A stretch of DNA of 63,365 nt, counting the filler, from Intoshia linei (Eukaryota > Animalia > Orthonectida): assembly GCA_001642005.1 (NCBI GenBank). It is 7 parts of 7 records of this genome, joined end to end, with 100 filler letters (N's around TTAATTAATTAA, not from the genome) between each part and the next. Parts side by side here need not be neighbours in the genome. Positions count along the whole stretch, not along the records: positions 1 to 21,393 come from LWCA01000645.1; 6 more parts are not named here. The stretch is one strand, 5' to 3'. Of this stretch, positions 1 through 63,365 are shown piece by piece. Within the stretch, counting starts at the first letter, position 1, and each line of letters opens with the position of its first letter. The position numbers and the translations under genes were made by a program. Under the pieces are notes generated by a model. That model saw only the letters and a program-made list of their open reading frames with translations. It made no database searches and was not told the DNA's origin.

Positions 1-183
1 TTTATATTACATTTTCTTTGATAATATGAGATGTTTTACTTTGTATATTAGAATTAAATCAATAATTCTGATGTATTATTGTATGATTGAGTTATTTTTA
101 TTTATTTAATCCTTTTATATTCTTTTATTTAGATCTAATTAAGTAAACCCTGAATAATAAATATTTTTAAATTTATATTTAAA

Positions 184-1564
184 CGAGTTAGATGAAAACA
201 AATCTAATGGACCTGAAGAAAATGACACCACAAAAGAGTTAGAATCTACAATCAAATCCATGACAATTTTAAACCAAGATAAAGATGTAAATACTGAATC
301 TATTAAATCAAAAATTATTGATATACCAAGTGAAAAGTTGGAAACGGCAGATATTGATATCATAAAAGATGAGACGAATAAAATGTTGGATGTAACTGAT
401 TCAACTTTTGACATCAAAATTGAAAAAGAAAAGATTATGAAAACATGCCAGTGTTAGATGAGTTTTTATTTACATCTGAGTTTGATATAATTGATGATTC
501 TGTAAATTCAAATACGTCACATGAAACAGAAAAGGAATTTGTAAATTCTAAAATTGAGGATTCGTGCAATGTCAATACTCTTATAATGAATACACTTAGT
601 AAAATTGAAGCAATTGAAGCCATATAATTATCAACGTGCGTGAAAATTTGCAAAGACTATAATATTAATAAAATAATAAATCCCATAACAAAAGATACCA
701 ATCGGATCGTTAATGATACAGTTGATATTTTCCAAAATTTAAATACAGAATGTACAGCTAGTCCTGAAAAAAAAAACTTATAATTGTCATTGTTCGTCAG
801 CAGCTTCTGATGATAAATCATATCTTATCACGAGAAAGAATACATTATCTAATAATCCTATTTGAACTTGTTCCGTAAATTCAGAAAGTTTAATATCGAA
901 AAACAACAAAGCACGAATGAGCTTGTCGATTATCGTACTTGCTCCAGTGCAATGAATGATAAATCTTATTTTTATAACGATTAAAATTCTAATAAATTTG
1001 TCATATGTGAAAAACCAGTCCAATCTGAATTTTATAGGTATTCAAATTTATTGATTTATTTTTGAGTAGTTTTAATTTTTGATTTATAGTTGTGATTAAA
1101 ATATAACATTTAATTTAATATTTAGAACCCTACAAAAGTCTCATAATCAGCATGAATTTAATGAGTCTCGACATCCTATGTATTTAAATTTTGACGGAAA
1201 TGCACCGGTATATTCAAATCAATTAGCAAATGTCTACCTTGCTCGTCCTACAAACCCACAAGTTGAAATTAACAATAACAATGGAAATGCATATACTAAT
1301 TTATCTAGGATCATTAATGTACATAAAGCTCAACCAAATCAAGTATATACTAAAAATTCTCAATGTTACTACCAAGATAATTATTCTACACCTCAAATTC
1401 ATCAAAATAACCAATTCAACAGGTATAAAAATCCCGAAAATAGTAAATATGTTTATTCTTCCCAAAATATATCTCAAAAATTTAACCAAAATTATATCAC
1501 ATTTCCAAATGACAATGAATCTATACCTGACTTTAATTCTATATTTAACCCATCGAAAAAATGA
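184..1564 (+). pseudogene. Decayed inverted paralog of the orphan acidic/N-Q-Y-rich gene at 13392-21211
   Basis: 1-1060 aligns to the reverse complement of 21393-20250, and 1126-1570 to that of 13935-13390. The upstream acceptor AG reads AA (~181). There is a frameshift near 430, a stop at 625-627 and further disruptions. GT-AG intron at 1038-1125; the last exon is still open (1178-1564). Confidence 0.8.
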
Positions 1565-1732
1565 ATGACTAATTGTCAACACTTGTCTATAATTGTATTT
1601 TATTAAATTTATTGAAGTTGTAGCAAATTGCATATATCTAGGATAGTTAATCCTATGAAAATCGATGATAATTTAAATATATTCCAATAATTGCATATAT
1701 GATGACTGTACGTTTCATTTTGTGCAAAAGTA

Positions 1733-3480
1733 ATGTCTATTGAAATTGTATTAAACAATGATTGTTATTCTGGGTTTTTGTGGGATACAAAATTTCATGA
1801 TAATATGGTGGAATTGTCAGTTTCTCTCGTTTCCATAAATAACAGACAATCAAATAGTCTGGATATAGAAAGTTGCAATACTGAAGACGTGAGATTAGTT
1901 ACTTTAGATAAGAAGGATTCAACCCAAAACGATATTGGTATATCCATCAAAGGAGGAATCGAAATAGGGTTTCCAATTATAGTTTCTCAAATTTTTCCTG
2001 ATAGTTTGGCCAGTAAATGTAAACATTTGCACGTTGGAGATGTAATTATGAGCGTCAACGGTTTGTCACTGAAAGATAAAACTCATAGTGAAGCTGTCAA
2101 AATCTTAAAATCTTTTAAAGTATTATTAATGGAGGGTAAATTAATTTTTTTGAAATTTAAACTTTTGAATTTAGTCAAAAGCATAAATTATTACATGAAA
2201 AAAAATTCACTGAAAAAAATTTACACTCATAAAATGTTGATTTATATAAATTTTTGCTTTTTGGATCAGTCTAATGGCAATTATGAATACGAAATTTACA
2301 CACCCCTAATTTTTCTCAAAGACAAGCTCAGTGATCGAGACATTTGTTTTAGAAATTGTAACGCTAGACTCAAATTTCAATCTTCTAAAATGGCAATTTT
2401 CTTTATTAAATCGGTGTATGATATAATTTTACAATTTATGAGTAAAAACTTGCAGCATTTATTTCAAATTGGTAAAATATATATTTTCATTTCATTAATA
2501 AAAGTATAATAAAAATAATAATTATTATTCAGGATAAAAAATATTTAGACGAAAACACGCAATATAATTGGAAATGCGGTTTCATTAAATGCACAAATTA
2601 TAACTATAATGTGGTACATTTAATGACCATTTTTATTCAATTTTAGAATTGCAAACTTTTTCTTTTTCTAATTTTAACATCCGAAAAAATTTTCATATAC
2701 GACTGTATAACAGGTGTGTCAGATTTAAACGATCAAGTTCCTTTGCACGTTATTCACTTGATGGAGTGCAGGTAATCATTTTGTAAAAAATTAATATTGA
2801 CAAAGCTGTCGATTCATCAGAATGGCGTGATCTGTTGATATATAATCAATAAAACAAACATTGATTATTATAATAATTATTGAGCAGTTTTAATTATTTC
2901 AGTCAAAATAAATTAAATTTACTCGATTAAGTGTTTTTAGGATAGTCACCTCGTCTAATTCAAATTTACAAAGTTTTAAATTGCGCTGGTTTAATGAATC
3001 CTGTCAAAACAATCTAATTGGAAATATTCAATTCATTTTCATTTTTTTGGAAGAAAAAAATTGTTGGAAACAGTCTATAGAAGAAAATCAAATGATTATG
3101 TGCAAATTAACTACCTTTGTTAATTTTGGTATTTATTTACTAATAATTAATTTGGTAATTTTTATTTTTAACTAAATTATAGAATGCAATCATGATAAAA
3201 ATCCAGCAATGATTCAAGTTGGTAAAGATACACTAGTCATTTTGTGTAACAATAATTCGACCCATGTTTATAAAGTTATCAAGGAGTATTTATTAGATGA
3301 ATGCCGCTCAATAAAATGTCAAGATGATTATTTAAAAATTACTACCAAATCAAATGAAATAACAGTAATGTTTACAATTTTTTTAAACTTAAATAATAAA
3401 TTTAGACTCTCAAATTAAAAAATATGAAAATTATTTTTACATTACTTTTGTATTTGAAATATAAATTTTATTTTTTGTAA
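1733..3480 (+). CDS. Syntrophin-like protein (PDZ plus PH-like C-terminus), multi-exon
   Basis: PDZ GISIKGGIEIGFPIIVSQIFPDSLA..LHVGDVIMSVNG..KTHSEAVKILK closely resembles the syntrophin PDZ. Short GT-AG introns downstream; probable stop at 3478-3480. Exon boundaries approximate. Confidence 0.7.
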
Positions 3481-3509
3481 ATATTTACAATGAAATGTGT
3501 ATATGATCT

Positions 3510-6500
3510 TCATTTTTTATTAAATTTATTTATGGAGGTAGAGGACAGAGATGTTGAACTTTCAAATAATCCCGCCAATTCTTTTACTGAAATGGTATCT
3601 AAAATAAAGTACATTTTTATTTTTTAAATTAAAAAAATTTTCCAGGCAATTTTTATTGGAAAACATTTCGAAAGAATATAATTCAATATTTATTCGACCT
3701 GTTGGCTTAGTGCAGTGTTCCCTGGTTCAAATAGTGTACGGACCCCACCCCCCATTTCAAAATATTCATTTTTTTGACCCCCAAAGGAACCATGAAATAT
3801 AAAAAATTAATGAAAAAATGAAGGTTTTTTCAAAACAAGGTTTAGTCAAATCGCGTTTTTCAAAAAAAAATGGAAAAATTGCATTTTTTATTTTGGGTTT
3901 TAGATTAAGAAGTTGTTGGTATTAAGATTTGATAAAATCGGATTTTTGAATAAAAATATTCGAAAACAGTGATATTTCCTTGAAGCGTTGGTAAAATTGC
4001 ATTTTTATTATGGGGTTGGAATAAAAGGGTTTTTCCCAAAAAAATCAGTAAAAGTCGATTTTACTCACAGGGTATTAAAGTGTATTTATTATTAAATTTT
4101 ATTAATGGTGGGATAAAAATGGGATTTTTCAAGTAATAACATATCGGTCGTCTAGGCTTTGAGGTAAATTCTCAACATCTGGCAACTCTGTAATAAATAC
4201 TAAAAATTCTCTTATAAAAATAAACAAAAATTAATAAAATTTTTTTATATATTTTATTTAAATATCATGGACATCTACAGTTTTATAGTTTTGGACCACA
4301 AAGCAACCCAAAGACCACAATAGGAAACTACTGTCTTAGTCGTTGTGATTCCCCAGGAAATTAAAAAAACTAAGAATTTAACCAATTTTAACTTTAAGAA
4401 AAACTGGACAATAGAATAGTTCAGGGGTCGTCACCTTTTTGATGCATAGTTACTTTTTATGATTTTAATCGTTTCCTAGGCACCAAATTTATTCTTTACT
4501 TAAATAAATTGAATGTCTATGTGTGTTATTGTCACAGCTGGCTGAAATAATGGTACCAGTATAATTTTGCTGGCGCTATTCAGTACAGCTGGTGCCACCG
4601 CTAGTTTTGTTTATTTAAAAAATTAACCGTCCTAGAACATAAAAACCCAATTTCTAATATAGTTTTTCGAGAGTCATGTTTTATCGCAAGTTTCCTTTCT
4701 TAAAAATTGAAGCCTTAAGGGAAAAACATAATTTAACTTTTTTTAAATGAAATGAGCCCTATAATTTAAAAAAACAGTAATTCTGGGAAAGTTTTTAAAT
4801 AATTTTTTGGTTGTAAGGGGATATTTATATTAAAAATTTGGGATATATTAATATAAACAGTGACAGTAATAAATATATTATTTTTTAATTAACATATAAT
4901 ATAATTTTCAATTTATTAATTATTAAATATTGACTTCAGAATCCGAAGTTCGGACATAATAAGTTAAAAAAAAAATGGTTATATAATGAATAAAATTTTA
5001 AATATATATACAACGTAGTGGAAAAATTTTTTAGGGGCGTTAAGAAAATATATTTCTAAAAAGGGGCAGTAGACAAAATGAGTTTTGGAAACCCTGGTGT
5101 AAGCCCTACCAAAACAAAAACAAAAATGGTAAAACAAAAAAAAATTTTAAACGTAAAAATAGTGCATCCGCAGTGCGGATTCCGCACAGCATTCAATAAT
5201 TCACAAATATTCAATTTAATGATTTACTTACATAAAAATACTAATGTACAATGTGTTATGTATTTATTTTTTTTTCATTTTTAAAAAAAAAAAGTTATTC
5301 CAAATCAAATTATAATTATAAAATAAATAAACGCATATAATACCTGAATTGGTTTTCATTTTTCGAGATTTTTTGGAATTTTGAAAGCCATCGCTCTTTA
5401 TTTTTCTTGTAACTAAATTTACACTGTTGACTAATCTTAATGATTTGATTTACACTTAATTCACTCTCTCCCTAACTTTCAGAATAAATAAAAATTTTAA
5501 AATCGGGTAAATAGCCAAAACAGGCTACGAGTGAATTAGGTTAGTCAAAGTGAAACGGTGGTAATTTTACTTACTAACGCTTTAATTGAACAACACTTTA
5601 ATTTGAAATTTGACGGGTTTCATATTTTAATATTTTTTAATATCTACATCTTATTTTTAGCGCATGATCTGTTATATTCTGGGATATGAATCATATCATC
5701 AAAATTGAAAGTAAACTGAGTCCTCAAAACTGAAAAACTTTTTAAACTTTAAAAAAAAATTTCAAAGACATTAACCAAACTCGAATCGACACAATCTGGT
5801 AATTTATTGAAAATAAAATACAATATATACATTAAAAAAATTACGTTTATCAATTTTACGTTTAATAATACAGGATTTAGTTAATCTAATAATTTAATTT
5901 AGTTTAAATGATATATGTATGTGACAAAATAAATAATTTACTTTTTTGTTTCAAAAACATTGGAATTATCTGAAAATGAATCTAAAATGTACAATTACAA
6001 CCGATCATTAATTTTTAAATTACACTAAAAAAATTTGAAAAAAATACCAAATCGTAGAGAATTATTAATTTTCGACAATACCGTTTCGCTACTAGATCTA
6101 TGAATAGATGGCTTGAAAAACAAAATTCCATCCAAATCTAATAAGTTTAATAAAATTAAATAATAAACCTTAACATTACAATGAATCTTACCTATAAATG
6201 TATCAGATGGAGAAAGAATATTTTCACATCCATCAACATTTTTGTAACCGTAATGTTTAGATTTATAATTACACGACGGCTCAGAGAAAGTGTGATTCTT
6301 TGACGTTGATATTTTCAATTTTAAATGTTTTTTATTTCGTTTATCTCCACTAGAATTAAATTTGTAAATTCTATGATAAGACGCAGTTAGCATGCCTTCA
6401 TAAATTTGTAATTGCTTATTAAATCCTTTATTAGGTTGAATTATACTTCTTTTATTTTTAACAAATTCTGTTGCTTCATTCATTGATATAGATTTATATT

Positions 6501-9500
6501 TCATGAGATAGGCTATAACCTAAAATTTTTAGTAGTCAAATAGGAATGGAAGTAGTGTAAAAGTCCATTTTATAAAACAGAAATTTATAATACCGTAGTT
6601 TTATATTAAATATTATTACTATACAATTAAATGTAATTTGAACTTATCAAAATTAAAATGATAGTAGCGACGGAAATAATTAATATTAACTGTTTCAAAA
6701 TTATTCAATAAGGCGCAATTCAAAGTATTACTTAAATTAAACTAAAATTTTACTAATTTCGAAATTTAATAAAGTGAAATGTATTAATAAAAAAATATTG
6801 ATTTAAAAGGTAAATTTTACAATAGAATTTTGTATATTAAAATTTAAGTAAATGTATAGGTAAGATAAATTAAATACCGTTGAAGCAGATCTGCTTATTC
6901 CCATTTTGCAATGAACTAAAACAGCACCATTATTTTTTCTAAATTAATAGTATCAAGATAAAATATAATTAATGGATTAAAAAAATAATACATTAATTTA
7001 GTGCTTTAATAGTATTTATAACATGTATAAAAACAAACCTTACATCTTCGATAAAACAAAATGTATGGTGCCATTTATCAAGGAGTGTAGAAGTTGGAAT
7101 GTCGAGCACTCTGATATTTTTATAGTTAAATTCAAATGGATAAAAATTATCAATTTCCACTGTCATATTCAGTATATGTGTGATACTAATCATATACATT
7201 ATTAATTATTGATTAAACAAAAATACTTTAATTCTTTCAATTCATGATAATTACAAGCGTTCATTTCAGTTCCAAGATATAGGTAGGGTAAAATTTGTGT
7301 AGGTGCATCTAATTGAGCCATAAGTATTATAGTTTCTTGTCTAATAAATTTTCTATAAATTTCAACGTCCTTTCCAATTTCTACCTCCAATTGTTCATCC
7401 AACTAAAGTTTTTATAGGTTAAAATTTAAACCTGTAAATTATGAACATCTTAAATGTTGGTTAAACTCTGTCATATTCGAGCCCAATTTTAGACACTAGA
7501 TTTTTAATTTACAATGTTTGTAGACAAATTAAAGCCGTCGATCAACATTTAATCACATGAGGCTAGAAATATTTTATTATATTAAAATACATATAAAAAT
7601 TTCAAATGCACCCGAGGGTTCACGTAATTCGATTTTAGAACCTTATTAGTGAAAAATGGATAAATTTTTTTCTGATCGATCCATCGCAGCTCTCTGCCGA
7701 GGCGGACTTTTTAATTTTAACACCGATTTTTCAATTTATTAAAGACAATAAGTGTATGATCTTAAAAACAATCAAAGTATAGTTACAAATAGTGATGCGA
7801 CGATTCCAAGGAATCAGAATCGACAATTGCTGTAATCGTTCTTTTTTTAGGAATCAGCATCGGTAAAATTTTAACTAATTCTCCAAAACGAAATAGAACC
7901 TTTGGTACAAATGGTGAAAAGCTAATATTTTAACATTATAATTTAAAATTATTTGTTCTGACATTAATTTAATATTAATTAATTAATTTTAAGCATTTTT
8001 ATTATGTTTCTTAGTTGTTTATTTTGTAGTTCTATAAATTCGATTATTATTGGTTATTTATCTAATCAAAAAAAATAAAACTCTCACAAATAGTATGATT
8101 CAAAAGTATTTGGAATCGCATTGGAATCGGAAGCGTTTTTTTTGAAGAATCGAAACGGAATCGGCATCGTTGAAAATTTGATAATCGTCTTATCACTACA
8201 AACCTAATAGTAACCGGTAGTTACAAACCTAATAAATCGTCATAAAAAACGTAGTTTTTTCCATCATGCATTTCGGAGGAAGGAGTAGAGCCGTGGAGAG
8301 CCAGCAGTAGGTCAGTATAGTAATGGTAGGGCTCTCTAGATTTTTTTAAAATTGAGACGTCTATACATTGTTTAATCGATCGTCTATTCAATAGACTATT
8401 GTATAGAAATTGAAAATAACAATTATAAACCGCATTGGTCATAATAATTTTGACATACTTAAGAAAGGTTCCAACATTATCTATTAATAAATTAAAATAT
8501 TAAGCCCCTAATGATTGTAGACCCGGTCCATATTGCCTTTAGCCCCCCTCAATGCCTCTGGGAAGGATTGGTTCCCAAAATTGTTTCTCCATGGACTGAT
8601 TGTCAAAAAGTGCACTTTTTTGGGATTGCTATTTATAATAATGCTCTTGATTTTAAAAACAATGACAATTTATGTTTTATAAAAATTTAGGACTTTTTTA
8701 ATTAAAAAAAAAAGGGTTGATTTGCGGCTTTGAATATGAAAATGTAAGTTTCTGAGGCTGAGATTTTCGCCAATAATAACGAATTTCAAATGATTGTCAA
8801 AATATATGCTTTTTTAAATTGTAGAGGTGATTTTTTTATAAAAAAATAAAATTTGCAATGCTACATCACGCTTGAAAAATTGTATTAGCAAGTTGATTTT
8901 TTAACACACTCGCATTACATTTTATATAAGTAATGGATGTAATGTATATATTTTTTTTTGGTCCACAGGTTTTTTCCAATACCATCGTAGGGTCCACAGC
9001 GAAAAAAGGTTCAGAATGTCTGGTCTAATATCTATGTAATCATAATACCCTGGGCCGTGAAGATCTAAGAGTGGACCCGGACCAGATGAACATTCTAGGT
9101 AACTGAATATACGTTTAAAAAAAATTTTTGTTCCTTCATCCATTGTTTTATCCAGTGGTTGCCCAACTTTTATTCGGCGTTACAGTGCCACGTGATAAAT
9201 AAAAAAATTTACCACACCTTAAAAAAAATTCCTAACACCATCTATTGATTTAGAATAGTATGGGAGATCATATGGTCTCTAGCCCATCTCCACGGCCCTG
9301 ATCAATCCTCTAAATTTATATTATGGAGCTTTTCGAAGTTTTCGAAAAATGAACTCCTTTTCCAATCTTATTGGAAAACCGGTTTTCAAATTTTCTAATA
9401 ATCAGGACTTTCAATTATGAGACTGTAATAAATATCTAAAGATGCCACGCAAATTATAAAATCAACCATAACATTAAATTCACGGTTATCATGTACAAAA

Positions 9501-12023
9501 AAATAAATAAAGTCAGACTCGTTAATAATGAACCCTAAATGTCACATTTTTGACAGATTCACTATTAAACATTTCTGTGATTACCCTTTACCTCTAAAAA
9601 ACATTTTAAGAAATGTCTGAATAATAAAGTTAATTTTATTTTAATAAATTGGTATAATTATTATACTATTATAATAATAGTAACCATAAAAATCGTTACA
9701 CTAACAATTTATATTTTGTTTTTCTCAATTTTTAAAAATTTTGAAGACTCTTAAAATGTTAAAAATATTCTCTTAAAAACCCTACAAAATTTTGGACCTA
9801 AGATTATCTTTAAAATGTTAAAAAATTGGTTGAAAGAAATATCGGTCTAAAAATCAATAATATTAAAAATTAAAAAGCATTTTTTGTAAATTCATTATAA
9901 TGAATTTGAACAATTTGAATAAAATAACGAACTTGCATAATCTTTAGTGGCGTACACAATTTTACACAAAATCATTCACTATTAAAAAAATTCATTATTG
10001 AGGGTATGCAATACACATTATTGATGAGTCTAACTGTATAAAAAAAATTTTTTTTAAATATAAATCATTTAAATTTTCATAAAATTTACTTCCATAAAAC
10101 TTATAGTGTCTAAATTGGAAACACGTAAAATTGATAAAATGAATTGGCTAAGTTTTCGTTTGTCTTCATTTTCGACTCTAAATTTTGAATACAGATATAT
10201 TTAAATTATAAATTTAATTACGAAAACAAACGCTCTTCGTGGGTACACTTGTGAGATTCAATACCCGGCATTTCGTTCCTAAAATTTAAATTAATTGTTC
10301 CATCATTGTTAATTAAACTAAATCTGAATATGTAAAGTTAATTACATGTATTATAATTATAAAATGTTTTATTTTTTATCTGATACATTTTTCCAATTTT
10401 ATGGAGTCTAACGCCTATTGTTCTCTGCAATAGTTTGTCAGCGCAAAAAAATTCCGACTACGACCAATACAATGTACAATTGTATTGAAAACTTGTATAT
10501 TTTAACTTGATACAAATGTTAATTTTTAAGTGACTTTTTCATATATTTCAAGTAATTTTTCCCAAATTTTAAAATGAGTTATTAAAAAAATCTAAAAATT
10601 GCTTTTAAACTGCGTGTGGAAATGAAAAAAGTTCTCTTGTAGTTGAATACACCATGCAACAATAATTACCATCTATTAATGCTATTCTTATCCGATGTGA
10701 TATTGGAATTATAGTAATTGAGAAAATCCGAGTTGTTTTGACTATCAATCATTAATTTCCAATTTGCTGATAACTGAGCCCTTAGTTTGTTAATTCTTGT
10801 CAAAAATGCCCTAATTATAACATAATAATTATATATTAGAGTTTCCAAAACTTTTAGCATCCATGACCCATCTAAGAATATGAATTTTTTATGGTTCCCA
10901 TAAAATTTGTTTAACAAATTTGCTATCATCCGTGTTGGGAAGCCCTGTTAAAAGTATTAAAACTTTTTAAACTTTAAACCCTTAAATTTTAAATTAAAAG
11001 TGTAATGGGGAAATGTATCAATTATGATGATTTACCACATGGCTTTAATAGTTATTGGTTTAATCAAAATATCGCGGTTATTTGTAGACATAATCAAGCA
11101 ACTAAACAGACAATTAAGATTTTTTTATAACATGATAATTCAGGCCTCATAAATAATATTTTGTAATTTGCAAAATATTATTTAACGTTAAATTTTAATT
11201 TGAAATGGTTCCATTGTCATCGTTGTATTTTACACTACACAATGAAATTTTTTGATCGCATTATTCCATTTTATAAAACTTGAAAATTGTACAATGACGT
11301 GAATGCGTTTATGAAATTAAAACATACCCTGACCCATCAACATTGACATGGACTGTCATGTTCATTGGAAATACAAGACCGATAGTTGCGACATCACAGT
11401 TTTCTTGAGACACAACGTCAAACCCCAGTAAACATGTTTGGTGTAAATCATTATTAGTGACAATCGCAACATATCGTTTATTAGTTTGTTCAGGTGGGAC
11501 GTCAAGTTCGACTAGAAAATGTATACCATCCGTATCTTTGAGCGTATCAATCATTAAATTTAAATGGTGAGTAAATTGAGTATCTAAATTAAACCATGAA
11601 TAAAAAATAAGTTAAATTCTTACCTTTCGGCAATTGTTTAGATTCAATAGTTTGGGAAACTCTTGGCAGTAATTGAGCCACACCTTTAGATACATGATAT
11701 GATGTACAACTAAATTTATAATTTGATAAAATTTTATTTAAACCTTTTCAATTTACTGATAAACCTGGAACACAGTAAAATATGGTTCAGCATATCAATC
11801 TACAAGTAAGTTTATCACTGTCAATATTTATCAACAAATAAATAAATTTTATTATTTACTAATATTTATAAGATACTATAACCTATCTCTCCGTGAGGCG
11901 TAAACAAATTTATTGTTTTGTATATTACTTTTAAATTTCTTAAGGATTTCCAATGATTAATCGAAAAATGGGTTGTAGATAAACCTAATTAATATGCCCG
12001 TATGATATAATACTGCGTTCCAT
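3510..12023 (-). CDS. SSH: Protein phosphatase Slingshot homolog (cofilin dual-specificity phosphatase), multi-exon
   Basis: N-terminal SSH motifs CLLGFD..TIGLVFP..VDGSG (11330-11440), KPITIKAMW and YYNSNITSDKNSINRW. Also QLDAPTQILPYLYLGTEMNACN (7230-7330), catalytic VHCKMGISRSAST (~6880-6920) and IQPNKGFNKQLQIYEGML. The 5' and 3' ends are uncertain. Confidence 0.9.
3713..4333 (+). mobile_element. Non-autonomous hAT-type MITE (family also at 37706-38260, ~51755-52419 and part at ~42915-42985)
   Basis: Termini CAGTGTTCCC...GGAAACTACTG, degenerate 8-bp TSD (gcttagtg/tcttagtc), shared internal sequence with the other copies. Confidence 0.65.
7790..8198. mobile_element. MITE with TAGTGAT termini and internal GGAATCG repeats, in an SSH intron
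   Basis: Imperfect TIRs tagtgatgcgacgatt / aatcgtcttatcacta; subterminal gaatcg repeats. No clear TSD. Confidence 0.5.
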
Positions 12024-12614
12024 AATTCAATTTAAAAGGTTCAACATGACAATATTAAATCATTCGTTTTGTTTTGTTTACCGTTTTTCTATTTTTATAA
12101 TCATTATTCCATCATTTCATTTTTTGAACTATATACTCATCTTGATATTTACAATATAAACCTGTTAGGCTCGCATAACAACTATTGTTCAAATGTCATT
12201 GTGTCAGTGTTACCACGTTTTTTATGAATAAATCCTTTATTATTATAACTTGTGAATCAGTTTGTTTTATTGTATTTTTACATATTTTCACTTAACAATC
12301 AAGTTTTTATTTTGTGAAATAATTCTTGATATTTCAGCTATAAAATTTCCGTGCTTTTGATGTACCGCTAATATTATGGGGTTATATATCGAGTCACATG
12401 AAAATTTTAGTAAACGATATTAAAAAATAACATTTCTTTTAGTGAAACCAGTTATGTAGTATAGTATTATATTTCTTAAATTACGCTAATTTATGAAATT
12501 ATTAATTAAACTTACATTGATTAGTGATTAAATCTGGTACCTTTTTGCCTAAATCACTGATTCTTAACTTTTTAAGGTTTTTTTAGAAATTTTAAAAATG
12601 TTTTAGGGTTTTAA

Positions 12615-12746
12615 CCCTTTCACTGTCTGGAATTTATGATTTAATTTAAACTTGTATAATTTTTAAATTATCAATGTGAAAATAAAAGAATAAAGTTTTT
12701 CAAAATTATGCTGTGTATAGTATAGAATACACAGACAGTGAAAGGG
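12615..12746. mobile_element. piggyBac-like mini-MITE
   Basis: Perfect 15-bp TIR CCCTTTCACTGTCTG / CAGACAGTGAAAGGG, with TTAA immediately on the left. Confidence 0.6.
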
Positions 12747-12769
12747 TAGGGGAATTTTTTTTACCCAAT

Positions 12770-13045
12770 TTATAAAGATAATTTTGGTACCAAAATTTTT
12801 TAGGAATTATTATTTTTTTAACCCAATTTTTAAAGATTTTTAAGATCCCATAAAATTTAAAAATATTCCCTTCAAAATACTACAAAATTTTGGTACCAAA
12901 TTGTCTTCAAAATTTTTAAAAATTGTATAAACAAATAATCTTTCCTTCAACCCGACCAAATTTAGTTCCCAAAAATTATCTTCAAAATTATTAAAAATGG
13001 TATAAAAAATATTCACCTTCAAAAAACTACAAAATTTTGGTCATT
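12770..13045. repeat. Imperfect minisatellite built on AAAATTTTGGTACCAAA..TCTTCAAAA units
   Basis: Several degenerate units, including the palindrome AATTTTGGTACCAAAATT; related units at ~9740-9830 and ~44070-44130. Confidence 0.5.
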
Positions 13046-13391
13046 ATCATTAAAGAAACCACAAAAATATTGTCAAAAAATAAATATTATGATTACTTAG
13101 CAAAATCGATGATTATGTGGCTCTAAGATGTATCCTTCAAGTAAATGTTCTCTGTCTTAGTGTATAATCAAAACTTGGTCAAACTTGACCAACGACATTA
13201 GTTTGACAGGAACGAAACATTTTTATAAATAAAAATATTGATAGTCCATGACAATCGTAAAATTTCCCAAATAGGAATTCCCGATTATTATCCCGATCGG
13301 AAAATTAAGATTTTTACAGAAATTTGTTACAAATTACAATTGATTTTTAATAAAATATAATTATAGACAAGAGTTGGTAATTATTATAAAT

Positions 13392-16300
13392 TTATTTATC
13401 CGGTGGATAAAATGGAGATTTGAAATCTGGAGATTTTCTATTATCTTTTGGAAATCTGAAATGACAATTTTGAAAGTTAGTAGAGATATTTTGGGAAGAA
13501 TAGCCATATTGATAATTACTTGAATTTTGATATCTGTTGAATTGGGTATTTTGATGAATGTGAGGTGCATAATAATTCTCTGAGTTGTAATGTTGAGAAG
13601 GTTGATTGTAAAATTGATTTGGATAATCTTTATTTACGTTAGCGGACCTAGATAAACTGGTATATGCATTTCGATTGTAATTCTGAAATTCAGTTTGTGG
13701 GTTTGATTGCTGAGCCAGGTAGGCATTTTGTAATTGATTCAATTTAAGCAAGTAATTTTGTTGTGAAATAAAATTCATTTGGTCTTGTTTGATTTTTTTA
13801 GCGTACATTATAGACATGTACTCTTGATTTTGCATGTTTTGATTTGGATATACCGGTGCATTTCCTTCAAAATTTGAATGCATAGGGTACCGGTACTGAT
13901 TAAATCCATTTAGATTGTGTGAATTTTGTTGTATTCTAAATATTAAATTTAATATTGTACATCCTTTACTTATATAAAAATTAACATTTGTGTTACTGTG
14001 TCTCAGAATTTAAAAAAATAAAAAAAAAAGTGAAAACAATTTCTAAGTCAGTTTTTCGAGAGCGTTGTTTTATCGCTAAATTTGATTTTCAGAATAGACT
14101 CCTTCAAATTAAAAAACCCAAATTACCTTTTTTTAAATGCGTTCTAGAATTTTAAAAAACATATTCTAGACAATTTTTAACACCATTAACAGAATCGTAA
14201 ATAAAAAAATTCGAATGACAGACACACAATCTATTAGGTTATGTCGCTTTTATTTTCACTGTTTTTTAATCACTATATGATCAAAAAAATTTAAAATAAT
14301 TTGAAATTAACAGTGCTTTTGGATAAAATATTTAATGATGCATCAGATAAAAGTGTAAATTATTAATATACACAAATATTTATTATGAATTTAGACAAAA
14401 AACTTCTGTGATTTTGAAGAACATATTCGCCATATTCTACTATATGAGTATAATAATTCTCATTCTGCTGTTAAAACAACTCAAAAGATATGTAGTGTGT
14501 ATGGCCAAGATGTCATACAACAAAGAAAAACATAAAAGTTCACCAAGTTCATTAAAAAAAATTATAGCTTAAGGGATGTCCAACGTTCCGGTAGACCTCT
14601 CGTGGGTGATATTGACTCAATAAAAGAAGCATTGAACATCTCTCCTATTAAAACATGTAGATCGCTTACTAATGTTGCTATTTGTTCAAAATCAAGTGTG
14701 TTTAATATGTTATTAAGGATGAAAAAGGTCCATAGGTCTGGTATATGGGTTCCTCACTTATTGTCAAATCAGCAAAGATTAAATAGAGTTAATATATGTT
14801 CCTCTTTATTATTTCGACTGAAGAGTGAATCATTTCGATGTAGTTCTATGTAATTCTATCTATTTCGACATAGATTTTTGTAGTATCCAAGATACAATCG
14901 TTGTTATAGATATAGTTTAGTTATCGTCATTGTTAAAATAAATAATTAATTGAAAGTTAAATGTCGAACATTACATTGGTGTCAGAAGTCTTTTTCGGAC
15001 AGCCTCAACCATTGTTGTTACCAACAGGCAATTTATCTATGGATGTGGATACTTGGCTGGAGGCGTTTGACAATTTCATCAAAATCCATTGGGATGATGT
15101 CAAGTAAGATGAGAAAAATGGCCTTATGTAGACATTACGTTGGAAAAGAAGGTGCAATACAATTAAAAACTAAAAAAAATTTGCAGACATGGTTACGGAA
15201 ATTAAGACTTGGAAAATTTACAAAATATTATTAAAAAGACAAGAGTTTCTGGAGGCTCAGAGATTCTTTTTAATAGTACTAGCGACATACTTAGTGTTTC
15301 CGAAACCTGAACTTGGAAAAAAGAGACTAGTGGTGAAATCTGAGATGCAGTTGTACATGGAGATGGCATACCTTTCGGAGGTATTTAAATGTTGCACACA
15401 ATCAACAGCCTCTCCAATATTTATGAACATCAAAGATTGAAAATGTACTCATGATCAATTTAGAAGAAAAGACAAAAAAAGATGGTTTAGTATTTTTTAT
15501 GCTTGACCAGTCTGCGTTTGATAAAAATCAAAGTGGACGTATGGTGTTGTCATTATTAGGAAATCTTAAGTCGTTTCTACCAAAGGTATTCGGAGGCTCA
15601 TATGATTTTCAGAAATATAATTGAATCTATAAAAAATGGGACAATAGATTACGAAAATGTTAATTTAGGTGCATATCGTGGAGGGGTTGCGTCCGGTTGG
15701 AGATGGACCGCCATGATTGAAACTTTACTAAATATGATTGTTGCTCGTTTAGCATTAAGAAAAGTTGAATTATTACATCTTAAGATAACTGACAATTATA
15801 TGGGCGATGATGCTCTTATAGTCCTCCAAGAACAACCGACAGTGACTTCGAAGCTTGTCAGGATCCTACACTTTTACAAAAGTTATGGATTAAAAACCCA
15901 TCCTACAAAGCAACAGGTATCAACTGTGCGTATAGAATATTTTGGGGATCTTCATTTTTCGGAAACAATGCAAGGATATGTTAGTAGAAAGGTCGATTCA
16001 GTAATTCAAAGATATTATGTAGGGATGAGTTCGTGGCTAGATCCGCGAAGTATAAATGCGCGAATAATTATGTGGATGTTTATAGTTGCTTCTTCAAAAA
16101 TAGTAGGATTAAATAGAGATAGAGTTTAGAGGATAGAGAGGAATATTAAAAGCTTTACCTGGAAAAAAATTGCTAGAACTCGCTGGAAATATAATGGTGT
16201 GCAGGCTATTTTTAAACTTAAAAATGAAAATTGCATTTTCTCAAGTTGTGAAAATCATAATTTGAATTTATTGAATTTAATTTCACCTAAAAAAGTTTTC

Positions 16301-19300
16301 GAAAAGATTTTATCATTAAATTTAGAAAACATATTTCCAAATATTGTTATATCGTTGCGCATTTTTGACATTATTGGTATTTGTAGCTTGTCGTTGTACA
16401 AAGAGATTGGTCGTCAGGAGGGCATCTAATAGCACGTCCAGTGTTCGTAAATTAACGTCCGATTTGAATCTTGGCATTTATCCAAGCTCAGTTTACAATA
16501 TTATTTCGTCTAGTCGATTCATCGAAGTTCAAAAATGAAATGCAAACCGCCCCTGACACCTGACCACAAAAAATCCAGCTTAGAATTCGCCAGAGAGAAC
16601 ATGAGCATGAATTGGAAACAAGTTTGCTTCTCGGATGAGAAAAGATGGGCCAGATGGTTATACGCATTATTAACATGACGTAAGACAAGAATTACTTTCT
16701 AAGAGGTCCAGACAAGCCAGTGGAGGAAATGTCATGGTATGGAGAGCATTCTATTCATCAGGTAAAACTAAGATTTGCTTCTTAAGCGGTAATGTGGATT
16801 CTTTAGCTTATCAGAATACTCTGATTACATACCTATTGCCTCATAGAAGAAAATTCAAAAATTTTCAACCAGACAATGCATTTGTACACACGTCAAGGTC
16901 AATCAAAGAGTATTTTAGCCATAAAAGATTTAAACTCTTGAACTGGCCATCAAAGTCTCCCGATCTGAACTCGATCGGAAATGTTTGGGGAATACTGACA
17001 CATAGTATATACGAAGGCAATATAACATATGATAGTATTCAGGACCTGAAAGATGCAATTAAAATAGCCTGGCAGTAGCTGCCACGTTCTGTCATCTTGA
17101 GTTTGTACGATTCAATGAAGAATAGGATATTTGAGGTTATTTTGAATAAAGGCAGTTCTACAAAGTATTAGTAATATTATTTTCTTCTAATATATTAAAT
17201 ATTAAAATTAATTTTATACATTTTTGACTATATTATTTAAACATGCCATCTATTATGCATTACTTATTAAACAGTTGATTTTTTGTTTTTACAGACTCTA
17301 CGTAATTTTTAATAGATATACTTTGTATATTCTGTTCTTCTTAGACTCATTTTGTGCACCTTTCTTTACTGCTCCTAGCCTATGGTTTTATTTTTCGAAA
17401 AACTTAGAACAATATATTTTTATAACACTTATTCTAAATATGAATTACATAATAAACAGAGTGTATTAATGTTTAGAATTTGCTGTCCTATTTTACTAAA
17501 TTGTTGTACATTAAAATATTATAGGGCCTACTGCTGGCTCTCCACGGCCCTAACCATTAAATGAACAATTGATCATGTGACTTGAGGCCTTCTGTTACAT
17601 GCACATCTACATCAATAAACTTGGCAATTCCTTTTTTCGGTTCTATTTTAGCTGAATTCAGCTTACGATTTTTCAGTGGTCAACAGATTTTTTTGAAAGG
17701 ATTTTCCCTACCTCCCACTTGTATTGAAAATATTTCAAAACGAATCATTTGAAGATTTGAAAGAATTCACATAAAAATATGAATTATTTTTACTATGCAT
17801 ATCATAAGATGAAGATATCAAAGCAGAATATACTACATGGACAAAAAAAAAACTTGATTTAAATAATCCAAAGCTGCAATTCTAATTAGTTTCCAAATAT
17901 TCATCAACTTTTAATTATTTTGGCAACATTGCCAATCACCACATGTGCATGTAAACGCTCCGTTAGCATTTTGAGAAGATTGAAAACCTTTTTAAGATCA
18001 ACAATGACTGCTAATCGTCTATGAGAAAAAATTTTTAATATGAACTGTAAATATAATTTTGTGTAAATAAACATAAATTTTTATTAATTTTCTATCACGT
18101 GACTTATAAAATTCAGAAAAGTAACCATTCAATATGAATTTGAAGAGAAAAAGACAAGATTTGTCGATAAATGATAAAATAAAATTGATTAAACTGTTTG
18201 AGGAAGATTCAAATCGGTCTCAAAAATATTTAGCCACCAAACACTCCATTTCAGTAGGTTTGGTAAGTAAGTTGTAAAAAATCACGAAGAAATCCTTAAT
18301 TGTAATAATTTAAATTTTAATCAGAAGAGATAACCTTGCCTAAGGAAATCTGTGAAAATTGAATCAGCGTTGTATCAGTAGTTTTAACGTCAACGGACAT
18401 TAAATATAAGTATAAGTGGCAATATATTGAAAGAAAAGGCGCTAGAAATTGAACGATTTTAAAGCATCTACTGGTTGGTTAAATTCTTTTTTAACCAGAA
18501 ATTCCATTAAATCAAAAAAAATTGTAAGAGAATCTAAATTAGTAAGCGAGTCTAAAATATAAGAATGGAAATAATTATTTTCTGAAGCTGTAGAAAAATA
18601 TAGGAATGATGAAACCGGATTATTTTTTAAATAAACTGCTTCCAGAACTTACATCTGCTCTACAAAAGTAATAGTAATCTGTTCGCAAAAAATATGAGAA
18701 TTTATCAAAGTTTATATTATTTTGATTTCTTGACAAATTTTCACAAGCCCCACTCAAATTTTATGTATGAAACTAATGTCGACTAAATATCCGGATATAA
18801 TACCGATACTAAATGTATATGGGAACATATGTTGAATCTATTCGTAGGCGATATATTGGAAAAGATCGATATCGTAAATATTACTTTTTAAAAACTTGAA
18901 AGTTACATTGAGAGTGGAACTTTGCCACGGTATGTCATAACTAGATGGAATTCAATTTATGATGTAATAAAGAAAGCAATACAAATGAAAATAGGTTCAG
19001 AATCACTTTCGTTAAATTTACAAAAAGTTAATATAATTTTAAAAAACATCAATAAATATTGATATAATTCAAAAAGATGACTCAAATATAATTCATTTGA
19101 TTAAATTATATAAAACTATTAGACTCTTGGTTAAAAGATTTACCTGGAGTGGTAGATACTGATACAATTGATAAACTAAAATAAATTTGGAATTATAGAT
19201 AGAATATAGTCACTACAAGTAATTTAGGAAAAATTTTATCTCATTTATCATTTTTCTTCCCAATTTATCAGGATATGTTCACATCCAATAAAAGTACTGA

Positions 19301-21211
19301 ATATTGTTTCAAGGGTTGGGCCCATAAAATATTACCTGAAAGTAAAATTACAATGTTCGAGGAAGAGTTTAATGAAATTAACAGTAAGCAAAGCAGCTGT
19401 AGAAAGATGCTTTTCACAACACAGAAATATTCACTCAAATGTTAGAAACAGCCTATTTGAATCAACACTGGATGATTCTTTATATATAAGATATAATTTG
19501 AAGAATATATTATAAATTATAATGTTAATATTTAATTTATTTTTGTCTGCCAAAAAATAAATAAATAATATTTTTGTTTTGTTACGAAGTGATGACACAT
19601 TTTGAAAAATAGAATTAATTTACAAAATTAATAAAAAATTACTTATACTAATGTTTGAAGGTAAACCCAATGGGTATTATTCCTAAATTTTCATTTGATT
19701 AACGACACATTATTTACTAACAAAAAGTTTAAGTATGCTGGAAAAACAGCCTTGCTGTACCGGTACAGCTGTTGCTGTTACCAGCCAACCTCGCTAATAC
19801 CAGCAATTTTACACAGCCCTGTTTATTTCTTATGTATAATGTCTTAATTAATATCGTTATTTATGAATAAAAATTTGTTTCAAATCAACTTTACTTTTTT
19901 TGAAATTAACCTTTAAATAATTATTCTACAATATAGCCCCAAAAATTGAAAGTGAAATAATAGAATTGATCAAACCTTCTACAATTACAATTTTGAAATG
20001 TATTTTTTATGATTAACTATATAATGCAATTATTGTATTCTTAAGTAGTCATTTCAAGAGGTCCCACTGTACCATAGATATTTACAATTTATTTTAAGAT
20101 TATGATTTATGAATATTTTCAGGGTGTAACAATTATTGTATTATTTTTAAGATTATAAAATCATTGTCTATAATCAATTAAAAAGTCGAGTTAGCATTTA
20201 GCTCCTATTTGTGTGAAGTACACAACAGTCAAGTAGTCACAAATATACATCAAAAATATATCAATAAATTTAAATACCTATACAAATCAAATTGGTTCAC
20301 TGGTTTTTCACATTTGATGAATTTATTAGAATTTGGTTCATTATAAAAATAAGATTTATCATTCATTGCACTGGAACAAGTACCATAATCAATATTCCCA
20401 TTAGTAGTTTGTTGTTTTGGCGGTATTACTCTTTCTGAAATTACAGAATCCGTTCGAATAGTAGTATTCGGCATTATATGATTTCTAGCATGAGGATATG
20501 ATTTATAATCAGTAGCTGCTGAAGAAAAATGACAATTTGAAATATTTTTTTCTGGACAAGTTGCACATTCTGTTGATAAATTCTGAAAAATATCAACAGC
20601 CGCATTAACAATCCGATTAGTATCTTCTGTTATCGGATATGTTACTCTATTATTTTCACTGTATTTTTCGCAAATATTTTCACACTTTGATGCTTCAATT
20701 TGTTCAAATTCAGAAAGTTCATTAATTGTAGAATTATTGATATTTGATTCATTCATGTTTGAAAATGTTTCTTTGTCCAAACATTCAATATCCTTTACGC
20801 TCTCAATTTTACCAGGTATAAGATCGAAGGAATCGTCAATTTTAGAATTTGCAAATGCTTTTTCTGTATTATGCGCCTTATTTGAATTTACAGAATCATC
20901 AATTATATCAAACTCAGATGTAAATGAAGACTCATCTAACACTGGCATGTTTTCATTATCTTCTCTTTTTTCAATTTTGAGGTCAAAAGTTGAATCAGTT
21001 ACATCCAACATTTTATTCGTCTCATCTTTTATGATATCAATATCTGCCGTTTCCAACTTTTCACTTGGTATATCAATAATTTTTGATTTAATAGATTCAG
21101 TATTTACATCTTTATCTTGGTTTAAAATTTTCATGGATTCGATTGTAGATTCCAACTCTTTTGTGGTGTTATTTTCTTCAGGTCCATTAGATTTGTTTTC
21201 ATCCAACTCAT
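13392..21211 (-). CDS. Orphan low-complexity protein: acidic exon 21211-20278 plus N/Q/Y-rich exon 13935-13392; 5' end unresolved near the gap
   Basis: Open frames 20250-21206 and 13392-13883. Splicing from GT at 20277 to AG at 13936 joins them in frame (..LYR|IQQNSHNLNGFNQYRYPMHSNF..), at the same position as the 88-nt intron in the paralog. Confidence 0.75.
14234..14838 (+). mobile_element. mariner transposon 5' fragment (degenerate)
   Basis: TA followed by a TTAGGT..TATGTCG TIR remnant. Encodes HIRHILLYEY, SVYG, RSGRP and SGIWVPHLLS (WVPHEL motif). Truncated before the catalytic D; same family as 58132-59043. Confidence 0.85.
14850..16195 (+). pseudogene. Endogenous viral element: RNA-dependent RNA polymerase of a totivirus-like dsRNA virus (Giardiavirus/Artivirus-like), frameshifted
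   Basis: RdRp motifs in order over three frames: F KPELGKKRLVV (~15303), A LDQSAFD (D at 15505), B GVASGWRWTAMIETLLN (S at 15692), C MGDD (GDD 15803-15811), D GLKTHPTKQ, E RIEYF. No introns and higher GC than flanks. Outer boundaries approximate. Confidence 0.88.
16200..16378 (+). mobile_element. hAT transposase C-terminal (dimerisation domain) fragment
   Basis: SPKKVFEKILSLNLENIFPNIVISLRIF/LTL pattern typical of the hAT dimerisation domain; no TIRs. Confidence 0.6.
16380..17507 (+). mobile_element. Tc1-family transposon, 5'-truncated and degenerate
   Basis: WKQVCFSDEKR, GGNVMVWRAF, FQPDNAFVH and WPSKSPDLNSIGNVW motifs. Stop at ~17171; possible right-end sequence to ~17507. Confidence 0.9.
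17600..18020 (+). mobile_element. Second hAT transposase C-terminal fragment
   Basis: 17890-18020 translates FPNIHQLLIILATLPITTCACKRSVSILRRLKTFLRSTMTANRL (hAT dimerisation consensus). Confidence 0.8.
18133..18665 (+). mobile_element. pogo/Tigger (CENP-B-like) transposase 5' fragment
   Basis: MNLKRKRQDLSINDKIKLIK (HTH), ISGNILKEKA, FKASTGWLNSF, NDETGLFF; contains stops and frameshifts. Confidence 0.85.
18700..19821 (+). mobile_element. Third hAT element, 3' half with right terminus
   Basis: CIWEHMLNL (CxxH-like), TRWNSIYDV, AAVERCFSQHRNIHSNVRNSL; ends in ...CACAGCCCTG (hAT-type CAGGG terminus). Confidence 0.8.
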
Positions 21212-21493
21212 CTAAATATAAATTTAAAAATATTTATTATTCAGGGTCTACTTAATTACATCTAAATAAAAGAATATAAAAGGATTAAAAAAATAAAAAT
21301 AACTCAATCATACAATAATACATCAGAATTATTGATTTTATTCTAATATACAAAGTAAAACATCTCATATTATCAAAGAAAATGTAATATAAANNNNNNN
21401 NNNNNNNNNNNNNNNNNNNNNNNNNNNNNNNNNNNNNTTAATTAATTAANNNNNNNNNNNNNNNNNNNNNNNNNNNNNNNNNNNNNNNNNNNN

Positions 21494-22070
21494 ATAATAT
21501 TTAAATTATATTAGATATATGTACTAATATTGAATATTTTCAGGTATTTTTCTCGGATGAGTCAATGCCTACTACAATGGATAATCGATATAAAAAAGTC
21601 CGTAGAAGATTATCAGATGCTTTTAGACCAGAGTTCATGGCACGAACGGTGAAATTTCCAACCAAAATTATGGTTTGGGGAGCAATTAGTGTATCTAAGC
21701 CGGCCCTATATTTGTTATAGAAGGTATAATGAACCAACATAAATATATTGACACATTAAAAAACTTTTTAAATGATCGTCCAGGTTTATTCAATACAAAT
21801 ATGCATGTTTTGCAACAGGATTTGGCTCCCTGTCATACTGCATAGTCTGTTTAATCTTTTTTTGATTCCAACCAATGAAAAGTATTACCCTGGCCCAGTA
21901 ATTCTGCAGATATAAATTCCATTAAATATTTTTGAAAGGTATTGAAGGATGAAGTACATCAAGTTCATATTTTGTATAAACAAAAATTAATTGACCGGAC
22001 AATATGGGTTTGGAATAATTCGGACAAAATTCAATTATTATGCAAAAACTTAATAATTGTATATCAGCAG
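21494..22070 (+). mobile_element. Degenerate Tc1-family transposase fragment
   Basis: FFSDES, TVKFPTKIMVWGAIS, LQQDLAPCHTA and LPWPSNSADINS motifs, with stops. Confidence 0.8.
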
Positions 22071-22350
22071 TCGCCAACTTAAGATTCTAAATTTCACAAC
22101 CAGACATTTTAAATCATTTCCCAGGCATATTATTAAAACTATATAAGTTTATATTTTAAAAATGATTTAATTTTTCATCTTAAAACCAATCATGTTTAGA
22201 AAAAACAATCCAAATACAAATTACATGTAAAACAATTTCAGAAAATCTATTTAAGAGTAAACTTAAATAATCTATGTGAACCCAAATCTGAATTTTCAAT
22301 AGAACGGTAAGTTGTGAGTCACAACTTGTGACTAATAATTTATTATTTAC

Positions 22351-24626
22351 TTTGCCAGAAGTTCTTATTCCTTTGCAGATGCATCCAAATACAATAAGCC
22401 AAGCCAATGTTAAACACAGCAACAGGTCCCACCTGATAATTCCCATATTATTTATACTGTTAGATAAATGCAATACGTTTTTTCTAAAAATTAAAAAAAT
22501 GGGTAAATTTTAAATAGACTATACGTCCAATATTCTTCTGATGGGCTCACAGTTCCATTTCTACAAGCAATAGTAGACTCTAGAAAATCACACTTTGACC
22601 ATGGAAGTTGGCTTGCAAATGATGAGAATAAATATCTAAATACCCATGCAAGTATCACGTTGTAATATATCCCAACAATAAATCCAACTGTCAATCCGGC
22701 CAAGCCAATCCCTAGAATATCCTTGTTATACATACATTACGATAAATTATAAAAAATTATTCTTATTTATTTAAATTTATTTAACATAAATTACATTGCT
22801 TGGAACTTCGTTTACCAATCTCATGTCTGTAACTTATAAACACATTTCAGGTGAATTTTACCAATATTCAAAAGGATTGTAATAAATTTAAAAATAATAA
22901 TAAAAAAGTTGTATTACTTTTAGTAATCGTTGTTGTAGTTTCAATTTAAATTTTAAACAAAATGTTTTGAAAATGATAATTTGAAATTTAAAAATTGCGT
23001 AGCAATGAAAAAATTCCGAAGGAATGAATTATATAGATTTCACCCATATTTCTTTATTAGAAATTTGTAAACGTTCAATGTACATTTTTTTTGAAATTGT
23101 AAGATTATTTTACAATTTTAATTTTTATTTTAATCGAAATATTTCAAAAATATTGATTGATAATATATTAAAAATTATTTTTCATCCGGAATGCGTAGAT
23201 TTCTCGTATTTACCTTTTGTATTTATAGTAACTGTGTGTGTTAACAGGATTCAACTGTACCACCTGTAAATTTTTTAAAATTCTAGGGCTGTTTTTATTG
23301 AAAAAAGAAGGGTAATTTAGGGTTTTGTCCCTGAAGATATAATTTTTTTAAATCCTTCAACTCTTTTGATTTTCAAAAAGAGGGACAATTGGTTATTGAA
23401 ATAAACAGTAACACACACACAAACAAATATTGCATAGCATATTATATAAGTAAGGATTTTTATCATATTATATTTGTAATTTTGTCTAGTCATATCGTTT
23501 TTGTGACCACGAGAAATTTTATAGTAAATTATTGTTCGCGGTGAAGAAATTATGCATCAAATATATAATAAACACCTAAATTTATGAATATATTACATAA
23601 TATGTAATATTATATATATTTAAGAAATTTACGCGAAATGTTTACCAATGAGAAGCATTGCGATAGACTTTATCAATTTTACAAAAAATTTTTCGATTGA
23701 AAAGAGTGAAAAGATTGGGGAAAGCTTGTCTAGAACACTTATTGAGGCTTTTTCAAGTTTTTATTGGATATATTTAGTTTTATATAACACTCTTTATTAT
23801 CTTATCATTTCAAAAAAGGTAATTTGGGATTTGATAATCGAAAGTGTCAATTTCTGAGAATCTAATTGACGATAAAACATTATTCTTAAAAATCTGTATT
23901 AGAAATTGAGTTTTTTGAAATTCATGGACTCTTACATTTTTAACTAAACTGTAACACATATGGACATTAATTTTTATACAAATATATACAATGTAAGTAA
24001 AGAATTATAATAATTATTAAATTTAACATGACAGTGATAAAACCTTTTAATATTGGGAAAATATTCCACATACCAAATGCACCTTCCTTTAACAATTGAC
24101 CCATTGATACTTCCAAAAAAAATAATGGTACTCCAGCAGTAATTACACATAAAAAGTATGGTATTAGAAATGCACCTACATAAGTATAATATATGATATA
24201 TTTTAGATATGAAATAAAGATGATAAACAACATAAAAAAAGTAAAAATTACCTCCTCCATGCTTATGACACAAATAAGGAAACCTATAAAAATTCAAATG
24301 AAAAATGAGAAAAGAACCAGCAAACCTAGATACGTGTATTACAAATATAAGTAATTGAATGGTTAATAAAATAAATTATCAATTTCAAAAATCTAATGGG
24401 TCTGCATCTTATTACACCATAGAAACGTAACTAAAAATACCTTGTCTAGATTCATGATAAATTGTTAAATTAATCTTAAAATAAAAATATTAATTCAATA
24501 ATAAAATGACCTCCAAACATTACCAAATCCCACCGAAAATCCGACACAAGCAAATAAAAAATCAAACCGACTATTCCATTTATCTCGTACATTGAACGTT
24601 TTCTTATTCACGGTATTAGTATACAT
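22351..24626 (-). CDS. SLC6 sodium:neurotransmitter symporter, paralog A (only about TM1-TM5 visible)
   Basis: [56 protein letters not shown]; [14 protein letters not shown]; [19 protein letters not shown]. Confidence 0.85.
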
Positions 24627-25037
24627 AAGCGTTATTTTCAGTTTATTTACACATTACTTTCTACTACATTATGCAGATTATTAGAGCGAAAAACATATAC
24701 CCGATATGCATGAAAAATATGAATATTTAGATTATCGAGAGACTGTTTTCATTAAATTATTTAATCAAGGTGTAAGTAAATCAAGGTTGTTATATCTAGT
24801 TAGTAAACAGCCTTTCAGTCAATGTTACGACATCTGAGATTACGTCTGAGAAAATAAAAAGTTTTTGTAGTTATGAAACCAGATGTAATATCTTTATTAA
24901 ACTAAAGAGTTGTTATAAGGGGTTTAAGATAATGTTTTTAAAAAACTTTTACATTTAACATCGTGAAAATTGATATCCATAAAATATTTATTTATAATAT
25001 TAATACAATAAAAATAGTATTAGTATTTAGTTGATGG

Positions 25038-28000
25038 TTATTCAGATCTAAAGGCTGGGTTTTGAGTAATTTTGAATATTGGTTTGGATAAAGTTTTCAA
25101 TCTCTATAAAGTAATGATTAATATGCATTAAATTTTAATTATTGAAATTTACTCTTAATAATGGTCCATTTTCTTTTACAATTTTGTAAATCATAAAAAT
25201 TGGAATTATCAACACAGATAATATTCCAAATGTCCATCCAGTTATTATTGACCAATCTGGATATTCTTTATTTGCATATTTTAAATTTTCTATCCCAATC
25301 ATGCACAAAATTAAAAGTATCTAATATTCAAATAAATACATACGAATAAAATTATAATCATTGATATCAATTGATACATTACAATAATACAGACCGGATC
25401 ATATGTTTTGAGCACTTAAATAAATTTTCTATAACTTTATAAAAAGTTGATTCCCACAAATTTTTTTAATACTACATTGTATTACGATTGCATGTATGAT
25501 AGGGAGTTACTAACTAAAATTCCACTATGCGTGTGGTAACATTTGAAATTTGTTAGCATTTCTATATTTTACACGCAGTGTTAAAAATGATTTTAAAATT
25601 CAAAATTTTTTCATATTTCCCTCCTGAATAACGTGTATAATAATATATGTATTACAATAGAAAAAAGCGGTGATAAAAACATTAAACAAGCTTTCATGTA
25701 GAATGTGATAATCTTTGTGAAGCAATTTGACTTATAGCCAATCATACTTTCTATTTTTTCGAAATATTTATTAACACCTAAATTTGTTTAAATGATAAAA
25801 ATAATTATAATTACCATATACGTTTATACCAATTATTTCGCATAAAGCTATAAAAATGCACATTTTACTGCCTAGATAATGATCCAAAAATTGAAAAATA
25901 TACATTCCCCCCTAATATATTATTTAGATAAATGTATTAATATTTTTATATTTAATTACATTTATTTACATATATATGTTATTATTTAATAAGATAAATT
26001 TACTTCAGTCACCATTGATATTCCGGTAATATACTGAATAAAACAACAAATAGCAGTAATTATTATTCGCCTTTTTCCAGCGGTTTTTATAATGTTTGAA
26101 TCACATATAGCTGTTACAAAACCTTCTACTCCAACAAACTAAAAGTAACTAAAAAACTACAAAAAAATTCAAATATTTTTACTAATACAATTATATTATT
26201 TAACAATCTAAATCCAACTAATGAACAATGTTTACAATGAATTAATATAGCATACAATACACTGTATGTTACATTACTGTTGTATGTACTATGTAAAAAA
26301 AATTATGAAATGATAGTTTCAGGATATTAATACTTTTAAACGAATATTAAAGATAGCCTGAGAAGTAGGGTGTCACATCAAATATCAAAAATGAGACTGA
26401 AACTCAGATTTTTCTATTTCCAATATATATTGTTGTACATTGTCGCTTAATTATTTTTTGATAAAATATTATTGATGAAATACATTAGTTGGTTGATAAA
26501 TAACGTTGCAGATCTGTAAAATTTACATTTCTGAGGTTGACATTTTTTGTACTATTTAACTGTAATAATCTTTCTCAGAATTATTTTTATAAATTCTGCC
26601 ATCTTATTTAATTGTTTTTTTGATAGTAAAGATGTTACGTTATGAGGTTGATTTTTTCTGTATATTGACTGGAAAACTGTATTAGTCATAATTTTTAAAT
26701 TTCTGGGATTCTAAGTTTTTAAAATAAATTACTATGAATGAATATAAATTGATTTGTTTGTCTGTGTGTGTATTATCGTTTATTTTAATAATTACGAATC
26801 TTAGAATTTTATTAATATGTATTTTTATTATTATTTTTATTATTTATTTTATTATAATTAAAATTTCAACCTCCTAAACTCATATTTTACCGGTCAAAAA
26901 CCCCAATTATCTTTTCTTTTGAAAATCGAACGAATTCGAGAATTTAAAAAAATATATCTTAAGGGCCAAAACCCCAAATTACCCTTCTTTTTTTAATGAA
27001 AACAGCCCTAGAATTAAAAAAAATTACAGGTGGTACAGTTGTATCTTGTTAACAAACACAAAAAATTTCAATCCAAATAAATGATGACTTCCCGGTCAAA
27101 AAAAGCACTTTAGTATTCATATATATTTTTTTCGAAATATTTTATTAAAAAAAAAAATGTGAAATAATTAACGGTCCAAAAATTAAAAAAAAAATTATTC
27201 TGATATAGTTTATTCCAGTTGATATAAATACCAAATTGCAACCCCAGAAATCTACGCATTCCCGATGAAAAATAATTTTTAATATATTATCAACCAATAT
27301 TTTTCAAATATTTCGAATTGACAATGTTATTATGATATTTATTATTATGATTATTAAATGTAAAATAAAAATTGAAAATGTAAATATTGATCCTATAATT
27401 TCAAAAAAAAAATGTGGATTTACTATTTTGTCTTTATTTTTAAGATTATACACTCGTTATCTCTAATAAATGGGATCATAAAATTTTTAAAATTCTATAC
27501 AGAAATGTTAGCCAAATAAAATTAAATGGAAATTATTCATTTTAAATTAAAAGGTAAAGTGGAATTCAGTTTAGGAATGACTTCTTTACATGATTGTTAA
27601 TAATGAGTAGCATTTTTAATTAACATTTTATTATTGAATTTATTTTTTTGGTAGAATTAGATAAGTCCGCCGTCGGCAGAGCTAAATGTTGTTTGTACGT
27701 AGTATAAAACACCCAAGCTAGTATTTTATATAAATAATAATTAAATCAATGTACCTGGCTATCTAATCCCAATAAAAACATCATAAAAAAGAATACAGCA
27801 GACCATAGGCTGGCGTATGGTAAGTTTAATATTGCACGTGGATAAACAATAAATGTCAAACCAGGACCTAAAAATTTTTTATTAAAATATATTCAATAGA
27901 TAAATAATGTTTGAATTAAGCACATTAATCACAATAATATCAATATACATGTAATACTAACAATTAAAACATTTTTAAACTTCAAATTCAAAGTTTTTGG

Positions 28001-31000
28001 CCAATAACTAAACCTAATTTCTACAAAAATGCTAACTAATTCAGTGTATACCAACGGTTCCAAACATACATATATTTACTTTGATGCATAGAAAAAATAA
28101 CACATCAATCAAAAATGTACAAAGAACTAATTAATGAATTCATTCATTCTCTTAAAGGGGAAAAAAATGCATTTCTTTTCTTAATAAACACAAATATAAA
28201 TCTCAACCAAAATTGGACGTATGGTTGACAAACGAGGTAGCTGAGCGATCTCTCTCAAGGCTAAATATTTTAAAATTTTGCTCCAGAAAAATTTCAAAAT
28301 TAAGAAATAAACTAATTCTTGATGTGTAACTTTGATTAATCAACTAATGAGAATTCAGATAATAAACTATTTATCAATATTTTTTAAGAAAATCTTTATT
28401 TGCAGTGATAAAAATCACATAGTACTTTAAATATAAATACTAGTTTAATTTTTACTGAGACTAAAAGAAACTGGCAAAATTTCTAGTTTTTGAAACACCC
28501 TATTACATACATGTTACATGCCATATAAGAAATAATAACATTGTTGTCATGAATCATGGTCGTTTTTATATTGTAATTTAAAATTTACACTATACTACAT
28601 TTTAAAACACCCTATTCATTAGCGCATAATGTGAAATGCATTATGCCACCACAATTGGGATAAGATAAAAAATAACATTGATATTTTTAATTATATACAT
28701 CAAAAATAACCTGAAGCAACCACATTGGAAATATCCATGTTTAATTCTTTAGCCATAGCTCCCAACACTGAAAAAATGACAAAACCACCCATAAAACTTG
28801 TCATTGAATTTATCACTGAAAATATGACACAATCTCTAAATTTTAATAAATGATAATTTTTACATTTTTTATATTAAACTAAATAACCTCAAACAATTGT
28901 GCTTGTTGGAATTATAACTTCCTATTGCTGGAAGTGTACTTATAGCTATAGCATAAGAGAAAAAAATTTGAGTTCCTGCATCAATCCATACCTAGTAAGT
29001 TATTAATCAAATTAACTCATAAAATTTAATAACTTGTGATGTTTTTAACTTTTCCCAGTTTGGAGATAAATAATACAATACTCCTGTCATTGCGCCATCC
29101 ATAGTTAGTCCTCTAATTAATAATACAATGAGAAGTAAATACGGAGCAGTGGCAGTTATGTACATGACCTATCAAAGTCTTGAATAAATCATTATAAATT
29201 AATTAAAAATAAATACAAATTACAAAACCGTGCATCTTACAAATCATTAGTGCTCGATAATTTCGAAATATCACTTTTTTTTAATTACTCATTTAGAATC
29301 ATTCAGACTCTATGTGATTATCCGGTGTTGAAATTTGACCAAGTTGAGGACCCTCATTATATCATAATATCGTTATGTCAAATGTTATATTACACTTTTA
29401 TTCATTTTTGTCATATTTACTGTATTTTGTATTGTACAATATATTTGATACCTACCTTTCCTGATGTACGAATTCCTCTACAAATGCATAGAAAAACAAT
29501 AATCCAAGCTAATGTGAAACACAAAAATAAATCCCAACGAACAATGCCAATTTCATTAATACTATCAGAAAGATGCAAAACATTATTTCTAAAATAAAAA
29601 TTATTATAAAAAATAAATAAAAGCACATATATTGGTCTAAATCAGGGCTTTCCAACCTTTTTACATGCATCGGCCACTTTTTATATTTTTATACTTCAAA
29701 ATATATAAACACTAATACGCTTTGTTTTTCTGTGTGTGTTATCGGTTATTTCAATAACTACCAGTCTTAGAATTTTATAAAGTTCACATTTCACATTTTT
29801 TCCGGGGTGTTAGCAAAAAAATATACTCTCTGATACGGATTTTAAAATCATATATTTAAATTTAAAAAAATATACCTTCAGGGCCAAAACCCCAAATTAC
29901 CTTTTTTTTAATGAAAACAGCCCTACAATTTAAAGAAATTTATATATTATAAATCGGCCAGGCTTGGAAACTTGGTGTGAATTGTGGTTTACAAAAAATG
30001 ATGCCATGTAAACTTAAATATTTAAAATGATTATCTAATTTTGAAGGATAATATAAAGATTCAAAGAACTATTCAGCTGCAAAAATGCCGTTATCATTAG
30101 TAAATTATCACATGTAAATACAAACAGTTTAAAACCATCACACAGACTCGATGGGTACGACAATATACATTAAGATTAAAGTGTAAATATTACGTCCAAT
30201 ATTCTTCTGATGGACTAATAGTTCCATTACTACAGGCTGCAGTGGCTCCATCAAAATCACAATCTGACCATGGTAACGAACTTGTAAAAGAAGCAAACAG
30301 ATACCTAAACACCCATGCAATTATAACATTATAATATGTGCTAATAATCCATCCAACTACTAAAGACGCTAATCCTACTCCTAAAAATAAAAATATATGG
30401 ATTCAATCATGCATGTTTTCATTTTCAGATATGATAGTCACATTCAGATAAACTAAGTGATGATGGAGTCAGAATCAGGATGCCCAAAATTAATGGTGAT
30501 AAAGTTGCTACATGGATCATTGATCACTATCATTTTCTGTTACTTAAAATTCATAGATTTTTATAAAGTCAAAGATACTCTAAATGACTAAATGAATTAA
30601 ATGCAAATCGTCTCATTGTTTAAGCTAGAAAATGTCAAATACACCATATTCTGTGTAATAAAAAGTTTCAAATTTCTATGCTGATTACTTTACATCAAAT
30701 AAAAAAGGCCTTTTAAACGCAAGTTACAGTGTATAGATGTCATTCAAATACAAATTTTCTGAAAAAAATTAGTAAAAATCACCTTTAAACAAAGGACAAA
30801 TATTCCAAACTCCATACGCTCCTTCCTTTAACAATTGTCCCATTGATACTTCAAGAAAAAATAATGGTATTCCAGTTACAATTACGCATATAAAATATGG
30901 TATTAAAAATGAACCTAAAATTAAAAAAATTAATCTTAATTTTTTAATCTTTAATAAAATACAAAAACGGTTAAAATTTAAATATTCGTTTTTAGTAAGT

Positions 31001-31462
31001 TATAATTAATTTCAATAAATAAACCTCCTCCGTGTTTATGACATAAATAAGGAAATCTAAATATATTTAATTCAATTTAAAATTTAAAGACAATATATAT
31101 TTTCCCTCGTTCGTACTCAACACCAACAGGTTTCAATGCAGAACTCTGACATGTACGATATAAAATGTATATAGTACACTAGAATGTAACCTTTTAAAAA
31201 AATAATCGAATTATCTGGCCGTTTTGTACTAATGTCCTATATTTATATCGTAAAAATCAAGGCGTTGAGAACTAAATAGTAATGTTTCTAAGCTACTTAT
31301 GAAGCCCTAATGTATTCAATAAGTGAACAATTACCTCCAGATATTACCAAATCCGACAGAAAACCCGACACATGCAAACAAGAAATCGAATTTGGTCGCC
31401 CAAACATCTCGTGCAGAAATCTGATTTGACTCTTTCTTTAGGATAAATGTATCGTTTTCCAT
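25038..31462 (-). CDS. SLC6 sodium:neurotransmitter symporter, paralog B (apparently complete, amino-acid/GABA-type TM1)
   Basis: ATG at 31462. Motifs [74 protein letters not shown] and YPDW...GW. Stop at 25038-25040. Confidence 0.92.
26740..27320 (+). repeat. Dispersed Helitron-like non-autonomous repeat (copies at ~23140-23450, 29710-29940, 44590-44990, 56670-57305)
   Basis: Shared core agggccaaaacccc..aaattacc..aaaacagcccta..acaggtggtacagttg, a (TG)n tract near the 5' end and a ..ggtcaaaaaagca.tttagta 3' motif. No TIR. Class is inferred. Confidence 0.55.
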
Positions 31463-32865
31463 TATCTACTAAATTGTATAATGAATACACATTACACATC
31501 AAATAACTGGAACAAGAATTAAAGCTAACGTTCTCAGGTTTGTGCGTTAATTGTAAAAATGGTTGTACAATGTATTCTCAACAAATTTAAAATTTAAAAT
31601 TATTGTGGAATCAAATTACAAATACAACGAAAATGAACACTTATATTTATTAATTACAAATACAATGTAATTTCAACAGATTGCACTTATTTTACAGGGG
31701 TCTAATACATTTGATATTGGTATTTAATTTCTTGCAACCAATTTTCATTTTAATTCTCATGTACATTAAATATTACAGCGATAGCCAAGTTGTAAGGTAT
31801 ATCGTCAAAATCAGTTTTTATTTTAGACTGGAGGACCTCCAGTGTGTGTGAGAAGTGTGAGCTGTGTTTAAAAGTTTTCCGTTGTGAACGGATGGTGTAC
31901 TTATATAAAAATACATTTTCCACAAAAGTGTTAAAATCAGTTAAATTTAAAATTTTTTAAAACAATTTTTATAATTTAATTATTTAAAGAAACAAGAGAA
32001 TTAACAACATTATGTAATAGTTTTTTCATAAAGTCGGTGTTCTAAATAATTAAATTATAAAAAATATATAATAAATTAACCAATGGTTCTTAACCTTAAT
32101 TAAACCTCAGAAATTAGTATCTTAACATTTTATCAACTAAAACTTTAAAATTTACAAAATAATAAATTAAATTAAAAATTAAAACTGAGCATTGAACATA
32201 TGGATGGTCATTTTTCTATTGGGTAATAATTATGAATAAATCTAAGTTTCGATCTCAGATACTCTTCGTTTTCTGTCATTATCAAAGAATTAGTATACAA
32301 AGTGTATCTAAATATGCCATGTTGATATTAAATAATACTTAATTGGAATGAACCTAATAATCACATTAGAATGTAAACAAGAGTACAAAAAAATCATCAA
32401 AACGTAATATTGAAGTGGGTTACCTTTTGAACAATCAATATATAATTGAGTATAATATATTTAATTATATTTACCTTGACAGAATAAATATCATTTAAAC
32501 GTGTCCGACATAAACGTAACAAAGATTGATATTTTTCAGGTCCCATTAAAAATTGATTGGTCGATCTTGATTTCAAAATGCAATTAGTAGTCTATATATT
32601 AAATTAATTGTAATTTACATGTATTAATGATTATTTATTTTATTCAATTTATTATTATTATTAAAAATAAATTTAAAAGTTTGTGTTATTACAAACACGG
32701 TTAACTTGTATCAAATTTCACAATACCTTAATTTTGATGGATAATATTAAATGTTATTTATCATTTTACGTAATTCAAAAAAACTGTCAAAATTAAAAAA
32801 AATTAGTTTATATATTCACATATCAATAATAACGTAGCCTTTGTTTCCAATAATTCTCTAACGCA

Positions 32866-33198
32866 ATGGTGAATTATCGGAAATTTTCAAATAGTCTAAG
32901 AAGGTTCAGCAATACCATTCAAAGTCAATTTACAAGAAACAAAATTAATATAATTGATGAATTCAATGACAAACATCATAGTCTTTTAGAATGTAAAAAT
33001 TCAATACATGGAATCGAGGCATATAAAAGTATAAAAGCCATTGAAAAAATATGGAAAAAAAAAAATGTTAATAAGCAAATTAATGAAATTGAATTATTAC
33101 AAAATTTGAAGAATTTACTGTATAATTGCTATTACGGTATCTTATTTTTGTTTTCGTACTTGGAATGTAAAATAGCAATAATAAAAACCAATTTATAA
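32866..33198 (+). CDS. Possible first exon of an unidentified gene
   Basis: 110-codon ORF with ATG and a plausible GT donor at ~33137; no recognisable motif. Confidence 0.25.
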   Translation: MVNYRKFSNSLRRFSNTIQSQFTRNKINIIDEFNDKHHSLLECKNSIHGIEAYKSIKAIEKIWKKKNVNKQINEIELLQNLKNLLYNCYYGILFLFSYLECKIAIIKTNL

Positions 33199-33897
33199 CC
33201 CCATTTCATCAATATAATTTTCGCGGGCCAGTGAAAAAATATTGTAATTTAGAGTTGATTACAAATAGGCATTATTAATGGAGTAAATAGCTATTTATTG
33301 TTTTTATATATTTTTCTGACTTTCACATTAAATTATAATCATAGAATATTATATCACGATATAGTTTCACCGGAATTTAATGTTTTTAATCCTACACCCT
33401 ATTTGATAGACGAAATTTTTTGATACTGCATAGTAAGTCTGTTCAACTTTTGTTAATAATTATAATTGAATTGAAAATAACAAATAGGTTTTTACAATTT
33501 TATTTTTTCTGGAATTTGTGCTTATTATGACAATTTTTAGGGTTGTACTGTTTTTACATTATTTTTTAAGATTATACAACACGTTCTGTCTAATAAATTA
33601 AAAAATTATGATAGCAATTGTTTTTTAAATTCTTAACACAAATGTTAACAAAACTAAATTAAGATATAACAATTCAATTTAAAGTAAAAGATAATGTGAT
33701 ACGATGGTTCCATGTGAAACCAGTTTGGGAACCACGCCTTTAAATGATTAATAAGTGAATAGCATCCTTTTTAAGTTAGATTTTCAACTTGAATGTATTT
33801 TATTTTGCTAACAAATTTTGAAAACAAGCATAGTCTCGTAAGGGTTAATGGAATACAGTGAAAACTCCCTATAAGCACATCTATATAAAGTGTACAC

Positions 33898-35767
33898 TAG
33901 GGTGTCACATCGTTTTTAAATTTTGATATTTTTAAAGACGTACCATGTAGACTAGATGTATTTTTAAATGCAAACCAAGATGTAAAAGACCATTTTTAAA
34001 AAAAGTAAGTAACAACGTTGCGGTGATCAATTAAGTAATTAGATAAAATAATTGTAAATTTAAGTTTATTTTTTTAAATTTCTAATAAAATCATCAAAAT
34101 CTATTCAAAACTGACACTATATTTTGGATTTCTACTTCGTTTTTGAAAAATCTGAGGCTCTTTTGTATTTTTGTAGAGCTCTTTCGGCTGCATCATTCAC
34201 AATTGGAGCAATATCAATATTTATTAAATTTTTGTTTATATAATAATTGTGATTATTATACTTAGTTTTAGCTACTCGAACTATACCTTTGAGATGAATT
34301 GATTCAGTAGCTATTATTTCCCAAAATTGAAACATTTCTTTGTTATTTTTAGAAGCAACCTTGGGATCCCCACAATTTAACCAATATATTATGTGACCAT
34401 AATATATAAATACTATAAATGACTTTATATTTTCCGATTTGTATATACCAAGAATGTATGATTTTAAACAATAAATAATTAAAATAAAATTAATGTTTTA
34501 TCTTAACGGCCATTTTTAAATCTATGAAATTTAATCTTTATCAAGAGATTTATAATCAAAATTGATATAGAAATGATATTTTTGTTGACTCAACAATGAA
34601 CAATTCAATTTTAAGTTCAGTGAAGTGGACAATTTTCCTTTGATATTGTTCTATTTCATTACTGAATATTAATTTTTAATCTTTGTTAATTAAAATTAAT
34701 CTTGCTAAATAAAATTTAATATTTTAAATTCCTAATTATTTATACATTTTTGTGTATTGTTTCATTCCGTTATTTAATTTACAATTTTATTAACACAAAA
34801 TAATAAACCAAAACATGTCTAATAGAAAAGTAGACATATTTTGTGGTCCTTTTATTGATTTCAAATTTAATACATCAAAATTTCCAACATATAAAGAAAT
34901 TCTAAAAAGAATAGTGAACTTAGAGAGAAATAAGCAAATATATGTGTTTAATAATATTTCCAAAGAAATACTGGCTATATACAAAAAGTCTGATTTGAAT
35001 ATTATTACAGAATTAGCAATTTACAGAAAATTGAATAAATTTAATGACGAATATAGAATTGTAAAAATATAATTTATTTAATAACATTATTTGTTATTTA
35101 TATAATATTTAGGTGTCTAGAAGTTCCCAAACAATGCAAGCTAAATTATTCTCAAATAAATTAAATACTATTTTCGATTGTACTAAAATTAATCAATCTA
35201 ATAGTCTAATAGAGGATATTGAGTTTTTAGAAGCTTAAAGGAATGATATTGGTAACATGGCAGGTTCTTCAACTATTGAAAATCCTTATAGTTATTGTCA
35301 AAATAGAATAAAACTATCAACTTCTAAAAAGTTACAGAAAACTAAAAACCAAACTCAAAATTACTCAAAAAATTATTACATATATTCATTTAGTGATGAT
35401 TCAAAGAATTCGAATGAAAGTAATAATGATTTATCAGAAAAACTGAGACAGTGTGATAAACAAAATATCTCATTACGAGGTTCTGCTTCTTTAATGGGCG
35501 TATCGCATGAAACCATGCGCCGAAGACTGAATAATCAGAGAAATAACGATAAAAAATTGTTATATAAAAAAGTACAAAAAATGAATCATGTAGTTGTTTA
35601 TTATGATGGAAAAAAGTTTGATAAAGTGGAAAGAATGGCTGTTGTGATAATTTATGTAATTGACAAATATGAGGTGATATTGGGAGTCCCTCAACAAAAT
35701 GACTCTAGAAATATAACAACTAGTAATACCGTTATAAACTTAGTAAAAGAATGGAACATTCAAAGTA
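33898..35767. mobile_element. hATm-like DNA transposon remnants: 3' part on the minus strand (33898-~34400), 5' part on the plus strand (34815-35767)
   Basis: TAGGGTGTCACATC terminus (also at 26366). Minus strand gives IVNDAAERAL; plus strand gives VVYYDGKK..ERMAVV..EVILGVP..VINLVKEWNI. Family name recalled from motifs, not verified. Confidence 0.6.
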
Positions 35768-35986
35768 NNNNNNNNNNNNNNNNNNNNNNNNNNNNNNNNN
35801 NNNNNNNNNNNTTAATTAATTAANNNNNNNNNNNNNNNNNNNNNNNNNNNNNNNNNNNNNNNNNNNNTTTTTATTATATAATTTTAAATTTTTCGTAGTA
35901 TATTGTATCCTCTTTGGAAAATTATATTTTTTCTATAGAAATTTGACTAATTTAATTTTAATATCCCAAAAATGGTTACATTAAAC

Positions 35987-36348
35987 CAGTGATTCCCAAC
36001 CTGTGGGTATTTACCCACGAGGGGGTAATTTGATATTTTTTATGGTTCATCGCGAAATTTTTTCTAAAAAAATACGAATTTTTTTATTTTTTTTGTGTCG
36101 CATGCACAGTAACGTATGAAATATAATTTTTCCCATTTAGTCTTTTAGGGTCAAAAACACAATTTCCCATTTTTTTTACTATTGTAAAATAAGTTTTTTA
36201 AAAAATTTTAATTAAATTTACTATTAAAAAAATTATATGGCTTATTCTAAAAACCTGATCATCCAAAATGCAGTTAACCATATAGTGGGTAATATCAAAA
36301 TAAGAAATATAATATGGGTAATGTAGTAAAACAGGTTGGGCAATACTG
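35987..36348. mobile_element. hAT (Charlie/Buster-like) MITE
   Basis: TIRs CAGTGATTCCCAACCTG / CAGGTTGGGCAATACTG with perfect 8-bp TSD CATTAAAC. Confidence 0.85.
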
Positions 36349-37430
36349 CATTAAACAGTGAATCACAGTAAAAAAATTTCTAAATAGTTAATCACAGTTG
36401 ATCAAAAAGATTTCCCAAATTAAGTCACTGTGATTCACTGTTTACTGAGACCCTCCCAAAAATATATTCTAATGTATATTATTTTCAGAATAATGGTCAC
36501 TTTTCACTGATTGTATCATGACTAAATGCAGAGACGAACCTACCCAGCTCGAAGCCACACGAAATCGAAAAATAGGCCCCTAAAATTTTTTCACAAACTA
36601 TGCAGTGCATAGTGTGATATAGTTCAAATGACCTCTCTAAGGATCTTGACTTTATATTTTAAATTTAACACACAAAATGGTTTTGATTTTTAAGAATATA
36701 ATTTTTTTAATGCTACATTTAGAAAAAATAGGCATCATTTTACAAAAATTTTGTCGATCCCCATAAGGGTCTCGCGTACGGTAGGTTCTGAACTGACTAC
36801 ATGTTTAGATTATTTTATGTAATCGGCTAATTGAGTTTAATTTACTAAATATACACTCTAAATGAAAATTCGAATATAGCAGAACAATAGACACCTCCCG
36901 TTAAAAACATAATTCTACAGAAAATTTGAATATCTGAAATTATAGATAAAAAAATATAAATATGCATTACATAATAAACAGGGTATAGGATTTATTAATT
37001 ATTAAATGTATACTTTAATGTAATTTTATTTATTAGTGTCCAATTTCTATCCACAGCTTAAACGGTAAATATGCCCATGCACTCTATTCCGCTGCTTTGA
37101 AACGTGATGAACTAAAGAAAATAGAAAATTCGTTAAATACAATTTCGGTATTGAAATTTTACTTACCAATATTAATAAATATAATACACATTTCGTAACT
37201 ATATTTATTTAGAATATGCTTACTCAAAATAAGAATATACGGGATTTTATATACAACCCATGTAACAAAAAATCTGATAAACGTGGTTTATTTTAATATA
37301 ATGTATTACAGGTTTTTTAAACAAGAGACTACGAGTCCAAGTGGGGTCGCGTGATTGACTTTTTAGTTTTTATAAATTTTTAAGAAAACAATGCACCAAG
37401 AGAATGCATCTTAAATATTTATATTTGTAT

Positions 37431-38352
37431 TACAAACGAATTCTTATTTAACTCAAAAAATTCCTGATTAATGGACTGAATATTTCTGAAGTACAAAAAT
37501 TATATTCAGTAATTTATAATTTATAATTATACTAAAACTTTTTTGGTTCAAATTAAAAGCTTTAGAAACGTAAAATATTTTATTTTTTTTTTGATTAATA
37601 ATGATAATTTTGTTAGACTATTAATTATGTGAAATAAAATGACCTGCAAATATAGGTTAAGTGGAATGAAAATCAAAATAATTTATTTTTTTATTTGTTT
37701 TAATGCAGTAATTTCCGGTTCAAATAGTGTACGAACCCCCGTTTTAAAATATTTATTTTTTTGGACCCCAAGGGAAACATGAAATATAAAAAATTAATAA
37801 AAACATTAAAGGTTTTTCATTATAGGGTTTAATAAAATTGTGTTTTTCAAAAAAATATTGGAAAAAGGACATTTCCGATAATCGTTGATAATATTGAAGT
37901 TTATTTTAAGGTTGGAATAAGATGTTTTTTTCTTAAGATTTGATAAAATCCTGTTTTACCCTTAATGATTGGTAAAATTGGATTTTTTATTTTGTGGTTT
38001 GTAAAGTGGATTTTTTTCTTAAGGTTTTGTAAAATCGGATTTTTCCCTTGTAGCTTGAAAGTATTTTTTATTCAATTTTATGAATGATGGGATAAAAGTG
38101 GAATTTTTTAAATAATATTGTAACGGTTATCTAGGCTTTGGGATAATTAACATCTAGAAACTCTATAATAAATATTAAAAATTTATCAAAATTTTTCTAT
38201 ATTTTATTTGAATCTCACGGACCCAGGCATATAATTTTAGACCCCAATCGAAATTAACTGTTTTAATGTAATCATTATTTACAAAAATTCCTCGTTAACG
38301 GAATGATATTTTTTTCGGAACCATTTATTCGTTAACGAGGAATTAGCCTGTA
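37431..38352. mobile_element. Composite MITE: TA-flanked Tigger-like element carrying a nested hAT MITE (37706-38260)
   Basis: Right end GGAATTAGCCTG-TA. The nested element is flanked by the perfect 8-bp TSD TTTTAATG. The same composite occurs inverted at 51653-52721. Confidence 0.75.
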
Positions 38353-39549
38353 CTTTAAAAATATGAATTGACGTATGACGTATGCATCAAAAGTATAAAG
38401 TTTTGGATGTAATGTTAAATGATCATTATATTTTAGAAGCTTTGATGAGAATGAACCGTGAATCAAACTTATCCGAAACCATGAAAAACTTTATAAGTAT
38501 GGTTATTTCATGTTTTCTAAATTTCTAAAACTACTTCTGTAGAGGGATAGATTAGATGTGCCAATTGATTGACATTATTTATAATGTATTCCTATTTAGA
38601 CATTATTGCTAACAATGGTAGATTCAACTGTTTGTTGGAAATCTCTAATGTCTTTAAAGATATTTTGTCGGCTCACAATGGAGAAATTAAAGTGTTAGTT
38701 ACATCTGCCCGCGTAATTATTTATTTAAATTAATATTTGATGATTATAATTTGAGTTATTTTTATCAAAATTGAAAAATGAAATATTTTAATTGATTTAA
38801 ATTATATAGCCTCTCGATAGTTTAGAAACTAAAGAGCTTTCATTTGCTTTACAGTCGTACATTAAAAAGGGTCAAATCTTGAATATTGTTTCCAAAGTAT
38901 AATATTTATTCAATCATGATTTAATTTAAATTTCCGTTTTTATTATATTCCTGTCATTTATTCAATCTCAGTTTTAGATAGATTCCTCTCTTATTGGCGG
39001 TTTAATAATTCAGATTGATAATGATCGATATATTGATTTGTCCACTAGAAGAAAAATTAACGAATATGAATCTGTACTGAACGAATCCTTGAATTTATAA
39101 AAGTTGGCATGTCATTTTAAATAAAATATCTGACATTTTTCAAGATGTATATTATTTGGACTCTTAACTAACCTATCTAATTTGACGACTTGCTCTTATA
39201 CTTTAACATGCGTATATTGATCAGTGATCACCATAAAGGGAAATGATATCTTTTTTTAAGTATTACTGTATATTTTTATTTTGTGACCAATTTTCCAAAA
39301 ACAATGAAAAAATACTTAAGATATATTTGACATTACTAACTAGGGATAATTTTTTGTTTATAATTTATAACCTATAATTTGCTAAATTTAAAACACTTCA
39401 CAATTTTGACTACCACAGGGACTTGCTCCGTATTACGAAATACAAATCCAGTACACTTTAATAAATGATGGACCAATTTACAATTACAACTTTTAATTTA
39501 TAAAAATTAAATGAAATATACATTTCATCACGTCTATAACGTAAATATA

Positions 39550-40607
39550 TTATTTTAGCAATTTCCCAGCCCGTTTATTCGCTTCGACAATTCTTGTTTG
39601 GTTGGATTCAGCCTAAAACATAATTACAATTAAATAATGTAAATTGAAAACTTTTTGGTTAATTCGGACTAATTGATCTCTTTGGCTATTGACTTCGCTT
39701 CCCATGTCAATAGCCATATTCCGCAAATTACCAATCATCCCACTGACTTCAACTAAATTAGTTTCCATTTCGTCTTCACGTGCGTCATTATTTATCCTAA
39801 ATAAAATTAAAGTAACGTCTGTAGTATTGAAGGTTACCTAGTTATAAATCCTGCAGCATTACCCGTTTTTTGGCCTACGGTAACTCTAGGTCCATTGGGA
39901 TTTACTTTGCCGTCTTTGTTGTCGCCCCAAGCCTCAGTATAAGTTCCACTTTTTTCGAAATTTTTGTTTCTAAACGATTCAACAATTAAATTAAGTATCA
40001 AATTAGCATACTTTTTCCAAGGCAATATACACAAACCACAGCACTTTTCCATGCCTTCAAGATTTTTTTCAGCATCTTTCATATCCTGGTTGATATGATC
40101 CATACCTTCTTCGATACGATCAAACTGTTCTATTTAATTATATTTTGGTTATTTTTAAATACCTCCTTGCTCGTCTAGCATTACAAGAGTTCGAATTCCA
40201 GCATCTTTGCTCTATTAAAATATCACAATGCAGTTAAAAAATTAATTACGTTATCCATCATATTCATCATACGTCGTGTAGATTCGAGAGACTAAAAAAA
40301 TCAAAATGTATTTTCATTCAATTTGTGAGCACCTGACCAGTCAACCTATCATTTTTCAAAAATGTTTTTTTGTTTTGTTTCATCAAAACGAACACACTGG
40401 TGTATTGTACGACAAAACAGTAATTAATAGTGATTATTATCAAATAATCTGCACTTAGTGAATTGAAATGTTACACTGTCAGTTAAATTAACATTAAAAT
40501 GTTACTTCATCACAAGTTTGATTCGTTTGAGCTTGTATATTTTGATCTTCTGTTAGCGGAACGGGTGACTCCTCTTTAGTTTCATCCGGGTTATTTTGGC
40601 TACTCAT
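39550..40607 (-). CDS. SNAP25: Synaptosomal-associated protein 25 (Qbc SNARE)
   Basis: [105 protein letters not shown]. Seven exons with GT-AG introns. Confidence 0.96.
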
Positions 40608-41199
40608 TACTTTTATTTGATAAAATGAACTTATTAAATTTCAATATCAGATATTGCCATATACTTTGCAAAGGTATTCTAGTTGGTACAGATAACGTTT
40701 TAATAGAGTATTTATTAAATGCATAATCAATTTATTTCTAGTTTTTGAATAATTCTCGCTATAGGGATTTTGTTTTAGGTACTATATGTTCCAATTTAAT
40801 TTGTTTTGTTCAGTAATACATTGTAGAAATTACAATATATTACGAAATATTGGATTTTTATTGATAACAACCACAAAATAGTTTAAAAAATGTAATCATA
40901 ATAAACTATGTTAATCAATATCAGTTATCGATTGACATGACATACAGAGTACACCAGGTTGACCTCAATAAAAAGTTGTGGGTTATTTATTAAAACAATA
41001 AGCTACAAATTCAAGAGCATCGAGAGTATTAATATTTTAAAAAATGTTCATCATATTAAATCAATTGATCATATACACTTATTGTGTACTATTTTCTGAA
41101 ATATATAAACAAGTTCAACTTTAATTTGAGTTTATTATCTTTGTAAATTAAATTATGGCTTTTAAATAAAACAATTTTATGTATATTTTTAATAAATTA

Positions 41200-44100
41200 C
41201 AAATGGACAAAAAGTTATTTTTCACTTTCTAAAAAAAAATATATAAATACTTGACGTAGTTACCCTGCGGAAATGGTGAAACCTGAAAAGAATCAAGCAA
41301 TTTTTCATTGAAAGATATTTTCTCATCTATACCCATATTATCGCATCTAAAACGACAAAATTATTTTATTTTAAACAAAGAGGCCGATATAGTTGGTTGA
41401 TGCAATATTAATTAACTTTTTTTAATATTAGAATTTTTTAAAAAAAATATTATTATAAGGTTCAAATATCAAATGACATATTCCTCCTACAATTCAATTT
41501 TAAATAAAAATATATTAAAATAACAGAATGGGCTAATTTTAAATAAGATTTTAATTTAATGATAAATATACCGATCATTAGATTTTAATATAATAGAGAA
41601 TGATTGACTTGTCAAGTCAGGTTCAATTTTATCACAATTTAAATGCAAATCATCCATGTCGTCATTCAAAGTATCAACATTCCCAACTTTATGATTATCC
41701 ATCACATATTGTGCTAAATTGTAACATTAAAATATATACCTTGTATTATCGAGTGTATTTTTATGTATACATTATCATTAGGGCGGCCAAAAGTTAATAA
41801 AGTTACAAAAGCTACATTTTTATTTTAAAAGTTAATAAAGTTACATAGTGAAACAAGTGATTTTAAAGTACATTTTTTTAAAATATAAATATCGTTATAT
41901 CAAAAATTATTTACATTCACTTGCGATTTAACAAGTCATTTTAATTTTATATTATTTATATGACATAGATTGATATAGTATTATTATTAGAATACCAAAA
42001 TTTCTTAAAAGTTGATCTGAAAAAATATCAATTTAAAAAAAAATATATTGCAAAATAGAAATTTACATTTGCCAATTTGAAGTTTATATTTTTGTAGTTA
42101 AAAAATTTTTATAGGTTAATAAAGTTACATAATTTTTTTTCATAAGTTACAATTTTTTTATTTTATAGGTTAAAAAAAACCGCCCTAATTATCATTAAAT
42201 AGAAAAATATATTAAAGAGCGTCTACACCAGAGTTTCCCCGTTTTTTTCATGTCAGTCCCACAAAAAAGACCCCAAATAGACTTTAAATGCTTCCATACT
42301 CTGTTCTGGTCAAACATAAAATTATTATTATTTAATGAATAATGTATTATTTCAGGAATTAATATAATATTATTAAGAAGAAAATACCACTAAATCCAAT
42401 TCAAAAAAAGAAAATCCGTTTTTATCAAACCTGACAAGAAAAAACCTCTTAATGCACCTCTAAAGAAAAAATCCCCTTTTTCCAATATTTTTTTAAAAAA
42501 TACAATTTTACCAAACTAATTTACAAATAAATTTACAAACAAATTTTATTTGTATAATGAGAAAAAACCATTTAATCTAAACTCAAAAGAAAAAATATAA
42601 TTAAGGTTAAACCGAATTTGTAGAAACTTTAAATATTTTAGAAATTGGAAGAAAAAAATTTCTTAATTAAAAATATGATTAATATTTACATAAAAATATT
42701 TTAGGGGTTCATGATAAATAATTTTTCCATTTTGGGGTCTATCACGTTTATTACTTTGAGAAGCACTGTACTAACTCATAATTCATCATGAAATAATTAT
42801 TTGTATTAGCCTAATTATATCAAAAATCTGTAACATTTGAACCTTTTAAATATCAATGTTAAAATATATTCATGGGGTGATTATTTACCCCACGAGAGTA
42901 GTTACGTGTTAATCAAACCCCAACATAAAAAATAAATTTTTTGAAATGGGGGTTCGTACACTGTTTTAATCGGGAATCATCCCTGTTCTAGCATTTATCG
43001 AGATATTAGATGTGAATAAATGGTCACTTTGTGTGTACCTTGTGAGAATATGTATACAAAATTGCATTAAATATATTTATTTACAATATTACAAAATCGT
43101 TAATTTTAATGGATTTTTTGCATTCAATAAAAAGGTTTTGACCTTGAATGACTCAATTTATAAGAATGAAATTTGCGATAAAATTTGACTATCGAAAAAC
43201 GCTATTAGAAATTGGTGTTTTTAAAACTCGACGTTTCAACTAGAACAAACGGACAGCCATATATTTTGAACTAAATTACTTTATATAAGTAAGGACAGTT
43301 TTGGTCTTTAGCGCACCAGGAGCGTTTTCAAAATTTAAGGGCGCAGCAACCAAAATTATTAAAAATGTCAAATGTGTTATTTTTGATATTGCTAACAAAA
43401 AATTTTTCCCCGTATTATCAAATTAATATATATCCAAAAATAGATATTGTTATCAAATTAATCAACATAAAACCAAGAATTAAGGAATTAGCATTCAATC
43501 ACCAGGCGCAAGGATCACATATAAATAATTACAAATTATTTACCTTTTTCCCCATTATTATTGATTTTATAAACATAATAGTTCATTTTATTATAGGGGC
43601 GTTAATTTAGAAATTTATTAATTATGGTGTAATGAAGGGAGCGTTGGTTTAAAAAGGTTGACAACCACAGAAGTGTTAATTATACTTTAATGCCCTGCAT
43701 CAAACTAAAAATTACCCAAAATGGATTCCAAATCAAAGTCCACAGGTAATGTGATATCAGTGTTAATTGCATCTAAAAATAAGATAATTAAAAGAAAATA
43801 GAATAAAAAAATTTGATAATTGAAACATTTATCATAAACATCAATATTAATTGTATATTTTATTATTGTATATTATATGTGTATATTATCTAAAGGATAT
43901 TTTATTCGTTTTGAAAGTGACCACCTCTAATAATAAACCACTACCGAAAAGTAATAATAATAATAAATATTTATATTTTCTCAATGGCAGAGCTAGCCAT
44001 TGTTTGTAAATTCTAGGACTTATTTTTTTAAATAAAGGTAGCACACATTCGATTGCTATCAATTTCCATTTTTTTTGTACCAAATTTAAAAGATAATTTT

Positions 44101-46333
44101 AGGGAATTATTTTTGTATGAAAATTTTAAAGAGGATTTTAATTTAGGACTAATTTTTAATGTTTTATAATGATCCTAGAATTTACAAATAAAAAATTGTC
44201 TGTACACGTTTGGGAACTATTCCTTTAAAATATTGATAATAGTGAATAGTGCCATTTTTATCAAGATTTTATTTTTTTGGTAAAATTAAAATAGTCCGTC
44301 CTCGGCAGAACTAGCCAAGCTAGTCTGTATATATAAGTCAACATATGTGTATTTGTATCCATTTATTAAAAACAATAATTGTCCAATTTATAAAAACTAA
44401 ATTTGATATAATAATATTCGACATTTATCAGCTTAAGAATCAATAAATTGAAGCCTTTGGCAGCCATCAACATGGCTATCTTTGACACACGCAACATCAA
44501 TGTAAAATGATCAGATTTCTGAAATGTATTTTTTTATTTAAACAACATGATTATAATCATTTGTAATTTGTAAAATGTATACATATATGTAATGAATACT
44601 AAAATGCTTTTTTGACCGTGAAGGCGTCACTTATTCAGATTGAAAATTTTTGTGTGTGTTAACGTGGATACAATTGTACCACCTGTAAATTTTTTTAAAT
44701 TATAGGGCTGTTTTCAAAAAAAAAAAAGGAAGGGAATTTGTGATTTTGGCCATGTAGGTATAATTTTTTTAAATTCTCGAACTCGTTTGATTTTCAAAAA
44801 AAAACAATTGGGCTTTTTAAGTCGTAAGATGTGAGTTTGGGAGGTTGAAATTTATTTTGCTAATACCCCAGAAAAAAAATTTAATTGAAATGTGTGTAAT
44901 TGAAACTTTATAAAATTCTAAGGTTGGTAGTTATTGAAATAAACGATAACACACACAGACAAACAAAAGCATACATGTATTATATAAGTAATTATTTTTA
45001 AACTACAAACCGTTTTTCACATTTTTCATAATAATCCGTGGAGAAGGAACAATATTGTCTCTTGAAAAGAACATGCGACATTGAGTTTGATTTTGCTTTG
45101 TTTGATTTTTATCACTCCTACATATTCACAATAAAATTACAATTCAAATGAATCAATATAAAATTTTAAAATTTACAAGCCACATGAATCTTCCTGAAGA
45201 GGCATTTCGGAGAGATCTTTAAGAATATTGGCAGGATACAATTCATGTTGCTCTTCAAAAGTCCATTGCCCTGAATTCTATATAATAATTTATTGTTAAT
45301 AAAAAACCCTATTTCACAATTTTATTATATTATATTTATATTATAAGCACCCAATATTAAATATAATGAGATAAAGTATGTTTTATCATCAAAAGACGGT
45401 GTCGAAATTTCAAAAAAAATATAAATTTATCAACAAGAAAATCTGCATGGGTTGGTTGGAATTAACAATTCCCAAACTCAGACTAACATCATTCACCTAA
45501 ATCAGTGATAATTTATGACATTACACGGTGTTGCAACTCAAATTAATAATCTAACACCTCTATTCCACCAATCTTAGACACCAAAGAGAAAAAAAAGATA
45601 TAAAAACACTCATGTATTCACCTAAAATAATTTAAACGCCGAGATTAGAAAACCCTGTAGTATAAATCATAATATAAATTAATGAAAAACTGAAATACAC
45701 TACATGTACTATAAAAAATAAAACCTTTACAGTTCCAGGAGTGGGCATATCAAATAATCCAGGACTAATTAATGGTTTAGATAACCTTTCCGTCATATTT
45801 TTGCTCCAAGGATTTTTGATAATTTTACTAGTTTCTTTGAAATTTTGGCAGATCGGGGAATAACTCTGCAAAGATTTGATATGTGGAGGTGTAAAGTATA
45901 AATTTGAAAAGTGATTATCGTTTTTTTCTGGTGTATCCGTTAAAACACATTTTTTCTGATAAAGAGCCATAGATTTGTTGGGCGGAGAAGAGTAGCGTGC
46001 AAATGTATACGCTAAAATTAAACTTTGAGAATTGAAAAGTAACAAATATGATTTACCTTCTTCGTGCTTAATACGATCAATTGCCAACATGGGTTTTCTA
46101 GGAGTTTGTGAATTTTGGATGAAAACGTCATGTTTGCGTTTAATTGAAGGTCGGGTATCGTGAAATTCAGGTGGTGTGGCTGAATAGGAATCCTTAAATG
46201 TGCTAACTAAATTTGATTGCTTATTGCGGATTGGAGTTGAATGGGCCAGGTTTACCGGGTTGTTCATTTCATCAGAATTCAAACAATCAAAAACATCAGA
46301 ATCTGACTCGGTGTCAGAATTTACGCTTTTCAT
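41200..46333 (-). CDS. BORA: Protein aurora borealis (Bora)-like, multi-exon
   Basis: NPWSKNMTERLSKPLISPGLFDMPTPG, then QWTFEEQHELYPANI (~45230-45270) and MFFSRDNIVPSP (~45040-45075), matching the Bora N-terminal motif series. S/T-P rich. 3' exons uncertain. Confidence 0.72.
41779..42187. mobile_element. hAT MITE in a Bora intron
   Basis: TIRs TAGGGCGG / CCGCCCTA, perfect 8-bp TSD ATTATCAT, internal AAAGTTAATAAAGTTACA repeats. Confidence 0.85.
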
Positions 46334-46450
46334 GATTTTGATATTCACAAGATTCTTACTTGTTAAAAATCGCGCTGTTTATATTAATATTATCTATAGA
46401 TACGATTAGCAAATATTTATCAGTTAATAAATTTCACTCAATATAGTAAA
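46334..46450. promoter_or_regulatory. Probable bidirectional promoter between Bora and PINCH
   Basis: Divergent ATGs at 46333 (-) and 46451 (+), separated by only 117 nt. Confidence 0.45.
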
Positions 46451-49400
46451 ATGATACAAAAGAAAAAGGCTCCTCTTCCGGCGCCATTGAGAAAGTTGAC
46501 AGGTAAACAACTCATACATATTTTGATTATGTAAATAACAGATATGATTAGTGAAAGAGAATAAGGATGATGACGAATTAGCATTACCTCAGTTTGATAT
46601 GAATATTATCGAAAAATCCAAAGTAAATGGTATAAAGGACAATGCATCTGGTGGTCTGTGAGTTATTATTATATGAGACATTTACCTTTTTAGGTGTAAT
46701 CGCTGTGGCGAACCAATAGAGGATGATGAAATGCGATATGAAGATGAAAGCTACCATATATCCTGCTTTGTGTATGCGCTTTTTTGTTTTTCTATATTTT
46801 TAAAAATAGCTGCGCTGAATGCTTTAAACCTTTTGAAACCAATACTTTTTTTGAAGTAATCAATTAATTATTCATCTGAGTGTTAATATATTCAGATATG
46901 ATTTAATTAATTAATTAGCATTTCGGTAAAAGATATTGTAAAACAGATCATGAATTGCTTTTTTGTCCAAGTTGTGCTCGATGCGGTTTATTTTCTATTC
47001 TCATGAGTTTTATGATAATTTAGGAAAATTTATTTCTGGCCCAGTCTTAAAAGCTTTTGATGTGGAGTGGCATGCTTCTTGTTTTAAATGTGATAATTGT
47101 CGGTCACCTTGGGATGGACAAGTATTTAAAAGATTAAATAATCGGTACATTAAATTTGGGGATGGTGTACCAAATTTTTGGTCGAATATTAACAGCTCCA
47201 AAAATTTAAATTGAAAATTTAAAGTTTTATTATATTTACAGTTTTCGGTCTAGTAGATTCTATTCTAGATAGTTGAGAAACCCGAAATTTAATTTTTATT
47301 TTTAATCCAGTTTTTAGAGTTTTGTGTCCAAATTGCTTTGAAATTGACATTAAAAAGTATAAGGACATTAACATGTGTTCTCAATGCGAGTAATTTTTTT
47401 TAGATATTTTTATAATTTGATTCATTTAGTGACGTTATCGAATATGAAAAATTCAAATTTAAAGGACTTTTCTACCATTCATATCATTTTAGATGCAAAA
47501 CATGTGGGTTTATTTATTATACACATTTTTACAACAATATATGTTTTTAGATGTGAATTGAGCAATTACGCTAGGGAATATGAATCTCAATTATATTGTT
47601 TTAGATGTTACAATAAATTGGGTGTAGCTATTTGTGCAGCTTGCCGGTATTTACCATTTATTGTAGCATTATAGCAACTAAGTTATTTGAATTAATTTTA
47701 GTTTTTTAATTTGTAATTTAATTAGAGATTTATATGAGACTAGGTTGACTGTTATCTACTACGTACAAACAGAACCTAGCTCTGCCGAGGGCACATTTTT
47801 ATTATACCAAAAAAATAAATTCACGTTGAAAATCTAACTTTAAAATCTTACAATTCACTATTATCAATCCTTTAAAGGAATGGTTTCCAAACTTGTTTCA
47901 GGTGGAACCATCATATCACATTACTTTTTACTTTAATGTGGATTATTCCATCTTAATTTAACATGTGCGTAAAGAATTTTAAAAAAAATTTATATCTGAT
48001 TTTTTTAATTTATTATACAGAATGTGTGTATAATATTAAAAATAAAGTAAAAACAGTCCAATCCTAAAAATTGTCATAAATAGCATAAATTCCAAAAAAA
48101 TTGATTTATGATGGATGTATTTTAAATTATTAAATAATTATTCATCTTAAATAACTTGATTTTTTTTAGTGTAAACATCATTGATAAATGATATAATTGG
48201 TGAATTTTAGTAGTGAAGTGAAACTTTGTTATATTTTTTTAATATTATAAGGTCTAATGTATATATAGTAGTCTAATCTAAGTATGTCTAAGTCTAAGTC
48301 TAAGTCTAAGTATGTCTAATAGTATATGAACCAATAATTATGAATATTATATATCATTGAAATCAGCTTTAAATTATCTACAAAATGTCTATTTTAGTGT
48401 AACAAAGTAACAAAATAGTGTAATACAGTGTAAAGCACTTTGTGCGTGTTCTATTTTCTTTTTCCTGGTGGGGAACTAAACATTCTCAGCTAAACGATAT
48501 CGCTCGATATCGGGGATTTTTCTCTTAAGGGTTGGATTAAATTGCTTTTTTCGTGTCAGGTTTGGTAAAAGCAGATTTTTCAAAAAAATATTATAAAGTG
48601 AATTTTTCCCTTAAGGGTTGGTAAATTTGGATTTTCTCTTTTGTAGTTGGATTTAGTAGTGTTTTCTCTTTAATAATATTAAATTAATTCCTGAAATAAG
48701 GCATTACTTTTGCGGTGGACCCCTTTGAGAAGCACATGTGAATTATGCTATTTTTATTAAATGTTTGATTTAGTCGACCTATTGAAAACGCTCGTGTAAT
48801 TCATGCAATGAATCAAGCCTGGCATGAAGAAGTATTTCATATTTTATTTAAATTTGGTTATTTTGTCATTGTACTTTAGAATTTAGTTATAGGAAAATTA
48901 TTTTTTACTTGCGACCCTTTAATGTTTATATTTTAAACAAAAATTATAATACATAGGTAGAAAATATAAAATTAACAATTTCCAAAAAATAGTCCCCAAA
49001 ATGCTTGTCTCGCCCTTAACAACGCATCGTGTTTTAAGTTTGTATAATACAGGTCTCCCTCGATTTATCGATTTATAATAATAGAATATCAACCGCGTTT
49101 ATCGAATTCACGTTAATTGGGGAATTTTGATTTTTTTAATTTATTTTATAATTTTGAAAAATAACTGGGTTTTTCCTTCTCCAAGTTATATTAATTTTAG
49201 AGGCCAGTCTAATAACATTACGTCTTTTTTTCTTTTCATTTCATTTCTCATTCAATTTTTTGTTGAATGTGATTTGAAAATGTAAATTTGACTACTCAAA
49301 AAATTTTAAAATTCGTGTTAATTGAGGAATTAACACACAGAAAATACCGACTTGAGCGTTAAGCGAGGGAGACTTGTACTGTTTTAAGGTTTGAGATAAA

Positions 49401-50679
49401 AATTACATGTCACTACAAATATTGTTACATGAAATATTGAACAAATTGTGAGAATTAAACAAAATTTAAGAATAATTTCTATAATTCATCATTCATTTGT
49501 TTAACTAGCCATTTAAATATGCATGTATTATTATTTTTTAATTTTATATAATTTTTTATAGCATTTCGTTTGCGTTCATTGCGAAGTCCCATTTCTTGGA
49601 TCAAGTATAAAAAAATTTATAAAAATAAATAAATATTTATAGGATATTATGAACAATACAGTAAACCATATTGCAGAGCCCATTATTTTGAGGTAATTAC
49701 ATTTATTTATTAATAATGACATTATATCTCTATACTTAAATTATAATTTAATATTAAATTACAGCACTGCATAATGTATATTACACATTGTGTTGAAGTT
49801 CAAACTTGTAAATGTTTTATGGGTTACAACTTGTGACTCAAATATGTAATTAATGTGGAATATTCCAGATAATACGAATGTTTCAAATTCTGTACCATAA
49901 ATATATTTATAAATTTCCTGAAATTTAACGATGATTAGATTTTAATATATGATAATTTTATGATCCTTCTAGTCAAATTGACAGTTTTTAAATTTATTGA
50001 GAATTAGTTAGATAGCAAGTCCTAATATAATTCCATATAAATTAAAATCAATTCTATATTTTTGAATTTAGACTAATTTAGTAGCATTACTCTTTAATTA
50101 CAATTTAATGTATACTATACTCTGTATAATACACTGATTTAAGTTTTCCATGCTGAACCCAGAGATCCAACAGTAATGCAAAAAAATGACCGGTCACATG
50201 AAAAATGGAGACCCTATGTAAAAATACGTAGCATTATCATGATATTGTTTGGTCGATCGGGTTATTTTATTATAAAACTAAGAAATGGTCACCCCATGAT
50301 GTATGGGTTTGCGGGAAGATTAAGATACAATTATATTTATTAATTATTGTAATCAGCCCAATTTAGTTGTATGGAAAGCAGTGCTTTCATTGCAATACTA
50401 TTATATATGGAGAAGGTTAAAAATTATAATGTTTTCTTAAAAATGTGTAGGAGTCACTATATTAGCCAAAATTTGGTGCCCTGAACATTATATTTGCTTT
50501 ATTTGCGAGAAAAAGATGGAGGACGAGTAAATAATGTTATATTTAACTTTTAATATATAATATTTAGTCGAAAGGTATTTGATTTTGATCATCGACCAAT
50601 CTGCAAGAGATGTGTTGAATGCTTACCTACACACGTACTCAAAAGTTTGAACCAATCTTTTAAAGGGTTCATTAGTTGA
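46451..50679 (+). CDS. LIMS1: PINCH / LIMS five-LIM-domain adaptor
   Basis: CNRCGEPI..YHISCFVCAECFKPF; YCKTDHELLFCPSCARC; FISGPVLKAFDVEWHASCFKC; LYCFRCYNKLGVAICAACRRPIE..WHEEHFVCVHCEVPFLG; FDFDHRPICKRC. Stop at 50677-50679. Confidence 0.9.
49050..49376. mobile_element. Tigger/pogo-like MITE in a PINCH intron
   Basis: TA-CAGGTCTCCCTCG ... CGAGGGAGACTTG-TA. Confidence 0.7.
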
Positions 50680-50851
50680 TATAGCATGCTTGTTTTTATT
50701 ATTAAATTTTTAAATTAACATGTTTGTCGATTATTCATAAATAATTATGTGTATATGGAGATGTATACAGGTGCTCATATAAACCTTTAGTATTATTTGA
50801 TCAGTTAAATGAATTATTGTAAAGTTTTATAACTATAATTCTACAAACAAA

Positions 50852-53800
50852 ATGACAATTCGATCTAAGGCATCAATAGCCCTTAAAAAATCAATGAAAA
50901 TATCAAACATATGTGATAATACTGTTAAAAAAGGTGAAAGTATTATTCTTAGTTCAATCTGCATGCTGGTTGTAAATGTAATATATTTATCTATCAAAAT
51001 ATATGTCCTACTAGAAATCTCAAAAACCTAGACGTATTATTGTCAAAAGAGCGAATAGTCGTCATAATTCAATTTTGTAAGGTATTCAAAATTATATATA
51101 CTCATGAACTTATGCAGAGTTATTTATAAATCTGCAGATAATACCGATAAAAGTTATGATAAAGTAGTGTATAACCTTTGCAATGTGTATACGATAACGA
51201 AAAATACTGAAAATGTTTCCATTGAAATTAAATTTCTAAATTCGACTGAAGTTGTTGTTTTCAAACTACCTACAGGTTGGAGTATACTTTGTTTTTTATA
51301 TTTTTAGCTTTGGAAATTTCTCGATGGTATCTTAGTTTGAATAGAATCGTTAAAGAATCAAGGGGTAATTTCTATTTATATATGATTATAGTTATTTCCG
51401 TAGTATCCGTATATACCGATAATGGCAAATACATGTACATGTAACTTGTGGACCCAATGTTTTGTATTTAATGATTTCTTTGAGTCTTTGGCCCTTTAGT
51501 ATAATGACTAGTGAAATGTTAATTTTTTGAATATAAGTTACGAATAATAAAATTCAAGTACAGGTTCTCTCTAATAATGCAGTGAAAAATTAATTTAACG
51601 CGAATTTTAAAATTTTCTTTTGATGTTCAACAAAAAATTAATTCTATTTAAATACAAGCTAATTCCTAAAAAAAACTCATTCAGTTAACGAGGATTTTTT
51701 TTAGAAAAACATTCTCGTTAACGGAATTTTTTATGAATAATGTATAAATTAAAACAGTGGTTCCCGATTAGGGTCCAAAATTATATGCTCGGAGTCCGTG
51801 AGATTCAAATAACAGAAAAATTTTGATCAATTTTTGTTTATTTTAAAGGAGAATTTTTAATATTTATTTTATAAGTTTCTAGATGTTGATTATCCCATGA
51901 TCTTTTTTATGAATTTATTATTGATATTATGAGCCTTATTTATAAGCTGATTTTATGAAACTTTATGAAAAAAATCCACTTAATCAAACCACAAAATAAA
52001 AAATTTAATTTTACCAACTCTTAAGGGATAAATAACATTTTTCCAACATTTTTTAAAAAACACGATTTTAACAAATGTTATGAAAACCACCTTTTATTCC
52101 AACCACAAATTAAAACTTAAACATTACCAAAGCTTAAGGGAAATATCCTCTTTTTCCAATATTATTTTAAAAAATTTTATTAAATCTTATGATCAACAAC
52201 TTCCTAATCAAAACCCAAAATGAAAAAGTAAATTTTACCAACCCTCAATAAAAAATCTTCATTTTCCAATATTTTTTAAAAAACACGATTTTACTAAATC
52301 CTATGATCAAAAACCTTTAATTTTTTCATTAATGTTTTATATTTCATGTTTCCTTAAAGTCAAAAAAAATAAATATTTTTAAATGGGGGTCTGTATACTA
52401 TTTGAACCGGGAACTACCGCATTAAAACAATGAAAAAATTAAAATATTTTGATTTTCATTACACTTAACTTATATTTGCAGGTCATTTAATTTCATATAA
52501 TTAATAATCAACCATTATTATCATCATTAATGAAGAAGAAAATAAAATTTTTTACGAATCTAAAGCACATAATTTGAACCAAAAAAGCTTTAGTGTAATT
52601 ATGATGCTAGTCATTTTAAGTTAAATTTTAACGGAATTTTTGTACTTTAGAAAAGTTCAGTCCGTTAATCAGGATTTTTTCCCGTTAACGATGAATTTTG
52701 TTAAATAGGAATTAGCCTGTATAACAAATAACTTTACATACTTATAATTTTAAGAAAATATCTATTTTCAAAATAAATATGCAAATTAATGAAAACAAAA
52801 TGTTAAGAATAAGGTTATTAGTCTTGCCGTCAAAATTTAAATCGATTTACGAGTTAATTTGACGCGAATTCGATAATGTGGTTAAAATTCTGGCATTATG
52901 AATCGCGTTAATCTAGAGACCTGTACATTTATGTATAATTATACATTTATTTCTTCTGAAAATTATGTAAATATCAGTGTTACCTGGTCCACAGGTTTCC
53001 AATCCATCATTTAATTAAGTGATAATAAAATTTGAATTAAAATTAATTTTAGAAATGCTTTATGCATACCTCAAAAAGAATAATTTTATTTCCTCATACG
53101 GGGAATGCATATTTAGTTTACAGAACAATAAAATTTTATTATTAGATTCTAACGATGACGTTGAAAAGGTACATTATCATGATAGTTAATATTCTTATCG
53201 TACATGTCTAATGATTATAATTATTAAATATTATTTATTATAGTTATTATTAATGTATCATATATAATTATTTTAATTCGGTAGGATGGAAAATCCGCGT
53301 TCACATGTAGAGTATGGGTTTGTGATGAAAAAAATATAATTAAATGTTAAAAAAAGGTTAAGTGTCCATTTGTCCAAATTTGTTGCGGTCCACTAAAATG
53401 AAATTACAAGACAAAATTAAAAACAGTACGATAATACACATTTGATAGTTGTAATTTTCATTTCAAATATTTTCTATAACATTTTCCACGTAACGGCATT
53501 TGGTAAGCGCTGCTTTAGTATGTTTAAATATGGATTTTTATTTATCATTTTTCCTCTTCTGTAATCTATGTTTTAGTAACGATACATTGAAGCCTCAATT
53601 AAAAGATAAACCTAATTTAATATTTTAGATTATTAATTCATGGAAAATTGACCATATAATTTACCTGGCTATATTCCATAATTCTATAATGTTTCAAAAC
53701 AAGCGGTAATCTTTGTAAATTTTTCAATTAAATTTATTTAATGTTCATTTAAATTTTAAATTTTAAGGTGATGCTAATATCCCATTAAATTTTATCACAC

Positions 53801-56593
53801 AAAAAAATAGTATTGTTTTTAAACTGTTTCAATTCAACTAGTGATTCGGTACTTGTGCAAGCATTATACAATTTAGTTAAAATTTAGGTTTTCGTGATAA
53901 TTTGATATGAAATTTAATTATCAAATTACATAGCATATTTAGTATCTAATAAGTTTTATTATTATTTATTCATCTTATACAGTATGTATCAACAACTATT
54001 TCCGCTAATTAATTTTTATTTATTTGTTAATTAAAATTATTTGAATTGACATTGATGTCGTAACTAAAATTCCATCTTGAAATGTGTTATTTAAAATGTA
54101 TGTTTACACTTTTTTTCAACTATCAAAATGGACGGATAATAATTACAGGTTAAATATATTAAGTATTCCAACAATATAATTATAAATGCAAACAATACCA
54201 CTAAAATTATTTACAATTTGTTAAAAAGAATTTCATATAAAATAATATTGTACCTTAAAAATAGATACAATTTGACATAAGCTAGATATTGAAATATACA
54301 TGTAGATTAGAAATATTAATAGTTAAAAAGATTATAAATTGGCTCCATTTAAATAAAATGTGGATGAAAATGGTACACAAGAAATATCAAATTTGTATTT
54401 TTTGAAAAACGTGAAAACAAAATTAAAATTTTTCTTTTTTCTTTATTTTTTTTGTCTTTTTTTATGTATACAGTAATGCATATAATATCAATAAATATTT
54501 AAATAAATTCAAAAAAACTAATTAATAATTATGTATGTGATAATTAATAATGTGAATTACTAATATGTTGATACATATATAATGTTGCTGTACTCATATT
54601 TTTATGCTCGTAATAAAAATCTGTACCCCATCCGTGAATCACGAAACCTCACACCCTTGGCTGATAGTAATCATTTATTATTTAATGATAAATTACAGAG
54701 AAAGAAACAACGAACCTGGCGTTTTCATCATTCGTTTTCTTGATGAAATAAAAGCACAAACAGCAATTAAAATGATACAGGTTATTTCTGTTAACAAGCT
54801 ATATAATAATGTGAAATTGAAATAATATTTAAATGTATTAAAAATTAATGATACAGTCAAAATCTCATTTAACGAAAATGGCATATTCGTTAAATGAATT
54901 TAACGAAAATATTAGAAATGTGCCGGTGCACAGTGTGCAGCAAATAATGCAAACACATGTCTTAAATTTAAATATAAATAAATATATAATAATAATATTA
55001 AAAATTAATAATAATAAATAAAATAATATAAACAATTAAATATTTAATATGAACAAATAATTCTTTTTATTATATAAAAAGATTCCATGACTTCATAAAA
55101 GAGTCGATCTAATATTTNNNNNNNNNNNNNNNNNNNNNNNNNNNNNNNNNNNNNNNNNNNNTTAATTAATTAANNNNNNNNNNNNNNNNNNNNNNNNNNN
55201 NNNNNNNNNNNNNNNNNAATTTATTAATTTTAAAATTATAATAATAATTTTATTATAACTAGGTATGTAAATTGATAAACAATTGGATATTCGTGTCTTC
55301 AAAATTGATTTTTATAATAATGTTCATATCAGAGCAGGTAAATATAAATATAAGTAGTGGTAATGTATCATTATTAATGATTCATTAATATGTCAGGCGA
55401 CGTTGATACACCCGTGTAAACAGTAAACTGTATTCAACAATATTTTTAAGACTGATTATATTCTCTTTTAGATTATTTGGTTAGACAAATACAATCAATA
55501 TGTCAATCCTACAAATATAAACAAATTAGTAGAAAATATGAATTGGAAGGTATTTTTTATTTTACATATTAATTATTAAGGTTTAAAAATGACATTTTTT
55601 TTTAGAAACATGTTCACTTAAATTTACAACAATGTATTACATTACTTTCTCCAAATCGTGTCAAGGTTTTGAACCCAGATGAAATTCTGAGCGTTTTTTA
55701 TGCAATGAGTATATTTGAATTTTTCCGTTCAATAAAATGGCATATAGCTATGAATTACCAAGAAGAATTAAAGTAATCAAGATTTAATATAATATAAAAC
55801 ATGAGTATAATTGATTAATATTATATTTTTTAATAATCAATGCAGGACATGCATAATTTAAAGAAAATTTTGAAAATTAAAGAAGACTTTAAAGTAAAAT
55901 ATAATTTAGGTATTTTATTCAACCACCCGCCTTAAGAAGACTACTCAATAACAGTTTTTACAACCATGCAATCCGACAAGATGTTTATAATAAAATAATT
56001 ACACTACAAAATAAAATTGTATATAGACCTATAAAAATGTAAATATTAATACATACATATATGTATATTAAATTTGTTCCATATATTTTTTCAACACATT
56101 TTCATTTACAAGTACTAAAATATATGCGTTTCTTTCAAAATATATTGAAAAATGAAATCTAAAGATAATGAACATTTCTTGAATCTGAACGGTAAACATA
56201 TTCTTTAATTGAAAGTATTAATATACATGCTATGTGTGCTTAAAAATGATGAATTATTTCAGAGTGGACAAAAACAAGGGAAATTAGATATTTATGTAGT
56301 CGTGAAAAAATGACAAAAATTATATAATTTTTTAATTGTCTATGAATTTTTAGAGTTTTAATTTAGCGAATTGGAAATTGTCACAATATATTTTAGATGA
56401 AATTATCAGTAATCTCGAATCATCAGTGACAAATGCATTTCGAGAAGTTGACAATAGTTTAACCATAATAAAGGAATTAACATTAATAATAAATGATATA
56501 ACATTGAAATATGAAGGCGCTTTGAAAGAAATCAAGTTGCAGTCATTAAATGATAATTTTTTTGTAGAAGACAAACTAAATGATAATTTGTAA
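50852..56593 (+). CDS. Unidentified multi-exon gene(s); PH-like segments followed by a helical/coiled C-terminus; spans a gap
   Basis: A series of short GT-AG-bounded open segments (e.g. 51118-51275, 53053-53170, 54698-54780, 56354-56593). No family confidently recognised. Confidence 0.4.
51653..52721. mobile_element. Second copy of the composite Tigger-like MITE with nested hAT MITE
   Basis: TA-CAAGCTAATTCCT ... GGAATTAGCCTG-TA; the nested element sits at the same site as in 37431-38352. Confidence 0.75.
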
Positions 56594-58131
56594 TTCATTT
56601 TAACTTATGGTGTCTCATATTTAACATTTTTTTAAATTTTGAGCATAACCTTAGCTTATAAATGATTTTAACTTATATAATATGCGACGCGATTTTTGTT
56701 TGTGTGTGTGTGTCCTACTTTATTGAAATAACTAGCACTCTTAGAATTTTTTAAAGACCACATTTCAATTACAGTTTTTTCTGGGACGTATAATAAGATA
56801 AATTTCAATCCTCCAATTTTACATCTTACAGGTAAAAACCCCTGTTTTCCCTCTTTTTGAAAAGCAAACGAGTTGGAGAATTTAATTAAATATATACGCT
56901 GATGCGGATTTTAAAATCATAAATATTATCATAAATTTAAATTTAAAAAAATTATATCTTCAGGGCCAAAACCCAAAATTACCTTTCCTTTTTTTTGAAC
57001 ATAGCCCTAAAATTTCAAAAAATTTACGGTGGTAGAGTTGTATCATGTTAACACACATAAAAAATTTCAATCCGAATAAATGACGAATTCACGGTCAAAA
57101 AAGCATTTTAGTATTCATAAATTTTTTATCCGAAATATTATATTAAAACCAAAAATGTAAAATAATTAACGGTCCATAAATTAAAAAAAAGATTATTCTG
57201 ATAGAGCTTATTCCAGTTGATATATATACAAAATTTCAACTCCATAAATCAACGCATTCCCGGTGAAAAATAATTTTTAATATATTATTAACCAATATTT
57301 TTCAANNNNNNNNNNNNNNNNNNNNNNNNNNNNNNNNNNNNNNNNNNNNTTAATTAATTAANNNNNNNNNNNNNNNNNNNNNNNNNNNNNNNNNNNNNNN
57401 NNNNNCAAAAACGATCAGTTATCATTTCAAAAATTTTATCAGTAACGACCCAATCTCATACAAAACTCAACCCCGGTAAAAAAAACGCATAACTAAACCA
57501 CCATCCAGATTCGAAGATTATGTGTCATTCTAAAGGGGGAGGTGTAACATATCACAACTCATGTTACTCATTTGTATATTAAAATGAACCATTATTTATT
57601 CATTTTAATTCTATTATTTAGCAACACAAATAAACAATTCATTATCAATCACTGCAGAATATAAATCTTATTGTAATTTTATGCATTAAAACATTAATCT
57701 ACGATTCTTGTGCCGTACAAATTACTACATTTATAATAACTAATTTTCTTGGGGTGGCCGCACTTTTTCAAAATTTAAGCTTAAAAAACTATACCACGAC
57801 TCTTAGGTGTATATTTCTCACCCTGTAGTACCCTGTATTTTTGATTTAAAAAAAGTTAACACTCTAATGTACATACAAAAATATAAAAAAATATTTATTT
57901 TTTGTATTTAGAAAGTAATACATAATCCTATATCAAAAATCTTTTCACTAAATAGCCTATCAAAAACGTTTTGAGTTAACTACATTTATATAATAAATAT
58001 TCATGAATTACTAATTACAACACAATGACACACGTATTTAAAATATGTGAAATTTTTGAATTAACATGTAAATAGTATACTAAACAATTTTTAAAATCTG
58101 CCTGGTATACTCATTTCTAACACCAAACATA

Positions 58132-59043
58132 TTAGGTGATTCACAAAGTTATGTCGTTTTTATTGATAGAATTGATTAGAAACGCTTTATCACCGATAAG
58201 ATTTCACATATTTCGAAATATAAAATATTTTTTAACAATCATGTGTACGACCACATCAGATGAGAACGTAATTTATTTAAATCTACATTTATTCAATGGC
58301 CATTTAGACGAATTATTTTAATGATTTTGAGGGACATTTACGTCATATTTTACTGTATGAGTACTTTAAGGACCTTAGTGCAGTGGTAGCTACCAAAAAT
58401 ATATGTGNTTTTTATTGATACAATTGATTAGAAACGCTTTATCACCGATAAGATTTCACATATTTCGAAATATAAAATATTTTTTAACAATCATGTTAAA
58501 AAATGATGTACGACCACATCAGCTGAGAACGAATTATTTTAATAATTTTGAAAGACATTTACGTCATATTTTACTGTATGAGTACTTTAAGGGCCTTAGT
58601 GCAGTGGTAGCTACCAAAAATATATGTGCTGTGTATGGTAAGGATGTTTTAAATGACAGAAAATGTCAAAGATGGTTTAAAAGATTTCGAAATGAAAACT
58701 ACACCCTAATGGATTTCCAACGTTCCGGTAGACCTTCAACTGTTGATATTAATCAAATAAAAAGTGAATTGAAAAAATCTCCAATTCAAACATGTCAATA
58801 GCTTTCCATTGTTGCCAGCTATTCAGAAACCAGTACCTTTAATTTTTTAAAACGTTTACAAAAAGTGAATAAGTCTGGAATATAGGTATCCCACTTATTA
58901 ACGATTCAACATAAATTAAATAGAAAAAACTTAAGTCAATTATTACTAGCCGGACTAAAAAATGAACCGTTTTTAGAAAATATTGTGAATGGTGATGAAA
59001 AATGGATACATTGTGATAATACTAAATTGAAAAAACAATGGCT
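58132..59043 (+). mobile_element. mariner transposon (5' TIR to first catalytic D), degenerate, runs into the gap
   Basis: TA-TTAGGTGATTCACAAAGTTATGTCG TIR; HLRHILLYEY..ICAVYG..CQRWFKRFR..RSGRP; EPFLENIVNGDEKWI. Confidence 0.9.
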
Positions 59044-60189
59044 NNNNNNNNNNNNNNNNNNNNNNNNNNNNNNNNNNNNNNNNNNNNTTAATTAATTAAN
59101 NNNNNNNNNNNNNNNNNNNNNNNNNNNNNNNNNNNNNNNNNNNTTGTTGATAATAAAAATATCAATTATGTAATTTCACTCATTTAGAAAAAAAATTAAT
59201 TAATTAATAATTAAATTTTAACTAATTATTTTATTAATTTAATTAAAAAAAGTGAAAATACCTCTGTGGACCCAAAAATTGATTATGCACCCCGACTAAG
59301 AACCACTGCCATACACTGTCCCTACATTTCGTTGTATATTTTATTTTCTTCAATTTCATGTCAGCTCTTTTATTTTGGTTTTTATGACGAGTTGAAAAGC
59401 CTATATACTTTTTATATTATAACCTCATAAGGATAGTAGAATCACAAGGAGAGAGATAAAAGAAAAAATACGTATACAAAAAGAAGAGATATAATACTTT
59501 TTTACCCTGGTAGACCTATATTTATTCTTAACGAAGGGCTATACTAAAAGTCGGTATGAGGTAACCTCATAAGGATAGTATAAGTTGTATTTACAATATC
59601 GCAACAAATTTAATGCATTCTCAAAATAGATGTTAATTTGCCTTAATAGAGGTGGCCACAGTCAGATGTCATTCATTTAGCATCGAAGTGAATATATTAT
59701 TATAAACCAGTTAAAATCGAACAATTATTTCATTATAACAGTAATAATTAACCCAAAGTAACGCAGTAGATTTCCTAGCAGTCAAACAGATGCATTTTAC
59801 AAAGTGCAAAGTCAATTACAGAATAGTAGTCCCTTGCTAGAGGTTGAACATAAAAATTTTCCTAGTATAAATAACACTATAAGTGACATTTTCGGGTGAA
59901 CCAGTATTAGAAAAATTAATAGGGATGACAAATTTTAAAAACCATTTTTTTAATATTTATTCGGAATTTTTGAGGGAATTTATGCCTACGGTATATTTAT
60001 ATTATATTTACCAGGGTTGTTAAGGGTTGGCCAAATTTTTCAAATCAATGTTTGTGTTTATTGGCAATTTATGTATGTAGAATTTTAATAATGCCCCAAA
60101 CATTTTATTATACTTACCAAGATTGTTTCGAAGCGACCAAAATAAAATATATTAGTCAATTTTATTTTTATTATATGCTGTATTTTTAG

Positions 60190-61981
60190 ATGATTTTGAA
60201 AACCAAAAATTATTAAATTACGTAGAAGCAAGTTTGTTTATCTTATGCTTGGACATTGATTTAAAAAATCCAGAAAATATGAATAAAAATCCAGATAATT
60301 GCACAGCTGTATTACAGTATATGTCTATGTTTTATTATTATATATTTGTCCAATAAAATTAATCCTATAATTTAAAAATATTTGCATTTAATATTCAGTA
60401 TTATTTAGAATGTTGCATGGTGGAGGACAAGAGTTATTTAGTGGAAATCGATGGTTTGACAAAAGCATGCAGGTTAGTACATTAATAAATAGAAATATTT
60501 TAAATAATTATATTTAGCTAATAGTTTCGTATAATGGTGTATGTGGTTTGTGTTATGAACATTCTGCTTCCGAAGGGATAGCCGTTGTTCAATTGATTGA
60601 ACATTTAGTTCATTATCTGTAATAATTGATATACCTAATATTAGATAGATTTTAGTGGAGAAAAAGAGAATTATCACTTAGCTAGAATACCATCTTATCA
60701 ATTAGATTTTCATCCAATAAAATTAAATTGGAAGACAAACTCATATCTATCAGAAACCCTCAAGACTGCACAAATTAGATTTCAAAAGTAAAAATAAAAT
60801 ATTTTCATAATTGTCAATTTTAAAGGGATATAGATAATCTAGAATTGGATGTATTTGATTATATTGAATACGGTAATATACCCTTATAATATTATGATAA
60901 ATTATTCACATTTCAATAAAGGAAAGAACGACATAAAAGAAAATAAATTATCTCCTGATGCGACAATTCAGTTATCCTTACAATTAGCATATTACAGGTA
61001 TTTTTATTTTATCCGGCTAACAAGGCTGGTGAGGTGTCAATTAAAAAACTAAAATGAACCTGCAGAATCTATGCAAAATTGGTATCAACTTATGAAAGTG
61101 CATCTATCAGAAGATTTAAATTTGGTCGTGTCGATAATATCAGGGCTTGTACACAAGAAGCATTACATTGGGTTGAAAGTGTGATTGCCAACGAGAAAAA
61201 TGGAAATAAAAATATTAAACTAGAAAAAGATTTGTTCATTCTAGCTATTAAAAGGCAAAGTTCTATTTTATTGCAGGTCTAATCATCAATTCTAAATATA
61301 TTATTGTAATTTAGACAATATTAGGACAAGGAATCGATAATCATTTATTGGGTTTAGAATGCATTGCGTCAATGTTAAATAAGAAAATTCCCAACTTGTT
61401 TTCAGACAATTCTTACATTATTGCTAATCATTTTATTCTTTCAACAAGTCAAGTAATTTTTTCATAAAGTAGTAAGTTATGAATCATAATATTTTTTTAC
61501 GTATCTTAGAAAATATTCTGAATTACACCAATTGAAAAATGGATATTTGTAGAATTGGATTTCAAAAAATTTTCTACCCACATCATAGATTATATCAGGG
61601 ATGCCCAACCGGTATGTCGCGAAAGATTTTCTAATCGATTGCCAAAATTAAAAAATTAGAATTAATTAATTTTTTATTTTAATAATGCTCGTTATTAAAA
61701 TGATGTCTATTTTAGAAAAATTATTTTTAATACATTGGGCACCCCTGGATTATACCATCAAATGCTTTAATCAGTATTTATAGGTTCCAACTAAAGATTT
61801 TCATTCATTCATGTGCTATGGTCCCGTAGTAAACAATGGTTATGGAGTGTGTTACAATCCACATGAAACCAAAATCACTTTTGCAGTCAGTTCGTTCAAA
61901 AACAATACGGAAACCCTGTCTGAGAATATGTCAAATTCTATTATAATTAGCCTTAATACAATTAAAAAATATTTTAAATAA
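60190..61981 (+). CDS. CHAT: Choline O-acetyltransferase, 3' half
   Basis: [17 protein letters not shown]; [15 protein letters not shown] (catalytic His); [19 protein letters not shown] (VDN distinguishes ChAT from carnitine acyltransferases); LSTSQV; [16 protein letters not shown]. Stop at 61979-61981. Confidence 0.93.
61596..61747. mobile_element. Short hAT MITE in the last ChAT intron
   Basis: CAGGGATGCCCAA / TTGGGCACCCCTG with near-perfect 8-bp TSD gattatat/gattatac. Confidence 0.75.
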
Positions 61982-62306
61982 ATGTTACATTGTACGTTTC
62001 TTCAGTACCGTAGACAGTGTAAAGGCCTCATGGTCAGGATCACATTGACCGCAATGATTTAAATTAATAATTTTAAAAATAAAGAAAGGACAAATTAAAA
62101 AATTAAGATTGACAACTAGAGTCGACAAATACAATTTTTTGACACTAAAAATTTTCTAGCACTAAAGTTACTAAACAACAAGAAGACAACAATTGATGCA
62201 AAGTTCNNNNNNNNNNNNNNNNNNNNNNNNNNNNNNNNNNNNNNNNNNNNTTAATTAATTAANNNNNNNNNNNNNNNNNNNNNNNNNNNNNNNNNNNNNN
62301 NNNNNN

Positions 62307-63300
62307 GTTTACGATCTACAATGGAAAAGAATTATTACTTCACGTGATGTTACATTTATTGATGAACCAGAAAATCTACTCTTTAAAAATTCAAGTCCGT
62401 TACCTGAACTTGAACCAATCTATCTACGATAATTATTGCACCGAAAGCCAGATGCGAGAAAAATTTAGTTGTAGTTAGAATTCCTCTTAAACATACCCAA
62501 AACTCAGAATGTGATGTCTTGACTCAGCAGGAGCATCAACTTGATTCGAATGAAGCTTCACTTATTGCTAAAGATCTTAAACAAAATATTGTTATTCCAG
62601 GATCATACCATGAAGCCATTAACGATTCGATATATGGTAAAAGTTGGAAAAATGCTTTCGAAAGTGAACTCGATTCAATGAAAAGACTAAATGTTTGAGT
62701 TAGTTGATCTATCAAGTTGTATACAACCAATTGAGACTCGATGGGTTTTAAAAGTTAAAGAGGATGGAAAGAATAACGGTTTAAGGCACGATGGGTTGTA
62801 AAAGGTTTTAAGCAAATATATGGTATAGATTATGGAGAAATTCAAAGTTATGCAGAGTACATAGCAGCTGATCTGGCAGTTCGAAAAGTTTTATGGTTCA
62901 GACATCTTTTGGAAGAGTTGAATCTTACTCAAAAAGAACCAATCAACATCTATGAGGACAACACGGCATGCATTGCAATAGCGAAAGGTGAGGGAAGTTT
63001 GAAGCGTCAAAGCATATTGAGTTACGTTATCATTATATTCGAGACAAAGTTGCTGACGGTACAATAAAATTGACTTACCTAAATACAAAAAATCAAATAG
63101 CCGACCTTCTCACTAAACCTGTCCAAAAGAATAGGCTTCAAGAGCTACTGCACTTACTTATCAAGCCACATCAATGAAATTGCCGAGCAGGAGTTGAAAT
63201 AATAGTTATTATGTAAATAATTCAAATATTAAATAAGTTTTTAAATTGATTGATAATATATTATCGTGTTTTGTTATTTCTCATTCCATTTTACGCAAAT
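62307..63300 (+). mobile_element. Ty1/copia LTR retrotransposon relic with internal deletion
   Basis: ITSRDVTFIDE, PGSYHEAI..WKNAFESELDSM, KARWVVKGFKQIYGIDY, then RNase H AEYIAA..IYEDNTACI..HYIRDKV..NQIADLLTKP. Purine tract near 63185. Confidence 0.9.
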
Positions 63301-63365
63301 TCAACTGGGATCACAAAATTGTTTTTAAAATTTTTTACACAATTTTTAACAAAATAAAATTAAGT

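What the first reader, a model, noticed from the sequence alone, without database searches (positions are those of the whole stretch)
13936..20277. Intronic single-strand 'parasite archive': seven co-oriented transposon and virus fragments, all antisense to the host gene
Seen: the intron holds mariner 5' part, dsRNA-virus RdRp, hAT C-terminus, Tc1, hAT C-terminus, pogo/Tigger 5' part and hAT 3' half, packed almost end to end. All seven read on the + strand while the host gene is on the - strand, and most junctions cut mid-ORF with no TIR or TSD. If orientations were independent, seven agreeing has probability (1/2)^6, about 1.6%. Other introns here carry mostly non-coding MITEs, not transposase sequence. 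Known: unistrand piRNA clusters (Drosophila flamenco, EVE-rich Aedes clusters) have this architecture. Inference: host transcription could yield a 6.3-kb antisense RNA against several transposon families plus a virus, i.e. a heritable small-RNA memory locus embedded in a protein-coding gene.
Basis: partly seen in the sequence, partly recalled or inferred. Interest (0 to 1): 0.9.

Follow-up and report, generated by a model that had tools for sequence, protein, structure and literature searches.

The report
One-way transposon-virus nest in an intron
A 6.3-kb intron that is spliced out of a gene of a tiny marine parasite holds at least seven broken transposon and RNA-virus pieces that all face against the gene, likely because same-direction insertions were weeded out, though it could also be a source of silencing small RNAs, which is untested.

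Summary
The structure is real; the memory function is unproven. The DNA is from the orthonectid Intoshia linei. Contigs from three runs join 20278 to 13935, so the GT-AG intron 13936-20277 is spliced. An inverted pseudogene copy has the same intron at 88 nt, so about 6.25 kb were added later. Tools support six of the seven named pieces, all on +; the first 'hAT' piece rests on an eye match only. Some ends survive (mariner 5' end, LTR start, hAT-like 3' end), which points to DNA insertions trimmed in place. Six independent events all antisense: 1.6% without bias, 12-26% at 70-80% bias. Best reading (0.55): nested insertions filtered by selection against sense copies. Rival (0.28): an intronic small-RNA source. 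The scan noted similar one-way mosaics in two other animal genomes.

The parts
20278..21211 (-). Host gene, second-last exon (acidic, low-complexity; no Pfam family)
   Evidence: Open frame; covered by contigs that carry the splice join; upstream acceptor at 21211 inferred from sequence
13936..20277 (-). GT-AG intron, 6,342 nt, grown from an intron of about 90 nt
   Evidence: Join 20278/13935 in X3, X4, X6; both ends align to the 88-nt intron of the paralog
13368..13935 (-). Host gene last exon (Q/N/Y-rich tail, stop at 13392-13394); lower end approximate
   Evidence: length inferred from X6 record 32
13967..14180 (.). Non-coding repeat (MITE-like), about 70% alike to copies at 4648-4798 and 23806-23984
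   Evidence: blastn
14232..14835 (+). Mariner 5' part with TA and 5' terminus, cut before the catalytic domain
   Evidence: HTH_48, Mos1; terminal motif shared with the mariner near 58147; a 1,725-nt contig of X4 follows it to 14835 and goes on as mariner
14839..14975 (+).
   Evidence: Sequence; multi-copy in X1 and X4; no second LTR in the window
14977..14988 (+). 12-nt primer binding site, identical to the tRNA-Leu site of Steamer elements
   Evidence: PMC8905726 passage
14991..15265 (+). Broken gag N-terminal piece, running straight into the RdRp; junction about 15236-15270
   Evidence: Atlas lead 0.89, gag-like families, lead only; no Pfam hit; single-copy contig starts at 15236; RdRp homology starts at about 15273
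15270..16200 (+). Endogenous toti-like dsRNA virus RdRp fragment, broken by frameshifts and a stop, single copy
   Evidence: RdRP_4 E 1.4e-16; 130 hits, about 30% identity to viral RdRps; tblastn in three frames; one 1,082-nt contig 15236-16316 in X1
16200..16385 (+). Piece read by eye as a hAT C-terminus; not confirmed
   Evidence: Negative; weak pairwise match E 0.046 to the second hAT
16390..17508 (+). Tc3/Tc1-like transposase lacking its 5' start (stop 17169-17171) with 3' non-coding part; right end inferred
   Evidence: HTH_Tnp_Tc3_2_like and DDE_3; Sleeping Beauty
17522..17552 (.). 31-nt palindromic element end, hAT-like by recall; related copy at 8286-8311
   Evidence: contigs of three runs part from the window at 17552
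17560..18030 (+). hAT C-terminal piece; left end approximate
   Evidence: Dimer_Tnp_hAT E 8.7e-7; 19 related loci; 92% to the end of a 3,577-nt contig of X6
18134..18690 (+). pogo/Tigger 5' part, cut just after the first catalytic motif
   Evidence: CENP-B_N E 0.001, HTH_Tnp_Tc5 E 1e-4
18690..18763 (+). Short high-copy piece; hAT-like C-terminal motif by eye only
   Evidence: 7 contigs overlap here in X1; not tested by profile
18763..19821 (+). hAT (hobo/Hermes-like) 3' half, stop at 19513-19515, ending in a TIR-like word at 19814-19821
   Evidence: Dimer_Tnp_hAT, Hermes; other copies go on upstream of 18763; terminal word (TIR likeness recalled)
20085..20190 (.). Non-coding repeat (MITE-like) with copies near 7724, 33525 and 48002
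   Evidence: blastn
1..1629 (+). Inverted pseudogene copy of the host gene; same intron is 88 nt (1038-1125)
   Evidence: 95% over the first 563 nt, about 76% beyond, with frameshift and stops

Best explanation
This spliced intron holds a nest of broken transposon and virus pieces that all face against the host gene, likely built by serial DNA insertions and deletions and likely kept one-way because same-direction insertions damaged the host mRNA and were lost. Shown: the intron is spliced, it was about 90 nt in the duplicate gene, and the pieces are co-oriented. Inferred order: repeats and a mariner entered the short intron; a gypsy-type provirus integrated into the mariner, carrying a toti-like RdRp that its reverse transcriptase had picked up by template switching, so these two share a direction by construction; hAT, Tc3-like and pogo elements then landed in this tolerated space; deletions removed one or both ends of each. 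Sense copies would place the elements' own poly(A) signals in the pre-mRNA. Antisense RNA is made as a by-product; any small-RNA output would be secondary.
For: Splice join in 3 of 4 runs and an 88-nt paralog intron. DNA-level ends survive: mariner 5' terminus with TA, complete 5' LTR start where the mariner breaks off, TIR-like word 300 nt past the last hAT stop; no poly(A) tracts follow the 3' pieces (sequence). Poly(A) hexamers number 34 on the elements' strand against 24 +/- 4.4 expected, and 18 against 19 on the host strand. Intronic repeats are generally antisense-biased, which is attributed to selection against poly(A) signals (PMC1391917 passages; PMC3088655 passages). With a 70-80% bias six events agree 12-26% of the time, before counting how many introns the scan read. 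Virus integrations next to gypsy elements are attributed to template switching (PMC5497376 passage). The copy holding the block is the intact one; the duplicate with the short intron is broken.
Against: In mammals DNA transposons are the least orientation-biased class, and five of the six events are DNA transposons; at 50-60% bias the chance is 1.6-4.7%. The hexamer excess is only about 2.3 SD, and the host strand shows no depletion. Several pieces lack both ends, which needs two deletions each. No other intron tested in the window holds coding transposon pieces, so this intron is unusual locally. A second RdRp piece of the species is also fused to a transposase piece in its gene model (P0002), as expected of cluster-type loci, though gene models can only join co-oriented pieces. 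The genome-wide bias could not be measured.
Confidence: 0.55

Rival explanations
1. The intron is a one-strand small-RNA source (piRNA or endo-siRNA). Host transcription gives antisense RNA to mariner, gypsy, Tc3-like, pogo, hAT and a toti-like virus, and antisense pieces were kept because they silence these parasites.
For: All 7 supported pieces are antisense. A virus piece lies inside, as in Aedes clusters (PMC5497376; bioRxiv 10.1101/2022.08.22.504762). Pieces are about 90-97% alike to other copies, several found as contigs in the runs that hold the spliced transcript (table 8), so guides would match live families. I. linei has 3 PAZ-PIWI proteins and 1 Dicer (PMC7943196 Fig. 7 source data 1). 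DNA transposons are rarely this biased.
Against: The block is spliced out, while the Drosophila work ties piRNA production to antisense pieces in exported, cytoplasmic transcripts (PMC13226689 passages). The block is 5.6 kb; flam-syntenic candidates are 227-1,085 kb and their bias is driven by gypsy alone (PMC10643416 passages). No eukaryotic RdRP is listed for the species. Whether any Argonaute is of the Piwi clade is unknown.
Confidence: 0.28
2. Most of the block came in at once as a chimeric cDNA: the gypsy reverse transcriptase switched between co-packaged sense RNAs (virus, hAT, Tc3-like, pogo), which makes every piece co-oriented automatically.
For: The run starts with LTR, primer site and gag and passes with no terminus into the RdRp. 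Pieces have similar divergence from other copies, about 3-10%. Several are short internal or C-terminal pieces.
Against: No 3' LTR in the window: best score 29 against 26-46 in 20 shuffles. The mariner lies outside the LTR yet is co-oriented. The last hAT keeps about 300 nt past its stop up to a TIR-like end. No poly(A) tracts.
Confidence: 0.12
3. The mosaic is partly a misassembly of collapsed repeats.
For: No listed contig spans the block, the contig ends in a duplicated gene at both ends, and most inner junctions were not seen bridged in the rows shown (399 pieces not shown). X1 may be the source sample.
Against: One X1 contig spans 15236-16316 at depth 14, like the exon (12.6), and another bridges the donor site (19890-20370). 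A contig of the second study (X3, 15678-16143) holds the RdRp piece with three alleles shared with X1. A misassembly would not favour one strand.
Confidence: 0.05

Closest known systems
flamenco and flam-like unistrand piRNA clusters of Drosophila (PMC10643416; passages read)
   Same: Transposon fragments packed on one strand, antisense to the direction of transcription.
   Different: Those are large loci (227-1,085 kb for the flam-syntenic candidates cited) whose bias is driven by gypsy elements and whose piRNAs are shown. This is 5.6 kb, mostly DNA transposons, inside a spliced intron, with no small-RNA data.
Genic piRNA sources: Tirant antisense insertions in 3' UTRs (PMC13226689) and read-through, nrEVE-rich core clusters of mosquitoes (bioRxiv 10.1101/2022.08.22.504762); passages read
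   Same: Host-gene transcription supplies the antisense RNA; virus pieces are included in mosquitoes.
   Different: Those sequences are exonic or downstream of the gene and exported; here they are intronic and removed by splicing.
Non-retroviral endogenous viral elements beside Ty3/gypsy elements in Aedes (PMC5497376; passages read)
   Same: A broken RNA-virus gene lies next to a gypsy-type element, compatible with template switching.
   Different: Host is an orthonectid, the virus is toti-like, and the junction is direct: LTR, primer site, gag, RdRp. Viral-type RdRp genes in the I. linei proteome were already noted as probable horizontal transfers (PMC6396948, passage read), without genomic context in that passage.
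Antisense bias of intronic repeats in mammals (PMC1391917, PMC3088655; passages read)
   Same: Repeats in transcribed regions face against the gene, which is attributed to selection against poly(A) and splice signals.
   Different: [quoted passage not shown]
Steamer-like Ty3/gypsy LTR elements of bivalves (PMC8905726; passage read)
   Same: Short TG...CA LTR followed by the same 12-nt tRNA-Leu primer site.
   Different: LTR is 137 nt against 153-219; there is one spacer base before the primer site; only the 5' end survives, so clade membership was not tested.

Membership tests
Unistrand (flam-like) piRNA cluster | Transposon fragments strongly biased to the strand antisense to transcription | tested here: met
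   7 of 7 supported pieces on +, host on -; 0 of 30 minus-strand chunks hit a transposon or virus family
Unistrand (flam-like) piRNA cluster | Produces abundant one-strand piRNAs | not testable with these tools
   Only contigs were available
Unistrand (flam-like) piRNA cluster | Large locus enriched in gypsy elements | tested here: not met
   5.6 kb, about 0.4 kb gypsy-type, mostly DNA transposons; compare PMC10643416
Unistrand (flam-like) piRNA cluster | Host has Piwi-clade Argonautes | tested here: inconclusive
   3 PAZ-PIWI proteins listed, clade not given; no I. linei label found in the alignment file; supplement of PMC12147562 could not be read
Genic (3' UTR or read-through) piRNA source | Antisense pieces lie in the mature, exported transcript | tested here: not met
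   Block is spliced out in contigs of three runs; a minor intron-retaining or alternatively ended form is not excluded
Non-retroviral endogenous viral element (toti-like) | Homology to an RNA-virus gene | tested here: met
   RdRP_4 E 1.4e-16; named relatives are toti-like viruses
Non-retroviral endogenous viral element (toti-like) | Integrated in chromosomal DNA | tested here: met
   Single contig 15236-16316 in run X1 (DNA by guess) runs from the RdRp into non-viral sequence; frame broken
Ty3/gypsy LTR retrotransposon remnant | TG...CA LTR followed by a tRNA primer site | tested here: met
   14839-14975 and 14977-14988
Ty3/gypsy LTR retrotransposon remnant | gag-pol with RT and integrase, second LTR | tested here: inconclusive
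   gag is an Atlas lead at 0.89 only; pol and 3' LTR absent, so the element is truncated and its clade rests on the primer site
Single LTR-mediated chimeric retrocopy covering the block | Payload enclosed by two LTRs and made of mRNA-bounded pieces | tested here: not met
   No 3' LTR; DNA termini kept

The most novel reading that the evidence does not exclude
An orthonectid parasite runs a compact, intron-borne small-RNA memory: the excised intron of a well-transcribed gene is processed into antisense guides against five DNA-transposon lineages, a gypsy element and its own toti-like virus. That would be a piRNA or siRNA source that needs neither a dedicated cluster nor an exonic position, and antiviral EVE memory outside arthropods.
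Probability: 0.25. Interest if true: 0.8.

Novelty: new member of a known kind. Interest (0 to 1): 0.45.

Why it matters
What is shown is a clear snapshot of an RNA-virus gene fused to an LTR, primer site and gag start in a spiralian parasite, plus a dated-by-duplicate example of a 90-nt intron growing 70-fold. Three related virus pieces point to an undescribed toti-like lineage that infected orthonectids. The locus also makes an open question testable: can a spliced intron act as a transposon trap? Its single-copy RdRp stretch and unique junctions allow unambiguous small-RNA mapping. If reads are found, it extends the trap model from exons to introns; if not, it shows that one-way mosaics can arise without silencing function, a caution for calling clusters from layout alone.

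Tried and rejected
No whole genome was held, so the genome-wide orientation test and the Argonaute search could not be run. Run search: no RNA holder listed, 6 rows, 2 studies; this is no evidence on expression. X4 and X6 show no cover over the RdRp stretch, and X3 shows a contig at depth 5 against 171 on the exon; contigs cannot give strand or level, so this was not used for or against. Homolog searches among longer proteins found nothing for the Tc3-like ORF or the host exon, so the host gene is unnamed. No RdRp relative in viral contigs. No Rfam family in 14050-20277, no tRNA in the window. No second LTR. The left and right non-coding repeats are not two ends of one element, so a Pack-type element was rejected. 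No inverted-repeat pair that would close any element inside the block. The first hAT piece failed four tests; the local profile came from one hAT subgroup (14 segments from loci), so a miss is weak. Splice-like motifs are equal on both strands. Literature searches found no paper on small RNAs or the Piwi clade of Intoshia or on this locus; the library lacks most subscription papers. The supplement of PMC12147562 could not be read and may hold the Piwi count; 7 supplements of PMC6396948 did not name the species. The RdRp tree is the quick version; the careful search did not finish, and only 64 rows were used.
Full report
Source. The RdRp frame finds a named gene model of the orthonectid Intoshia linei at 99% identity on a 21,393-nt contig, the distance from base 1 to the first gap of the window. 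That gene model (P0001) is stitched from the gag, RdRp and Tc3-like pieces described below, so it is an annotation artefact rather than a gene.

The intron is real. Laying four runs on 14100-20900 showed contigs in X3, X4 and X6 (one study, three samples) that stop at 20278 and continue with 30 letters equal to window 13906-13935. The ends are GT-AG and the join keeps the frame. An inverted copy of the gene at 1-1629 has a frameshift and stops and carries the same intron at 88 nt, whose two ends align to the ends of the long intron. About 6.25 kb therefore entered a short intron of the intact copy after the duplication (inference).

Contents. On the + strand: mariner 14232-14835 (HTH_48 E 4.7e-13, Mos1 E 1e-6); RdRp about 15270-16200 (RdRP_4 E 1.4e-16; three frames by tblastn); Tc3/Tc1-like 16390-17171; hAT to 18030; pogo from 18134; hAT 3' half 18763-19515. 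None of 30 minus-strand chunks hit a transposon or virus family. It resembles a hAT motif by eye (recalled) and is left unconfirmed. The multi-copy gag passes into the single-copy RdRp at about 15236-15270 within one open frame. No second LTR exists in the window.

Ends. The mariner starts with TA and a terminal motif shared with the mariner near 58147. The LTR begins three bases after other mariner copies part from the window. The last hAT runs about 300 nt past its stop to a TIR-like word at 19814-19821 (TIR likeness recalled). No poly(A) tracts follow the 3' pieces. These points favour DNA insertion and later deletion over mRNA copies. No element keeps both ends.

Assembly. In X1 one contig covers 15236-16316 at depth 14, like the exon (12.6), with 8 substitutions and 1 gap; another bridges the donor site. 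X3, from a second study, holds the RdRp piece with three alleles shared with X1. Most other junctions were not seen bridged in the rows shown, and X1 may be the source sample.

Virus. A full HMMER search gave 130 hits; the closest is a second I. linei gene model (P0002), the rest are about 30% identical, and a third I. linei model (P0095) is among them. In a quick tree of 64 rows the three I. linei pieces group at SH-aLRT 98, next to a pair that includes Schistocephalus solidus toti-like virus 3 (support 90). P0002 joins a DDE_3 transposase piece to its RdRp piece. Viral-type RdRp genes in this proteome were noted before (PMC6396948, passage).

Is the orientation more than chance? Counting gag and RdRp as one event leaves six supported events. 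All six antisense has probability 1.6% with no bias, 4.7% at 60%, 12% at 70% and 26% at 80%, before allowing for the many introns a scan reads. Poly(A) hexamers are in mild excess on the elements' strand (34 against 24 +/- 4.4) and not depleted on the host strand (18 against 19). Antisense bias of intronic repeats is general in mammals, but weakest for DNA transposons (PMC1391917, PMC3088655; passages). Elsewhere in the window, coding transposon hits lie only beside gaps, so there is no internal control.

Mechanism. Best reading (0.55): a nest of serial insertions trimmed by deletions and filtered against sense copies, with the virus piece delivered by the gypsy-type element, as proposed for mosquito integrations (PMC5497376, passage). 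Splicing, the short ancestral intron and co-orientation are shown; the order of events, template switching and selection are inferred. Rival (0.28): an intronic small-RNA source. For it: complete antisense bias in a weakly biased class, a virus piece, 90-97% identity to other copies, several present in the runs that hold the spliced transcript, and 3 PAZ-PIWI proteins with 1 Dicer in the species (PMC7943196, Fig. 7 source data 1). Against it: removal by splicing, where exported exonic antisense is the shown trigger (PMC13226689, passages), small size and low gypsy share against flam-like clusters (PMC10643416, passages), no eukaryotic RdRP, and an unknown Argonaute clade. The two readings are not exclusive: a filtered nest could be co-opted. 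A single chimeric cDNA (0.12) lacks a 3' LTR and conflicts with the kept DNA ends. Misassembly (0.05) is unlikely for the bridged parts.

Known kinds. It is a member of the non-retroviral endogenous viral elements and of nested intronic transposon clusters. It looks like a unistrand piRNA cluster in layout but fails the size, content and exonic-position tests, and the defining small-RNA test could not be run. Papers were seen as search listings and passages, one section and named supplements; none was read whole. Earlier notes of this scan report one-way mosaics in two other animal genomes; they are unchecked and were not counted as support.

Verdict. Observation largely right, with one piece unconfirmed and one missed; function unproven. 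Interest 0.45; 0.8 if small RNAs are found (probability about 0.25).

Noticed in passing
window 1-1629 and 13321-21393: The 21.4-kb contig begins and ends in an inverted duplicate of the host gene, 97% alike over the outer 427 nt and about 76% further in. The 5' part of the gene (about 2.5 kb of mRNA) is missing from the window.
   Followed up: partly
window 14967-16670 (gene model P0001; limits approximate): A public gene model is stitched from gag, viral RdRp and Tc3-like pieces inside the intron, on the strand opposite to the real gene; it is likely one of the 'viral RdRp genes' counted in this proteome.
   Followed up: partly
proteins P0002 and P0095 (other contigs of the same species, 7,330 and 33,599 nt): Two more toti-like RdRp pieces that group with this one; P0002 is fused to a DDE_3 transposase piece. 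Their DNA could not be fetched.
   Followed up: partly
window 34135-34497 (-) and 34794-35820 (+): Two pieces that look by eye like the C- and N-terminal parts of one DNA-transposon type, on opposite strands; no relevant Pfam hit. If right, not every transposon patch here is one-way.
   Followed up: partly
window 58136-59044 (+): Second mariner, 67% alike to the intronic one, with a tandem duplication of its 5' part (58142-58244 and 58394-58496), between two gaps.
   Followed up: partly
window 21505-21980 (+) and 62308-63174 (+): Tc1-like piece and copia-like piece (RVT_2 weak), each beside a gap.
   Followed up: partly
window 1706-3415 (+), 6025-11611 (-), 22183-31577 (-), 37037-38730 (+), 39616-40133 (-), 46677-47211 (+), 60156-61978 (+): Neighbouring genes by Pfam: PDZ protein, Slingshot-like phosphatase, tandem sodium:neurotransmitter symporters, ATP synthase OSCP, SNAP-25, LIM protein, choline/carnitine acyltransferase. 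Their introns hold several MITE-like repeat families.
   Followed up: partly
window 17522-17552 and 8286-8311: A 31-nt palindromic element end that also occurs in a Slingshot intron; contigs of three runs part from the window exactly at its end.
   Followed up: partly
window 20390-20830 (table 5): Contigs in X1 and X4 join these places with other letters between, probably the diverged paralog, which would then be present in an RNA-type run.
   Followed up: no

Follow-up and report, generated by a model that had tools for sequence, protein, structure and literature searches.

A fossil toti-like viral polymerase fragment in the orthonectid Intoshia linei, probably captured by a Gypsy-like LTR retrotransposon

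Several described systems resemble the locus reported here, and the comparisons follow the available parts of the papers concerned. In Aedes aegypti, endogenous viral elements (EVEs) of flavi-, rhabdo- or chuvirus source were captured by Ty3/gypsy elements and lie beside LTR sequence of the same strand in transposon clusters (10.1101/127498); the pairing of LTR and EVE on one strand, recorded for 543 of 614 LTRs with respect to the nearest EVE, and copy choice are the route of capture put forward there. Toti-like EVEs are known in Trichinella (PMC13483474) and in sea lice (PMC10287012), and these Ghabrivirales EVEs of parasitic nematodes and sea lice are, like the present one, partial RdRps beside transposon-derived sequence in a parasite. 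Steamer and related C-clade (Mag-like) Gypsy elements have a short LTR of the form TGT...ACA, followed by a 12-base primer site complementary to tRNA-Leu (PMC8905726), and the same arrangement recurs in Intoshia. For Intoshia linei itself, one sentence of a 2019 paper (PMC6396948) mentions an RdRp gene belonging to a viral family and names viruses as its probable source; according to the available text, the screen applied PF02123 and PF00680 to predicted proteomes, and the gene was listed as horizontally acquired. Apart from that sentence, no virus or EVE study of orthonectids appeared in the literature searched, which consisted mostly of papers accessible without subscription, and no paper there carries the locus prefix A3Q56.

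The Intoshia locus differs from the Aedes EVEs in its dsRNA, toti-like source and in its host, a spiralian parasite with a small genome, and in showing LTR, primer site and join together at a single locus. While the nematode and sea-lice EVEs have a close known living virus, none was found for Intoshia, the nearest RdRp being ~30% identical. Compared with the Steamer/C-clade Gypsy elements, the LTR is shorter (97 bases versus 153-219), a single base lies between LTR and primer site, and neither pol nor a 3' LTR is present (PMC8905726). Where the 2019 paper lists a horizontally acquired gene (PMC6396948), the present analysis finds a broken remnant that had been annotated with a false gene model. 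Both toti-like EVEs and capture by LTR elements had precedents, and the surprise is accordingly moderate; new are the reading of the locus as a fossil and not a gene, the likely retrotransposon join, a likely second capture, and a deep virus lineage in a phylum for which the literature searched describes no virus.

The window, i.e. the whole stretch of DNA analysed, comprises 63,365 nucleotides from Intoshia linei, filler included, of which positions 1-21393 are without an assembly gap. Four sequencing runs, all in the form of contigs, were compared with positions 14400-17170; runs X1, X2 and X4 stem from one sample, which may be the source of the window, and X3 from another study and year. 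No RNA run with the locus was listed, which has no bearing on its expression. The results of this comparison rest on the contigs listed. The features of the locus are:

14341..14836, + strand: mariner-type DNA transposon, 5' fragment, ending inside the transposase just before the TGDEK motif
14837..14878, no strand: spacer of 42 bases without a second copy in the window; identical X2 contig over 14617-14899
14879..14975, + strand: LTR-like repeat of 97 bases, TGTA...TACA, with AATAAA at 14937
14977..14989, + strand: primer-binding site complementary to the tRNA-Leu 3' end, exact 12-mer of Steamer/C-clade Gypsy
14990..15265, + strand: multi-copy repeat, gag-like, broken into pieces in two frames; in X1, diverged copies extend to ~15266
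15266..16129, + strand: fragment of a toti-like viral RdRp in three frames, with motifs F through E and the thumb start, and a stop at the end
16130..16373, + strand: right flank, perhaps with a viral tail as far as ~16210; a repeat begins at ~16260
16374..17170, + strand: decayed Tc1-type DNA transposon (Pfam HTH_Tnp_Tc3_2_like, E 7.3e-7; DDE_3, E 3e-10)

The six RdRp motifs F, A, B, C, D and E, which a sequence-only reading of this DNA had reported, are all located in that order on the + strand. Motif F (KPELGKKR) lies at 15303 in frame 1, counted from 14850, and motif A (DQSAFD) at 15505 in frame 2; frame 3 carries motifs B (SGWRWT, 15692), C (GDD, 15803), D (GLKTHPTK, 15887) and E (IEYF, 15932). 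The two frameshifts suspected near 15435 and 15600 could be mapped to ~15426-15447 and ~15590-15605. Of the stops that were said to break the element, one stands in frame at 16127-16129, after motif E, and none was found between motifs F and E on the viral path. The start of the element, originally set at 14850, had to be moved: its first 415 bases are non-viral, and the viral part begins near 15266, with a left edge at ~15258-15285 (profile envelope from 15258, alignment from 15285). The absence of introns is borne out by the genomic motif spacings of 59.3 (F-A), 62.3 (A-B) and 37 codons (B-C), all within the range of 113 homologues (F-A 56-103, A-B 60-76, B-C from 34; medians 60 for F-A and 66 for A-B), this set being those of 183 proteins in which the motif patterns found F, A, B and C.

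Pfam RdRP_4, the profile that had been proposed for a check, matches the longest open piece (15560-16126) with an E value of 1.4e-16 (60.9 bits, cut-off 22), and RdRP_1 does so with 5.7e-10; the stretch from B to E is open over 189 codons. Six-frame translation of the window gives 2193 pieces, of which a profile built from 135 homologue cores scored exactly 3 above threshold, all three from the viral element (E 1.4e-35, 1.8e-9 and 7.9e-8; next best 0.48). Together with the RdRP_4 score, this shows that the match to viral motifs is not due to chance. In tblastn searches with 171 proteins most matches fell at ~15270-16100; with the 151 proteins longer than 600 aa, all 223 matches lay within 15147-16210, and none pointed to further RdRp pieces in the window outside 15100-16300. 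Some 290 codons are present of a polymerase of 700-960 aa, the N-terminal half and most of the thumb being absent, and the GC content of the fragment is 0.35 against 0.26 for the window. Comparison with solved structures gave 24 weak and uninformative matches, the best at E 0.66 to picornavirus 3D polymerases, and a pattern search of a viral contig collection returned 2 matches, of which none was confirmed. A Ribosomal_S12 match on 15174-15437 (Pfam, E 0.005, under cut-off) was taken as chance, and an Rfam scan of 12000-21000 gave no match.

The locus thus shows matches to an RNA virus without a DNA stage, DNA joined to host sequence, and decay and truncation without introns. The RdRP_4 and RdRP_1 matches, and the fact that 119 of 121 representative homologues come from outside Intoshia, uphold the earlier view that a toti-like (Ghabrivirales) virus left a non-retroviral EVE in the genome of an animal; the named homologues are toti-like viruses or copies within insect genomes. 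That the fragment is an endogenous viral element, by whatever route it arrived, can be regarded as highly probable. It encodes no working polymerase.

To the left, the cluster opens with the mariner fragment, which is 68-72% identical in DNA and 51-53% in protein to a second copy at ~58250-59040 carrying Pfam HTH_48; other mariner copies in X1 and X3 run past 14836 with the rest of the transposase, into TGDEK. The front part of the second copy (58160-58630) is tandemly repeated around an N at 58408, which may be an assembly artefact. The 42-base spacer at 14837-14878 begins with TGTAGT, as does the LTR-like repeat after it. This repeat occurs only once in the window; two X1 contigs agree with the locus starting at 14879, with upstream letters that differ from it and from each other, as expected for LTR copies at other sites. 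One base further on stands the primer site, identical to the 12-mer at which tRNA-Leu primes Steamer and its C-clade Gypsy relatives (PMC8905726). The window contains it once, whereas the mean expected by chance, even when one mismatch is tolerated, is 0.04 (3 of 100 shuffles). A longer primer motif located 117 loci, and 60 of these also have CA at most 2 letters before the motif.

The repeat at 14990-15265 probably represents the front part of a Gypsy gag gene in a decayed state, its translation resembling, by eye, the gag starts behind the same primer site in metagenome loci. From an X1 contig of depth 19.5, with a variant at 15224, 42 letters before the contig end, we infer that the repeat ends at ~15266; the viral homology takes over at that point without a change of strand, an arrangement that suggests capture by template switching. 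Formal comparisons of the repeat remained negative with Pfam (no match), with a gag profile of 17 mixed ORFs, and with one of 33 pieces from 26 loci, where the read-through scored ~1 bit, below the best shuffles. In a pairwise gag test the best single score was equalled in 82 of 500 shuffles and the sum of the top five in 5 of 500, two of these five being duplicates. A homologue search with the repeat yielded only the protein annotated at this very locus (P0001) among 9 candidates, and the first Atlas matches were unnamed small proteins, followed by DUF4939 (0.89) and DUF7041 (0.86), weak leads below 0.9. Both DUFs are presumably linked to gag. At the locus no polypurine tract, 3' LTR, target-site duplication or pol was found, and a repeat search of 14100-18000 detected no LTR pair and no terminal inverted repeat pair around the transposon cluster. 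As 3' LTR, polypurine tract and target-site duplication are missing, an insertion made by integrase is unsupported. LTR ends of the type TG...CA followed by a tRNA-Leu primer site are present in 14879-15265, and the stretch looks like a 5' fragment resembling a C-clade Gypsy element, although its clade is not fixed and it is not assigned to a named family.

On the right, the tblastn matches to viral proteins stop at 16210. More contigs match from 16260, in addition to an X1 contig covering 15236-16316 that spans the right flank. The translation of the right-flank repeat was taken to resemble the end of a hAT transposase; this assignment of 16250-16390 was dropped after neither Pfam nor follow-up comparisons gave a hAT match. 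The genomic read support for the junctions, which had been named as a test of the element, is partial. The right viral end is bridged by the said X1 contig (8 other letters, 1 gap), which links the viral piece to the right-hand repeat, and the mariner break by an X2 contig identical over 14617-14899. At the join between gag-like repeat and viral piece, ~15266, none of the contigs listed meets a 31-letter bridge rule, the X1 contig starting ~30 letters to the left, and none of them covers all of 14400-17170. The stretch 15678-16143 is also found in X3, with three variants in common with the X1 contig, and so is the mariner family. X4 has no coverage of the viral part and X2 hardly any, which is no evidence of absence. 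The presence of the viral DNA in two studies fits germ-line inheritance.

In the database, the locus appears as part of a gene. The B-E piece is 99% identical to P0001, the 357 aa product of the annotated Intoshia linei gene A3Q56_04779, whose five exons map to 14961-15104, 15240-15380, 15436-15570, 15614-16123 and 16514-16654. Exon 1 starts within the LTR-like repeat, exons 2-4 bypass the frame changes, and exon 5 is Tc1 sequence. The modelled splices take out 18 and 14 residues of the conserved core, giving spacings of 41 (F-A) and 48 (A-B) against minima of 56 and 60 among the 113 homologues. Since the genomic spacing is virus-like and that of the model lies below all 113 homologues, the locus runs colinear with a viral gene, and its modelled introns are artefacts. 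The annotated gene A3Q56_04779 joins LTR, gag-like, viral and Tc1 sequence into a model that is false, and the analysis corrects a database gene that has been counted as an animal RdRp of viral origin. The gene of the 2019 paper (PMC6396948) is very likely this locus, because P0001 matches both PF02123 and PF00680 and the second Intoshia protein neither. Intoshia is absent from the searched supplementary files of PMC6396948 and PMC10101049, whose main data tables may name the protein.

This second protein (P0002, A3Q56_07427) is encoded on a contig of 7330 bases and has two blocks in common with the fossil, behind a DDE_3-like piece. The comparison rests on the gene-model protein and not on DNA: 14 of 67 ungapped aligned columns differ, with a mean BLOSUM62 score of 0.79 that was reached in 7 and 14 of 2000 neutral simulations (two transition settings). 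Four differences need at least two base changes, a value reached in 17 and 18 of 2000 simulations, and the count of positive-scoring changes is borderline (86 and 127 of 2000). Differences more conservative than neutral decay suggest that the copies diverged as working viral genes, and P0002 and the fossil are likely separate captures of related viruses.

Two explanations would do away with the fossil altogether, and both are very improbable. A domesticated, spliced viral RdRp gene expressed by the animal, as implied by the annotation and by the wording of PMC6396948, would agree with introns that have usable splice ends by annotation, with the retention of all catalytic motifs, and with the 189 open codons from B to E. 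Such a gene would, however, have a core shortened below that of all 113 homologues, begin in an LTR and end in Tc1 sequence, and do without the N-terminal half and most of the thumb, which are absent from the locus; moreover, at 7 variant sites in the other allele or copy, 2 changes are silent and 5 fall in 4 changed codons, so that no strong constraint is visible in these small numbers. As for contamination or an assembly chimera, in which viral or foreign sequence was joined to a host contig, it counts in favour that the parasite is sampled from within another animal, that X1, X2 and X4 are one sample, possibly the window's own source, and that the gag-like/viral join has no formal bridge among the contigs listed. 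Against this stand the facts that an RNA virus offers no DNA for assembly, that the frame changes and the stop are marks of decay in DNA, that one read contig connects the viral piece with the right-hand repeat, that both the variant and the mariner family recur in a second study, and that a second copy is present; the gapless stretch 1-21393 also holds PDZ-domain and slingshot phosphatase exons.

With a probability of roughly 0.7, we favour the view that the locus is an intron-free, broken fragment of a toti-like polymerase, copied into DNA by the reverse transcriptase (RT) of a Gypsy LTR retrotransposon that switched template onto viral RNA. The virus would have infected the germ line of Intoshia linei, where during minus-strand synthesis the Gypsy RT may have copied viral plus-strand RNA, moved to its own RNA near the gag start, and finished at primer site and LTR; the resulting virus-retrotransposon chimera would have been inserted in or beside a mariner relic and later decayed, with loss of the 3' LTR. 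What is observed is the primer site, the repeat reaching the viral piece on the same strand, the order of the parts, and the DNA in two studies. On the other hand, gag homology failed both profile tests and the best-single-hit test, and in a region that is a pile of transposon relics adjacency may be accidental. A true EVE could instead have arisen by another route, i.e. through a LINE RT or break repair with viral cDNA, the LTR piece being a chance neighbour or a later insertion. This is unlikely but deserves weight: neither a 3' LTR nor a target-site duplication is present, four other repeats crowd 14341-17170, and in the gene model of the second copy a DDE_3 (Tc1-like) piece and not a gag-like one precedes the viral part. 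It fits less well with a repeat that ends, in the same orientation, within ~20 bases of the start of viral homology, and with a succession of LTR, primer site and gag-like part such as a template switch would give; an independent LTR insertion would place its own 3' end beside the viral piece. If capture by template switching is correct, the capture join of LTR, primer site, gag-like start and virus can be seen at a single locus, for a dsRNA virus and outside the arthropods.

The source virus appears to be undescribed, as had been surmised, none in the collections searched being close and the best RdRp identity being ~30%. A search of the full collection returned 121 proteins, 2 from Intoshia and 119 others at 25-39% identity over the matched stretches; in the tree set (170 proteins, 135 past the motif filter, 116 after removal of near-copies), identity with the fossil peaked at 30% across 264 core columns; shorter local stretches in the search reached 39%. 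The ICTV genus rule of at least 31% RdRp identity, as quoted in the available text of PMC13483474, applies to whole proteins, and the fossil is decayed. RdRP_4 type, the motif order F-A-B-C-D-E and grouping with toti-like viruses place the source in Ghabrivirales, in trees that contain no outgroup from another order and neither IMNV nor Giardiavirus. The sequence-only reading had taken SGWRWT with K-E-GK-R as characteristic of the Giardiavirus/IMNV branch, which is at most a candidate placement: SGWRWT is no diagnostic mark, occurring in 94 of 172 proteins, across all clades, and among the proteins with names (30 looked up and a further 48 rows) none was a Giardiavirus or IMNV.

Five trees were computed, one of 116 rows, a quick and a careful one of 37 hand-picked rows, and two of 25 rows, one of them on the B-E piece alone. 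In all five, the fossil is sister to P0016 (Schistocephalus solidus toti-like virus 3), P0097 (Triaenono virus 1) and the unnamed P0028 and P0069, with support of 92; 85; 96/85; 97; and 95. The fossil branch is long (1.85-2.2), as is the stem of the sister clade, and the identity of this tapeworm-virus clade to the B-E piece is only 20-26%. The top search match has its relatives elsewhere, in Nilaparvata lugens toti-like virus 1 and Lebotiviridae. The AU test (p 0.3) does not reject a tree in which the fossil groups with Lebotiviridae-like insect viruses, even though the fossil stands outside the clade of Shuangao and Linepithema humile toti-like viruses (Lebotiviridae; support 100/99) in all trees. 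The named neighbours are tapeworm-associated toti-like viruses, Lebotiviridae and unclassified invertebrate viruses, and the trees favour, though not firmly, the tapeworm-virus clade as closest kin. Like Intoshia, the hosts of P0016 and P0097 would be spiralian parasites, a tapeworm in the case of P0016 (PMC7305300) and a host inferred from the virus name in that of P0097. According to the available text, tapeworm viruses of this sort are the subject of PMC7305300 and PMC9241645, the second of which suggests a new family to hold the ghabriviruses of cestodes. The fossil points indirectly to a virus in the phylum Orthonectida; its sequence can serve as bait for a living virus, and it adds a deep branch to ghabrivirus trees, with a hint of kinship to tapeworm viruses. 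Separately, P0007, P0161, P0167, P0169 and P0171 are toti-like RdRps annotated on long contigs in moth genomes (Scirpophaga incertulas, Arctia plantaginis), one of them with PF05485, and these are likely further EVEs annotated as genes.

A bolder interpretation seems improbable, in which orthonectids have, or once had, a ghabrivirus lineage new at family level and sister to the tapeworm viruses, a Gypsy element captured it repeatedly, and the copy, lying in a one-strand transposon cluster that gives rise to antisense piRNAs, acts as inherited antiviral memory in an animal that ranks among the most reduced. As to the memory, the only local pointer is the shared + strand of the transposon relics identified in the window, a weak one in view of their small number. 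These relics (two mariner, two Tc1-like, one possible hAT end and the LTR piece) lie, together with the viral piece, at 14341-17170, 19231-19515, 21708-21977 and 58160-59040, and host frames nearby (6025-11611, 13392-14009, 20250-21233) are on the - strand. A one-strand layout might fit a piRNA cluster, with too few relics for significance.

Finally, some coding features of the window may be recorded. The frames 13392-14009 (- strand) and 1100-1564 (+ strand) are single-exon paralogues, rich in N, Q and Y and 75-81% alike in DNA; 13395-14009 has no Pfam match, and the pair is possibly a lineage-specific gene family. A slingshot-type phosphatase has exons at 6025-6519 and 11309-11611 (- strand), with matches to DSPc (E 5.3e-10) and, short of the cut-off, to PH_SSH1-like (E 1.2e-5), and 1706-2509 (+ strand) is a PDZ-domain exon (E 1.5e-11), which we take to be syntrophin-like. 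At 35239-35823 (+ strand) an open frame of ~190 codons, without a Pfam match above cut-off, is cut by a gap; it presumably resembles the start of a DNA transposase.
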